From contig LSRY02000010.1 of the NCBI GenBank assembly GCA_001643675.2, positions 992,001 to 1,056,000 of the forward strand: a DNA stretch of 64,000 bases, in the 5' to 3' direction. This document shows positions 1-64,000 of the stretch, piece by piece. The translations under genes were made by a program, and so were the position numbers. How positions within the stretch are numbered: the stretch's first letter is position 1; every line of letters starts with the position of its first letter. The stretch is from Monocercomonoides exilis PA203. Lineage: Eukaryota; Protista; Preaxostyla. The notes under the pieces were generated by a model that worked only from the letters and a program-made list of their open reading frames with translations, did no database searches and had not been told where the DNA came from.

Positions 1-1239
1 TTCAAATCTGTTTTCACGAAAGAGCTGCTCAATGAAATGGACAAAATGATTAAAGAAAGGATGCTTTTGATGGGGAATGCAATTTTGCTACTGAAGCGTA
101 TTAGATATTGTAATGTGCTGAAAAATATATGGATTCCATGCTTTGAAGAATCTTCATTGAATAAAAGATTTAAAAAGATGATTATTGAAGAAGATATGAA
201 AAAAGATGGGAAAAATGAGAAGCTTCTTGTTGATCTTTGTGAATGCTATCTAACTCTTGATAAATGCTTCTCATATGAATTGCTTTTGATTTGCATGCTT
301 TCTATTCTGAAAGCTGCATCAGACAAAGAGGAAACCGACGAAGTTCAAAAAGAAGTGGAAATGGCTTTGTTGGAACTGAGCAGTCTTGGGATGTGGAAGG
401 TTAGATTTATTTGTTGATTGATTTTTAAATTGTCATTCTTCATTTATTGATATTTTTCTAATTTTTATTAGAAAATAGATCAAGAGCTGTATTTGAATGA
501 GATCAAAGAGATAATCCAATATCATCAAGAGCACAGAAATCTCACTTATCTTGCCTATCAATCTGCTTGGGAATTTTTGATAAAAAGATTACGTCTCAAT
601 GAAAATTTGAATGAAGTTCTTGCGAATGAACTGCATTCTGGAAGAGAGGCAGCAAGAGAATTGGAAGAGCTGTCAAAATGTGTCGACTGGAAGAGAAAAG
701 AAGAAAAAAATGGAAGAATAGAAGCGAAAGAAGTGATAATAATTGGGAGATGGATTGATATTGTTGACAATTACTTGACCTGGTCCGCATTGTGGAACGA
801 AGAACTTGCTGGACTTATCAGCAGCATTGTTCAGTTATTTCGAGCTTCAAGGGATAATTACAGAGAAATTAGCTATCGATGCATTGTGTTGTTCAAAAAT
901 ACTGCAACAAACGGAGTTGTGAAAATTGAAGGATTATTGGAAAGTGGTGCTTTTGATCTCATTTTGGAGGAGCTTCAACAATCAACAATGGATTTCATAA
1001 CAACATTTAATGGATTGTTATTTTTTATTAAGTTAACGAGGAGATTAAATGAAGAGGAGGATGAAAAAATGGAAAAAGAGAAAAGAAAAGAATTGAAAAG
1101 AAAAGTGCTTGAACGGATGGAAGAAGAAGGATACGAAGACATCATCATCAGCTTTCATGAAGTACTGAATTTTCATATATATCAACGTTTTTATTACGGA
1201 TTATCGTTGAATATTTCTGATTATTTTGTGAATGTTTAA
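1..1239 (+). CDS. Lineage-specific multicopy hypothetical protein, 5'-truncated by the window; exons <1-399 and 472-1239
   Basis: ORFs 37..417 and 493..1239 join in frame through an intron GT(400)..AG(471). Motifs LCECY, VQKEVEMAL, YQSAWEFL, ERMEEEG recur in paralogs at 35.7-39.9 kb and 63.7-64 kb. Confidence 0.75.
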
Positions 1240-1540
1240 GAAAATGAAATTTGAAGAATTTCATAACACAAAATGTTTATTTTTCTTTTTATCATGTTGC
1301 AAAATCGAAAATAATCATATGAATAAATTATTTTCAAATTAATCATTGTCTCACTTCATTTTGATGAAATGCAGGAAAAAAGAGAATTAAAATGCCTTCC
1401 ATTCTCTTCTTTTTCAAATGGTTTGTTTGTTCATCAAGTTTCACGAGGCAAAAATCAGTGGTCACTTTTTCATTCATCTTCTCCAGCAGCCTCTTCTCTG
1501 ATTCTTTGGAAGATTAGTTGCTATTCATCTTCTTCCTTCT

Positions 1541-1575
<35 letters not shown>

Positions 1576-2569
1576 TAATAATACGTAATATCAAAGAAAC
1601 AAAGATGTGATATCAAAACGCACAGATAAAATAACTGGTTTTGTGAGATTAACGAGGTTGAAAAGTGAAGTTAATTTCTTTTTTCAACCAGTAGGCTTGT
1701 TGTTGCTTCTCGACCGCATTAGCTAACTTTCTCTTTCTGTTTCGCCTTCCAATGAACATCGTCAAATAATCAACAGAAATATAACATTTATAGACCATTT
1801 CGAATAAGCTAGAAAAAAGAAGATTTCACCAAAAATGAAGATTACTATGAAATACCTTTTACGAAATTGTCTGAAATATTCAATAGAAAAATATTTTCCT
1901 ACCCTTTTCATTATTCTTTTACTGTTTTGCTTCTTCTGAAAACAAAAATACGTTTTGACAGGAGTTTAAAAAACTATTCTTTTTAAAATTCGTAGACACA
2001 ATAGCTCTGCAATTCATGTTCTTCCCCTGAATGTTTCGAAGGAAGAGAAAAGAGGGAAAGATAATTTTCAGATAATAAAAGATATCTAAAAATCTAGAGA
2101 TTTTTCATTTTGAAAAACAGACATCAAAAAACTAATTTCCTTCTGCAAATTGGAGGCTATTTTCCTTTCAGATTTTAGCAATTAGAAATACATAATTGTC
2201 GAAAAACAACAGAAATTTGAGAGAATGAGATATTTAACATGCATGCAATAGAAGGAATAGCAGAAAGTGAAAGTCAAAAATGTTAAAAACACGAATAGCG
2301 AATACAATAAAGAAGAAAGGAACTTGAAAATATTGACAGATAGACTGAGAGCACAATAAGGAAGAAATCATTTCAATCGCTTTTTAAAAAAATTGTCAGA
2401 AATGTAAACAACAGAAGAGAAACATTAATCGAGCAGGTATTCGGTTTTGATGTTTTTGCTACACTTTATTCGATGTTATGAAATAATATGGAATTTTAAA
2501 AAAATTTTTTTCTTAGAAAATCAATTTTTTTTGTGAAAAGATCAACAATATAAATAACTTGAATATTGC

Positions 2570-5500
2570 ATGAGTAAATCTGAAGAAGAATGTTCTTTTC
2601 GAGACGAATCACGCAAATCAAACTGTATGATAGCAATAATAAAACTTCTTATATTTATTATTTTTAATGAAATTGATAATATTTATGTTGAAATGATTAA
2701 TTATCGAATATCAAGTAATTATTCATCCAGACATATTCTGCAACAGGTGCAAAAAACAGGTTATCGGAATTCGATACAAATGTGTTGATTGTGCTGACTT
2801 TGATTTATGTTCACAATGCGAGCCCTTTCGCACAACATTTCACAATCCAATTCACAAATTTTCTCGTATCGACAAACCTTTACAGCCTGGACAGCAACTT
2901 CTTGTTAATGATTTATCTCAGCCAGTATCAAATGGAACTCCTTTGTTTTGTGATCCTGTAGCGTTTCGCGCATGGCTGGAGCAAGCAGTCAAAGCGCCTG
3001 ACGGTGTTGAGACTTTAAAACAAATACGTGCAAGCCCCTATTTCATTCATTTTATAAGGTCCTTTGTTCCTCTACAAACTATATGGGATCATTTTGCAGA
3101 AACGTATGGACTACAACCAATAACGTTGAAATCTGCTTCATTGTCGCCTCTTTCTTTATCAGCTTTATCCCCTTCTTATAAATTTCCTGAGGCAGGCGAT
3201 TTCCCATCATTTGCAACTTTTCTTTTACAGCCGCGACCTTCTCAAAGTGTTTCTTTTCATTTGAAAACAAATGCACAACCTCAGCAATCTATTAAAGCTA
3301 ATTCAGTTCCATATTACACAGTGCCGGAACGCACCGAGAGCACTGATTTGCAGTCAAGAAATTATTCTGGGAATGTTACTCAAAGGCCCGCTTCTGCATC
3401 TGCAGTTCTGATTCCTTCGTCTTCGCGAGGGGCTCTTTCTCCGTTCGATAATTCTCCGAAGCCTCAAACGCCCTCGATTTCTGCTCTTTCATCTTCCGTT
3501 CCAGCCGACGAGGCAGCTGCTCCTCCAGATCAGATGCGCTGGCGTCCGGACTTGGGTGTTGCCCAGAAGACGCAGCGGCCGTCTCCCGGCTGCCCCGCAA
3601 ACACGCAGCTGCCTTCTCCGCTCTTCGCCTCTCTGCCACATTCGCCGTCAACCATATCAAACTCCCCCTTGTTGGCTCAACTTCATTCGCCGGCACAAAC
3701 ACAAGGATTTGTGTCACCTCGCCAACAGCAACAGCTTCAGAATCAGCATCAGCTTCAACAAATTCAGCAATCATCACAAACTCTACAACCACAACAAACA
3801 CTGCAATCACAACAATCACAACGTCCCATCCTTCCAAAGCACAAATCCACTCGCTCGCTGCCTGGCTCCTCGTCTTTGGAGCTTTCGTCGCATTCTCAGC
3901 CATTTCAATCACTTTATCGCCAGGTTCAATCTCCTTCTTCCTCCTCCTCCTCTTCTTCTGCTGCTGCTATATCATCATCACCACCTTCTTCCTCTGCTTC
4001 TTCTTCTTCTTCTTCATTATCACTGTCCCTCTCACCATCCACCCCTTCCTCCTCTGCCAAGCCTTATCCCCCTCTCTTCTCCTTGACTGCATCCACCACC
4101 CCTTCTGCCACACCGCCTGTGATGTCTGGACTCCGCGCCTCTTCTGCCCAGCTCCCGTTTCCACACGGAACTTCATCTTATTTCCGCAATTCGCCTTCTC
4201 CATCGTTTCTATCTAATAATAATACTTATAATAACAACAATAATAATAGTAATAGTTCTTTCAATCAGCATGTGAAATCTCCACGTACTCCTCTTCTGAA
4301 TGAGCATGGTTATACCCTTCCTTCTTCTTCTACATCTCCTTCCTCTTCCTCTTCTTCTTCCTTCTCCTCTTCTTCTTCCTTCTCCTCCTCTTCCCCCATC
4401 TCCCTCCTCACCCACCCAACACACACAAGAAGATCCTCTACCCCTCTTATCCCTCAGTCTGCCTCTGCCCCTCTTCCTCAAACAGACCTCGTCCAATCTC
4501 CTTCTCAGCACACCCTTCTGCCTCACACACACTCTTCCCTCGCTCTCTGTTCTTCTTCTTCTGCTTCTGCTTCTTCTATTTCTTCTTCTTATCCTTCTGC
4601 TTCATTTATTAACCCTTCTTCTGCTAATTTCTCATCCCCCATGCTTTCTCCATCGGCCATTCCATTTATTCCTAACAGACAAGACTCTTCTTCTTCTTCC
4701 TCCTCCTCCTTCTCCTCCTCTGCTTCTTCCTCTGCTTCCTTGTCTTCACCTTTATCCTCGTCTTCTCCGCCTTTTTCTGCCTCTCCTTATTCACTTCATT
4801 CACATTCTCTATCAGCAATGGCATCTTCTTCTTCTTCTTCCTCTTCTGTCTCCCCAACACTTAAATATCCTTCCATCATAAAGTCTTCTTCTTCCTCTTC
4901 CTCATCCTCATCCTCTTCATTTTTATCTTCTTCTTCTTCTGCTTCTGCTTCATCATCATCTTCTTCTTCTTCATTTTCTCCTTCCTCTCCTTCTCTTCTG
5001 TCAACTTCATTGTCAACCACACCCACTGCCTCTCCTTCAATCTCTTCTCCTCTCTTCAAACAGAACTTATTGTCTCCTCTTTCTTCTTCTACTTCTTTAG
5101 CTTCTTCTACTTATCCTGCTGCAACTTCTTCTTCTCCTCCTTTATCTTCTTCTTCTTCTTCTTCTTCTTCTTCTTTTTCTCCTTCTCCTCTTCCTCCTCC
5201 TCATTTTGTTCCTCCCTCTTCAAATCGAGATATTCATTTTGAATGTCCCATTCAATCAACCTCTTACAGCAAGGAATCTCGTTCATTTAACTCAAATGAT
5301 GACTTCTCTTCCCTTGAAACACTCAACAATACCTCTTCATTCAGTCTGCTGTTCCATCAGCTTTCTTTGAGCAAAGAAGCAGAAGCAGAAGCAGAAGCAG
5401 CAGAAGTGTCAACAACAACAAAAACAAAAACAAAAGCAACAAAACAACCTTTCAATCAGTTTGAAGAGAATCTTGTTTCTTCTCCGTTTTCTTCATCTGA

Positions 5501-8500
5501 ATTGCAACTTTCAAACAATACAGCAGCAAATTCTTCAGACGAAAAAGATGAATTTCAAAGGTATGCTTCTGATAGAATGCAATCAACAACATATGCTGAA
5601 ACTCTTAGTGGAATTAGCATCAACGACAATAACAATGTGGAAACGACATCAACATTATCATCAGTATCATCATCAGTATCATCAACTCCTCAGGCAGATG
5701 CAGACAACATTAATCAGATTGACAATAACAGTCGGAACAATCATAACAATCATATCAAACTAAACAGCGTAAGAGCATTTGACGATCTTCTTCGCCCTTT
5801 CCTCTGCTGCAAAACAGCCTTCACGCCTCCTTCCTTCCTTGTGCTGAGGGAGAAATACCAAAAGTTCTATTCACTTATTTCTCAGCTGTTCCATGGCATC
5901 TACTTCATCCGGCTGGCTCTTGTTCATCTTGTCGCTCGCACTTTCTCAACAGAAGCGCCTCAACTGCATTGCAATGTGGTGCAGGCAAGAAGAATAGGAC
6001 AAGAAGAAGATGGATTGAATGCAGAGTTGGATTCAGTATTGAATAAAGAGTTGGATTTGGATTTGGATTTGGAGTTAAAATCGACTTCTGCTTCTGCTTC
6101 TGCTTCTGCTTCTTCTTCGTCGTCACTTTCTTCATCTGAATCATTTGCATTTGACAATGATAATGATGCAAATTGTGTTTGTGGAAAAACATCTTCCCCA
6201 AAATTAAGTGAATTGCATTCTTCTTTGCATTCATCATCTGCCCCTTCTTCAACTGAAACAACCATTTCACACCCAAATAACCTCAAAAATGCCAAAAACA
6301 ATGAAATTTTCAATGAAACTCAGCCATTAAACATCTCACAGCTGTCAGATTTTGACTTCTTTGAGCACATGTTGTCTGTGATGACGCTCGAAGAAGGGAT
6401 TCAGAGGCTGCAGAGCGAGAAAGCATTGCCAGACAACATAGCAATGCTGCAGGTGGCTGATGATTTGAACGACAAGCTTCAGAAATACTGTTTGGAGGTG
6501 TTTGGTGAGTGTAATGAGCACAGAGGAGAGGAAGGAGAAAGAGAAAGAGAAAGAGAAGAAGGTGACGTTATTATTGATGGGGTTGCTGATAATGCTGATA
6601 AAGCTGGTGATTCTAATGTTGGTGGAATTTGTGATGTTTCAAATGAAATTGGCAGTGAATACACGAAGAATTCATTTTTAACTGAAAAAAGCATAAAAAC
6701 GGATAAGCCAGTAAATGATGAGCTATTCCAAGGAAGCAAAAATCCTTTTGCTTCTGAGTTTTCTTCAATTCCACCAGCAAACAACCAAATGAAGGCCTTG
6801 CTTACATTTCTATCAAAATACCCTTCAGAAAAAGAGAATCTTCAAATGAATCATAACAATGATGATAACAGTCATAGCATCAATTACAGTAATTTTATTA
6901 TTAATAGTAATAATAATAACAATAATAGCAATAACAATAGTAATAAACACAGCACAAACTCCACTGAGAAGGTTTCATCAGAGCCTTCTGCATGCATCTC
7001 CTATCCCGGCATCTCTCTAGTCGCTCTTCTGTCTATTGTTCAGTCTCTTTCCTCTTTCCACTCGAAATCTGCCCCAATCGGCGAAGAAGAGCTGAAAAAA
7101 GCTGTTTCTGTGATAGAGGCAGCGCCGCCGCTGACCGAAGAGACAGAAGAATGGATGAGGGGGCTGTGGCTGAAGATGCGGGAGGTGCTGGAGAAGATTG
7201 TGGTGGACAAGGAGAAGGAGATGATGGAGAAGGAGAAGGAGATGATGGAGAAGGAGAAGGAGATGATGGAGAAGGAGAAAAAGGAGAAGGAGAAGGAGAA
7301 GAAAAGGGGGATAATGGAGAAGATGGGGCAAATAGAGAAGACGGAGAAGAAGATGGACAAGATAGAGGAGACAGGGAAGAATAGCAAAACCAACAACATT
7401 GGATCGATCATATCAGTCGAAGCCAAAAGAGAGCCACTTGCTCTTCAACAGCACACGACTCAAGGGCAATCCGAAGCAGATGCAAAGTGTTCATTCGAAT
7501 CGGTTGCTTCTCTTCTCTCTCTCTCTCCTCCTGCGTCTCCTGCAGTCGGAAGATGGAGCCCCTCCGCTTTGTATCCGTTTGAGCTCCCGTCGCTTCTGCA
7601 GTCGCCGCCTCCACTGCAGGATGGGAGTGTCACAGCTAATGATGTCTTGTCTTTTGCGTCTTATTCTCCAACGGCTTCTTATTCGTCTTCTTCCTCTTCC
7701 TCTTCCTCCTCTTCTTCGTATTCTTCTTCGTTTCCTTCTTCCTCTTTGATTTGCTATCCATCGCTTTCTCTTGCGCCTTCTGCCATGAAGACTTCTTATA
7801 CCTCTGAAAACACTTCTTCATTATTGTCATCCTCGTCATCTTCTTCCTCTTCCTCTTCTAATTCTTCCTCTTCCTCCTCCTCTTCTTCTTCCTCTTCTTC
7901 AATCTCCAATATTGCCTCCACCACCACACTTGTGTGCAATGATTCCCCTCCTCTTTCTCTCCTCTCTCACTCACCCTGCGGCTTCTCTGAAGACTTTGCT
8001 TCACACAACACTCCAATCCATACTCATTCTCCTGCTTTTGCTTCTTCTCATTCATCATCATCTTCTTCTTCTTCTTCTCAATCTTCTTCTTCTCATTCCC
8101 ATTCTCATTCGCTTTCTGCTGCTTTGTTTCCGGACTTCACTTTTGAGCCGCTCAAAGACAGAACACCTCCTGTTTCTCCGGTTGGGCTGTATGACACGAT
8201 GAAATCAGAGGGATTTGCTCGTTTGTCTCCAATGTTGGTGGGGAGTGAGATTGGAAGAAGTAAAAATAATAATTATGATAATAATGTTTATGATAATGAT
8301 AATAATAGAAAGAATGATAAAGACAATAATATTGATAATATTGATAACATTGATAATAGCCATAAAAATTATACCAGTAGCAATTATAATAATAACAATA
8401 ACAATAATATCCTAAGTAACATCAGCAATATCAGCAATGTAAGCAGTGGAAGAAGAGAATGCTCTCCTTCGTTCCTGTCATCCCAAATGCTTTCTGCTGA

Positions 8501-9593
8501 GCAGTTGGCTTCTCAACATTTTGTGGACTCTTCAGATGGGCTGTGTGCAAAGGAATTGGCTGACGTTACAGAAACATATTTTCCTCGTTTAACTTCTCCG
8601 TCTCCGTCTCCTTCTCCTTCTTCTGTTTCTTCTTCTGTTTCTTCTTCTTCTTCCTCTTCCTCCTCTTCTTCTTCTTCTTCTTCGTCTTCTTCAACCTCTC
8701 CTTCAAATTCAGCGTTGTCTTCCACTGACAATAAGCAAGTGAGTGCAAATGCATCAAAGGCATTGAAGTTCTCAATCGATTGGATGAAGACTTTTTCTTC
8801 ATACTTCGACAACGTCAAGTTCATCTCCAAAAGCCGTCAAAACAAAGAAAATGCTGCAGATTCAAAGAAATTGCCTTCATCATCATCTTCTTCCTTTTCC
8901 TCTTCTAATTCTTCCTCTTCCTCCACCTCTCATTCTCCTTTCCCTTCACTTTCTCTTTCCCCTTCTTATCCTTCACAAGACCCACAACCCAACCCAAAAG
9001 GAAGTGTTACTCTTTTGCCTCCACCGTCATCCACAAAGCTGAGCGAGCTGCAAATGCCCATTCTGAACACAACTCCGCAGGCATTGCTGTCATTACAGGC
9101 ATCTCCATCACAATCAACTGCTTCTTCAGTCAATACATTTACAACTGCATCAGCAGCAACTCAGTCTATTTATCCAATCCAGACAAATAAGATGGCACAT
9201 TTTACTCAATTCAATCAATCAATGCAGTCAATGCAAAAAACCAATCCAACTCAATCGACTCAATCGACTCGGTCATCGTCTTATCCTCATATTCCCTCCC
9301 TCACTCTGCAGCCAGCCAACTCTTCTCTTTCACCTTCTCCCCTGTCTTCTTCATCTGTTCCTGTGTTATCTCTTTCTTCTCCTGCTTCACTAACATCTGC
9401 TATTCTTAATGCTGAGCAGACACGAAAGCACACTCCAGTGCAACGCCTTCCTCCTCCCCAGCTGTCTGCCCCTTGTTCTAATGCACATTTCTATCAATCT
9501 GGCTATTCGTATGTTTCTTCTTCTGACGCCCTTTCAAAAAAACAAGGTGTAACAATTCTTCCTCCTCCGCCTTTCCAACATCAACATCACTAA
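2570..9593 (+). CDS. ZZ-type zinc-finger protein with very long Ser/Asn-rich low-complexity body (~2310 aa); exons 2570-2624 and 2716-9593
   Basis: The 2943 ORF is open upstream to 2716 and reads HPDIFCNRCKKQVIGIRYKCVDCADFDLCSQCE..H..IHKF, a ZZ finger. Phase-1 intron GTATGA(2625)..AAG(2715) joins it to ATG 2570. Confidence 0.75.
7209..7279 (+). repeat. 21-bp tandem repeat x3 encoding KEKEMME
   Basis: aaggagaaggagatgatggag repeated three times in frame. Confidence 0.9.
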
Positions 9594-10340
9594 TTGCTGA
9601 TTTTTCTTTGTTTATCAGGAGTTTTCATTTTGCGATATTTGCTCTGTTTATCAATTTGAAATATTTTAATTAAAATATTTTCTTTTTTTTGAAATATATT
9701 ATTATTTTATTATTATTATTATTTTTTTATTTTTGAAGAAAAATTTTTTGATTTAAGAAAAAATTGTTTTTGAAAATCTCTTTATGTTGATGGAGATGAT
9801 TTTCGTCATTTTGTATATATGCTGTTATTTTGAGAGCTTTTTATATGTGTAATGTTTCTTGATTTTGTATTTCGAGTGCTTTTCACCTTTTTTGATTCAT
9901 ATTTATTTGGGTTATTTACTCGTATTTATCCTCAAATAAAAAAAATTTTTTTTCATTTTCTTTATGTTGCAGAAAAGTGTTTATCAGCATTTTCAAACCT
10001 TTTTTGTTAAAAAAATTTTTTTCGTTACAGTTCTGTTGCATATTGTTCTTTTACTGTTTTTATGTGCAACAATTTTTATTAGTTTACTTATTTTTAATTT
10101 GGATATTTTTTTCAACTAACCTATTTTGTAAGAATATTGCTTCAATCGTTTTGATTAACGATAAGAATTAGTTGTTTTCTCATAAAAGTTCTATTTTTGA
10201 TAAAGGAAAACACAATTAATTTTATTTTAAACAAAAAACAATTTCATTACAAATTATTGTCGATTATATTAATTAAATGGATATTCCAAAACAAAAATGT
10301 GATGAATGGTACTTACAAAAATTTATGAATAACATAACAC

Positions 10341-11366
10341 TTAAAGTTTCATCAATTTTGTCATCAAGTCAACAACACGGCATGAGTATCCCCATTCGTT
10401 ATCGTACCATGAGACAATTTTAACCAAGTTGTCCTTCACCATTGTGCATTGTGCATCAAAGATTGATGAGTGATGATTTTGGATGATATCAGATGAAACA
10501 ATTGGTTCTTCGCAGTATTCGAGAATTCCCTTCATTGGACCTTCAGCAGCGGCTTTCATTGCTGCGTTGATGGCTTCTTTTGAAACTGGCTTCTCAGCAA
10601 TGAATGTGAGATCGCAGCATGATCCAGTTGGAACTGGAACACGGAGTGCATATCCATCAAGTTTTCCCTTCAAAACTGGAATAACCTCACCAACGGCTTT
10701 GGCTGCTCCAGTTGTTGTTGGGATAACGTTGCATGCAGCATGACGAGCACGGCGTAAATCGTCGTGAATTTGATCGCAGATTCTCTGATCGTTTGTGTAT
10801 GCATGAACTGTGACCATCAGACCACGAACAATACCGAATGTATCGTTCAAAACTTTGGCAACTGGAGCCAAGCAGTTTGTTGTGCATGAAGCATTTGAAA
10901 CGCATTGGTGTTCTGGTTTCAAGTGTTCTTCGTTGACACCGCAAACGATTGTTGCGTCACATTGATCCTTTGTTGGGACTGTGATGATAACTTTCTTTGC
11001 TCCTGCTTTGATATGTCCATCATATCCGTCCTTCTTTGGTGTGGCGCGTGCTCTGTAGATTCCGGTTGATTCAACAACAACATCAATTCCCATTGGTCCC
11101 CATGGAAGTTCAGATGGGTCCTTTCTCTCGTTCAAAACCTCAATCAGATCATCTCCAACTTTTAATTTGTTTTCTGCTTCAATGAATTCAACTGGCTCAT
11201 TGAATTTTCTGTAAACTGAATCCCATTTCAACAAATGAGCAAGAGCCTTTCCATTAGCGAGATCGTGAATTGCAACTACCTTGAACAAGTCTTTTCTTTG
11301 ACGAAGGATACGGAACACAACTCTTCCAATTCTGCCAAATCCGTTAATCGCAACTTTAATTGACAT
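10341..11366 (-). CDS. GAPDH: Glyceraldehyde-3-phosphate dehydrogenase, intronless, bacterial-like type
   Basis: INGFGRIGR, catalytic ASCTTNCL, SWYDNEWGYS; S-loop HDDLRRARHAA. Confidence 0.98.
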   Translation of the reverse strand: MSIKVAINGFGRIGRVVFRILRQRKDLFKVVAIHDLANGKALAHLLKWDSVYRKFNEPVEFIEAENKLKVGDDLIEVLNERKDPSELPWGPMGIDVVVESTGIYRARATPKKDGYDGHIKAGAKKVIITVPTKDQCDATIVCGVNEEHLKPEHQCVSNASCTTNCLAPVAKVLNDTFGIVRGLMVTVHAYTNDQRICDQIHDDLRRARHAACNVIPTTTGAAKAVGEVIPVLKGKLDGYALRVPVPTGSCCDLTFIAEKPVSKEAINAAMKAAAEGPMKGILEYCEEPIVSSDIIQNHHSSIFDAQCTMVKDNLVKIVSWYDNEWGYSCRVVDLMTKLMKL

Positions 11367-11574
11367 GTCTAAGCCTTATGATCTGATCTACAACCCATTT
11401 TTCATGTGATGAAGAATGAAAAATACATATTATTGATCAATATTTTGATTTGTTTCAAGAAAATTTTCCAAAAATAAAAATAAAGTTTGAGTTACAACGC
11501 AACTTCAACTTTAATTTATTAGAAATAAATATAGAAAATGAATATTAACGATTACTAATAAAAAAATCAAATTA

Positions 11575-13756
11575 CTACGACATTGTCACTATTCTCTTTG
11601 AAGAATCAGAGAGAACAGAAACAATTTCTTTGGAAGTAGCTGCTCTTCCAACTCTAACTTTTTCTTTCAATTTCAGTGTAACTAGGCAAGTAATGCATGA
11701 CCAAATTGTCACTCCCATTCTTTCCAAATCTCTCAGAATATTAACCGTTTCATTTGTAATTGTTGTCATTTCAACGGAATCGCCCATAAATATAATCTTT
11801 CCTGGGATGACAGGAGAAGATGCAAGCGTCTGTAGCAACCCCCTCGCCAGGAGTTTGCCAAGAGTATCGTCGCCGAGAGTGACAACAGAGTTCTTGTAGA
11901 ACCACACAAGAGACATATCCAAAGTTGGAGGCTGCGGAGCTGTTTGAACAAACTCCGCTTTTGACGATGGTGCTGAAGATGACGATGATGATGCATCAGC
12001 TGATGGCTTCGAAGATGAAGAGGCAGACTGAGGAGGATTCAGTGTGACGGGAGCAACCTGCACCGAATGAGGAAAGCCTGGCCCCAAATTACAATCTGAC
12101 ATCTGAACAAGCGCATTCGCAATTTCTTCGCCAGTCTGCATCGCCATAATTTTGCTTGCCTCTTCTTCGTTCTGAACCACAAGAATAGCTCCTTCTGCTT
12201 CTTGGGATGGGGATCTCTGCTGCATCCACTGCGAAACAGCCGCGTTGCGTGCTGGGTCTGCCTCTTCGACCCTTCCGATGATCTTCACAGACTCCTTCAG
12301 CATACCTTCGGGCAGTCGCTCCTGGATCTTCTGGGCAATGGCGCTGACTTCTTCTATCGTGCCTTCGACAGCCATCAGCAGTCCGCCAGACGTCTGCGCG
12401 TCGAAAACAAGTAGGCGCTGGGGCTCCTGAATGGGCTGCGAAAAGAGGGTGGACGCAGACGCGAAGGAGACGTTGTTGAACGACGACGTCGAGTAAACGC
12501 TCAACCCGCGCTGCTGCAGAAGCTTCACGACTCCTGGGAGTAGCGGAAGTTGGTTGGCATAGATCTAATTATTTCATATAAATATGAAATATTAAATATG
12601 TTGTTGCATTTATTTTTTTTCGCCAGAAAATAAATTGATTAGAAAAGGGAATACGCGTGTCAAAAGTTTTGTAAAGAAAGGTAATGAGGAAATTGAAAGA
12701 AACAATTTATTAAAAACTTCGTTAAAACTCTATAAATAAAAGAAGCATACAGTTGCAACAAGGTTATTTGTTTCTTTTTCTCCTTTACGGATCATCTTTT
12801 TCAGATGGCCTGCCAACCCAAAGCCTGTTACGTCTGTCATTGCGTGAATTTTCGATCGAATATGATCGTCTCCTGTAACAACTTCACATGCAATTCGATT
12901 CAGTGCTGTCATCGATTCAATTGCAGCTTTGGACGTTTCTTCAGGACAAACTTGTTCGCCTCTTTTCATGGCAGATGTTGCAATTCCAGTTCCCAATGGC
13001 TTTGTTAGCAGGAGCCAATCACCAGCTTTGACACCAACATTTCGGATAAATTTTTGTGGATGCACAACACCTGTTACCGCAAGACCGAAGCTTTGTAAAA
13101 TTTGAGTCAAATTTTTTAAATAAATATATATGTTGTAAATAATGAAATATTTATAAGAAATAAACAAACATTGGTTCGCTGACATCAATTGTGTGCCCTC
13201 CTCCAATTATTATTCCAGATTCTGAGGCTTTTGTTCTTGCACCTTTAAAAATAGCCTTGAGTGTGTCCGCAGGAAGTTTCCCTGTTGGAAATCCAACAAT
13301 AGACAGTGCAGTAATTGGTTTTCCTCCCATTGCATAGACGTCACTTAATGCGTTTGCAGCAGCAATTTTTCCGTAAGTCTCAGCATCATCAACAATGGGA
13401 GGGAAAAAATCCGTGGTATTAATTATAGCATTATCGTCATCCAGTTTATATACGCTTGCATCATCTCCTGTTTCAATTCCAACAAGAAGAGACGAGTCAG
13501 TCGATTCTTGCTGCGAAGATGGAATTAATGATTCAAGAAGCTCTGCTCTAAATTTTCAAAAGAATAATTTGCGATTAAACATATATGTGAACCTAACAAA
13601 CTTTACTTTGCATGCACATCCCAAGCCTGAAGCATATTGAGTTAATTTGACTTCACCAGGAAGCGGAAGTTTTGGTGTTCCAGAAGATAAAGCACTTGAA
13701 AAACTTGAAGCACTTGAATTTGAATTTGAGATGGTTCTTGGTACAAAACAAGTCAT
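11575..13756 (-). CDS. selD: Selenophosphate synthetase (selenide, water dikinase) fused to a C-terminal YedF/DsrE-like domain; exons 13756-13602, 13547-13170, 13090-12751, 12564-11575 (620 aa)
   Basis: Spliced product reads LTQYASGLGCACK, GDDASVY, TTDFFPPIVDD, AANALSDVYAMGG, GGGHTID..EPIFGLAVTG, LTKPLGTG, TDVTGFGLAGHL, DAQTSGGLL. The C-terminus has LGDDTLGKLL..PGKIIFM..LERMGVTIWSCITC. Three GT..AG introns give a 1863-nt open frame. Confidence 0.93.
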
Positions 13757-14010
13757 TTCAATTCAATAAGGAAAAAGAAACAATGCACTTTAAACACAAA
13801 TTTCGAAATTATCCCATTGACAAATGGAAAACTCGAATGTAAATATGGGAAAGAAATTTTGAATATGATTTTTTAATGATCAGTTTTAACTATTTATATA
13901 TAATGAAAAACAAGCTATTTTTATCAAAATTTTTTGTGTTGTCTCTGCAAATAAAATCTTCAGAAACTTTTATAAATGTTATTGTGATTTTTTTTTTCTT
14001 CACATATCGA

Positions 14011-14260
14011 TATGTGTGTAATTCTTTTTGAAAAGTCGCAACTGTTTAATTTTCAAATAAAACAAAATTTTCATATTTTGCTCAAATTTCTGTCACCGCT
14101 CATGAATCTTCTCATGAATGTTTGAATTATCATTATCAAGATATTGATTCCATGTTTGTGAAGATTTGTGTATGAAAACAGAAATTTGAGCAAAATATGA
14201 ATATTTCGATTTCTTTGAAAATTAAACATTTAAAACTTTTCAAAAAGAATGACTCATATA
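14011..14260. mobile_element. Fold-back palindromic element (MITE-like), arms ~110 bp
   Basis: attctttttgaaaagt (14021-14036) pairs with acttttcaaaaagaat (14235-14250); ttcatattttgctcaaatttctgt pairs with acagaaatttgagcaaaatatgaa; right end abuts a (TA)n run. Confidence 0.65.
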
Positions 14261-14616
14261 TATATATATATATATATATTTTTAAATTGAATTAAGATAA
14301 CTATTAATATCTTGGAATTATTATACATGGAGTATTTGATAATATAAGAATCAATAAATTCATAAAACCGCGAAGGAATTGAAACATGCTTTTTGTGTTC
14401 TATAATCAAAGATTATTATTTTGATGATTATTTTTTTATATCATGACTTTTTTCGTTGAGTTGATCATTGTTTGGTCTTTCATTATTAGCCTCATAATAA
14501 TCATCCAAATGTTGAATGCATCATAGAAATATAAAAAGCAAAAGTTTTATTGAAAAAAAAAACAGCAGAGATATCATTTAGGAGATCTTTCACTTTTCAG
14601 TATTAGTTGACATATA

Positions 14617-14883
14617 GGGCAAGATATTTCACTTTAGGCTTTCTCATTGAAAAATTATGCACTTTTCATTGACTTTTTAAAAACAAAAAACTTTATAAAA
14701 ATTGGTCGATTTTCTGAAATTATTGAAATGTGACATCACTTTTTGTTCAGATTTCAACGATGCATGTTTACGGATATGAAAATCAAATTTTCTTTGAAAT
14801 CAAAGAAAGCGAAATGAAGTTATGAGTGAAGCAATTTTTCTTTGCCTTGTGCAAATAAAGCTTGAAAGTCCGTATTTTCCCCC
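14617..14883. mobile_element. ~267-bp dispersed repeat with imperfect inverted termini (putative MITE), copy 1
   Basis: Reverse-complement match to 38194-38461 (aagcttgaaagtccgtattttccccc; tgcacttttcatt; gggcaa.atattt); flanked by TA-rich sequence. Confidence 0.65.
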
Positions 14884-15027
14884 ATATATATATTTGTAAT
14901 TTCAAAAACTCACCTTAATAACAATGGAGATGAATGAGAATAAGTTATTCATTATAGATAAGGAGACAAAGAAAGAAAGAAAGAATTTGATTGATAAATT
15001 GATGGAGAAAGATAGAGATAGAGAAAC

Positions 15028-15090
<63 letters not shown>

Positions 15091-15095
15091 CAGAC

Positions 15096-15182
<87 letters not shown>

Positions 15183-15192
15183 CAGATAGATA
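15028..15192 (+). repeat. (GATA)n microsatellite with a few GACA units
   Basis: Directly visible tandem array. Confidence 0.97.
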
Positions 15193-15827
15193 GAGAGATA
15201 GAATAAAAGTGAGAAAGAAAACACAAATTTCTTATTAATTATAAATATTAATTGCTGTTCAAAGATAATCATTTCAAATTGTTCTTGCATGTCGTTGGTG
15301 AAAATTCAACATTCTTTGAGTTATTGCTTGGGCTGAATTTGGAAATTACAAGATTTAAAAGTTTTTTGAAATTTTTTTTACAAGCATTATTATTTCATAA
15401 AATCGGTTTTAAAAGAAAATAGAAAAAACTCTATCAAGGAAAGAGAATGAAAAAAACTTGTCACAAAAAATTGCCTTCCTTCTTATCTCCCATCATTTGT
15501 TCTCAACCAAGTTGATGATGATCGAGAACAAGCTACAATGAAGCATTTCATTTCATTCGTTTTTCGTTTTGAAAAGTTCATTTTGATAAATACCATCAGC
15601 CATGTTCAGTTCTTCAACACTCAGAATATAGCACAATGAATAATTCACATTTGCAAACACAATAAATTTCACAGCCCGCATTTCTTCTTTCAAAACATAT
15701 GCACGAGACGGCATGACCGTTCAAAGTTATTGAGCAAATCTCTTTTCTCCAATTTTCCCCAAATAACCCGTTATGATCTGGCAACAATTTATCTTTGGGC
15801 TTCAGCCTTTTTTTAATAAAACAATCT

Positions 15828-18800
15828 TCAACAAAAGCTCATTTTTGAAGAGGATTCGTTGGCCTCCTGAGTTCTTGGGTCATTCATATCAACAGCATCG
15901 GACATTGTGAGCATTGCAGCTTCTGGTGGAAATATTTTGATCAGCTCTCTTTTGACCTCCACAAGGCTTGGCCGATCCGATGGATTGTGCGACACACATC
16001 GATGAATCACCCCAAAAAGCTTTGATGAGTTAATTACTTCAAGATTTTGCCTCTCACCATTCACAATCTTCTGTCCTGCTATTCCTGCCTCATACTCTCC
16101 AAACGGGATTTGAAGGGTCAGACACTCCCACAGCATCATCCCAATCGAAAATGCAACTGACTCCTTTGTCGCTCCCATGTTCTTGTTCATCAACAGTTCT
16201 GGCGCCTTCCACCTCAGGCACTCTTTTTTAAAGGCATCTTCATCCTCAAATGCAGATGATGGCAGAGAGTCACTATCATCATCATCATCACTGGCAGATG
16301 TGACAACAGTTGATGATGAGATGGATGATGAATCAGAATCATCTGATAAAAGGTCTGAGTGAATCACGATGCAGATCACCATGTGCTCAGAGAACAATAC
16401 AATGTGAGGACTCAGATTGGCCAATGACTGAAGCTTGTTTTCCATCTCATCAAAGGAGTGGAGAGCAAGGTTGGCCACCCAGAACAAGATTTGGGCAGCT
16501 GTCATCTCCCTCTCCTTCAAAGAGCCGATTGCCATCTCTTTCTTCTCGTTCCTTCCATGAAGAAGCATGAACAGCGAATCCCTCAAATCCACAATCAGTT
16601 TCTCATGAGGAGATGAACAGGCCATTGCATCCACCAGATTCGACATCGATGAAGTGGTCGGACAAAGACTTTCTGTTCGAACAAATGTGGTATCTGTGTC
16701 TGAAGTGTCTGTTGTTGAAGTTGATGAAATAGATGGAGATGGCGTTCTCTTCCTTATCTCTTCTTCTTTCTCATCCACCTTCTCCAGCATCCATTCTGGG
16801 ATCTTGTCTGAATCCTTTCCCAATATATATTCAGTGGAGCCACTCTCGCTCAAAAGATACTCTTCAGATTCTGAATGCGCCAAACTTTTCTCACATACTT
16901 TTTTCTTTATCCTCTCACCATTCTTCTTCTCTGCCTCCCTCTCAGCCCTTCTCCACTGTGCCTCAGGTGACATCTCCATCGTCACCATCTCAAATGCCTT
17001 TGGATCCTTCTTAACAGTATCTTCAACAATCTCTTTATATTTTTTTGTTTCATTCTTTGCTTTTTTCCAACGAACAGCAAGAATAATTGAAATAATCAAA
17101 ACAATTATAAACAACAACACAAATACAACAATTATAATCATTGCCCATGAAGATATATTTCCATTCGAATTTCCTCCTTCAGTTTTTCTTTCATCTCCAT
17201 TTGACTTTGCTTCACTCCTGTTCTTCAGAATGAATGACTGAGTAGATGAAGGAGCATTTGAATTCCCAAACATAACAGAAACGCTCACCTCAACATCATC
17301 TCCACAACTGCTGATCAGATCTTTTCCCACGCTCCCCTCGACTTCTGTTTCCGATAAGAATCCATTTCCATCAAAACTATGTTTTTCAATCTCTTTCTCT
17401 TCTCCCTTCTTCTTCACAACTGAGAATGACAGATTGCATGGAACAAGAAGAAATCCTTTGAATGTCAGCTTCATTCTATCTGTCTCTTCTTTTGCTTCCA
17501 CGCTCCCCAGAGCAGGAATGAAGAAAGGAGATGATCTTTCTTCTGCTATCCCTCCTAGTTTGCATCCTTCATTTAACATCCAAAGTGATGTCTTTGGCAA
17601 AACTCCATCTCCTCCTTTCAAACTCTTCACATTCAATGTTCCTGAATCTGAACAGATGATATTCCTTCTCAATGATGGATATCCTTCAATTAATGGATTA
17701 TTGTTCTCAAATAACCCCATCTCAATTGAAACGCTTCCTTCACTTATTGTTATTCCTCCTTCTGGTGAATTTGTGATTGTTGCATCTTTCATCTCCAGAA
17801 ACCCATTATTCACATCAACAAGCGATCCATTCCATTTGCACACATCATCATTTGCTGAATTCTTTTTACTCCGAAACTCATCATCAAACCCAGTCAGTTC
17901 ACATGTTTGCAAAGACAGAGATGACCCAGTGGATATTTTAACCAAGGTCCCTTTCTTTGAAGGTGTGAAACATCTTTCAAATGAACAATTCAACATTTGG
18001 CTTCTTGTTTTTTCACAGGCTGACTCAACCATACAGGAATTGATGCTGTTGTTGCTGGTGATGTTTGAGAATGATGAAATGCCCATCTGCAGAACAACCC
18101 TTTCTCCAACATCTTTCTCATTTGAAAGTTGATTCTTCTCTTTTATCAGAGAAATGAAGCTTCCCCCATTCAGCAGAATATCTGATGCTGTCAGTTGAGT
18201 GATATTCACTGATGAACCTGATTCAACAATAATTGAATTTTCAGTAGTTTTTATCTTTGATACCTTGATCTGATTTATTGTTGCAATCGTTCCGCTTCTG
18301 AAGAAAAATAACTGATGTGTCGCGCTTATCACATTTATTGAGCCCTTCACTATCTCAAATGAGCCACCTTCAATCACAAAAAGGCTTGAATTGAGTATGA
18401 ACTCAATTGATGAAGATTGCATGATACAATTTTCAAATGTCAATGAACCATTCAATTGCTTCATAATTGCTGTGTGCTCAGCTAAGAAATGCTCGCCAAA
18501 TGAAAACAAACAACTTTCAACCAAACATTCATTTTCAAACATTATTATCCAAGATCCGTCAAATTTCTTTTCAATCAATGAATTGAAATGAATTATTGAT
18601 TGCTGTTTGGTGATTGACTTCAGCGTGAGATTGCTAATGACTGTCGGTTCAACAACCACTGTCGACGAATCAATACAGATTGCATTGAACAGCCCAATTT
18701 GCACATGCCTCACTCCGTGTGACACACTTCTGCATGGATTGTCCTGCTTCCCACACTGGTTGCTGTCTTCAAACTCTATCGACACAAACACCTGCGGAAT

Positions 18801-21800
18801 GTACAGAAATGTGATCAGCGGGATGAGATCAATGTCCGTCAATGTTAAGTCGCTTCCACAAATCGATGTGTTCATACGAAGAGATGGTTGCGAAAAGTCA
18901 AGAGCAAAAAGTGTTTCATTGATCTGCTTATCGATCGAATAGCAGTTAATAAACATATCCTTCCCCATGAATGCACTGTTCATCATGAATTGAACACCCG
19001 CGATGTGAAGAAGAAGCGGGCTTGAAGGGGTTTGAAAAGGAGCATCTGGGTCACAAAAGTCCAGCATCATTCCGCCTCCTCTCCCTGTGCTCTCAGAACA
19101 TGTGCACAACACAAATGTGCAATTTTTCACTTCCAGATTCGATTCCTCATTCTTCATATGCATCATCAGTCCTCCTCCTCTGTTGCTTTGCCGACTGAGA
19201 CAGTTCCAGAATGTGCAATTCTCCATTTCACAATCCAATCCAGTAAACTCTTTCACACCCAAAAACACTGATCCTTCCTCAGTTCTCGACACATTCTCGA
19301 CTGTGACAGATGACAAGTTCATTGATGGACGATTCACAGGTTTGCTGTTGGAGATTCTGATCAAGTTATTTGGCTGGTGTTCAGAAGGGAAAACTGATAT
19401 GAAGCAATCAGAAGAAACAGACGAATTTGTGAATGATGTGTTGTGCATGTGCACAGAATGGAAATTGGCAGATAGCCGCAGAAATGGGTTTGCAAGAGAC
19501 AAAGTCACAACGGTACAGTGTTCCAGGGAGACATCTCCCTCCACGATGTCGAGCGCACACAAGGAAGAAGATGACGAGGTGTCAGATGGAATGAATTTGC
19601 AAAGAGAGAAAGACACTGAATGGATAGAGTGGACGAACGATTTGTAGAACTCAAATCTGCTCGGAAGATTGATCAAAATGTTCGAAAAGAAAGCATTCAC
19701 CGAGTTGGAGATCAGCGAGCCATCATCTGAGAAAGCTCCATCATCAGAAACGAACAAGTGCACAGCCTCATCACCTCCTTCTATTGAAATCAAAGGCTGA
19801 TTCTCATCGGACGGTTTTGAAGGCAACAAAGAAACTGAATGTTTGAGAGAAGCTGATCCTTCCACTTTGATGATCGATTTCTCCAAAGCAACTGGAGAAA
19901 ATCGCATTTTGATAATGTGATCAATCGACGAACATGGCACTTCTGAAAATCCACATCCACTGAAGTCTCTTCCTCCCTCTTTCGAAATAAATCCATTCCC
20001 ACTCCAATTTGACCACAAATACACTACCAACGGAATCACATATTCTTCTCCCGTTGTCATCCCTTCCCATCCACACAACTCATCCAACGATCCCAGTTCC
20101 TCTGCACTCATCCCCCATTTGAAATGATCCTTGCTCGCAATCTCACTTAGATCCCATCCTGAGACAAATATGTTCTTCCCCTTCCAAGCATTGCATTTCT
20201 CAAATATCATCTCTTCTAGTACTAATTTATCTATTTCATCTGGCAGCACTACAAACATTCCTCCTCCTAATCCTTTACCTCCATCCTCAACATCCCCTGA
20301 TGGAACTTCACATTCAGAAAAATTCACATTTTTCATCTCCAAGCTTCCTCCACCTCCAACTGATATCATCAGCCCTCCCCCTCTGAGTCCTTCTTCGTTT
20401 TTGCACTTTGATGATATGTTCGTGTTCTTGATCGAAATGGAACCTCCACCATTGATTTCTACTTTCATGCATCCTCCACTCCCTCCCTCATTTGCAATCT
20501 CTGTCAATGTGCATCCCTCAACTGTCACTCGTGATGCTCCGTTCACGTTGATTGGTGTAAGTGCTGTGAAAGTGACATCCTTAGAAACAACCAACCCTGT
20601 GAGCTCCAATTCACCTCCGCTCACATGAATCAATGAAAATACCACAGAGTTCGCAAGATTATCAGCCGAAAATACAATCGAAACATTGCTCAAAGAGAGA
20701 AAGATTGTTGACTGAATAATCGAAGATATTGAGGAAGGAAGAATACAAGGAAGAACAAAAGAGAGAAAAGACAGAGAAAAGCTGCCAATGCATTGAATGA
20801 TATTGTTGCAGTCAGAAGAGATATTGTCAGTCAAGGCAACATTCACAGAGGGATATTGACTCGAAGATGATGCCAAAGAAGAAGAAATTGATATTTGGGA
20901 TGTTGGCAACGAAGGCACCACAAACGGATTCTTGATCAATACTGACGACATCACTTCCATTGCATTTACAGACTCATTCACTCTCTCACGTATGCAGAAA
21001 TCGATTGTTGAACAACAAAAAGCCGAATGTCCACAATGCGAATGATCAAAACCATTCCCCTTTATGAATATGGGGGATCTCAAGTCACATAGATATACGT
21101 GCAACGGAATCGCAGGCATAACTTTCCCATTCTCGCATCCAGATAATTCATCTCCAAAATTTATGCAATTATCATTTTTTATGAATCTGATTGATGATCT
21201 GTCAATCTTCTCTTTCAACAAAATTCTACTTTCACAGAAGATAAAAATATCTCTTCCATAAGAAGCTTTATTTAGGTTCTCAACTGAAAACGTAACATTT
21301 TCACATATTGTGAATTTTGATTCAATGGAGTCAACATCAATGTACAATCCTCCTCCTCTTCCTTTTCCAATAGGATTTCCTGCATAGCATCCTTCAAATT
21401 TTGATGTTCCATTCACTATTAATTCTCCACGAGAAATCATTCCTCCTCCACTGTTTTCCACTGATATATTTTCAAAATGACAGTTTTCAATAACAACTCT
21501 TCCCGAGGATGCATTGCGCCACTCAATTACACCTCCATTTCCAGACATCCTTTGAATCAGCGAAAAGTTTGTGTTAACCACATATAAAACTGAACTTAAC
21601 TGATTGTCATTACATGAAATGAAACTGTCCGACAAGAAATTCATGCTTGTTATCCCGACTCCTGATAATTGCACACTCCCTCCACGTACATTTATAAAAG
21701 ATGCTTCAAGCTGTAATGAACTTTCAATTGATGATATTTCACATTCTTCCATTGTCAATGATCCATCTCCATCCATCACCACAAATGGCATGCTTGCACT

Positions 21801-23645
21801 ACTCTCTGCATTACTTTGAAGCATTGTCACGTTCTGAACACAAAGAGTTCCAGATGCAACATTAATAACAGATAATAACGATGATGCTGATTGCACAACA
21901 CATTCATTCTTTGACAATCCACAAACACAGAATTCTCCGGAAGAAATTGATATTTGTTCTTCTTGAAATACACTCGGTCGCAGGATCAGAGTTTTATTCA
22001 AGCTGCCTGTTATTCTTCCAAGTGAATATTTGATTGAGCGACATAAAGGAGCAAACCCACACTGCCCATGATCAATTCCAACCGAATAATCGGCTGTTAT
22101 TTGATAATTGTTCTCATTGTTTCTCAGCCACGAACTCAGATCTGATTTGCTCGAACATTCATAGAATCCATCATTGCATCTTGTGATCCTTGGGGAAGCA
22201 CTTGAAGAATAACAATCAGTAATGTTGTTTTCATCAATTGTATTCCATTGCAGAATAAATGCGAGGTGAACATCGTGACCATAAGCATCATCTTCGGATG
22301 TACTATTATAGAAAATGCAATATTTCAAATTTATCGAAGGGTGATCTGACCCTTCTTCATCACCAATCAAAATACAAGGCGAATAGCCCTTGCTGTAGCT
22401 ATTTTGCATCAAACAATTTGAAATTAATATCAACGTGCTGACTCGCCATATATGAGAAACTGATGAATATTCAACTGAACTTGCATTGTCAAAAATACAC
22501 GAAACAGTAATACAAGGATTCTTTTTACATTTTGCCCAATAAAAACATGTTTTACTTTTCGAAGAGCAATTAGTAATTACTGAAGAGGAAATTACTCCAG
22601 AATCGATATCATATAATTTGAACCCACCTGTTTCTCCTAGCGCCGAACAATCATTAACAATGCATTCATCAGAAACAAACATTCCATTTGAATTATTCAT
22701 ATAAACTGCACCAGCTTCGGCTTTTGAGATGCATTGAATGAATGAACAACGATGTAATCTTATTGATGCATTTCCTTCTCCGTAAAGAGCACCACCTGTT
22801 TCATCACTTTGAACATTGAAGATGTCATCATTAAACTCATTTTTTCCTTCTGAAAATGGCAGCCTTTCATTATAAGTTGTATAGCATTTCAAAAACGATG
22901 AATTACTGCAATAAAAAGAGATCATTGCAGGAGATAGAATTCCACCAGAATATGGACTTTCGCAACCTATCATAACTATTCTTTCCACCAGGACTCTGTC
23001 AGAACATCCGATTCCATTGTCATATTTTTTAATTGTTTTTTGTAAAGTGATGTTTTCGAACAAAGTGTCAGATACAGATATTGATGAAAGGCAATTCGAA
23101 GAAAGAAATGGACCATTGCCAAGAATTCTAAATGATGAAATTCTCGAAGATGATAAGCACAGTTCGCAACAATGAGGAAGAGCTTCCTTTGAATGATGAG
23201 TAATCAAAGACGGTAATTGGCCACTCTGAAAAATAAAATTAAATGAAATATTTCTGAGATACATTCGGCTTGCAGAACAGTCAAGCAGATTTTTCGATTG
23301 TGAAAAGACAGAAAACGAACAACTACAAATACTCAATTGCGAATGATATTCCACTGATGCAAAATGTTTTAAAGTTTCCATGTTATAGGCAAGTGCAGAT
23401 AAGAAAATTGTTGAGTTTCGAACAACAACAAATGAATGGTCATTTTCCAATTCACCTTGTTTGGCCTTCTCTTTGGTCTTCTGCTCAAATGATAATCTTT
23501 GCTTTTCTGAACTCAAAATAGTTGTTGCATGGCCATCAAAATATGTTCTATCGAGGTCCTGCCCAGAAACCAACAAATAAAACACGAGGTGCCACAAAAC
23601 GATCAGATTCATAGAATGTTGATAATCTGTAATTCTATTATGCAT
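15828..23645 (-). CDS. Large type-I membrane receptor-like protein (2605 aa): signal peptide, Pmp-like beta-helical ectodomain, one TM, degenerate TKL/TK-like kinase C-lobe
   Basis: N-terminal hydrophobic segment; GGA(L/V)Y and GRGGG motifs plus D-x3-CG-x3/4-C-x-S repeats; TM WAMIIIVVFVLLFIIVLIISIILAV followed by RWKK; RWKAPE, FSIGMMLWE, IPF, DRPS; no HRD or DFG. Confidence 0.85.
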   Translation of the reverse strand: MHNRITDYQHSMNLIVLWHLVFYLLVSGQDLDRTYFDGHATTILSSEKQRLSFEQKTKEKAKQGELENDHSFVVVRNSTIFLSALAYNMETLKHFASVEYHSQLSICSCSFSVFSQSKNLLDCSASRMYLRNISFNFIFQSGQLPSLITHHSKEALPHCCELCLSSSRISSFRILGNGPFLSSNCLSSISVSDTLFENITLQKTIKKYDNGIGCSDRVLVERIVMIGCESPYSGGILSPAMISFYCSNSSFLKCYTTYNERLPFSEGKNEFNDDIFNVQSDETGGALYGEGNASIRLHRCSFIQCISKAEAGAVYMNNSNGMFVSDECIVNDCSALGETGGFKLYDIDSGVISSSVITNCSSKSKTCFYWAKCKKNPCITVSCIFDNASSVEYSSVSHIWRVSTLILISNCLMQNSYSKGYSPCILIGDEEGSDHPSINLKYCIFYNSTSEDDAYGHDVHLAFILQWNTIDENNITDCYSSSASPRITRCNDGFYECSSKSDLSSWLRNNENNYQITADYSVGIDHGQCGFAPLCRSIKYSLGRITGSLNKTLILRPSVFQEEQISISSGEFCVCGLSKNECVVQSASSLLSVINVASGTLCVQNVTMLQSNAESSASMPFVVMDGDGSLTMEECEISSIESSLQLEASFINVRGGSVQLSGVGITSMNFLSDSFISCNDNQLSSVLYVVNTNFSLIQRMSGNGGVIEWRNASSGRVVIENCHFENISVENSGGGMISRGELIVNGTSKFEGCYAGNPIGKGRGGGLYIDVDSIESKFTICENVTFSVENLNKASYGRDIFIFCESRILLKEKIDRSSIRFIKNDNCINFGDELSGCENGKVMPAIPLHVYLCDLRSPIFIKGNGFDHSHCGHSAFCCSTIDFCIRERVNESVNAMEVMSSVLIKNPFVVPSLPTSQISISSSLASSSSQYPSVNVALTDNISSDCNNIIQCIGSFSLSFLSFVLPCILPSSISSIIQSTIFLSLSNVSIVFSADNLANSVVFSLIHVSGGELELTGLVVSKDVTFTALTPINVNGASRVTVEGCTLTEIANEGGSGGCMKVEINGGGSISIKNTNISSKCKNEEGLRGGGLMISVGGGGSLEMKNVNFSECEVPSGDVEDGGKGLGGGMFVVLPDEIDKLVLEEMIFEKCNAWKGKNIFVSGWDLSEIASKDHFKWGMSAEELGSLDELCGWEGMTTGEEYVIPLVVYLWSNWSGNGFISKEGGRDFSGCGFSEVPCSSIDHIIKMRFSPVALEKSIIKVEGSASLKHSVSLLPSKPSDENQPLISIEGGDEAVHLFVSDDGAFSDDGSLISNSVNAFFSNILINLPSRFEFYKSFVHSIHSVSFSLCKFIPSDTSSSSSLCALDIVEGDVSLEHCTVVTLSLANPFLRLSANFHSVHMHNTSFTNSSVSSDCFISVFPSEHQPNNLIRISNSKPVNRPSMNLSSVTVENVSRTEEGSVFLGVKEFTGLDCEMENCTFWNCLSRQSNRGGGLMMHMKNEESNLEVKNCTFVLCTCSESTGRGGGMMLDFCDPDAPFQTPSSPLLLHIAGVQFMMNSAFMGKDMFINCYSIDKQINETLFALDFSQPSLRMNTSICGSDLTLTDIDLIPLITFLYIPQVFVSIEFEDSNQCGKQDNPCRSVSHGVRHVQIGLFNAICIDSSTVVVEPTVISNLTLKSITKQQSIIHFNSLIEKKFDGSWIIMFENECLVESCLFSFGEHFLAEHTAIMKQLNGSLTFENCIMQSSSIEFILNSSLFVIEGGSFEIVKGSINVISATHQLFFFRSGTIATINQIKVSKIKTTENSIIVESGSSVNITQLTASDILLNGGSFISLIKEKNQLSNEKDVGERVVLQMGISSFSNITSNNSINSCMVESACEKTRSQMLNCSFERCFTPSKKGTLVKISTGSSLSLQTCELTGFDDEFRSKKNSANDDVCKWNGSLVDVNNGFLEMKDATITNSPEGGITISEGSVSIEMGLFENNNPLIEGYPSLRRNIICSDSGTLNVKSLKGGDGVLPKTSLWMLNEGCKLGGIAEERSSPFFIPALGSVEAKEETDRMKLTFKGFLLVPCNLSFSVVKKKGEEKEIEKHSFDGNGFLSETEVEGSVGKDLISSCGDDVEVSVSVMFGNSNAPSSTQSFILKNRSEAKSNGDERKTEGGNSNGNISSWAMIIIVVFVLLFIIVLIISIILAVRWKKAKNETKKYKEIVEDTVKKDPKAFEMVTMEMSPEAQWRRAEREAEKKNGERIKKKVCEKSLAHSESEEYLLSESGSTEYILGKDSDKIPEWMLEKVDEKEEEIRKRTPSPSISSTSTTDTSDTDTTFVRTESLCPTTSSMSNLVDAMACSSPHEKLIVDLRDSLFMLLHGRNEKKEMAIGSLKEREMTAAQILFWVANLALHSFDEMENKLQSLANLSPHIVLFSEHMVICIVIHSDLLSDDSDSSSISSSTVVTSASDDDDDSDSLPSSAFEDEDAFKKECLRWKAPELLMNKNMGATKESVAFSIGMMLWECLTLQIPFGEYEAGIAGQKIVNGERQNLEVINSSKLFGVIHRCVSHNPSDRPSLVEVKRELIKIFPPEAAMLTMSDAVDMNDPRTQEANESSSKMSFC

Positions 23646-24751
23646 CAGATCTGAAAGTTTAAATTCAATTTTTCGATAAAAAGAATTATTCTTTGAAATT
23701 GAGGAAATTGAACTTTTAAATAATAATTAATTTGCAAATAATAATTAGAAGAAAGGATACTTGCTTTTCTTTGTTTTGTTGGCTGAATTCATTGTGAAAT
23801 AAAAATTAATTTCGAAATTCAATTAAATAAATTCCAATCACTTCCTTCAGCATGAACTCACATTGGCAAATCTTAACAAACGATATGGTTTTGTTCAAAG
23901 AATACAGCAAATGGATTCAGATGAAAATGTTGTTAATCATTGAACAAAATCAGAAAAAATCATTTTTTGTATGAAAATGTCTTCAACAATTCAGTACCTT
24001 TGCTGAACAACTTTTCAGAAAGATTGTAAACTTGATTGCAAATGACTTTTCATTCATTTTGCAAAAAAAATTTGGAACAGCAGCGCTGCAGAACTTCAGA
24101 AAAGCTGACGAGACCAATCAAAAGAATGCTTCAAAAGCTCAGTGAATTCCTCAATCAAATCGCGTGTAAGTTCATTTATGTGTAATGAGGCTTTTTCTTT
24201 TTATGTGCATAAACTGTGCACGATTGAAAAATTCATTTTTATTTCGATCGTTTCTCATAATAAAAGTTTTCATCTCCAAATATTAGAATGAATCCATCAA
24301 AGCGAGGAGGAAAAAATGTGTTGCCTTTATTTTCCGTATGGAAATATGTTTTTGTAAGCAATTAAATTCAACTTTCTTTATTTATTGTGATTGAACACTC
24401 TATTAATGAACATTTTGAAAATGGAAATATTTTTATCAACAAAAAATAAATTGAAACAAACTGTGAAATTAACTGTTCTATTTGCTATTTGCATGTTGGT
24501 GCGACGCACATGAGGAGAATGCGGAGGTTGTCATTGCATGCAATGAAAGTGTGCGAAAGCTTTTAGAGAAAAATATTTCTGTTAATAATTATTTCACTTA
24601 TTCTCAGCAACGGGAGCACTCGAGGAACATTTGAGAAAATTGCAGTATTTATATTGCATTTTTGTTATTATAAATCGTTGAATGCACTTTTAGGGATAAA
24701 AAATGCAAAGGCAACGAACTATCTGGTGTTTCGAAGCAAGTTTATGAGCAC

Positions 24752-27700
24752 TTGCTGCTTTGCGTTGGAACAATGGAAAGCGTACCTCCAAGTATATTGG
24801 GAGGTGTAATAACAGGAAGCAAGCGAATTATGGCGGTTGGTGGAGAAGAAGCTGTTGCATCATTCGGATCCTCAATGATTCTGATAACTGACCCGAGATC
24901 TTATTCTCTTAGGCACAGAAAGCTCAGAGTTGATGAAATGCCAACGCCAACGAATGAAAAAAGTGGAAGACTGATTCGCCAAGAGCAAGAAATGCCGGAG
25001 GCAACGAAACTGTTTGTTTCAGATTTTCTGGATTCTCCGCTCCTGCAAAGTATCATCCATAAAGGAGAGACAATCCCAGGTGTTGTCGAGCGCATTAGCA
25101 TCACAGAGAACGAAGAGGTGTTTCGAGTGCTGTCCAGATTGATTCTGAACGTTGTAAAGATGGCAGATGTTGATGGGATGGCTGCGCTGACGAGGCAGAA
25201 TGTTTTGGATGGGATCAAAAGCGTTCTCGTGAGAAGTCAAAGCAAAGAAGCGCTGGAAGATGCCATTGCTTCTTTGTGGCTTGTGCGCAGCATTGGCCAG
25301 AATATTCCACAAGTGAAGTACATCAACTGGGAACAAGATTACTGCAAATCGAACATTGACACGGTACTGGCAGAAATAACAGTTGGAAACAAGAAGCGAG
25401 GAATTGTGCGAAAAAAGATAAATATAAGAACTGCTTCGCGGAAAGAGACCGTAGACATATTAAGTGAAGTGGATGAAATGAAAGCACTGTACGGAGAGGA
25501 ACCAGCATTTCAGAGTGAAAAAGCACAAAACGATGAAAAAAAGGAAAAAGCGAATACCAAAACAAGGCGTAAAGGAAAATATAGCACACTTTCAAAAAAT
25601 GAAGAAAACACTTATGAACAGTTAGAAGAAAGCAAAAGAAAGCAAGAATCTGCATCTGAACCTTGTGGGCCTTCAGAGCCATCAGAAGCTTCAAATATGG
25701 CAGCTGAAAAGCCATTTGTTCCGACTTCGATTCGAATAAAAGCAGCGCTGGCTCTTTTGAATGGAACGTTGTATTATGGCATGCTTCCTCCGATAAGGAA
25801 TCTGATTCATGTGCTGAGCGAAGGGATCAGACTGCCAGAAGGGGCAGAGGCAGAATACTTAAAGAGAAAGAAAGAAAAGCTGCATCGAGGCTCATCAGGA
25901 GAAGATGGAAGAGAGCATGAAAGCAGCGATTGCGAATGGGAAAACAGCGAGGGAGACATGATGAAAGATCTGTTTGATGTTCTTCAGATCAGCCATTGTG
26001 TTAATAAAATAGATGCGCTGTTTCGGCACCGTTGTATGTTCTTCTTTGTATTCTAATGATAATCTTTTCAAACATTGAATAAAAATAATTTTATAATTTT
26101 AGTGCTCAAAAGTGAGAAAGAACCTTTTGACATTCATGCAAACTCATTATGGGATTTTAAGATTGTTGACGAAACAGAACCCATGTCAGATAGGCAACTT
26201 AAAACATTGGTGGATTTGCTCTTGCGCTTGAACAAGCGTGCACATCATTATTTTCGTTATAAATTCAATTTTATAAATATATAATTTTGTTTTATAAAAT
26301 AAATGTCTATTTATGAAAAACTTTTCTTTTCTTTTCTTTTCTTTTCTTTTCTTTTCTTTTCTTTTCTTTTCTTTTCTTTTCTTTTCTTTTCTTTTCTTTT
26401 CTTTTCTTTTCTTTTCTTTTCTTTTCTTTTCTTTTCTTTTCTTTTCTTTTCTTTTCTTTTCTTTTCTTTTCTTTTCTTTTTCTTTTTCTTTTTCTTTCTT
26501 TTTCTTTTTTTCTCTTTTCTCTTTTCTCTTTTCTCTTTTTTCTTTTTTTTTGACTGCTGCTTTTGTTGACAGGTTTCCTGACAATTTGTTTTTCTGCTTA
26601 TCGAGTCATTGCCTTGAGGGTATATGTGAAACATACCCGAGCCAAATGAAGCGGCTGTATTTTTCTACTTTTGAAAAGCAAATAATGGAGGATTTGGCCT
26701 GTGTCGAAGAAGAAATGAAGCAAATTGAGGAGAAAGAATGTCAAGTGAGAGAAAGGAGCATTAGAGAAGAAGGTGACGCAAAGACAATGATTTTCCACAC
26801 AAATCTGAAGAATGAGTATTTCCGGAGTCTGTTCAATATGAGTAATTATAATCTTGTCCAGTTCAACCACATCAAGCAACGCCAATTCACAGAATTCGAT
26901 TCTGCAGCCGAATTTGAATGTGACAGCGAGCTGCACAAAGAGTTGCATAAACTTGAATTTCTGAACAACTCATATTATATGGGGAAAGCATTCAAGAGTT
27001 GGTTGAATGCAAATGATAATGAGTTTCCTAATACGGCAACTGTAACTGCACCAGAATATCATTACTCTTCAGCCGCATTCCACTTCAACCATACACTGAA
27101 CTGCATTGCTGCTATTGGAGCCACCGAAGATTGCTGTGATGATGTTGTCCTTCGTCCGTTCTTTGAAAAGCTTGTTTGGCGGATGGGCCATCCATTTTGC
27201 TTGGTGGCTCCTGTTTCAGTTAAGCGGCTGGCGTGTGAGGCTTACCAGCAACAGTCGTTAGAGTCTGTTCAGAATTCGATTGATTCGTTTGTGACGCAAA
27301 TGCTGCTGAATGTCGAGAAAGAGCTGCCATATGTGTTTGCAATGGGGTTTGTGAGCACACTCTTCGAGTGGATGTTGAATGGGAAGGATTCAAACTTGAA
27401 AGTTATGTGTCTCTGTGTCCAAGTGATACGAGAGCTGTGCATTGCCTACACGAATGTTTCAAGAGAGACGAGGATTGAAAAAGCAGAGCCGTTCAATAAA
27501 AGCGTTGTTGCTCAAAGAAAGTATTTCAATGCGAAAGGTAAAAGTACGTTTGATCCTCCAAAACTGACAGAAATAAATGCAGTTTCATCGCTTGAGATAT
27601 TCATGTGCTGCAAGGAGTACGTGCCAAAGATTGGCAACTCTGAAACAGCATGTCTAAATTATCAACCGCATGAGGTGGATTTCAAAGAGGATGCAGAAGC

Positions 27701-27980
27701 TCTGGCAAAGGGAGAAGATATTGGATTGAGCCTTCTTCGTCTGATTGATGATGCAATCGAAGAAAGTGGGATTCGCGATTTTGTTGAAGCCACTCAAATA
27801 AGAAGAAATTTGGAGTTATTTTGGTTGTGCCCAGGTATTTTGCAGTGGAAAAGTGAAGTCTTCAATATGGAGGCGCAATATCATACCAAAAGAGATCAAA
27901 TGAACATGTTACCAGCATTGGAATTTAATCTGATACCTTTTGATTGGTTTAACTATACAAATCATTTAGCGAATCAATAA
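24752..27980 (+). CDS. Hypothetical multi-exon protein; further 5' exons probably lie at ~23.9-24.7 kb
   Basis: Long ORFs 24752..26056, 26075..26284 and the post-repeat part of 26313..27980 are separated by AT-rich GT..AG intron-like gaps; no family recognised. Confidence 0.6.
26321..26550 (+). repeat. (CTTTT)n pentanucleotide array, probably intronic
   Basis: Perfect array to ~26480 then degenerate; ends just before the acceptor gttgacag (~26572). Confidence 0.95.
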
Positions 27981-28539
27981 AGTGCTGATAATTTGACTCT
28001 TCCTGAATGCAGTTTTTTGAAGCATTGTATGTTAAGGATTTTCTGAGCAATTATTTAAATTGCATTTATACTTGCATTTTGTGATTCTTTTTGAATGGTT
28101 TAGTTTATATCTTCATTTTCTTTGTTTTAATTGTTTCACCAATTTTTCATATTATTTATTGGAGCGAAACAGAAAAAATAAGTATTTCTTTATGAAATAA
28201 TCGAGTTTTAATTTCAGCTTTATGAAAAAGAGTGTTATTTGAGGTATTTAATATCTTTCATTGCAATATATTTGTTATATAAATATTATAGTTCATGTTT
28301 ATTGCTTTTTCCAAGCTTTTATTTCACTGAATAATTATATTTTAAATAGAGAATATACAAAATATTTTTTTGAATCTCTAGATTAATTATTTCAAAAATT
28401 GTATTTTCTTATCTTATCTAGTCTTTTTTTAAACAAAGTCTGAACAGTTTTATAATTTTTTTTGAAACGAACATTTACAGTTTATAAAGAAAAAAGTTGA
28501 TTTATTTTATTTTATTTTTATTTTATTTATTTATTTATT

Positions 28540-28570
<31 letters not shown>

Positions 28571-29039
28571 GTTTATTTATTTTTGAAAGAGAAGGGAACA
28601 AGGGAATTCCTAAGTGAAATTTTTTCAATATCTCTTTTTTTTTAAAAAAAACACTTGCAAAATATTTCATATGCTCGCTGTCACGCTGTGGTTTTTGATT
28701 CAAGAAGCTGGTCAAATTTTCCTTTCCTTTGATGTTCAATCTCTAGACTTCTTTCAGTTTTCCATAGATGACAATTCTTTTTTTCATTTTTTTCTCTTCT
28801 TTTTGCATGATAGTGCATTTCAGAATCTTTTGGTTTTCAATCCTTCCACGGACATTACTGATGATATGATTCATTCTTTTTGTATCAAATTCACCATTTT
28901 CAATCGTTGAAAAAAAACATTCTTAACACGAAAACATATCACAAAAATAAAGTTTTCACAATTTTATCTATTGAGTTGTCTCTTTAAAACCGATTCAATA
29001 ATTACAAACAATCAAAAAAAAAAAAAAAAAAAAAAAATA

Positions 29040-31051
29040 GGGTCATATTTTTATTAGATCCTATTTTTTTATTCGATCCTATTTTTTTAAAATCAATTAT
29101 TCAGCCACCCACATTTCGATTTATTAATAGTATTTTTGGTATATAAGAAAAATATCAGCAACTGAATAAATACATTTAAATGCATAACCTGTTTCTTGTG
29201 GGGGGGAAATGGGGGGGTTAAAAGCCTCCCGTTGAAATTCTATCAGTTACAGGTTGGTTCCAATGAATTTAATTCAAAAAAATATGCATTTAATGTACAA
29301 AAAATTAAATTTCAATGAAAATTGAAATTTATAATAATTAATTAAATAAATTGGCTTAATGATCATAACCCAAAAAATAAAAAATGAAAAAGGAAGTTGC
29401 AAGAAAATCTACTACGGGTCAGCTGAAGCTGCGAGAGGCGATGCTATCATTCAAATACAGACAATTTCGGAATCCGCTGGAGCGAATGGCGCACATAGTT
29501 AACGATGGAGCTGTGCGTATGGTGGACGCATACAACAGCAAAAAATTCAGCAAAATCCGAATCAAGCGTGCGGTGAAGGCTGTTCGGCAAGGAAGGCTAG
29601 TTTCAAAAATTGGAAGACCTGCTGTGGTCATTGGAGAAAAAGAGCAAACAGTGCTGGATGAAATAAAAATAGAATCACTGTCTGGAGCAAGCTTAACTAT
29701 CAAGAAAATGCGTGAACTGGTTTGAATAAATATTCTTTGAAATGTATTAATTAATATTAATTAGATTGAAAATGTTGTTAATGATTTGAAACCAGAAAAC
29801 ACGCCAGATGTTAAAGTTTCTGCGTCAGTTGCCTACGATTTCATCAAACGACATCCAGAGCTGAAGACATCAAAGCCAAAAATTGTTGATGCGAACAGGC
29901 TTGCCGTATCATGCCAACAAGTTCTAAAGCCCTGGTATGATATGCTCAACGGATCACATCAGAACAACAGTTACAACAACGCACTGATTTTCAACGTGGA
30001 TGAGTCTTCACTCAGGGTTCCTGACAGCTCCAATCGGAATGTCGTTCATCCGGCAAATACAAAACCCGGTTACGCTAAATCTGCTGCGCGAATGGCGAAT
30101 TCTACACTGATTGCGGCGGTCGCAGCAGATGGACAATCACTTCCTTCAGTGATCCTGTGGCCGAGTCTCAAACTTCCTGATGACTTGAAGCCTCTTCAGT
30201 CTACAAATCTTGAGATTTGGCCGAACAAATGCGGATGGATGGAATCTTCAACATTTAGGAAGTATGCACTTTCAATTCTTCTCCCTTCAATCAAAGAAAG
30301 AAGGCAACGCATGTCACTCGACGAATCGCACTGCTTGCTTCTAATCGACTCCCACATTTCTCGAGCAGATCCAACAATCTGGCGAGAGTTCAAAAAAGAA
30401 AATGTAGATGTTGTGACATTCGTCCCTCACAGCACACACATCTGCCAGCCACTGGACCGAGGTGTATTTGCCGTTCTGAAGTCAGAAATGAGTTCACAGT
30501 ACGAAGCACCTTCGTCGTCGTCTTCAGCAGCGAAAAGAATAGCTCTTGTGGAAGCTCTACAACAATCAATTCATTCGGCGCTATCACCTTCGGTCATCAA
30601 AAGAGCATTCAAATGCAGCGGCGTGCTGAAAGACTCGTCTGGGCCAGTTCTGATGAAGCTTCCTCAATCATCGACTTATCCTCTTCCTTCTCATAAAAAT
30701 CGATTTGACTTCTACGGTAAAGAAATAACAGAAGAAAAGGTGCTAAATGAGTGGGATGATTATTTGAAAAAGAAAAGCGAAATGGAAAATGAAAAAGAAA
30801 ACATTTCTGATGAAGAAAATGATGAAACAATGAATTTCACGAAAAAGCTGAAAAGAAAATTCAAAATACTTCAAGATGAGAACGATATAGAGAAAGAATC
30901 ATCTGATGAAATTGAAAGAGGAAAGGGAAAAAGAAAAGTCATACGCAAATTAGATTCGAGTTTTGTATTTTTTTGAATTTTTTTTTGAATTTTTCATTTC
31001 GAAAAATTTGGGTACTAATAAAAAAAATGGGTACTAATAAAAATATGACCC
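29040..31051 (+). mobile_element. Intact pogo/Fot-like (Tc1/mariner superfamily) DNA transposon, 2012 bp
   Basis: Perfect 18-bp TIRs GGGTCATATTTTTATTAG (29040-29057 and 31034-31051); TA on both sides (29038-39, 31052-53); internal transposase. Confidence 0.93.
29384..30976 (+). CDS. DDE_1 (pogo/Fot) transposase, DD35D, 515 aa; exons 29384-29719 and 29765-30976
   Basis: HTH region plus GRP motif; NVDES, LLLIDSH, 35 residues, then QPLD; the 45-nt intron GTTTGA..TTAG restores the frame. Confidence 0.92.
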
Positions 31052-31287
31052 TACTATTAAAATAACGTTTTCTTTATTTCTTTTGAAAACTGTTCATCCA
31101 TTATATTACGCAAAATTATGAGGATATTATTCTTAGAATTGAAGAAATAAACATGAACGTTTTATGTTAAAATAATATTTTTTGAGTCAATTGATGAAAC
31201 TGTATCTCAAAGAAAAAAATACCCAATATAAAATTTTAACACCCAATTGTTGGCTGTTTCTGCTTAATCTTTGCGTGGAGCACTTTT

Positions 31288-32145
31288 ATGAAAGTCCGTG
31301 CGATTCAAGTTGAAAAACTTAAGTCAACCACAAGTCTTCCTTTCGTTCCAACAGCTGAAAAAGGACAGACAATTATTTATAGCTTGCTTTCCCCTTCTCC
31401 TGCGAAGTTTATTTCAATAAATATAAACATTGCATATAGCTCATTTCCACAAAACTTTTTATTTTGAACATTTAGGTATTTGCTGTTTAAAAACTTCTAT
31501 TGCCACAAATATTCACTTTTTTTACTTCTTGATGGAGAGGTGTCCTGGCTTCGTATTTTCGAAAATAAAATAATTATGAATGATCCTACAGTGGAAGATG
31601 AAGCCTTTAAAATATTTTCCGTAAATATTCATCTTGTGTGCACTTTTTTCCTTCGAATTTATTTTTTCATATTTTGTTAGTATCCAGAATACAATCCATC
31701 CCGGAGAATTGGACATATTGCAATAATACTAACTCAATTGTGCCCGTTGTGGAAGCAGTTTGATCTCGAATTGACAAACTGCTTTGATGAGGTCTGATAG
31801 AAACTTAATATTTTTGAAATTATAAAAATTTTAAAAATACAATGTTTTCAGATAATTTCTGCTGATGATTTATTGCCTTCAACTGTTGCAATTCATAGCA
31901 AAGAGCATCATGATTTTCAACCTAAAGGTGCAGAAAAAGCAACAAATATGAAAAATTATCAAAGTGCAGAATCTTCATCATCAGATCTTAAATGCAATCA
32001 TTCAAATCAAATTTTCTCGCTTCGGTTTCTCCATTTTCCATCGACATACAAAAGCACTTCTTTGGGTGGATTTATTTTGTCTACGCAAACAATTAGACGA
32101 ATGCATGCCATTACGACTCAAAAAACACCACCTGCACGCAAGTGA
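31288..32145 (+). CDS. Nicolin-1-like protein (tubulin polyglutamylase complex subunit 5-like), ~4 exons
   Basis: Spliced exons read LLFKNFYC..W..IMNDPTVEDEA..IILTQLCPLWKQFDLE, resembling NICN1 motifs FKNYY/LMPDPHSEE/LRQPSPLW (recalled, not searched). Confidence 0.5.
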
Positions 32146-32304
32146 ACGCAATCATCTCTTTGTTTTATGCTAACAACATAATTTGATTTTATTTGCAAAT
32201 TAAATTTATAAAAATTTATTTTATTTTTTTTTTTTAAAAAAAGAACAATTTTGTCAAAGTATTTTTGTAGTTTTCCTGAAAAATGATGACATGATTCACA
32301 ATGC

Positions 32305-32815
32305 TTATTGCTTCTTTTTATGTGAAAGAATTTGAACCAATCCGCCAGTTGCCCTGATCTTTCTTGCAGCTTCTTTTGAGAATGACCTTGCACGAACGCA
32401 AACTGGGATCTTTGGAAGACGTCCTTTTCCAAGAACTTTAAAGTATCCCTAAAATAACAATGTCAATTATTTGAAAAATGAATTGAATTCGAAAATAGCA
32501 ACATACAGCGCGCACAACATCGATGACTGGCATTTTGCCCTTTCTGATTCTTTTACGTTTTTGTTCGGAAACTAATGACCATAAAGTGTCAACGTTAACT
32601 GTTGGGCAGTATTCTCTGTTTGGAAGACGATGGAAATGGCGTTGGCCAACCTTCCCCACGTAATCGGGATGGTACTTTGCGAACAAAATTCTGTGGAATG
32701 AGAAAGCACCAACATTTCCACGACCTGAAGGATGCTTTCTATGTTTTCCAACACGACCATAACCCATTGTAACTTGCCCACGCTTCTTACGTGTCTGACG
32801 GAGACGTGTCACCAT
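32305..32815 (-). CDS. RPL27A: 60S ribosomal protein L27a (uL15), 150 aa; intron 32449-32506
   Basis: [32 protein letters not shown]; second exon [20 protein letters not shown]. Confidence 0.97.
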
Positions 32816-33299
32816 TCTGAGTCATTTAAGCATTTGTGAAAAATGCAAAATGAAAATGAAATAGAAAGAATTTGAAATTTCGTATCATCAAAGGAAAGCC
32901 AATATAATATCCGACACATTCAAAAAAATATCTTAATAAGGTCAAGATAATAAAAAAACACACTTTCTTTATTTAACAAATTCTTGTTAAATGGGGAATA
33001 ATCAGATCATTAATTAATGCTATTATGGGAATGGAGATAAAAATTAACCAACTGAAAAATTAACCATCTTATTATAATAAAGATATTCAACAATGATTTC
33101 ATAATTAAATTCACAGTTATGATGGAAAGCACTTTTTTTTGACTTATCTTTTTTATCATAAACTAAAACTTCCTAAAACATTGATTTGTTAATATTATTT
33201 CTTCCAGATTTTAAAATCAATATTATTTTCTTTTTGACTTTCACAGATTTCAATCCTTTTGTTTCTAATTTCTTTTTCAAAAACAGAGCACACAGTTCC

Positions 33300-35100
33300 A
33301 GACTCGATTGTGAATTGAATCACCAGAATTCTTCTATTGTTTCTCTCCGTATCCTCTTTCAATTGAGAGTGCCTTGCTCTCCATTTGCCATTATCTATCC
33401 TCCCTTTTCTTTTTTCCTTCTTTTCCTTCCTCTTTTAATAGGCACTGTCCTTCTTTTCTTCTTCCACTTCGCACATTTCCATATGTTTATTGATCCATAT
33501 TCTTCACTTTGTATTTATATAAGTTCATTCCTTTCTGTTAAACTGATCGACTGATTGATTTGAAGCATTGTTTGAAATGTCACCTTTTTTCTTTATTTAT
33601 TATTCCAACTTCATCTTCAAAGGCCTTCTTTGAGAGTTGCAAATGTTCATCACATATTTTTCTTTCAAAAAGAGAAGCTTTTAGTGATTCTCTTTCTTTC
33701 TTCTTGTTCGGATCGTCAAGATCTTTCATATTCTATATTTCTTTTGTTATAATTCTTTCATAATTCTTCACCTTCATTAGAGGTCATTTGGCCTAAAAAA
33801 AAGGTTTCAATCACATTCATATCGTTGAGCTCGAGCTACACATAATATTGGAATAAGATCTCCAAAGTGGAAGGCAACCACAAATAAATAAAAGAGAATC
33901 CTGTGGATAATGTATTCGCAAAAAGATCAAAATACCTCAGATGAGCATCCCGTAACTGTTGAAAATCATCATTAGCACGCTCATGCAGGCAGTCGGGAAA
34001 TGCATGTTTCATCCTTTCAGAATTGAATGCACTTGATTTCTCCTCTTGGTTGAAAATTCAGTTCTTAATTCAAAGATAATAATATAAGTATCTCCTTAAA
34101 ATGAAAATTAATGATGGATGCATGAGATAAAAGATTTATTCATTCACAAACTCGAAAAATTATATGGTTAATTTAACAACACAAATGAACAAAAGTGGAA
34201 AGCAATACTCTCTCGAATTTGTACAAAAAAGAAAGCATTTGCATTGAAAGCATCAATGATAATGAATAAGATATTTTATCGATTTTCTTTAAAGAATAAG
34301 TTGAAGTTTTCGTTCAATTGAATGTGCATCTGAAAAACTCATTTTTGATTAAATGTTCGATTGATATCCAACGAACACATGGATTAAATATTCCACAGAA
34401 ACAATATTTGAGAAGAGCATTTTTTGTTTATAACATCAAGTGACAATGGAATATGTGTATGAAAAGTGTTCTTAGAGAAGAACATTTCTCATCAAAAGCA
34501 TTCAATTTTTGAAATGGAGACATAACGACGGATTTCGAATATCTTCCGAAAGCGCTATTTCCATCAGGAAAAAAGAATAGATCATGTGCTTGTGCAACTG
34601 TCCAGTTTTTTCTGATTCCTCAGTGTTTGACAGATACTATGAAGATTAATGGAAAGCATCTGAATTTGTCTACAGCGACAGCAGCAATACAAAGAATCCA
34701 CACAAAATAACGTTCAAAATAGTTGTTGCTATCTTCGTTCTGATGCAAATGAAGTTTGATTAGAGAAAAATCACTTTCCTCCGAAAACATATTCTCCCTT
34801 TCATATGAAGAGGAATTGCCTTACTGTTGTGTTTCTTGAGTGCGTCTCATGGAAAAGTTGTTTTCCTCATTCTTCTCCAAATCTTAGTTCAACTGAAAAA
34901 TAAAATGGGTTTGAATGTTCAAATCTTTTTATAACATCAGAAAATATGAAAATATTTCAATTGATGTTTCACTCTCACCAAATTGAAGAATCTCCATCTT
35001 TTCTGTTGGTGCTTGCATTCATTGCTTTTCTTTATGACACAAGATTATTTGGCAATTGAAGCGTTGGACATTGACCTTCTGTCACTCAACAAAAAAATGC
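33300..35100 (-). pseudogene. Possible highly decayed Tc1/IS630-like transposase relic
   Basis: Broken minus-strand fragments ENMFSEESDF (cf. FSDES.F), CIAAVA..FPLIFI and NDMNVIET (cf. SPDLNPIE); many stops; no TIRs identified. Confidence 0.2.
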
Positions 35101-36463
35101 TTCATATTCGGTCATTTCTTTTGTTCTGTTAATTTGTGATGATTATCAGAATTTCATTTCTTTTCAAACGTGGAATTCAATGAGCCTTTACAAATAATCT
35201 CAAAAAGACAATTATTCACAAAATTTGTCAAATCTTCAAGCATCACATGTTGTTATTTTCAGTTTCATCTTCTTCACAAAAAATTGATAAAAACCTTTCA
35301 TGCACATGCTTCGTTTGTCAGTTTCACCTTTTCTCTGAGCTCAAGTTTTTGCAATCTATTCCAGTCAAAAATCAGAAATATTGTTATTCAAATTGAAAAT
35401 GAAAATTTCCCCCAAAAAATTTAGCTTCTACAAATAATTTATTGGTTGGATCACAAAGAAAAAAATATTTACCTTTTCGCCTCAAACAGTCAATTATTTT
35501 GGTTAATTGACAACTTTTTGTGTATATATTTATTAAGCAAAAACAAAATAGTTTGGATTGCGATATTTTTTATTTGCAAGAAAATCATCAATGCTTGAAT
35601 TTGCATTTGATTTCATCGGATGACAAACAATTTTAAACAAAGGAGATATACGAATTATAAACAGAATGAAAACATCTTATGGTAATATGTCTGCTTGTAA
35701 AACTAAAAAGATGTCTTTGAACGAAAAGTTATTAAGTTGGCTCGGTTGGATTTCTTCTTTGAATGTTCAACAACTAATATATTTGTGAATTTTGAAGAAT
35801 CGTTATATGAGCTTGAGCATTGCACTGAAATTGAGCAGAAACAGAAAATCGAAGAAATGAATGAACTCATGTGCATAATGAATGAAAGAGAATTTTTGTA
35901 TATCTTTTCAGAAGAATTGTTTAACAAAATAGACAAAATGATTGAAAGAAAGAAATTGCCTTTGTGCAATTCAATTTTATTACTGAAGCGCATTGATTTG
36001 TGCATGGCATCGGGGTGCATATCCATCATTGATTTTTCAAGTTATTCTTTGAGCGAAAGACTTGAGAGGATGATTATTAAATCAGCTAAGAAAAAAGGAC
36101 TAAAAAGCAAAAAGTTTCTTGCTGACCTTTGCGAATGCTATCTTTTGTTAAACGAAATATTTTCTTCAGAATTGCTTTCGATTTGCGTGCCTTGTCTTCT
36201 GAAAGTTGCATTGAACAAGGAGAGAAACGAGAAAGTTCAAAAAGAGGTGGAAATGGCTTTGTTTATATTGAGCTGCATAAATAAAGATGATGTATGAGTA
36301 TTTCTATTTCACTTTTTCCCCCATTTATAAGTATAGAATTTATATTTTATAGTTTTTTGAAAAACAACATTATTTGAATGAAATCAAAGTGATCATCCTA
36401 TATCATCAGAAACATCAGAATCTTACACGAATTGCTTTTGAGTCGGCTTGGTAGTTTTTGATA

Positions 36464-38745
36464 GGGTGGTTTTTTTTATCCGGATATTTTTTTATATGGG
36501 AATGAAAAAATAAAAAAAAATTTATTTCACGATAGCATGTTTGTTTCTTTTAAAAAAAGGACACTAGTAATAAATATAGTCAATCAACTCTCTTCAGATT
36601 ATTTTTCTGGAATTTTCTTGTTTTCTTTCATCTCAAGAATATTCATCCAAAAACACTATTTTTCGTGGAATTCTTCTTTTCTTTGGTTTTTCATCCTCAA
36701 ACAATTTTTTTTCCACAGTTTTTTCATTATCATTATTCATTATCTTCTTTTCTTTCATTTTCATTTGATTTCTCCATTCGTCCAAAAATTTTAGGTCGGT
36801 TATCATTTTCGCATGAAAATCAAATCTGTTGTTCTTTTTCTTCAGTGTGACAGAAGGCTCATCATGCAACGTGGAAAGAACAACTTTCCATTCATTTGAC
36901 ATCACTCCACTTTTGACAAACGAAGAAACAATTGTTTCAAGCAATTATGCTGTTTGTAGAGGCTGGGGAAGAGCATCTGCAATCGCTTTTTTTCGAAGAT
37001 AGACAGATGAAGAAGAAGGAACGACATATTTAGTGTTAAAACATTTTTTGAAGAAGGAAAATACTTCACGATCGAGAGGCTGAGTGAGGTGCGTGCTGTG
37101 CGGGATAAAAGTCACCACGTCGATAGAGGCATCAGTGAATTTTTGCCAAATGTCGGGCTGAGCTCTCGATGGATGAGAGTCCAGCAGAAGAAGGCATCTG
37201 TCTTCATCTTTGTTTAAAAGAGTTCGTCTTTCCACGATTCCTGGAATGAGAACATCTTCTGTATATCTTCTAAATATAACTTCGGTCATCCAGCCATCGT
37301 TGTCTTCCCAAATATTTGTAGTTGAACTGAGCATCATAAGCATTTCGGTTTGAATCTTCTTTGAACATCATAAAACGATGCTTTTCTAAGAATAACCGTC
37401 TGCAGCAGCTGCAACGCACAATGTGGCGTTTGGTATGTTCATGAGCGTTTTGTTGAACCCAGCTGGTGAATCGGAAGGATGTACAACAAGCTTTTTGGTG
37501 GTGTCTGAGAGGCGAAGTGAAGATTCGTCGGTATTAAATATCGATGAAAAGAATATTTGTTGTTGTAATGAAGATGTTTGAGAAGTTCGTAAAAAATCTG
37601 GAGAGTCTGTTTGTTTGACACAGCCAATCGTTGAATATCAACGTTTTTTGGAAGAGATACTTTAAGGTGTGGATTCCTTTCAATAAATGAGTAGGGCGAT
37701 GATTTCGAAATTTCAACTTCTTCTTTTTCTTCTTCAAATAGATTTTTTTGTCTGTCAGAAATAACGGATTCCATCTAAAATAAGGTAACAATCAATTATT
37801 ATTTGTTTATGAATGAAAAACCAAACCAAATGTTTCATTTGAGAAACAGAAATGCTCACTCCACTTGAACTTTCGCAGCGAATAACATCCTCCTGTTTTC
37901 TTTTCATCGTCTGTTAGTAACTCTGAGTGACCAATTTTGCCGACTTTTCTTTTATTTTCCAAAGCTGTAATTGCTCTGTTAATGGCTGAACTGCTGAATT
38001 CATGTAGATTCGCTGCATCAACTATCCTTGCCTTTCCATCTAATACAATTGTTGCAATTCGTTCCAAACGATTTTCTATTTGTCTATAGTCAAATGCCAT
38101 CATTTGATTTCTAATGTTTAGCAATCCTTGTTCTATTTTGTTTTTGATAACACTCATAATAATAAAATTTTGGTAATGATCTTTTTTTTATTTGGGGGAA
38201 AATACGGACTTTCAAGCTTTTTTTGCTTTTGGCTTTGAATAATTGTTTCTCTCAAAACTTTATTTAACATTCTCCAATTTCAAAATAAATTTGATATTCA
38301 TATCTGTAAACAGTTATCATTTAAATCAAAACATGAAGAATTGAATCATTTTTTGAATGTCAAAAAATGGACCGATTTTTATTGTGTTTTTTGATCTTAA
38401 AAAATTAATGAAAAGTGCACAATTCTTCAATGAAAATGCCTGAAGGAAAATATTTTGCCCCATTTTTTAAAAAAATATTTTTTTTGAAATGAAAAAAAAA
38501 ATCAAAAATTTTTTTCGATTAAATTCTAACTTAGTAATATCCCTTGGTATTTCCTAATCTCCTCAGGGAAAGCACTAATCAGATATGGAGTAGCAAACAG
38601 CCCCATCAGAGATTAGGTGCAGTAGTTTTATTTGAAATTGAAATAGCTGAATTATCCTTATATATCAAAAACATGATAAAATATCCAAAAAGTGAGAAGA
38701 AAAAATTCATAATAAAAATTTTTGTCCGGATAAAAAAAACCACCC
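36464..38745 (-). mobile_element. Degenerate pogo/Fot-like DD35D transposon (second subfamily) with frameshifted transposase ~36630-38157
   Basis: 21-bp TIRs GGGTGGTTTTTTTTATCCGGA (36464-36484 and 38725-38745); flanks TA / TT (mutated TSD); fragments LLLLDSH..QPLD and FDYRQIENRLERIA are homologous to the 29384 transposase. Confidence 0.9.
38194..38461. mobile_element. ~268-bp putative MITE, copy 2, nested upstream of the decayed transposase
   Basis: Ends gggggaaaata.. and ..tattttgcccc; homologous in reverse orientation to 14617-14883. Confidence 0.6.
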
Positions 38746-39326
38746 TTAATAGATTTTACAAAGATAAAAGTTTGGAAGAAGTGATTGTGAATGAGCTGCA
38801 TTTTGTGAGAGAGGCTTTAAATGAAATGGAAGAGCTAACGATGTGCGTGAATAGAATGATAAAAAATGAGGAAAGAGAAAAAGAAACAGTTGAAGAACAT
38901 GTTTTGTTGAAATGGATGCAAATGCTGGAGGACTATTTTTTCTGTTGCCAAACGAGAAATGAGGAATTTTCAGAACTAATAGGAAAAATTATTAAGGTGT
39001 TTCGAGCAGCGAAGGACAATTACAAAAAAACTAGAAGGCAATGGATTTATACATTAAGTGAAGCAACGAAAAGCAAAGTTGTGGAAATTGATTACTTGTT
39101 GAAAGGCAGGACTGCTGGTCTCATTTTTGAGGAACTTCAGCAATAAACTTTGATGGATGCGATTGCATGAAATTGCTTGTTCTTTTTTTTGAGTTTTTCA
39201 GGAAGACAAAAAGAAAAGACGAATGGTAAAGCTGATGAAGGAAAACGAAAGAGATCGAAAAAACAATTATTTGAAAGGATGGAAGAAAATGGATTCGAAG
39301 ATAGCATTACAAGCTTTTATGAAATA

Positions 39327-39777
39327 CAGTCAAAACCGGATATTATCACATCGGTTTTTGCACAACTTTTTGTGACTATATCCGATTGTGATTATACACG
39401 ATGATGCTTTCCACAGAAAAAAATAAAAATGAATTATCAAACAAATTTAATTTGGGTCAATTTTTATATTTTTGGAAATTCTGCACAAATACACTTTTGT
39501 TCACTTTCGAAATTAATTTTTATCATAAATACACATTATTTTGACTTATTTAAGCACATTTTTAAAAACACGAAAAATTGAAATTTTTGATCAAAAAATC
39601 GATTTTTCATTGAAAAAATCACCCATAATAATAAAAAATGTGATTATATATTTTCAGTTCTGTGATTGTTTACGATGGAAAATGAATGAAAAACAAACAA
39701 AAAATGACTGTGCATCGAAAAATGTGACAATATACGAATTTGATTATATTCGACGTGATTATATCCGGTTTTGACTG
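39327..39777. mobile_element. Non-autonomous Tc1/pogo-type MITE, 451 bp
   Basis: 27-bp TIRs CAGTCAAAACCGGATA(T/A)ATCAC(A/G)TCG matching 25/27; TA at 39325-26 and AA at the right end; no ORF; interrupts a host codon. Confidence 0.88.
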
Positions 39778-40620
39778 AATTTGGTTTTCTGAACAGAAAA
39801 AATTATCCTGCTTTATATTTAAACGTTGAAGATTACTCTGTAAATATTTAATGAAACGAAACTCCTTCAATTTCTTCTATCGAAATTTCAATTTTTCTTT
39901 TTCATTCATTTTACAAAAAAGACAACAATTATTTGAAGAATTTCAGTTGGAATATTTTTTTTCATTTTTCAAAAAAATGAGAAGTGGAAATCTTTTCTTT
40001 TCTTTCCATCATGAATCTTCTTTGAATGAATGATCACCATCCTCCTCCAAAAAGATATTTTTCGACATTGGTAATTGTTAATGGCATCATTTATTATTTC
40101 AGAGTGTTGATAATTCACAAGTTTTTTGTCATCGCCAAAACAATTTCCTTAATATGAAAAATGAATTTCAATTATTTCAGAGGAAAATTTCTTGGAGATG
40201 ACAAAAAATAACTTTTTAATTAACTTCTGGAAGAATATTCTAATCGCACACACATACACCCATATTAAAAAAACCTTGGATCCTTTTCAAAAACCTGAAC
40301 CAAAATTCCAATGTTAATAACAAAAATAATAATTTTGCATGAAAAAAATAATAATAAGAACTCATGAATATTCATTTTAATTTCAATCTTATTATTTTGC
40401 AAGAAAAAATTCTTATTTCGTATTATTTTTCAAGACATTCATTCAAAATTTGAAAAAAAGAATAAAAAATAAGCTAATCTTCAAAACAGAATCCTTTTTT
40501 CTATTGCATTAATTGCATTCAAAATAAAGATTATTATTGAAAAGTTTCTACAAAATCAAGGTATTTTAAAAATAACATAATAAAAATTATAGAGTGCTCA
40601 CCAATTTTCATAAGTTACGT

Positions 40621-43600
40621 TCATAAAAGATTTCTAAGTGGGCAACGTTCAATTCTGCTTTGACCAGACTCATCTTTTGACACTCTCCAATAGTAATCAC
40701 TCATTCCATCTGTCGCAATATGTCGAACAAACTCTTCATCGTGGGTGATGATGATCAACTGAAAGTTATTCTGTCCTCGAAGCGAATTTACAAGTCGAGA
40801 CAAAGCTTGTGCAAATGACTCGATATTCGCTCTATCAAGATTTGTCGTCGGCTCATCCAATGCAACCATTCCACAGCGCAAACAGAAAGTCTCAGCCAAA
40901 GCAAGACGTATAACAAGACATGCAAGGCCCTGCACAATGAATGGAAATGTCATTCGAAAAAATAAATTGAAAATGCATTTCAACAGCAATAATAATAATA
41001 ATAACAATCATTTATAAAATGTCAATAACAAAATTTATCAAAAGTTTTCTTTATTTACAACAATGAATCATCAGACATACTTTTTGTCCAGCGCTGCATC
41101 TGCCCCGCATATCCATCTCAATGTCGTTTTTGAACATAACAACGCGATATGTGTAAGAGCGCGACCGAGTTGTGGTTGTGGCAGATGACGGCATGTGAGT
41201 GGCTCGCCCATCTTCTTCTTTTTCCTTCTCGTCCTCGATGTCGCTTTTGATCTCGATGTAGTCAATGTCCCCTCCTCTGTATATCTCCTGCCATTTCTCG
41301 CGAATTGAGTGGTTTACTTCCGCCATGCGAACACTGTGGTACTTCATAAGTGCCCTGTGTTGTGTTCGTCATGTTGTTTGTTCGAAGAACAATTCATAAG
41401 AAAAAGCACAAAAAGAAAGATCAAAAACGCAAATATTGATGTTAAATATAAGATGATGAAAATTTTCGAAAACAACTCAGTCAAACTTGTCAAGTGCACT
41501 GTGAAACTTAACCAGATCGTTTCGCGCCATTTGCGTGGTCTAATTTATATTTCCAATCATATAAGATTAAAATTGCATACAAGAGAAATAAAATTCAATA
41601 AACATGAATTTTTCAAAAATAATTAATAAAAATGTTTTTAAAGAGAAAAGAAAAGAAAAAGTCAGACTTTCAATCTCATTGAACACATTCTATACATTGC
41701 CTCTGTCGCATGCATATTCTTCAGCTGCTCAGTTGTTCTTGCGATTGACTCTGTGAAGTTCTGAATAGACGTTTCAGTCACAGTCTGCTGCTTTTCGATT
41801 TCTTGGCGTTTTTGCTCGGCAGCTGAAAGCCGCTCGTTGCATCGATACAACTCAGATGACGGAGACTTCAGCTGAGCATCCAAATCTGCTATCTCGTTTT
41901 GAAGCTGCTCCAGTTGCTTTATCTGTGAATGATAAATACAACATGTATTTCGTATAAAAACAAGAACAAAGAAATGAAGAAAAGAACATTATTGTTTCAA
42001 TTACAAACAAATTTTCAAACAAAAGTTATTTTTTTTGAAACAAAAATTGAATAAAAGATTTTTTCGAATCATTAAACAAGGAACTTTAAAAAAAAAAATA
42101 AATGAGAGCTTAATGATGGAAATAATTGAAAAATTTCTCAAACACTCACTTTCATCAACACACTTTTTTCCTGTATTCCATATTATCCTCAATATTTCTT
42201 TGCAAAGAAGTCTGAAAAGCGCTTACGTGTCTTTTCTGGTTGAGCTCCTCAGACAGCTGCTCGTCTTTTGCAACAAGCTCAGCAATGTCCTTGTCAATGA
42301 CACTCACTTCATCGAGAAGAGTGGATGTTTGCTTGCTTGGCTGGCATTTCTCCACTTGGCTAGATGACAATTGAGGAGAAGAGAAGGAGGTTGTGATGAA
42401 ATATTTCATAAGAAAAAAAGTTATTAAATTATTAATAATTATAATTATTACGAATACAAAAATTCGACAGAGGAAAATAAAAGAAAAGAAAATTTATGAA
42501 AAAAACAACACACCTTTGGAATTTCGTAACAAGATTTTCAAGATGTCTTAAATCTTCGCTATATTCATCTGTTGCCTTTTGAAGCTGCGATGTCTTCATT
42601 TTTTGATGCTTTTCTGTCTCTACAATTTCGTTCGATGCTTCTGCTTCTGCTGCTTTCAGTTTTTTCAGTTCATCTTGTCGATTCTGAATTAATGGATCAA
42701 TCATTGGAATAATGCCATGTGAACGAATTAACCAATAAAAAGTGAAATGACACAAGTTTGTTTTGATTGTAATGAAAGAAGAATAACATTCAAATACAGA
42801 AACATTGAGATTATTTTATTTTAAAAAGAAAGAAGGAGGGAAATGATAACAAGGAACATTAACAATACAAACCTTGGATGCTTGTGAAATGAGATTGATT
42901 TTTTCTTCCTTGTCTTTGATGGATTGACTAAGTCTATCAACTTCACTTTGCTTCTGTTTCAGCGATTCCAAAGCATGCTTCAAGCCTAAAAGGTTGTATT
43001 TCTATTTTATGAAAGATAATTCATTCGTATTCCAAACAGAAAGATTTTTCATTTTTAAATGAAGACAACATTAAATCTTAAAAAAAAGAAAGATTTTTCA
43101 GAAAAAGGCAAGAAACCTTTTTATTCACAGCTTCCGTTAATTCGTTGCATTTTGCTGAAATTTCTAATTCGGCTGCTTCCAATGCTGCTTTTTCTGATTC
43201 AAGTGAATCCTCTTTCTCAAAGTCATATCCTTCATCTGATATTTATTAAAAAAAGGCAAATATTGATGAAAGATTCAGAATAAAATGAAAATATGAAAAG
43301 AATAAAGAAAAATAAAGAAAAATAAAAATAAATCAATAAATCAAAAAAAAGATTAAATGTATAGAAAAAGAAAAGAAAGAAATACACAAAAATAAATTGA
43401 ATATTAATAATCGTTCCAAAATCTAAACAAAAGTTGTATTTTTTCTTGGAGGATTGTATCAGAGCAGCAATCACTTAAAAATTCAAAACATTTTTCAGAA
43501 ACTGTTGAAAGCACTGAAAACTGCTTTGGTAAAGCACTCTTTCTATTTCCTCCTTTAAAATGCACCAAACATTCACCAAATACAGAACTATTTCAATGCA

Positions 43601-46366
43601 TACTTTCGTTTTCTTTCAGAAGCGCTTTTTCCTTTTCTACATCCTTCCGAAGCTTTTCCTGCTGGCGCAAAAGACTTATTTAGAATAAGAGTAATGATAA
43701 ATAATAATAATAAGCAATTAAATATAACAGGCAAAAAAAAAAGCCGAAATAATATATTTTCATTATAAAATGAAAAAAATAACAGATAAATGGATAATTT
43801 ATCAAAACAGTTCGTTTTTCCTCATTCACTACCAAAACATAAAACATAACAAAGCAGCAAACTTAGAGATCGCTTGTGCTTGTGAAAGCAGCTTTTCCAC
43901 TTTTTTAATTCTGTTTCGTTGTTCTTCTTCAATTTTCTTCAGTTCAGCCACTTCGCTCAATCGCTCTTCTTTTGACTGCCTCAGCTTACTCAGCTCAGCC
44001 TGCAGTGGAGGCAGTGAGTTGTTTATCTAACCACAGGTGATAATAACAAAGAAATTCATACGAACATACATACAATCACACACACACACAAAAAGAAGAT
44101 TTTTTTTGACAGTGTTTAAAAAACATTGCAATACTTTAATAAACAAAAAATAAATTCATATACTTTTTTAACTTCATCATAATAAGGCTTCAGATCCATC
44201 AGAGATTTGTATTTCTTCTCTTCTTGCTGCAGCTCTTTCTCTCCTTTTTGACGAAGCATTGGGCCTTGTTCCACATGAGAATTGGCCTTTGTAATTGTCA
44301 CAAGAAAATAAAAACACATTTGAATGACAAGAAGGCATTTGATTTCATTGAATGAAAATAGCAAAATTGCAGGAAAAAAAAAAGCAATAAATAAATAAAT
44401 AAAAAAATCAAAATAGAATCATGAAGAATAATTATAAAATAAATAAACCATTTTGACGAATGCATCAAGCTGATTGTCAACAAAAGCTCTGTTGCAAAGC
44501 GGACATTTGCACTTTTCCTTTGCAGATGTAAGGAACTTCTCATAAAATGTGATTGTCAGCAAAATCTTCTGTGCATTTCTGGATGAGAACGATGAATATG
44601 AAGAAAACGATGAATTACAATGAAAATTTCATTGAGAAAAAAGGAAAGTGAATTAAAAGAAGTGCGAAGTTTGAAAAAATATTAAGATAACAATATCAAA
44701 AAATAAGATTCAAATAAAAACACAAATAATTAAAGCAATAACAGCATTACATCCAAAAAGAATAGAAAAGAAAAGAAAAAACTAATCAATCCATACTCCT
44801 TCTTCCTCTGCAGCGCAGCACTCGATTCATTTATCTCCTCTTCCAGCGTCTCTTCATGGCCCTTGATTTTCTCCTTCATATTCACCAGCTTCCTCTCCAG
44901 CGTCCCCCTCTCCCTCTCCTGTATCAGCATGCTTCCCGAAATCTCGTTTGTCTTCTTGATAATGTCTGATGTCTTCTTCGAAATGCGCTGAAGGACTTCT
45001 CTTTCCACCGCCAGCTGCTCCGCCGCCCGCTTTTCTGCATTCGACGCATCGAGTGTGTCAATGCTATCAAACAGTGGAGATGTTAAAGCAGTGCCCGAAG
45101 AAAATGAAGAAGAAGAAGAAGCAGTTGTGGAAGAAGAAGAAGAAGAACCTAAAATTGGGGAAGAGGATGGAGAACGAGAAGAAGAAGAAGAAGAAGAAGA
45201 CAACTTTGCATACGAAGCTGATGGAGAATACGAAAGCTGCGATGACAAATACGGCTGAGAATATTGTGACGACTGCTCAGACGGCGAAGGCGACTGCAGG
45301 AAATGCTGCAGCGTCCACTTCATTCTCTGCTTCCCTTCCTTCGCCTCTTTCATCACGTCCTGTGAATCTCCACTCCCTTTCATTCCACTTTCCTTTCCCG
45401 AAAACGCCGGCAGCGGAGACGGCGCTGGCTCCACTGCCTCTGCGTTGTACGACGGCACATTCTCATTCACAGCCTGGATGAGTGCAGTGAGTGCCTCAGC
45501 GAGCGACAGCTCAGCTTTCTCCAAGTCAGCCATGCGGATCTTCAGCTGCGCCTTCTGCTGCGCCGACGCGGCGATGATCTTCAGCTCCTGCCGGATGCGG
45601 GCGAGCTCTCTGTTGTTGGTCTCCCTCCGCTGCACGTTTCTCCGCAGCTCTTGCTCCAGCGCATCAACCGACCCTTCCCCATCGATCATCTTCTGCAGCA
45701 CTACCGGATCGCCTTTCGCTTCGCCCGCAAACATCTCCTCGTTCTTCTGCTGCCGCTGCCTCTTCAGCGCCCGCACTTCGCTCTGCAGCGCATCAAGCTC
45801 TCTTTGCTCCATCTCTTCTTTTGTCTGCAGCAGGTGAATTTGCTGCGTGGTCTCCTGTTTCTTCTGCAGCGCCTTCTCCACAGACAGAAACAGCGCAGTC
45901 TGCGTCGTTTCCAACTCTGCCCGCTTTTCATTGGTGGCTGAGCGGAGGAGCTCAATCAGATGCAGAAAGGAGTCTAACAATGCAGTGTTGTTGTCTTCTA
46001 TTGAGGTGGAGAGGGAGGAAAGAGGGAGAGGAGGTGAGGATGGTGAAGTGGGGGTGGTGGTGGTGAAGGAAGAGGAAGAGGAGGAAGAGGAAGAGGATGA
46101 AGTGGAAGAAGAAGAAGAAGATGATGATGAAAGTGCGTCAACAGTTTCTGTGCTGACAACTGTTGGAAGAGTGATAAGATGGCTCCATTGGTATCTGTTA
46201 ATGATTGAGGAAGAAAGTGTAAGGCATTCTGTTTGAAGAGATTTAAGTGTCTGAAATGAAGAAATATTGAGAATTGAAGCACGATGAGATTCACGTCATA
46301 GCGATAGTACATAAAATGAAATTACGTTATTATTTGGGGAAAAAAAAAACCAAATTAAAAATAAGA

Positions 46367-46407
<41 letters not shown>

Positions 46408-47812
46408 AACAAGGCACACCTCCATTTCAACCAAAGATTTCATGTGGTCGCGATATGCCTCTTCGCGTTTCTGTTGAGCAGTTGTCAATTGATTCCGGCA
46501 TTTCTGCTTTTCTTCTTCGAGAGTTGCTAAGTCTGTCTGAAATGACTGATACACCTCCTGAAGCGATGCATAGTATGTCTTGATCTCTTCGTCACTTTCT
46601 GAATGTTATAAATTTAAAATAAACAAATAAACAAACAAATAATGATGGAAAAATTCCGAAAAATATATATACAAATCAGAATTAAGAATCAATTTGAAAT
46701 ATCCTCTGAATAATAATAATTAATAAAAGCCGAAGCAAAAAGCATTTTTTTTATCAATTAATATAAAAAAAGCAAGACAACTATCTCAATCAAAGAGCCA
46801 ACCTTCAAGAAGAGAAGTGATCTTTCCATAAGCAGCGTTCCTTTCTCCCTCAACTCCCTTCATTCGAATGACAATCCCCTGCCTGTCTCTGTCAATCTTC
46901 TCTCGTTTCTCGCAGAGCCCTCTCAGCACAGCCACTTCCGCTTCGATTTTCTCTTTTTCCTTTGCCGTTTTCTCTCCTTCCATCTTCAGCATCTCCACAC
47001 GCATCCTCAGTTCACTCCGCTCTTTCTCTATCTTCCCATACTGTGCCAGACGCTCTCCCAGAACTCGCTGATCCGCAACCATCTTCTTGATTTTCTCATC
47101 GACTTCCTTCCGAGTCTTATTGATCGTTTCCATTGCTTTTGTGTACTTTGTCGATGAAAATATTTCGTCAAAATGAGTTTTCAGTGCTTTATCGTTCTGC
47201 AAAGGCCAATCAGAATCCTCTTGATGGCAGAACACAACGTGCTCGAGCATCGCCTTTGATACCCCCAAACATTCTGGAACATATCTGTCCATATCCGTGC
47301 AACGTGAGCTGATACTTGTTGTCTGAAAAAAAAAATGATTCATCTTTTAAATCTTAATAACTTCAAACCTTTCCTGTTTTAGGATCTTTTGTCACAATTG
47401 CTGCATCAATAACTTTGTATTCTGCTTTTTTTGATTTTTGTGTTAATTGCATATTACGTACCACAAGCATAGGCTCGTCTCTAACATTGAAAAATCTAAG
47501 TTTAATCTGTGCTTTTACTGTTGTTTCTTTAATTAACTGATTTGAAAAAATATATAACAGCATTAACTTTATAAATCGCAAACAAAGTTGAAATACCTTT
47601 GGATCAAAGATAAATCCCTGACCACGAGTTGACGAAGGAGGAAGTTCACCTGTCACAGCAAATTTTAAAGCTTCAATAATTGTTGTTTTACCCGACCCAT
47701 TTGCCCCTACAATTATCGTGACCGGTCTGAAAAATTGAAGTGCTTGACCTTCTCGTTGAGTTGGACCAAAGCTTCTAATTCCAAGAAGGCGTAGACGATC
47801 AATATAAGACAT
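40621..47812 (-). CDS. RAD50: DNA repair protein Rad50, many exons
   Basis: LLGIRSFG, Walker [11 protein letters not shown]-loop FCHQED, zinc hook CPLC (~44500), signature [10 protein letters not shown], Walker [16 protein letters not shown]. Confidence 0.96.
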
Positions 47813-48275
47813 CTATATCATATAAAAATACGCATTAGCAATTACATTAACAATTTAAATTAAAAATTAGGAACTTAAAACATATTAAGAAGGTCTAGCC
47901 CTATAAAATTAGAAAATAATTTATTGATGTTTTCATAATGGGACCATCCAATCAAACGTTGTTATCGAAATACAATGAGAAAAAATATATATACAATATA
48001 TTGAACGATTCCTATTTCTTTGATATTGTGAAAGAATATGAAATTGGAAATTGAAACTTTTAAAGGTAATTTTGTTTTGATTTCTCACAATTATAAATCA
48101 ATTTCATGAAACTGGTTCACGCCAAGTCCTTTCAATAATTGAAGAGAAAACAAAAGCCAATTTTCTTTATGCATTTTAAAAAAAGAAACTCTTCCATTTG
48201 TGAAAAATGAAATAAATTTTGTGACCATAACAAAATTCAATAAAAACAAAAATTCATTGTTTTTAAAAGGTGAAA

Positions 48276-49061
48276 ATGTCGGGGAAGCCGATTCCCTTGA
48301 TATTACCAACACATCCAAAACCAAAACCCAAGCCTAAGCCTAAGCAAAAAATGACTGTAATCGCTCCATCTACCTCAATATATCCAATACCTATTCCAAA
48401 GGTGTCAAAAAGTGTTGAAGCTTATATCATTCAAGAATACTTGGAACTTAAAAAATTTATGCATGAAGGAATTAAAATTCAAGAATTATTGCATTCAACA
48501 AATCCGTTTGGTTTTCTGTTTTTCAAAAAAATATTCTATCTTTTATAAATGATAAATAGATTGTTTATTACCATTATTGGTCCACCTTTATCATTATACG
48601 AAGGGGAAGAATATGAATTGATGATAATATACGATGATTCATATCCCAATAAGCCACCATTGATTCAATTTGTCCCTGGAAAAACCCCTCCACACGAAGT
48701 TTGCATGAAAGATAATTTTTATTTAGATGTGTAATAATGTTCCTTCCAGCATATTTTTCACAATGGTCATATTTGTTTAAGTTCTTTGTATCATTGTGGT
48801 TGGACGACACTTAGTAAATCAAAAGAAATACACGTAGGCTTGCTTCGGGCATGCATTGATATCATTCGGCTCCTTTCTCAATCGAAAAAGAAAGTGTGAT
48901 TTTGTTGACTGAAATAAAAATTGTTCTTTGAATTAAATAAAATATTTTTTCCCTAATTGTATCAGGCATGGCCTTGGAATGATGAACGCTATTGTCGAAT
49001 AGCACCTTCAGATCCAAGAATGACTTCTTTTGAGTATGGAGAGGCTGCTTCACCTTCTTGA
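48276..49061 (+). CDS. Ubiquitin-conjugating enzyme E2, UBE2W-like, ~4 exons, with a Pro/Lys-rich N-terminal extension
   Basis: GPPLSLYEGE..YPNKPP..PPHE|HIFHNGHICLS (active-site Cys); C-terminus PSDPRMTSF; stop TGA 49059-61. Confidence 0.8.
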
Positions 49062-49439
49062 AAGAACTATAAAAGTTGGAACATTGTATTAAATACATTT
49101 TCAATGAGAACACTAAGAAAATGGAGTATTCCAACAGTTAGATATAGATTCTGAAAATTATTATGTATACGTTCCTGTGGCAATTGTCTTGTGCCTATAT
49201 TGCTATTAGATTTATTTGTTGGATTAATTTTTTGTATATATTTTCAATTTTATGTTCAAGCATTTTTTTCAAAAATGTACAATGTTATTATTATAGGATA
49301 AACTTGTATTATTACATATGCACATCTTCAGCAAAACGTTTTTTTAAAAAGCAATATGTTTTTGAAAAACATTGTTCAATTTTGATCATGAAAAACTCAA
49401 ATATGGGCAGAACTATTTGGATATTTGCTTCAGAAAGCA

Positions 49440-49849
49440 ATGAAGATCGTCTTTAATTGTTTGAATTAGTTTATGATGATGTTTTGTTTATTTCATATTT
49501 CTGTATTTCACATTTTTATAACGTTATAATATTCTTGAAAAAATGTTTGAAAGGTTCTTCATGTTGCGTCGGATGGAGTATCATTTGCGCAATTACACTA
49601 TTTTTGCTGTCCCTGGCGTACTTTTTTGAACTTCCAATGGGAGAACCTTTCACAAAAGAGGAATATTTCGAGATGGCAAAAAGTACTTTCTTTGGAGGAA
49701 TTGTGTGGATTGTTGCAGCGCTCTTTAGCGTATTTATGTACTTTAGAGGAATGAAAAAAGCAGAAAAGGAGAAAGATAAGGAAGACATTGATTCATCATT
49801 AAAAGCTGGAACGTCCCTGAGCTCTTCTTCACTCACTGAAATCAAATAA
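49440..49849 (+). CDS. Small 2-TM protein, possibly RNASEK / V-ATPase subunit f-like; intron 49459-49553
   Basis: MKIVFNC|SSCCVGWSIICAITLFLL..EPFT..AKSTFFGGIVWIVAALFS: Cys-rich start and two TM helices. Confidence 0.4.
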
Positions 49850-50377
49850 ACTCGATCAAATCATTCATCTAATTTCAATTCATTTCTCTTTGTTCTAGAA
49901 AATTTTGTTTACATTCATCAATGCTTCTCTTTAACTTCTTTCATTTATATAATATGAAATTATAATGATTTAATCTTTCCTTTTTTGAACTCAAATGATA
50001 TTGGATAGTGGAACATATTTAAAAGAGTATTCTTCTTTCAAATGAATAATACTCAAAAATGGTCGAATGTTCACACTTGAAAAATATCGCTGTCTTTTGA
50101 TCAAGTATTAAAGGGAAGAAAAATCTTGGATTTCTTTTTGAATGTGTTTTTTGATAAAGAAAAAACAAATTGTCTTTTTCAAAGAATAAAAGAAATAACA
50201 ATTGTGTTCAATAATTGGTATAATTAATTTAAGCTATGATTTTTGAAAAACAAACTTTTGTCAAATAAAATTTAGAAAGATATTTTTCATCTAAAATTTT
50301 AACAAAAATTTTTTGAGATAAACTCATTTCAATAAAGACAAAAGCAAAAGTTTTTAAATAAAAATTATCGCGTTCAT

Positions 50378-51620
50378 TCAAAATACAAGTTTTACTGTTT
50401 CTGATAAAACAGGCTGATTCATAATTAGAGTAGAATCAGAAAAAGGAGATTTTGTTAGATTATACACAACGCTTTGATCAGCCGAAGGAAGCGAAGAAAA
50501 ATACACAGAAAGAGCTTGTTCTTTGTCGCTCATCCCAAAATGATTTAGAAGCAATTGATTCGTACTTTCCCAGCTTCGTTCATCGCTCATTGAATCCGGA
50601 TAAGAAGAGCTTGGTCCAATCAAAGGCTCTTGAGAGAGTGAAGATGAAGTTGAAGTGTCGATTGAAGAAGAAGGATATGAGGCAGTTGATGGAGGAGCAA
50701 CAGCAGATCTCGAAGGCGATAAAGATGATGCAGAAGAAGTTAAAGCAGTTGCAGACGCAGAAGAAGATTGCATTGTTGCTGACATTTTTGAAGGTGAAAG
50801 CTGTTGCCCTGAATTTTGAGGTTGGGCTGTTGAAGTTAGTTCTTTGTTTGAAATAGTTCTCATTGAATTTGCGCGAATATAATTTGCATCATTTATAGAC
50901 TTTTCTGCGGTCAACAGAATTTGCTCTGGAACAGAAACGCTTCGTGATGGCTGAGCAAATGAACTAGATGTCTTTTTCCTTTGATTCATCATTTGTTCCT
51001 TTGATGAAGCATCCAAAGAAATCTCAGAAGCTTCTGTTGAAGATAGATCAGAAAGCTGTGATTGAGAAGCAGAAACAGTGAAGTGAATTGATTCATTTAA
51101 TTCAATTTTTTTATCGCGATTTCCTCTTGATAAAAATGAATGGTCGGATATATCATGTTCATTTGAGCACGAATAAGAAATCTAATAAAATTACAAATTT
51201 TCAAGAAGTTCGCTAAATATATTACACATATAATAAGCTATGCAGCAAACAGGATCAGAGGCTTCGTCCTCTTCAAATATATTTTGTACAGAGTTAAAAG
51301 GTGAAAATCTTTGAATTAACTTACTTTGGGAAGCACTTTCCTCTGCATCAAAAGTAGAATTATCAGCGCTAGAAAATTTATCTTGTGGACTTGCTGTAAG
51401 GCTTGAAGCTGGCGATGATTTTACACTATCCAAGAGAGTATTTGTTTGAGATGATCCCAATGTCTGTGGTTTGCCTTCATTCAATTTTAATATTAGATCA
51501 TGCCTCTCCTTTGCAAGAAAGCGAGCCTTTTCAATAATTTTTCTTTGTTTTTCTACACTCGAAACATGCCGTAGCATGATTTTTCTTTGTTCTTCATCTC
51601 GAAGTACTTTAATTTTATCT
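50378..51620 (-). CDS. Hypothetical Ser-rich protein, spliced; exact start unresolved
   Basis: ORFs 51191..51577 and 50378..51016 on the same strand with an intron-like gap. Confidence 0.5.
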
Positions 51621-51808
51621 AGAAAAAAATATTCATTTATTCATCTCTGGAATAGTTGTAAAACAAACTTTGCTGTTTATCAAATGAAGCAACATCCATC
51701 TGTACCCATGCCAAACAATAAAAATTAAAAATTGATGAAAAATGAATGAAACTAATTTATTGTGGGACTTTAAGAATGAAAATTAGCTAAAGCCTCTACT
51801 GCGAATCA

Positions 51809-53404
51809 ATGACAGATTATCCGAGTTTTAATTCTTTGGACGATGCAAATATATATGTAAATTTAGATGAACCTTGTGATACAGTTGAATTCTGCCCCTA
51901 TTTTCCTTTCACATCATGTTTTGCCAGTGGAACATATTCTTACACCCCATCAACAAAAATCAAAGATGGTCATTTCACTTGCTATTACGTCGACCAAAAG
52001 AGTCAGCCATTTAAGCTGCGGCAGTTTCATAAACAACCCGTGGATGCAATTCTTGATTTGAAATGGGCTCCTTTTCTTCCAAAGCATTGCTTCACTCAAG
52101 CATTTGAAGAAAATGCAACCTCATCAATTGTTGCAGGAGCTTGTGCAAATACAGGAATTCAATTTTTTAAATTTACTGCAGATCCATCGAATTCAACATC
52201 TATGCCAAATGTCAAACAAATATCAAAGAAAATTGAAAATCCTTTCGGAATTGAGCCAAAAAGAATGTGCTTATCACTTGATTGGCATAGATATTCAATT
52301 CCAGAAGATTCAAAATTGGTCACTTCATTGGATAATCAATTAGTTTCTGTTGTTAGAACGTCCTTTCCCTCGCTTTATTCAGAATCCCAAACGGAATGCT
52401 CCGAAGCAATTGTTGATTATGTTTGGGATGCGCATTCTAGCGATGTTTGGACAGCAGCATGGGCACATCCGCAGGAATATCCTGAAGTTGTGCTAAGTGG
52501 AGCAGATGATCACCGTCTTCGAGCATGGGATTTACGTCTAATTGACAAATGCAATCAGAAACAACAAAAATGCAATGAAGAAAAGGAGCAACAGGGAAAA
52601 ACAACGAATGAAGATGATTCACTCGAAGATGATGTTGAAGAGGAAGAAGATGATTTCGACAGCTCATTTCAGTTGTTCAAAACGCCTCAAAGGCCTTTAT
52701 CTCCATTTCATCAGCAGACTAAGTATCAACGCCCCAAGCCTATTGTGGAAAACTCTACGTCTCACGAAACAGGGGTTACTTGCATATCTCAGCATCCATT
52801 TCACCCGCACAACTTTGCTACTGGTTCTTTTGATGAGCATGTGAGGCTGTGGGATCTTCGGAAGCTGGACGAGCCTGTTTGGACGATGAAAGCCAAAGAC
52901 GGTGTATGGAGAATCAAGTGGATTGCACAAGAAATGAGAGAAAATTATAGTTCAGATAAAGAGAAAGGTTGCTTTGAATGCGAAGATCCAAAGAAGTATC
53001 GGTTTGGTGATGAAGGAGATCTGATGCTGATTGCATGCACACACGGGGGATGCAGCTGTATTTATTCATTCGATGGAACTTCTCAGCCTGATGAATCTTC
53101 TTCTTCTGCCGAAGTTCCTCCACAACCTTCGTCTTCTGCATCGCCTTCTTCAAAACAAACTCCGTCAGAGGTGAAGTCTGTTATTCAATCACCTCGCCTT
53201 GTTTTTACTCATTCGGGCCACAAATCAATGAACTACGGCTGTGACTGGATGAGGCCTCTCCCTGATAGCAATTCACTATTTTGTGCATCTGTTGGCTTTT
53301 ATGACAAATCACTTCATGTTTGGAGGGCGGATAAGAGAGATGGAGAAGGAAGTGAAGATAAAAAGGAAGATAAAAAGGAGACAGAAAATCCAAAAAGCGA
53401 GTGA
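51809..53404 (+). CDS. DPH7: Diphthine methyl ester hydrolase (WD40, WDR85)
   Basis: CDTVEFCP..GTY, ILDLKW, CLSLDW, SGADD..WDLR, GVTCI, TGSFDE..WDLR, GVWRIKW, HKSMNYGCDW, FYDKSLHVW. Confidence 0.88.
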   Translation: MTDYPSFNSLDDANIYVNLDEPCDTVEFCPYFPFTSCFASGTYSYTPSTKIKDGHFTCYYVDQKSQPFKLRQFHKQPVDAILDLKWAPFLPKHCFTQAFEENATSSIVAGACANTGIQFFKFTADPSNSTSMPNVKQISKKIENPFGIEPKRMCLSLDWHRYSIPEDSKLVTSLDNQLVSVVRTSFPSLYSESQTECSEAIVDYVWDAHSSDVWTAAWAHPQEYPEVVLSGADDHRLRAWDLRLIDKCNQKQQKCNEEKEQQGKTTNEDDSLEDDVEEEEDDFDSSFQLFKTPQRPLSPFHQQTKYQRPKPIVENSTSHETGVTCISQHPFHPHNFATGSFDEHVRLWDLRKLDEPVWTMKAKDGVWRIKWIAQEMRENYSSDKEKGCFECEDPKKYRFGDEGDLMLIACTHGGCSCIYSFDGTSQPDESSSSAEVPPQPSSSASPSSKQTPSEVKSVIQSPRLVFTHSGHKSMNYGCDWMRPLPDSNSLFCASVGFYDKSLHVWRADKRDGEGSEDKKEDKKETENPKSE

Positions 53405-53582
53405 GCTTTTAAATTGAAAATAATCGTTTTTATAAAAAATACATTTCAATAAAACATGATTTTGATAATCATAAAGCAAATTGATTTTTTTTCCAACACA
53501 AAAATTTTTGAAAGAGATACAAGGATGCATAGTGAAATGATAATATGAAAACGAAAAAAATTAATAAGTCTGAAGTGATTAT

Positions 53583-54209
53583 CTAAAGTGTTTGATTCAG
53601 ATATTCCCTATAAGCCCCAAGTCTCATTTCTCGTACTCTGTCTTCTTTTGTTTTATGTATATGCAATTTTATCTTTCTTCCAGAAATAACGCTTCTTCTT
53701 GTTTGCCCATCGGACGACGATGAAAAATAATCGTCCTCAGAAGATGACTCTTCGCTTTCATATTTCTTTTTCTGATCCTTTTTTTTCGCGGGCGAGGATG
53801 ACGAATCAGATGATATGGAAGGTGACGGAGAACGAGAGTGTTTAGAAGAATGGTTGTGCTTATGAGAGTGATGCTGTTTTTTACTTTTATGAGATGCCTT
53901 CTTTTGTCTATGATGAGAAAGTGAAGTGTCAGTTGATGAAGAATGATATGATTCAGATGAAGATAAACTGGGAGAAACACTTCGTTTTTCGCGTTTTGAA
54001 TGATGATGATGATGCTTTTCTTTTGAATGAGTTTTGTGTGTATGATGCTTACGATGGCTTGATCCAGATTCTGTTTCTTTTATTGTTTGCTGTCGATCTT
54101 CATATGATCTTTTTGTCTTTTGCGGAAGATCGTCTGCTTCTACCGCAATAAGCATTAAATAAACACAATATAAATTTAAATTAAAATGCAACAATTTTAT
54201 GAATGACAA
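53583..54209 (-). CDS. Hypothetical basic His/Ser/Lys-rich protein; 5' end probably spliced
   Basis: Low-complexity ORF with a structured-looking C-terminus RRSVISGRKIKL..YLN. Confidence 0.6.
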   Translation of the reverse strand: MSFIKLLHFNLNLYCVYLMLIAVEADDLPQKTKRSYEDRQQTIKETESGSSHRKHHTHKTHSKEKHHHHHSKREKRSVSPSLSSSESYHSSSTDTSLSHHRQKKASHKSKKQHHSHKHNHSSKHSRSPSPSISSDSSSSPAKKKDQKKKYESEESSSEDDYFSSSSDGQTRRSVISGRKIKLHIHKTKEDRVREMRLGAYREYLNQTL

Positions 54210-54500
54210 ATCACGTGTTTGAAGATATTTACATAGTTAAATTGATTTTGGAATTTCGTCGTTAAGTTTTCGCAGTTAAAAACAAATCCATTGTTTAACC
54301 GTTGAAAACAAATTTCAAAAATGTAATTTATGCAAATATATAAACTTAAAGGATAAAACAGCTGAAAATAATAAGAAAAAATACCTTTTAGTGAACTCAT
54401 TTTTAAATATTGGTCAAGATCTATTAATATTTGCTGGAAAATGCGAATCATTCACTTCGCAACTCACATATTGCTATTGACTTCTTGATTTTAAAACTCC

Positions 54501-54821
54501 ATGAGCTTAATTGTTATTTCACTTTTTTTGTTTCCATTTACAATTCAAAAAACTGCGTTTGATGCCATTGACGAATATTTTGACGTTCCTGATGAAACAC
54601 CTGAAAAACACGTTGATATTCAACCACAAGAATCAATAGAAGACGAATCTGAGTTTGAATTCGAAGAATATGATTTTGACGATGAAGAATTTGACTTGGA
54701 CATTGATATGATCGAGAAAGACGAAGATTCGTTTTTCCACATTCTCCTTGCACAGTTATTTGATGAAGAAGAGGAAGAAGAAATAGATCCATTTCTTCTT
54801 GAACAATTGGAATCACAATAA
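54501..54821 (+). CDS. Small, highly acidic protein with a putative signal peptide
   Basis: Hydrophobic N-terminus MSLIVISLFLFPF followed by a D/E-rich 90 aa. Confidence 0.55.
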   Translation: MSLIVISLFLFPFTIQKTAFDAIDEYFDVPDETPEKHVDIQPQESIEDESEFEFEEYDFDDEEFDLDIDMIEKDEDSFFHILLAQLFDEEEEEEIDPFLLEQLESQ

Positions 54822-54932
54822 TTACGTTTCTCTACAAAAAAATTTTTTATAAAATATTATATGTTTTTACTTCACTTCCCACTTGAAAAAAAAATTCTCA
54901 CAAAGACAATTCAAAATAAAAAATATTTTTTT

Positions 54933-57900
54933 TCACGTTCTGTTTTGATGTTTTGTAATTGCCCAAGGATCAAACATTCCAGAATGAAAAGGTGAAGATT
55001 GTGAAGTTGTAGGCTGCTGAGGTTTAAGAGAAGTTTGAACTTGGGACAACGAGAAAGCAGAATTTAGCTGTGATTGTGATTGAGAAGCAAAAGGTTGATG
55101 AAATGAAGTTGGTTGTGAAATGTTCGTTTGAAGTGGATTTATTGGGAGAGATGTGGATGGAGAGGGGTGCTGAGGTGCAGTCATATTAATATTTGCATTG
55201 ACATCTGCCATGCTTTGGTACATTCCAATCCCTTGCTTGAGATCTTGCATCATTGGACGTGGTGGCGAACCGGCCACTCTTGAGATGTCCTGATCTGTTT
55301 TCTGAGATGTATCAAAAGTTGAGTATTTTTCTTCCTTCAACGCTTCTCCATCTCCTGCTTTCCTTCGTGTCATCTTTCTTTCACGACCTCCTGTTCTTTC
55401 GTGGCTCTCCTTCATCATTGGCGTATCGCCAAACTCCTTCAGCTGCTTCAGGTCCCACTTCTCAAAGGCACTTTCAAACCAGCGCGGAGGGCAGAACTGC
55501 TGGTCTCTTGCAATCCTCTTCTCCATGTTGCGGATTGTCTCGGCTTTCACTCGGCAGGCATTAGCAATCGCGTCCTTAAACAGCTTCGGACGTGGCCTCT
55601 TGGCGGACGCATAGCCGTGCTTGGCATACAGTGGCTGAGGCAAATGGAAGCATCCGGCTGATGCTGATGAATCAGACAAGGCTATTTGAATAGGATCATT
55701 CAAAGAAGAAAAAGAAGAAGTTGCATCCGCGTCTTCGGGTGGAAAGGGAAGAGACCGAAAGCTTGGAACGTATTTCGATGAGAAATCACTTAACGATTGA
55801 AATGAAAGTGCGGAAAGCGAAGTGGATGGTTCATTTGGGAAATCTTGAGAAAAATGGCGTTCACTCACATTGAATGATCCTGCCGTTTCAAACAGCTTCA
55901 CCTCCATCTCAGAGAATGTGATGAGATATTCGTCTCTTTCGTTGAACAGCTCTTTTTCTGTTGGATCGTTCACCCGCGCTGACTTGCGGTGTCCTGAGCC
56001 CTGCTGCTTCAATTCATCGTTCAGCTGACTAGCTCCTTCTGGCTGCATATCCAGAATCACATTTTTGGCATCTCCTCCACTCGAAAGATTCCAAGTGCTG
56101 CTGATCCAGCGCAGGCTGCTCCGAGGGAAGAGCTGTTGGCCCAAAGATACTTCTGCGTCTTTGCAATCATCTGAAGCATCTTCAGATGAATTTGAATCAA
56201 GAGCGTTTTCAATCTTCAAGCTTTGCTTCTCAGATTGTAAGTGTTCGGTTAAGTTTTCACATTCTTTCTTTTCTGGAGTTGTATTTCTATCTTTTATGAA
56301 AGTATCTTCTTCTTTCATAAAAGAATCTTCTAACTTTTCCCCAAATCTTGAATCCATAGTTTGTGGAGTTCCTGAATTTTCCTCGGTTTTTATTCCACTT
56401 TTATAAATAGAATCGACATTTCCTTTGATATCTTTTCTATCTTCTTCCATTGCATTTTCGCTTCCTTCTTTCCCATTCACTTTAACTGCTCCAACATTCT
56501 CGTTATTGTCATTTCCAGCAGAATTCTCTTCTTCTTCATCTTCCTCCTCTGAATCATTGTTGTCTTCCTTTCCTGAAATGTACTTGTTTGCATACAGAAT
56601 CGACACCGCACACATCGACTTCGTTGACACATCTGTGCTGCCAAACTGGTGCACCAGGCACTCGCCCAGCTCCACAACCATCTTCATCACCCTGCGGAAT
56701 GTGTCAAAGGACGTCCCGTCAACCAGCGAAGCCTTCACTTCGGCTGCTTTGAGGGCACGCGACAACACATCGCGATACTCAATCAGTCGGTTCAGCTGCG
56801 CGGATGTGGAGCAGAGCCGATGACCTTCAGTTTTTGTCATTGTCACCTCAAACAGCACGAGCAGCGAGCGGACAAGAAAAAGGAAGCGGTTGTAGGTCAG
56901 ATGGAGAGAAGAAGGAGGAGCCAATGTAGTGTGGCTGCAGAGTGACAAGAAGCGGAGGATGGAAGAGGAGAAGACAGTGGTAAAGACGGTGCTGAATGAC
57001 GAGATGTTTGCCATCAGCGTTGAGCCATACATCGGCGAAGATGCTGAGGGAGAAGCGCCAGGACGCGAAGAATACGAAGACGAGCGATCTGTCATTGACA
57101 GGGAGTTCATTGACATGGAATAGTTAGTCGAAGGATAACGATATTTCTGTATAGAAATGAAGAATATGGCAAACGCGATGTGAAGCAACGGGAAATATGC
57201 CTGGATGATCGAAAGGATCCTCGTGACTGAAGGGCGTCGTCCGTCTGAGTCGCTAAATCCAGTTGGCGAGCTGCTTCTAATTTCAGCAGGAGAAGAAAAT
57301 GAATGTGAAGAGCCAAGCGGAGGCGGAGATGCAGGCGGACTTGTGTAAGAAGAAGACGAGTCCAGCTGCGAAGGAAGATGAAATTGTGCCTTCGCTTTGT
57401 TGTTGTAGTATTTTTTGACAGAAAGAAAATGAAGCATCATTTCAACGCAACTTTGACACAGTGAGTTAACATCTTCAGAGGAGAGAAGAGGAATTGAGCA
57501 TGGAGTTTGATGCTTCCTAATTGCTGCTGGTGATATAAAAAATGGGTCATACGATTGCGATAGGCTTCCAAGTGAACGACTGGAAGTGTTGTATCCTTCA
57601 ATGTATTGATTTATGCATGTGCACAATTCTTCAACTACAAGTTTCATTAAAAATGTGTATTGTTGTTCTTGCATAATCTCAAAAGAAGTTTTCTTTTCAT
57701 TTGCAAGAGAAGATTCACCTCCAATTTGATTGTCTGTTTGATGAGTTCTTAAAAAAAAAAATGAAAATTTTTAAAATAGCAAAAAAGAGATTGAAGCAAA
57801 CAAATCAGCTGATTGATGAACGGATGGAATGATTCCCACATCAAATATACTCAATTGAGCAAAAAATGGAACTCGCTTTTTCTCGCCATTGTAGTCGAAA

Positions 57901-58291
57901 GGTAAAGTGAAGTCAAATTGATCAAGTATTACGTCATCTTTGAAGAAAGGAATTGCATGTTCCGTTGAAATTGACGGTAATTGTGTAAATGTCGGAATGC
58001 AAAAATCAAAATCAACTTTATCTGTTTTGGGGTATTGTTGATTTTCATTGTTTTCTAGGCATCCTTTTTGTGAAGGAGGTTGGTTCATTTGAAACAATTA
58101 AACTTGATTTTAGGTTTGTGAAAAACTGCAGCCCTTTAAATATTCAAATAATATGTCTATAAAAACAAATTTTATTGTTAGATGCTGAACAAAAGTTGAG
58201 CAAAAGGATATACCTTGGATTGGTTAATTTTTTTCTCAGAAAAAATTTTATTCTGGGCGCAAATATTCAAAAAAGAACTACTTCGCTTATC
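54933..58291 (-). CDS. Hypothetical multi-exon protein (~1050 aa)
   Basis: 913-aa ORF plus upstream ORF 57771..58097 and short exons; putative ATG near 58291. Confidence 0.6.
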
Positions 58292-58564
58292 ATAAATTTA
58301 ACATTTCGTTTGAGCGTATTCATTTTCCAATGTTACTAATTTGAAATTAATTTATTCTATTTTATGTATTATTAATTTTATACACACACAAATAAAAAAA
58401 AAATGAATGAAAGAAATCGTGTAAATTAAAAATGAAATTTAGTTCAATATTTTAAATTCTGTTGTTTATTCTGGCGCAAGATTTTCGTTTTGCTTTATAT
58501 TTGAAAGCTGTTGTTTGTAAATGAATGTGATCATTAAACATTTTTCAAATTTCTCTTCTTCATT

Positions 58565-61500
58565 TTATTCATCGTCATCATCATCGTCGTCGTCATGATA
58601 CTGCCAAATAGAAAGTATCTTTTCCATCTCGCTTTCCATTTTCTTTCCACTTGCCGCTGCTCCATTTCCAGAACTACCAACTCTTGAATACGAAGGCAAT
58701 GAATCTTTTTTCACTTTAAATGCATTTTTGTCATCATCATCCTTTTTTGGAGAAGCAGCTCCTCTCCCAAAAGCCGACTTTGGCAGCAATCCTTTTCCTA
58801 TTTCGTTTCCAACGCCAGATGGGGTGTTTTGCTCCCTTTCTGTTTTATATGCTGATGACATGAATCTTGATGGAGGAACAAGAGTGCGTCTTCCAACAAC
58901 AGGAGAGCCAGATGAGGCAGAGCCAGTTGCCGATGCATTTGAAGGAGAAATTGCAGTTGACGATGGCGTTGATGCTGAGACAGGAGAAGGGCGATTGGCA
59001 AACCTGTCATTCAATCCTGAGGGGAAACGAGGCGTGCGAGTTGAGAAGGAACCAGAGGAAAATGGCACAGCAATTGAAGAAGAAGGCACTTGAGATGTTG
59101 GCTTTGACAAAAATGAAGACGAACGAATGGTTTCAGAAGATCTTGGAGGTGAATTATGTTTAGTTCGTGAGTTTTTGCCAAAAATACTTGAAGAAGATGA
59201 TGATGACGATGAAATGTCAAAAGAAGAAGACGACGACGAAGATTCGTTTTTGAGCCAATCTCTGTCATTAGAATGCGGAGAAGCGCTGTGAGTGCGATGG
59301 AAATCGCGGTTGCTGTGGTGTTGGTGCTGATGCTGTGAACGGCGATGAAGAGGTGAATGATGGCTGCGGTGATGAGGGTGGGATGAAGGCGAGGCGGAAT
59401 AAGAGCGGCGAAGTGGCGATTGTCCAAATGAATTGAATGGAGAATGACGTGAAGCGAATGGAGAGGCGCCAGCAAAAGAAGCTGTTGAAGTTGAAAGTGT
59501 TGGAGACAAAGAAAAAAATGATTCGTTTCCTGGTCTGTGAGGTGAAAGTGAGGTGTATCTTTTTGAGTGTGTTGGTGTGGATGAAACAGACCTTCGAGTA
59601 GGTGAATGTGAATGTCGAGAAGAAGATGATGAAGATGAAGATGAAGATACTCCTATATCGTTGCGACTTGGAGACTTTGAAGATGAATGGTGACGAGAGC
59701 GCCTGGCACGCGAATTAGAGTGAGAATGAGGCGAAGAGTGAGAATGATGCGATGGCGAACGAGACGGTGAATGAGATGACGAATGATGTGAACTTCGACT
59801 TCTCTCTCTGCTTCTCTGGCTGTCTGACTGAACAACTGGAGAAGCATCAAACCGCACTCTCACGTTACTTCTACCTTCATTTTCTGTTCGGTTTATTCCT
59901 CTGAAGCTTTCAACACCGTCAACTCGAGGAGGACTGTGTTGAGATGTGTATAAAGATTTGATGAAGGAAGACGATGATGAAGAAGGTGGTGATGGCGCAG
60001 GTGATTGTTGCGAAGTTGTTGCCTTTTTGTGCCACCCAGTGTATGTTGGTGCAAGGCGTGGAGCAAATAAATCTAAAGGACCCTCATCTGTATCTTCGTC
60101 ATCATCATCTTCCTCTTCTTCCTCTTTTTTTTCTTTCCTCATCATTCCACGCAAACCTGTCAGTGGAGATAGCTCACGAAGAAGCAGTTGAGATGATCCA
60201 GATGCAGACGCTGAAGCTGAAGCAGAAGCAGAAGCAGAAGAGGACGAATATTGTGAAACTTCTCGCGGAGGAGTTGATGTTGGCGATAAAGTATTTGCAG
60301 ATAAAGAAGCTGATCCACTTTTATTTTCTTCACTTTTTTTAATGTCACGGAAAGCCGACAATGGTGTCACGTGCACAACATCAGGCTTCTGTAGAACTTC
60401 CTCTTCACCGTCTTTATTGCTTGCCGTGTTACTTGAGTTAATAGGTTCGTTTTCAACTTCATTCTTTCTGAGAGAATTTGAATCTGATTCTTCGTCTTCT
60501 GTCTCACTATCGGACTTATCCAATGATTTACTATTTTGATTTCCATTTTTCGCTCCTTTCTTGGAAAAGTCTGGAAGTAACGAAGCAATAGCTTCTGCAA
60601 TCCCCATTCCTTTCATTAGAGCTCCTCCAAACAAAGCACCTTCTGGTTCATAATCATCGCTCACTCCACTTCGACGGTTCCTAATTTCATTTTCCAATCG
60701 CCCTCGCAAATTTTCGGACTTTTTGAAATTATCTCCTTCATTTCTTTCCATTTCGCTTTTTCTTTTTTCTTCAAGATAATTATTCTCAGACTCACTGCTT
60801 TCATTCTCTTCTGAAAGATAACTGTTTGGTGTTGATTCAATATTTCGAATATTTTCATCATCACTTTCAGAAATGCCTCTCATTTGATCTGAAATATCTC
60901 CAAATTCATCATTTCCTTCTGCGTCCAACTCTTCGTTCTTCCGTCTGTTGATATATTTCCTTGCATCTTCGTCTTTTCTTGTCAACTTACTCCGGATTGA
61001 TTGCGAAACTTCATCCAGTTCACTCATCACTTTGCTGATTGTAGAGTGAACCTCCTTCTGCCTTTCGCTATTGCCAGCCAGAATCGCTGCTCGGATAATT
61101 TTCTCTCTTTCTTCCTCTTTCATTGGAGGCGATAGAAGAGCACTTCTTTTTGTACCGTTGCTGACGCTGTTTCTGCCAAACCCAAAATCTCTTCCACGTC
61201 TGGTTTCTTCTTCTTTTGAAGCGCCAAAGACTTCCCTCTTCCACTGTGCATCAGGAATCGAATCAATTCCGCTGAGTGCTTCGCCAACTTGCCTTTCATA
61301 ACTTCGTCTTATCGAATCTTCAGTCATATCAGAAAGAATTGATGGAGATAGCGGAGGACGAGATGCAAAGCGAGAACCGGCAAATGCTCTATTGTCTTGG
61401 CTTCCCATCCTTTCTGCCCTGCTCAGCAACTTCCCATCGTTCAATGAACCTTCTAATAAGTTTCCTGAATTCGGAATTTCGCTCTGGAATGGTGGAACAG

Positions 61501-63103
61501 GATGTGGAGGCATTACAACAACTTGTGTTTGTGCCAATGGAAGGACAACATCTGGGACTTTTTCTTGTTTGTCTTCTTCGACTTGCTGTTTCTGTCGCTG
61601 TTGTGCATCATTCTTCGGAGATTTTTGATTTGAAATTGTTTCTTTATTTCTTTCTTTGCTTCTTTCTCGGCTTTGTTTCTTTGATTTTTGTTTTGTTTCT
61701 TTTTTTGACTTTTCAGGTGCCCTTGATTTTTTGCTGTTTTTACTTGATTTCTTCTTCTTTCTCTTGTCTCTTTTTGTCTCGCTTTCTTCACTTTCATATT
61801 TATAGCTCTCGCTTTCGTTAGAAGTGCTGCTTTCTTCTTCTTCTTCTTCTTCTTCTTCTTCGGTTTCATTGCTTCTTTCTCTTTCATCACTTTCATCAGA
61901 TTCATCATATTTATCTTCTCTACTGTCGCTACTACTTCCACTACTATCATTTGAAGAACTTTCATCATCTTCTTCTTCTTCACTTTCCCATTTTTTGTTC
62001 TTTCCATTCTTCTTCTTTTTTGCTTCTTTTTTGCTTCTTTTATCTTCTTTCCCTTTTGATTTTTTTGATTTTTTCTTTTCTGCTTTTGATTTTCTTGGAT
62101 TTTCTTTCTCCTTCATTGCAGCAGCGAGTGCAGCAAATGACGGAATTGCCGTCACAACTCCAGGATGAGATGGAATGGACTGAGGGACCGGAAGAGGAAG
62201 AGGAGTAACAAATGGAGCTTGAGGCTGCATCTGACCTTTTGGTGCAATTGAATGGATTTGTGAATATTTACCTCTTGCGCTCAAATCATGAGCTGGTGCG
62301 TCGTAATATTGCTGTGTCGATGTGACTGATCCAATAAATGGAGAATCAAGATTTTGTTGAGGATAAGAAGAGGGTGAAGGTGAAAGAGGGCTTGGCGATG
62401 GAGAATCAATTGAAGATTCCGTAAAAGACAAATGAGAAAAAAATTGTTTAAGCCCTGACAAAGTTCCAAGCCTGAACGTCACGCTAACAATTCCAAGTTC
62501 CCCTAATTCTCCTCGAAACTGACTTGATGCGTTTGACTTGCTTGTTATTAATGGATTCTGAAGTGCAATTTGCTTTGTGACTTCAACAATTCTATATGAT
62601 GAAGATTTTTCTTGATTTTGCGCATAATATGCATTACATAAAGTATTTATCACGGGTTTCATTGGAAATTTACATATTCCAAGAAGAATCGTTGGCTGTG
62701 AAGCGATTTCAAGAAGAGATGACGATTGAAATTGACTTGCTCTGAGCTTCATCCATATTTCTTCTATAACAGATACCCTTTGAGACACATATAATTGTCC
62801 GCTGGATTTTGTTGATGATTCGCGTTTTACTGCATCTGGTTTCTTTACGACATGAGAAAGGTCAAAAATCACTGTATGCCCAAGTGACGAAGTCGCTTCA
62901 GCTGGAATTGAGCGAGATTGAAGTCCAGGTATTGCTATTTCTGGAAGTAAATTACTTTTAATTCTACAATAAATTTCATTCACTGAATATATTGTTGAAA
63001 TTGTTGTCGATTGTGATTTTTCAGTACTCTCAAAACTTGGAAAACTTAACTGTAGTGGATGTCCTGTTAATGAAGATATTGTTACAGCTAAGAAAGGAGT
63101 CAT
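58565..63103 (-). CDS. 1512-aa protein with an N-terminal C2-like domain (C2CD3-like) and a long disordered tail
   Basis: IEEIWMK..LLGICKFPM..QNPL..GIVSVTFRLG resembles ciliary C2 domains; then K/E-rich and S/R/H-rich low complexity. Confidence 0.55.
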   Translation of the reverse strand: MTPFLAVTISSLTGHPLQLSFPSFESTEKSQSTTISTIYSVNEIYCRIKSNLLPEIAIPGLQSRSIPAEATSSLGHTVIFDLSHVVKKPDAVKRESSTKSSGQLYVSQRVSVIEEIWMKLRASQFQSSSLLEIASQPTILLGICKFPMKPVINTLCNAYYAQNQEKSSSYRIVEVTKQIALQNPLITSKSNASSQFRGELGELGIVSVTFRLGTLSGLKQFFSHLSFTESSIDSPSPSPLSPSPSSYPQQNLDSPFIGSVTSTQQYYDAPAHDLSARGKYSQIHSIAPKGQMQPQAPFVTPLPLPVPQSIPSHPGVVTAIPSFAALAAAMKEKENPRKSKAEKKKSKKSKGKEDKRSKKEAKKKKNGKNKKWESEEEEDDESSSNDSSGSSSDSREDKYDESDESDERERSNETEEEEEEEEEESSTSNESESYKYESEESETKRDKRKKKKSSKNSKKSRAPEKSKKETKQKSKKQSRERSKERNKETISNQKSPKNDAQQRQKQQVEEDKQEKVPDVVLPLAQTQVVVMPPHPVPPFQSEIPNSGNLLEGSLNDGKLLSRAERMGSQDNRAFAGSRFASRPPLSPSILSDMTEDSIRRSYERQVGEALSGIDSIPDAQWKREVFGASKEEETRRGRDFGFGRNSVSNGTKRSALLSPPMKEEEREKIIRAAILAGNSERQKEVHSTISKVMSELDEVSQSIRSKLTRKDEDARKYINRRKNEELDAEGNDEFGDISDQMRGISESDDENIRNIESTPNSYLSEENESSESENNYLEEKRKSEMERNEGDNFKKSENLRGRLENEIRNRRSGVSDDYEPEGALFGGALMKGMGIAEAIASLLPDFSKKGAKNGNQNSKSLDKSDSETEDEESDSNSLRKNEVENEPINSSNTASNKDGEEEVLQKPDVVHVTPLSAFRDIKKSEENKSGSASLSANTLSPTSTPPREVSQYSSSSASASASASASASGSSQLLLRELSPLTGLRGMMRKEKKEEEEEDDDDEDTDEGPLDLFAPRLAPTYTGWHKKATTSQQSPAPSPPSSSSSSFIKSLYTSQHSPPRVDGVESFRGINRTENEGRSNVRVRFDASPVVQSDSQRSRERSRSSHHSSSHSPSRSPSHHSHSSPHSHSNSRARRSRHHSSSKSPSRNDIGVSSSSSSSSSSRHSHSPTRRSVSSTPTHSKRYTSLSPHRPGNESFFSLSPTLSTSTASFAGASPFASRHSPFNSFGQSPLRRSYSASPSSHPHHRSHHSPLHRRSQHQHQHHSNRDFHRTHSASPHSNDRDWLKNESSSSSSSFDISSSSSSSSSIFGKNSRTKHNSPPRSSETIRSSSFLSKPTSQVPSSSIAVPFSSGSFSTRTPRFPSGLNDRFANRPSPVSASTPSSTAISPSNASATGSASSGSPVVGRRTLVPPSRFMSSAYKTEREQNTPSGVGNEIGKGLLPKSAFGRGAASPKKDDDDKNAFKVKKDSLPSYSRVGSSGNGAAASGKKMESEMEKILSIWQYHDDDDDDDDE

Positions 63104-63719
63104 TCAGATTCTGTTTTCTTAGTCTCGTCTCAAACGCAATATTTTGAAATTTATATGATCGAAACCCTAATAAAAATTTTCAAAAGAGAAAATACAACAT
63201 CAGTGAAGTTGTCCATTAAAGAAATAAAGAAACAAAAATGAATGGTTTTCATTTTCTGCGTGCATTACAAAAATATTTTTTCTTATTTCTAATGATGTTT
63301 TCGACGCTGATAATTAATATTTATATGTTGAATATTCTCCAAATAAAATTTGATTTCAATGTTTAAAAAATCGATTTCAAAGTTCAATAATTCAATTTCG
63401 AAACATGAAAAATTCAAATTTTGTGTTTTTATTGATTTGTTTTGCGTCATTTAAATAATCTTTATTTTAACATGAGGAAAGAATCGAAATTTTTGTCTTC
63501 AAGTCAGCCAGCGAATTTTGTTCACGTCATTAGCTTTTTTTTAAAAAAATAATAATAAAAGGACAAATAGACTATTTTTTATAAGGAAAAAACTCTTCAT
63601 TTTTGAAAGATTGAAAATCCCGAAAATTGAAAAGAAAAGAAAAATGAAAAAAACTGAATTAAATTATAATAAAAAGGCTCCTGATATAAAAATTTTCTCT
63701 AATAAAATGACAAACTTAA

Positions 63720-64000
63720 AAATGTCTAGCATAAATAACTCGATAAGTTTCTTTTCAAAAATTCATTTTAATGTGCATCAACAAACAATAACTTGCGAAA
63801 ATATCATTACATCCTTCTTCCTCCAATTTCTGCAATATCTCATGTTTAACTATTTGACATTCTTTCTTATCATCATTCTTTCCACATTTTCCATTCAAAA
63901 TGCACGAAATTCCTCTGAATATTAGCAAAGTGTGATTTGCAGTGTAATCATCCAGAAATGACATACATATTACCTTGATCAAGGCATCCACTGCCCCTCC
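63720..64000 (-). CDS. 3' end of another member of the 1..1239 family (partial, possibly decayed)
   Basis: GGAVDALI..KLEEEGCNDI matches SGAFDLIL..RMEEEGYEDI. Confidence 0.6.

What the first reader, a model, noticed from the sequence alone, without database searches (positions are those of the whole stretch)
11575..13756. Spliced bacterial-type SelD fused to a YedF/DsrE-like Se/S-relay domain: candidate selenium-utilisation system in a eukaryote
Seen: four exons with canonical introns rebuild a 620-aa protein. The synthetase closely follows E. coli-type SelD (LTQY..GCACK, DFFPPIVD, GGHTI..EPIFGLAVTG) rather than animal SPS1/2. After a Ser/Pro-rich linker, residues encoded by ~11913-11575 match the DsrE-like half of the bacterial selenium-metabolism protein YedF (LG.G/DD.LGK.L, P.KIIF, L.ELE..GV.I.SC.TC, K..VG). 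Known: in anaerobic bacteria yedF clusters with selD, including genomes using Se for labile cofactors or unknown traits rather than Sec. Inference: a selD-yedF pair was laterally acquired, fused and intronised, giving one polypeptide that could hold selenium on the CxxC cysteines and channel it to or from the synthetase site.
Basis: partly seen in the sequence, partly recalled or inferred. Interest (0 to 1): 0.88.

Follow-up and report, generated by a model that had tools for sequence, protein, structure and literature searches.

The report
SelD fused to YedF-type selenium domain
The selenophosphate synthetase gene of the mitochondrion-less protist Monocercomonoides exilis carries an unannotated bacterial YedF-type cysteine domain at its end; several other anaerobic protists share this fusion, which ties the uncharacterised YedF family directly to the first step of selenium use.

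Summary
A four-exon minus-strand gene (13756-11575) encodes a 620-aa protein. Its exons match 100% the public protein MONOS_5022, 'Selenophosphate synthetase [Monocercomonoides exilis]'. RNA contigs from four runs of one study show one spliced transcript with exactly the three predicted junctions, and it runs through the C-terminal domain.

Residues about 35-397 are a bacterial-type SelD with a Cys active-site loop (GCACK). Residues about 503-620 match the DsrE-like half of bacterial YedF:
- TIGR03527 gives E 1e-22, below its cut-off.
- The CxxC motif is invariant.
- The AlphaFold model is confident and its best PDB matches are all DsrE/YchN/TusD proteins.

Standard annotation misses this domain. 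I found no paper describing it.

The fusion also occurs in Paratrimastix, Stygiella (a jakobid), Ergobibamus and three unnamed eukaryotic contigs. M. exilis already has a published selenocysteine pathway in which this gene is the only listed SPS. It is therefore a new SPS fusion architecture serving a known pathway, not a newly found selenium system.

The most likely role of the domain is selenium capture or reduction and hand-over to SelD. That role is inferred, not shown. The bacterial donor is unresolved.

This scan had already noted other selenium genes on other pieces of this genome.

The parts
11450..13807 (-). Extent of the spliced mRNA as seen in RNA contigs. The 5' UTR is about 51 nt and the 3' UTR at least 125 nt.
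   Evidence: one contig per run in four runs, with no mismatches and three joints.
13602..13756 (-). Exon 1: start codon, a 34-residue N-terminal extension beginning M-T-C-F, and the SelD glycine-rich loop.
13745..13756 (-). Conserved N-terminal M-[ST]-C-F motif (Cys3). It is present in all six eukaryotic fusions whose N-terminus is known and absent from bacterial stand-alone SelD.
   Evidence: alignment A4.
13607..13621 (-). Catalytic loop G-C-A-C-K (Cys47, Cys49, Lys50), which aligns with E. coli SelD Cys17, Cys19 and Lys20. It is the Cys type, not Sec.
   Evidence: alignment to 3u0o; invariant in A3.
13548..13601 (-). Intron 1 (54 nt, GT..AG, phase 2).
   Evidence: joint 13547|13602.
13170..13547 (-). 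Exon 2: SelD AIRS N-domain (DFFPPIVDD, GGHTI).
13091..13169 (-). Intron 2 (79 nt, GT..AG, phase 2).
   Evidence: joint 13090|13170.
12751..13090 (-). Exon 3: the first part of the SelD AIRS_C domain.
12565..12750 (-). Intron 3 (186 nt, GT..AG, phase 0).
   Evidence: joint 12564|12751.
12247..12564 (-). Exon 4, first part: the C-terminal third of SelD (residues 292-397). Local GC3 reaches 0.75.
11932..12246 (-). Exon 4, middle: a linker of about 105 residues (398-502), Ser/Pro-rich. It is mostly predicted disordered, with two low-confidence helices. Its length varies among species.
   Evidence: pLDDT 36-76.
11578..11931 (-). Exon 4, end: the YedF-type DsrE-like domain (residues 503-620).
11686..11697 (-). 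C-I-T-C (Cys581, Cys584): a CxxC motif invariant across 8 eukaryotic and 57 bacterial sequences.
   Evidence: A1; A2.
11575..11577 (-). Stop codon TAG.

Best explanation
This is MONOS_5022, the selenophosphate synthetase of Monocercomonoides exilis. It is a real, spliced and transcribed gene.

Its product joins three parts: (i) a complete bacterial-type, Cys-active-site SelD; (ii) a flexible linker of about 100 residues; and (iii) a domain of about 118 residues homologous to the DsrE-like, CxxC-bearing half of bacterial YedF. The TusA/SirA-like half of YedF is absent.

The protein most likely makes selenophosphate for the organism's published selenocysteine pathway. Inferred mechanism: the tethered CxxC domain captures selenium from a thiol-bound or oxidised form, as a selenotrisulfide or perselenide on Cys581/Cys584. 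It then reduces it and hands it to the mobile N-terminal Cys loop of SelD (Cys47/49), in cis or across the SelD dimer. Toxic free selenide need not accumulate. This is the same logic as the known NifS-SelD fusions, with a different delivery module.

The fusion is one family shared by several anaerobic protists (Preaxostyla, Ergobibamus, Stygiella). It nests among bacterial SelDs, which implies bacterial ancestry and later spread among anaerobic eukaryotes.

Shown: gene structure, transcription, both homologies, the fold, residue conservation and the distribution. Inferred: enzymatic activity, selenium binding, the direction of transfer and the history of transfers.
For: Gene and transcript.

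SelD identity and type:
- TIGR00476 347.5 bits and NF002098 335.9 bits, both above cut-off.
- best PDB match is E. coli SelD.
- the catalytic loop and the Asp/Asn ligand columns are invariant.

YedF-type domain:
- TIGR03527, E 1e-22.
- own HMM, E 1e-30.
- CxxC invariant in 65 sequences.
- pLDDT above 90 over residues 502-620.
- the top 13 PDB matches are all DsrE/YchN/TusD family, probability 0.99-1.0.
- TM 0.71 to YedF clusters.

Conservation of the fusion in other anaerobic protists. Transcript-derived full-length ORFs exist for Paratrimastix and Stygiella.

Single origin is compatible with both halves:
- SelD constrained monophyly gives lnL +39.9, p-AU 0.975, and SH-aLRT 98 against NifS-SelD rows.
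- YedF domain gives lnL +11.5, p-AU 0.695.

Sec pathway context: M. exilis SelB, SepSecS and SBP2, with MONOS_5022 the only listed SEPHS.

Bacterial linkage of yedF with selD: PMC5322559, and adjacency in L083 and L011.

Precedent for delivery-module fusions: NifS-SelD.
Against: - No biochemical function is known for any YedF, so the selenium-relay role is extrapolated from DsrE/TusD sulfur relays and from genomic association.
- The TusA-like partner domain, with its CPxP cysteine, is missing.
- The domain scores below the TIGR03527 and Pfam DsrE cut-offs.
- Some bacterially conserved positions have diverged in the eukaryotic copies: the Gly of CGxC, and SNM after the VG motif.
- The linker is long and disordered, and no contact between the domains was tested.
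- P. pyriformis may also have a NifS-SelD, so the fusion need not be the only SPS in every species.
- The trees are quick searches with long eukaryotic branches and no eukaryotic SPS2 or archaeal outgroup.
- RNA support is from assembled contigs of one study.
Confidence: 0.6

Rival explanations
1. The C-terminal CxxC domain is a redox maintenance or protective module. It keeps the SelD catalytic cysteines reduced, or it buffers and detoxifies excess selenide in an oxygen-sensitive cell. It does not deliver selenium.
For: The CxxC sits at a strand-to-helix junction, the typical position of a dithiol/disulfide redox motif. Lin et al. proposed a redox or detoxification role for YedF. All organisms that carry the fusion are anaerobes or microaerophiles.
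Against: The fold is DsrE/TusD-like, which is a sulfur-carrier fold, not thioredoxin-like. Physical fusion to the enzyme that consumes reduced selenium parallels NifS-SelD delivery fusions. No data separate delivery from protection.
Confidence: 0.2
2. The domain acts downstream of or beside SelD, for a non-Sec selenium trait such as the labile selenium cofactor of molybdenum hydroxylases marked by YqeB/YqeC. The fusion would then mark a second selenium pathway in these protists.
For: In bacteria yedF and selD co-occur also in genomes with the third selenium trait. Earlier notes of this scan report spliced YqeB and YqeC genes in this same genome. S. salmonicida has homologs of that marker gene.
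Against: I did not check the YqeB/YqeC notes here. M. exilis has a complete Sec pathway that needs an SPS, and only this one is listed. Co-occurrence of the fusion with YqeB/YqeC in the other protists was not examined.
Confidence: 0.12
3. The C-terminal domain is a decaying passenger with no present function, or it handles sulfur rather than selenium.
For: It scores below the family cut-offs and has lost the TusA-like half. DsrE-family proteins are classically sulfur carriers.
Against: The CxxC and two glycines are invariant, and the fold is predicted with high confidence, across lineages as distant as Metamonada and a jakobid. In every case the domain stays attached to SelD.
Confidence: 0.06
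4. Gene-model or assembly artefact: two genes wrongly joined, or bacterial contamination.
For: The culture is polyxenic (PMC12308965). A GC3-rich patch lies in exon 4.
Against: SelD C-terminus, linker and DsrE-like domain lie in one uninterrupted exon. Three spliceosomal introns are removed in the RNA contigs. The same architecture appears in independent transcriptomes and genomes. Comparable GC3 peaks occur in other genes of the window.
Confidence: 0.02

Closest known systems
Bacterial SelD (selenide, water dikinase; TIGR00476 / NF002098; E. coli SelD, PDB 3u0o)
   Same: There is full-length homology over residues 35-371 and scores are above both curated cut-offs. The Cys-x-Cys-Lys loop and the metal-ligand columns are conserved.
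   Different: It has a 34-residue N-terminal extension with a conserved Cys3, three spliceosomal introns, and a C-terminal linker plus an extra domain of about 220 residues.
YedF, sulfurtransferase-like selenium metabolism protein (TIGR03527)
   Same: The C-terminal 118 residues align to profile positions 72-192 with an invariant CxxC. The predicted fold is DsrE-like. It is associated with SelD.
   Different: It lacks the N-terminal TusA/SirA-like domain and its CPxP cysteine. It scores 78 bits against a cut-off of 110. The Gly of CGxC is replaced. It is covalently fused to SelD and found in eukaryotes, where YedF homologs were reported absent. It resembles the bacterial DsrE-only 'short YedF' proteins such as P0025, P0026 and the L011 ORF.
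NifS-SelD (NifS-SPS) fusions of bacteria and protists (Mariotti et al. 2015; Spironucleus salmonicida)
   Same: A selenium-supplying module is fused to a bacterial-type SelD and occurs in anaerobic protists through lateral transfer. These bacterial fusions are the nearest SelD relatives, at 50-56% identity.
   Different: Here the module is a DsrE-like CxxC domain, not a PLP-dependent lyase. It is C-terminal, not N-terminal. No bacterial protein with this fusion appeared among the best hits of the exhaustive search.
DsrE / TusD / YchN sulfur-relay proteins (PF02635)
   Same: Same predicted alpha/beta fold.
   Different: Sequence similarity is only marginal (Pfam E 0.03). It has a CxxC pair rather than the single relay Cys of DsrE/TusD. 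Oligomeric partners are unknown.

Membership tests
SelD / selenophosphate synthetase (TIGR00476, NF002098) | Whole-protein score above the curated cut-off | tested here: met
   P0153, which is identical to the four exon translations, scores 347.5 bits (cut-off 125) and 335.9 bits (cut-off 299). The exons scored separately.
SelD / selenophosphate synthetase (TIGR00476, NF002098) | N-terminal glycine-rich loop with catalytic Cys/Sec and Lys (E. coli Cys17, Lys20) | tested here: met
   G-C-A-C-K at residues 46-50 aligns with E. coli G-C-G-C-K and is invariant in A3.
SelD / selenophosphate synthetase (TIGR00476, NF002098) | AIRS and AIRS_C domains with conserved Asp/Asn ligand columns | tested here: met
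   PF00586 and PF02769 hits. Asp81, Asp98, Asn117, Asp121 and Asp264 lie in invariant columns of A3. Equivalence to the E. coli ligands rests on the alignment and on my knowledge of the SelD structures.
SelD / selenophosphate synthetase (TIGR00476, NF002098) | ATP-dependent synthesis of selenophosphate from selenide | not testable with these tools
   Needs an enzyme assay or complementation.
YedF (TIGR03527, two-domain selenium metabolism protein) | Score above the curated cut-off (110 bits) | tested here: not met
   77.7-80.9 bits.
YedF (TIGR03527, two-domain selenium metabolism protein) | N-terminal TusA/SirA-like domain with CPxP motif | tested here: not met
   The profile match starts at position 72. 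A sub-HMM of the TusA-like part finds nothing significant in any linker (4.7 bits or less). The AlphaFold model shows no such fold.
YedF (TIGR03527, two-domain selenium metabolism protein) | C-terminal DsrE-like domain with CxxC (CGxC) motif | tested here: met
   C-I-T-C at 581-584, with both Cys invariant in 65 sequences. The Gly is not conserved in eukaryotes.
YedF (TIGR03527, two-domain selenium metabolism protein) | Genomic association with SelD | tested here: met
   It is fused to SelD in one exon. Bacterial adjacency is seen in L083 and L011.
DsrE/DsrF-like family (PF02635) | Pfam gathering score | tested here: not met
   13-15 bits against 22.7.
DsrE/DsrF-like family (PF02635) | DsrE-type alpha/beta fold | tested here: met
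   AlphaFold pLDDT is above 90. The top Foldseek PDB hits are 1jx7, 2fb6, 1l1s, 2pd2, 3mc3, 2hy5 and 2d1p, with probability 1.0.
Vertically inherited eukaryotic SPS2 | Closer to eukaryotic SPS than to bacterial SelD | tested here: not met
   PDB scores are 238 bits to E. coli SelD, 162 to Aquifex, 95 to human SPS1 and 83 to Leishmania SPS2. All best database and genome hits are bacterial. No tree with eukaryotic SPS2 was built.
Known SPS fusion classes (NADH-dehydrogenase-like, NifS, methyltransferase, Plasmodium extension) | Extra domain is one of these and lies N-terminal of SelD | tested here: not met
   The extra domain is DsrE-like and C-terminal. The list of known classes is from PMC4561486.

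The most novel reading that the evidence does not exclude
The SelD-DsrE-like fusion is a self-sufficient selenium-activation module that arose once and spread by lateral transfer among anaerobic protists of different supergroups. Its CxxC domain, together with the conserved N-terminal Cys3 arm, takes selenium directly from selenite-derived selenotrisulfides. That would make a NifS-type selenocysteine lyase unnecessary. It may feed both selenocysteine synthesis and a bacterial-type labile selenium cofactor pathway (YqeB/YqeC) in a eukaryote. As a Rosetta-stone fusion it would give the first functional assignment for the YedF family.
Probability: 0.25. Interest if true: 0.72.

Novelty: new variant of a known kind. 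Interest (0 to 1): 0.55.

Why it matters
YedF is one of the few widespread selenium-linked bacterial proteins that still has no known function. A natural covalent fusion of its CxxC half to SelD, kept across distant anaerobic protists, is strong genomic evidence that this domain works directly with selenophosphate synthesis. It also offers a simple single-polypeptide system in which to test that.

It corrects two statements in the literature. Lin et al. 2015 reported that YedF homologs are undetectable in eukaryotes. Mariotti et al. 2015 listed the known SPS fusion classes, and this one is not among them.

It adds another laterally spread 'anaerobe toolkit' gene shared by metamonads and the jakobid Stygiella. 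It does not reveal a new selenium system: the Sec pathway of M. exilis is published.

Tried and rejected
1. TusA remnant in the linker. The segment around residues 415-445 looked like the second strand and helix of the YedF TusA-like domain. A sub-HMM of that domain gave 4.7 bits or less in every linker. AlphaFold shows only two low-confidence helices there. Not supported.

2. GC-rich patch in exon 4 (GC3 0.75, against 0.16-0.28 in exons 1-3) as a sign of chimerism or recent transfer. Other long genes in the window have local GC3 peaks of 0.67-0.9. Not informative.

3. Finding more fusions by a word-based search with the C-terminal region. It returned only the query, so it was insensitive.

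4. Donor search. The YedFs adjacent to selD in L083 and L011 rank 136-139 of 147 against the eukaryotic-domain HMM. The domain tree gives no supported bacterial sister. One NifS-SelD locus (L006) has no yedF neighbour. Short YedF P0026 is not preceded by SelD.

6. Sequence search of PDB with residues 400-620 found nothing. The fold search was needed.

7. Rfam on L001-L003 gave no hit.

8. The supplement of PMC6759080 is not held.

9. Joined step. Exons were searched one by one by reference. Full-length comparisons used the stored public protein P0153. The split genes on L004 and L005 were likewise read only exon by exon and left out of the SelD trees.
Full report
**Observation**

The minus strand between 13756 and 11575 holds a four-exon gene.
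- Exons: 13756-13602, 13547-13170, 13090-12751 and 12564-11575.
- Introns: 54, 79 and 186 nt, all GT..AG.
- Coding length: 1863 nt, or 620 codons plus TAG.

Each in-frame exon was used by reference. The four translations match one stored public protein, P0153, at 100% identity and at consecutive positions 1-51, 53-177, 179-291 and 292-620. P0153 is 'Selenophosphate synthetase [Monocercomonoides exilis]', MONOS_5022, KAH7828147.1 / XP_067732004.1. All full-length analyses below used P0153.

**Transcription**

Four metatranscriptomic runs of one study each contain a single contig of about 2.03 kb. It lies on 11450-13807 without mismatches and skips exactly 12565-12750, 13091-13169 and 13548-13601. 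SelD, the linker and the extra domain are thus on one spliced mRNA. The last 329 codons, covering the SelD C-terminus, linker and extra domain, are one uninterrupted exon. These are assembled contigs from one study. They show presence of the full form, not absence of minor forms.

**The SelD part**

- P0153 scores 347.5 bits on TIGR00476 (cut-off 125) and 335.9 bits on NF002098 (cut-off 299). The archaeal-type model reaches only 171.6 of the 291 bits needed.
- Against solved structures it scores 238 bits to E. coli SelD, 162 to Aquifex SelD, 95 to human SPS1 and 83 to Leishmania SPS2.
- The loop G-C-A-C-K (residues 46-50) aligns with E. coli Cys17/Lys20. The Asp/Asn ligand columns are invariant in alignment A3.

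**The C-terminal domain**

- Residues about 496-616 match TIGR03527 (selenium_YedF) at profile positions 72-192 of 194, with E about 1e-22 and 78-81 bits. This is below the 110-bit cut-off.
- Pfam DsrE gives only E 0.03. This explains why public records list only the AIRS domains.
- An HMM I built from 86 full-length bacterial YedFs gives 96 bits, E 1e-30.
- In a 65-sequence alignment (8 eukaryotic, 57 bacterial) the invariant columns are Gly527, Cys581, Cys584 and Gly597.
- AlphaFold2 on that alignment gives pLDDT above 90 for residues 502-620. The CxxC sits at a strand-to-helix junction.
- The best PDB fold matches are all DsrE/YchN/TusD proteins, with probability 1.0 and TM by target 0.55-0.73.
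- The ESM-Atlas structural search points to YedF clusters (TM 0.71).
- The TusA/SirA-like half of YedF, with its CPxP cysteine, is absent.
- Bacteria also have DsrE-only 'short YedF' proteins of about 116 aa that pass the TIGR03527 cut-off.

**Distribution**

An exhaustive HMMER search of 1.84 billion representatives with exon 4 found few proteins matching both the SelD C-terminus and the YedF-like domain. Together with a second search and cluster look-up, the fusion occurs in:
- M. exilis.
- Paratrimastix pyriformis: a transcript-derived complete ORF (P0151) and a genome model (P0152).
- Stygiella incarcerata, an anaerobic jakobid in Discoba (P0154, P0270).
- Ergobibamus cyprinoides, in Fornicata (P0046, a fragment).
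- A JGI metagenome organism (P0001, on L001-L003).
- Two unnamed eukaryotic contigs with introns: L004 (GC 33%, about seven exons) and L005.

L005 shares the positions of M. exilis introns 1 and 2. No bacterial protein with this fusion was among the best 150 hits, where a two-domain match would rank high. All six known N-termini start with M-[ST/Q]-C, mostly M-S-C-F, on a 25-35-residue extension that bacterial SelDs lack.

**Evolution**

The nearest SelD relatives are bacterial NifS(N-terminal)-SelD fusions at 50-56% identity. In GTDB genomes the best identities are 47-48%, in Bacteroidales, Lentisphaeria, Zixibacteria, Calditrichaceae and Caldisericaceae.

- In a tree with 58 such rows, the six eukaryotic fusions lie on one side of a branch with SH-aLRT 98.
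- With 80 taxonomically broad bacterial SelDs the free quick search split them. The tree constrained to one eukaryotic clade was 39.9 lnL units better (p-AU 0.975).
- For the YedF-like domain, the four Preaxostyla rows form a 99% clade. Holding all eight eukaryotic rows together was 11.5 lnL units better (p-AU 0.695).

One origin of the fusion is therefore the best-fitting reading for both halves. Caveats are long branches, short searches and no eukaryotic SPS2 outgroup. The presence in a jakobid as well as in metamonads suggests transfer between anaerobic eukaryotes.

The bacterial donor is unresolved. Natural precursors do exist. In Desulfovirgula thermocuniculi selD is followed after 19 nt by a full yedF. 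In a Caldisericaceae MAG, NifS-SelD is followed after 128 nt by a DsrE-only YedF.

**Functional context**

- Karnkowska et al. 2019 report Sec-tRNA synthesis enzymes and SelB in M. exilis.
- The supplement of Novák et al. 2023 lists SEPHS = MONOS_5022 (the only one), SEPSECS = MONOS_2984, SelB = MONOS_6967 and two SBP2 genes.
- Unchecked notes of this scan add a tRNA-Sec gene, PSTK, Sec-type thioredoxin reductases, SelW, and spliced YqeB and YqeC genes elsewhere in the genome.

So this enzyme most likely feeds an ordinary Sec pathway, and possibly a second selenium trait.

**Mechanism (inferred)**

From my knowledge of SelD biochemistry, its affinity for free selenide is poor and delivery proteins such as NifS-like lyases are thought to supply selenium. 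NifS-SelD fusions embody this. DsrE/TusD-fold proteins carry persulfide sulfur on a cysteine.

I propose that the tethered CxxC domain captures and reduces selenium and passes it to the SelD Cys loop. The flexible linker, which varies in length from about 30 to 105 residues, would give the needed reach. Rival roles are redox protection, service of a non-Sec trait, and a functionless passenger. These are weighed under the rival explanations.

**Comparison with the literature**

- Mariotti et al. 2015 list SPS fusions with NADH-dehydrogenase-like, NifS and methyltransferase domains and the Plasmodium extension, and describe the prokaryotic fusions as N-terminal.
- Lin et al. 2015 state that no significant YedF homologs were detected in eukaryotes.
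- Eight full-text searches found no description of a SelD-YedF or SelD-DsrE fusion. Subscription-only papers are not covered.

**Verdict**

This is a new variant of a known kind: a new, conserved SPS fusion architecture that standard annotation does not show. It sits in a gene and pathway that are already known.

Noticed in passing
window 13745-13756 (-); L004:954-1094; L005:483-632: All eukaryotic SelD-YedF fusions with a known N-terminus begin M-[ST/Q]-C (mostly M-S-C-F-V-P), on a 25-35-residue Ser/Thr/Pro-rich extension that bacterial SelD lacks. It could be an extra relay cysteine or an acylation site.
   Followed up: partly
window 10341-11366 (-): An intronless 341-aa GAPDH ORF lies directly downstream on the same strand. 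Its ATG is only about 85 nt from the 3' end of the SelD mRNA contigs. Its origin was not examined.
   Followed up: no
window 12200-12564 (-): There is a sharp GC3 shift inside the gene: 0.16-0.28 in exons 1-3 and up to 0.75 at the start of exon 4. Similar local GC3 peaks (0.67-0.9) occur in other long ORFs of the window, so this looks like a genome-wide property.
   Followed up: partly
P0152 versus P0151 (Paratrimastix pyriformis): Genome model P0152 (580 aa) carries an extra insert of about 39 residues, with a repeated GSHVSAQV segment, that the transcript-derived P0151 (541 aa) lacks. This is probably an unspliced intron or a mis-modelled exon.
   Followed up: no
Supplement of PMC10703272 (PAPYR_8347/8348): The SEPHS entry for P. 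pyriformis has a Caldithrix SelD best hit with E = 0 and 'Aspartate aminotransferase, SelD' domains. This suggests the species also has a NifS-SelD besides the SelD-YedF fusion.
   Followed up: no
L083:6037-7654; L011:3860-6564: These loci look like bacterial precursors of the fusion. In Desulfovirgula thermocuniculi selD is followed after 19 nt by a full-length yedF. In a Caldisericaceae MAG, NifS-SelD is followed after 128 nt by a 118-aa DsrE-only YedF.
   Followed up: yes
L005:483-1424 versus window exons 1-3: The unnamed contig from SRR13490895 (GC 51%) has exon boundaries at the same residues as M. exilis (52/53 and 178/179). These introns therefore predate the split of the two organisms.
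   Followed up: partly
P0228 (EukProt Stenamoeba stenopodia): This 416-aa SelD has no extra domain and nests inside the bacterial NifS-SelD clade next to a metagenome sequence (SH-aLRT 99). It may be bacterial contamination of the transcriptome or an independent transfer.
   Followed up: no
window 2943-9593 (+), 15828-23645 (-), 58565-63103 (-): There are very long intronless ORFs (2216, 2605 and 1512 aa) around the gene. They were not analysed.
   Followed up: no
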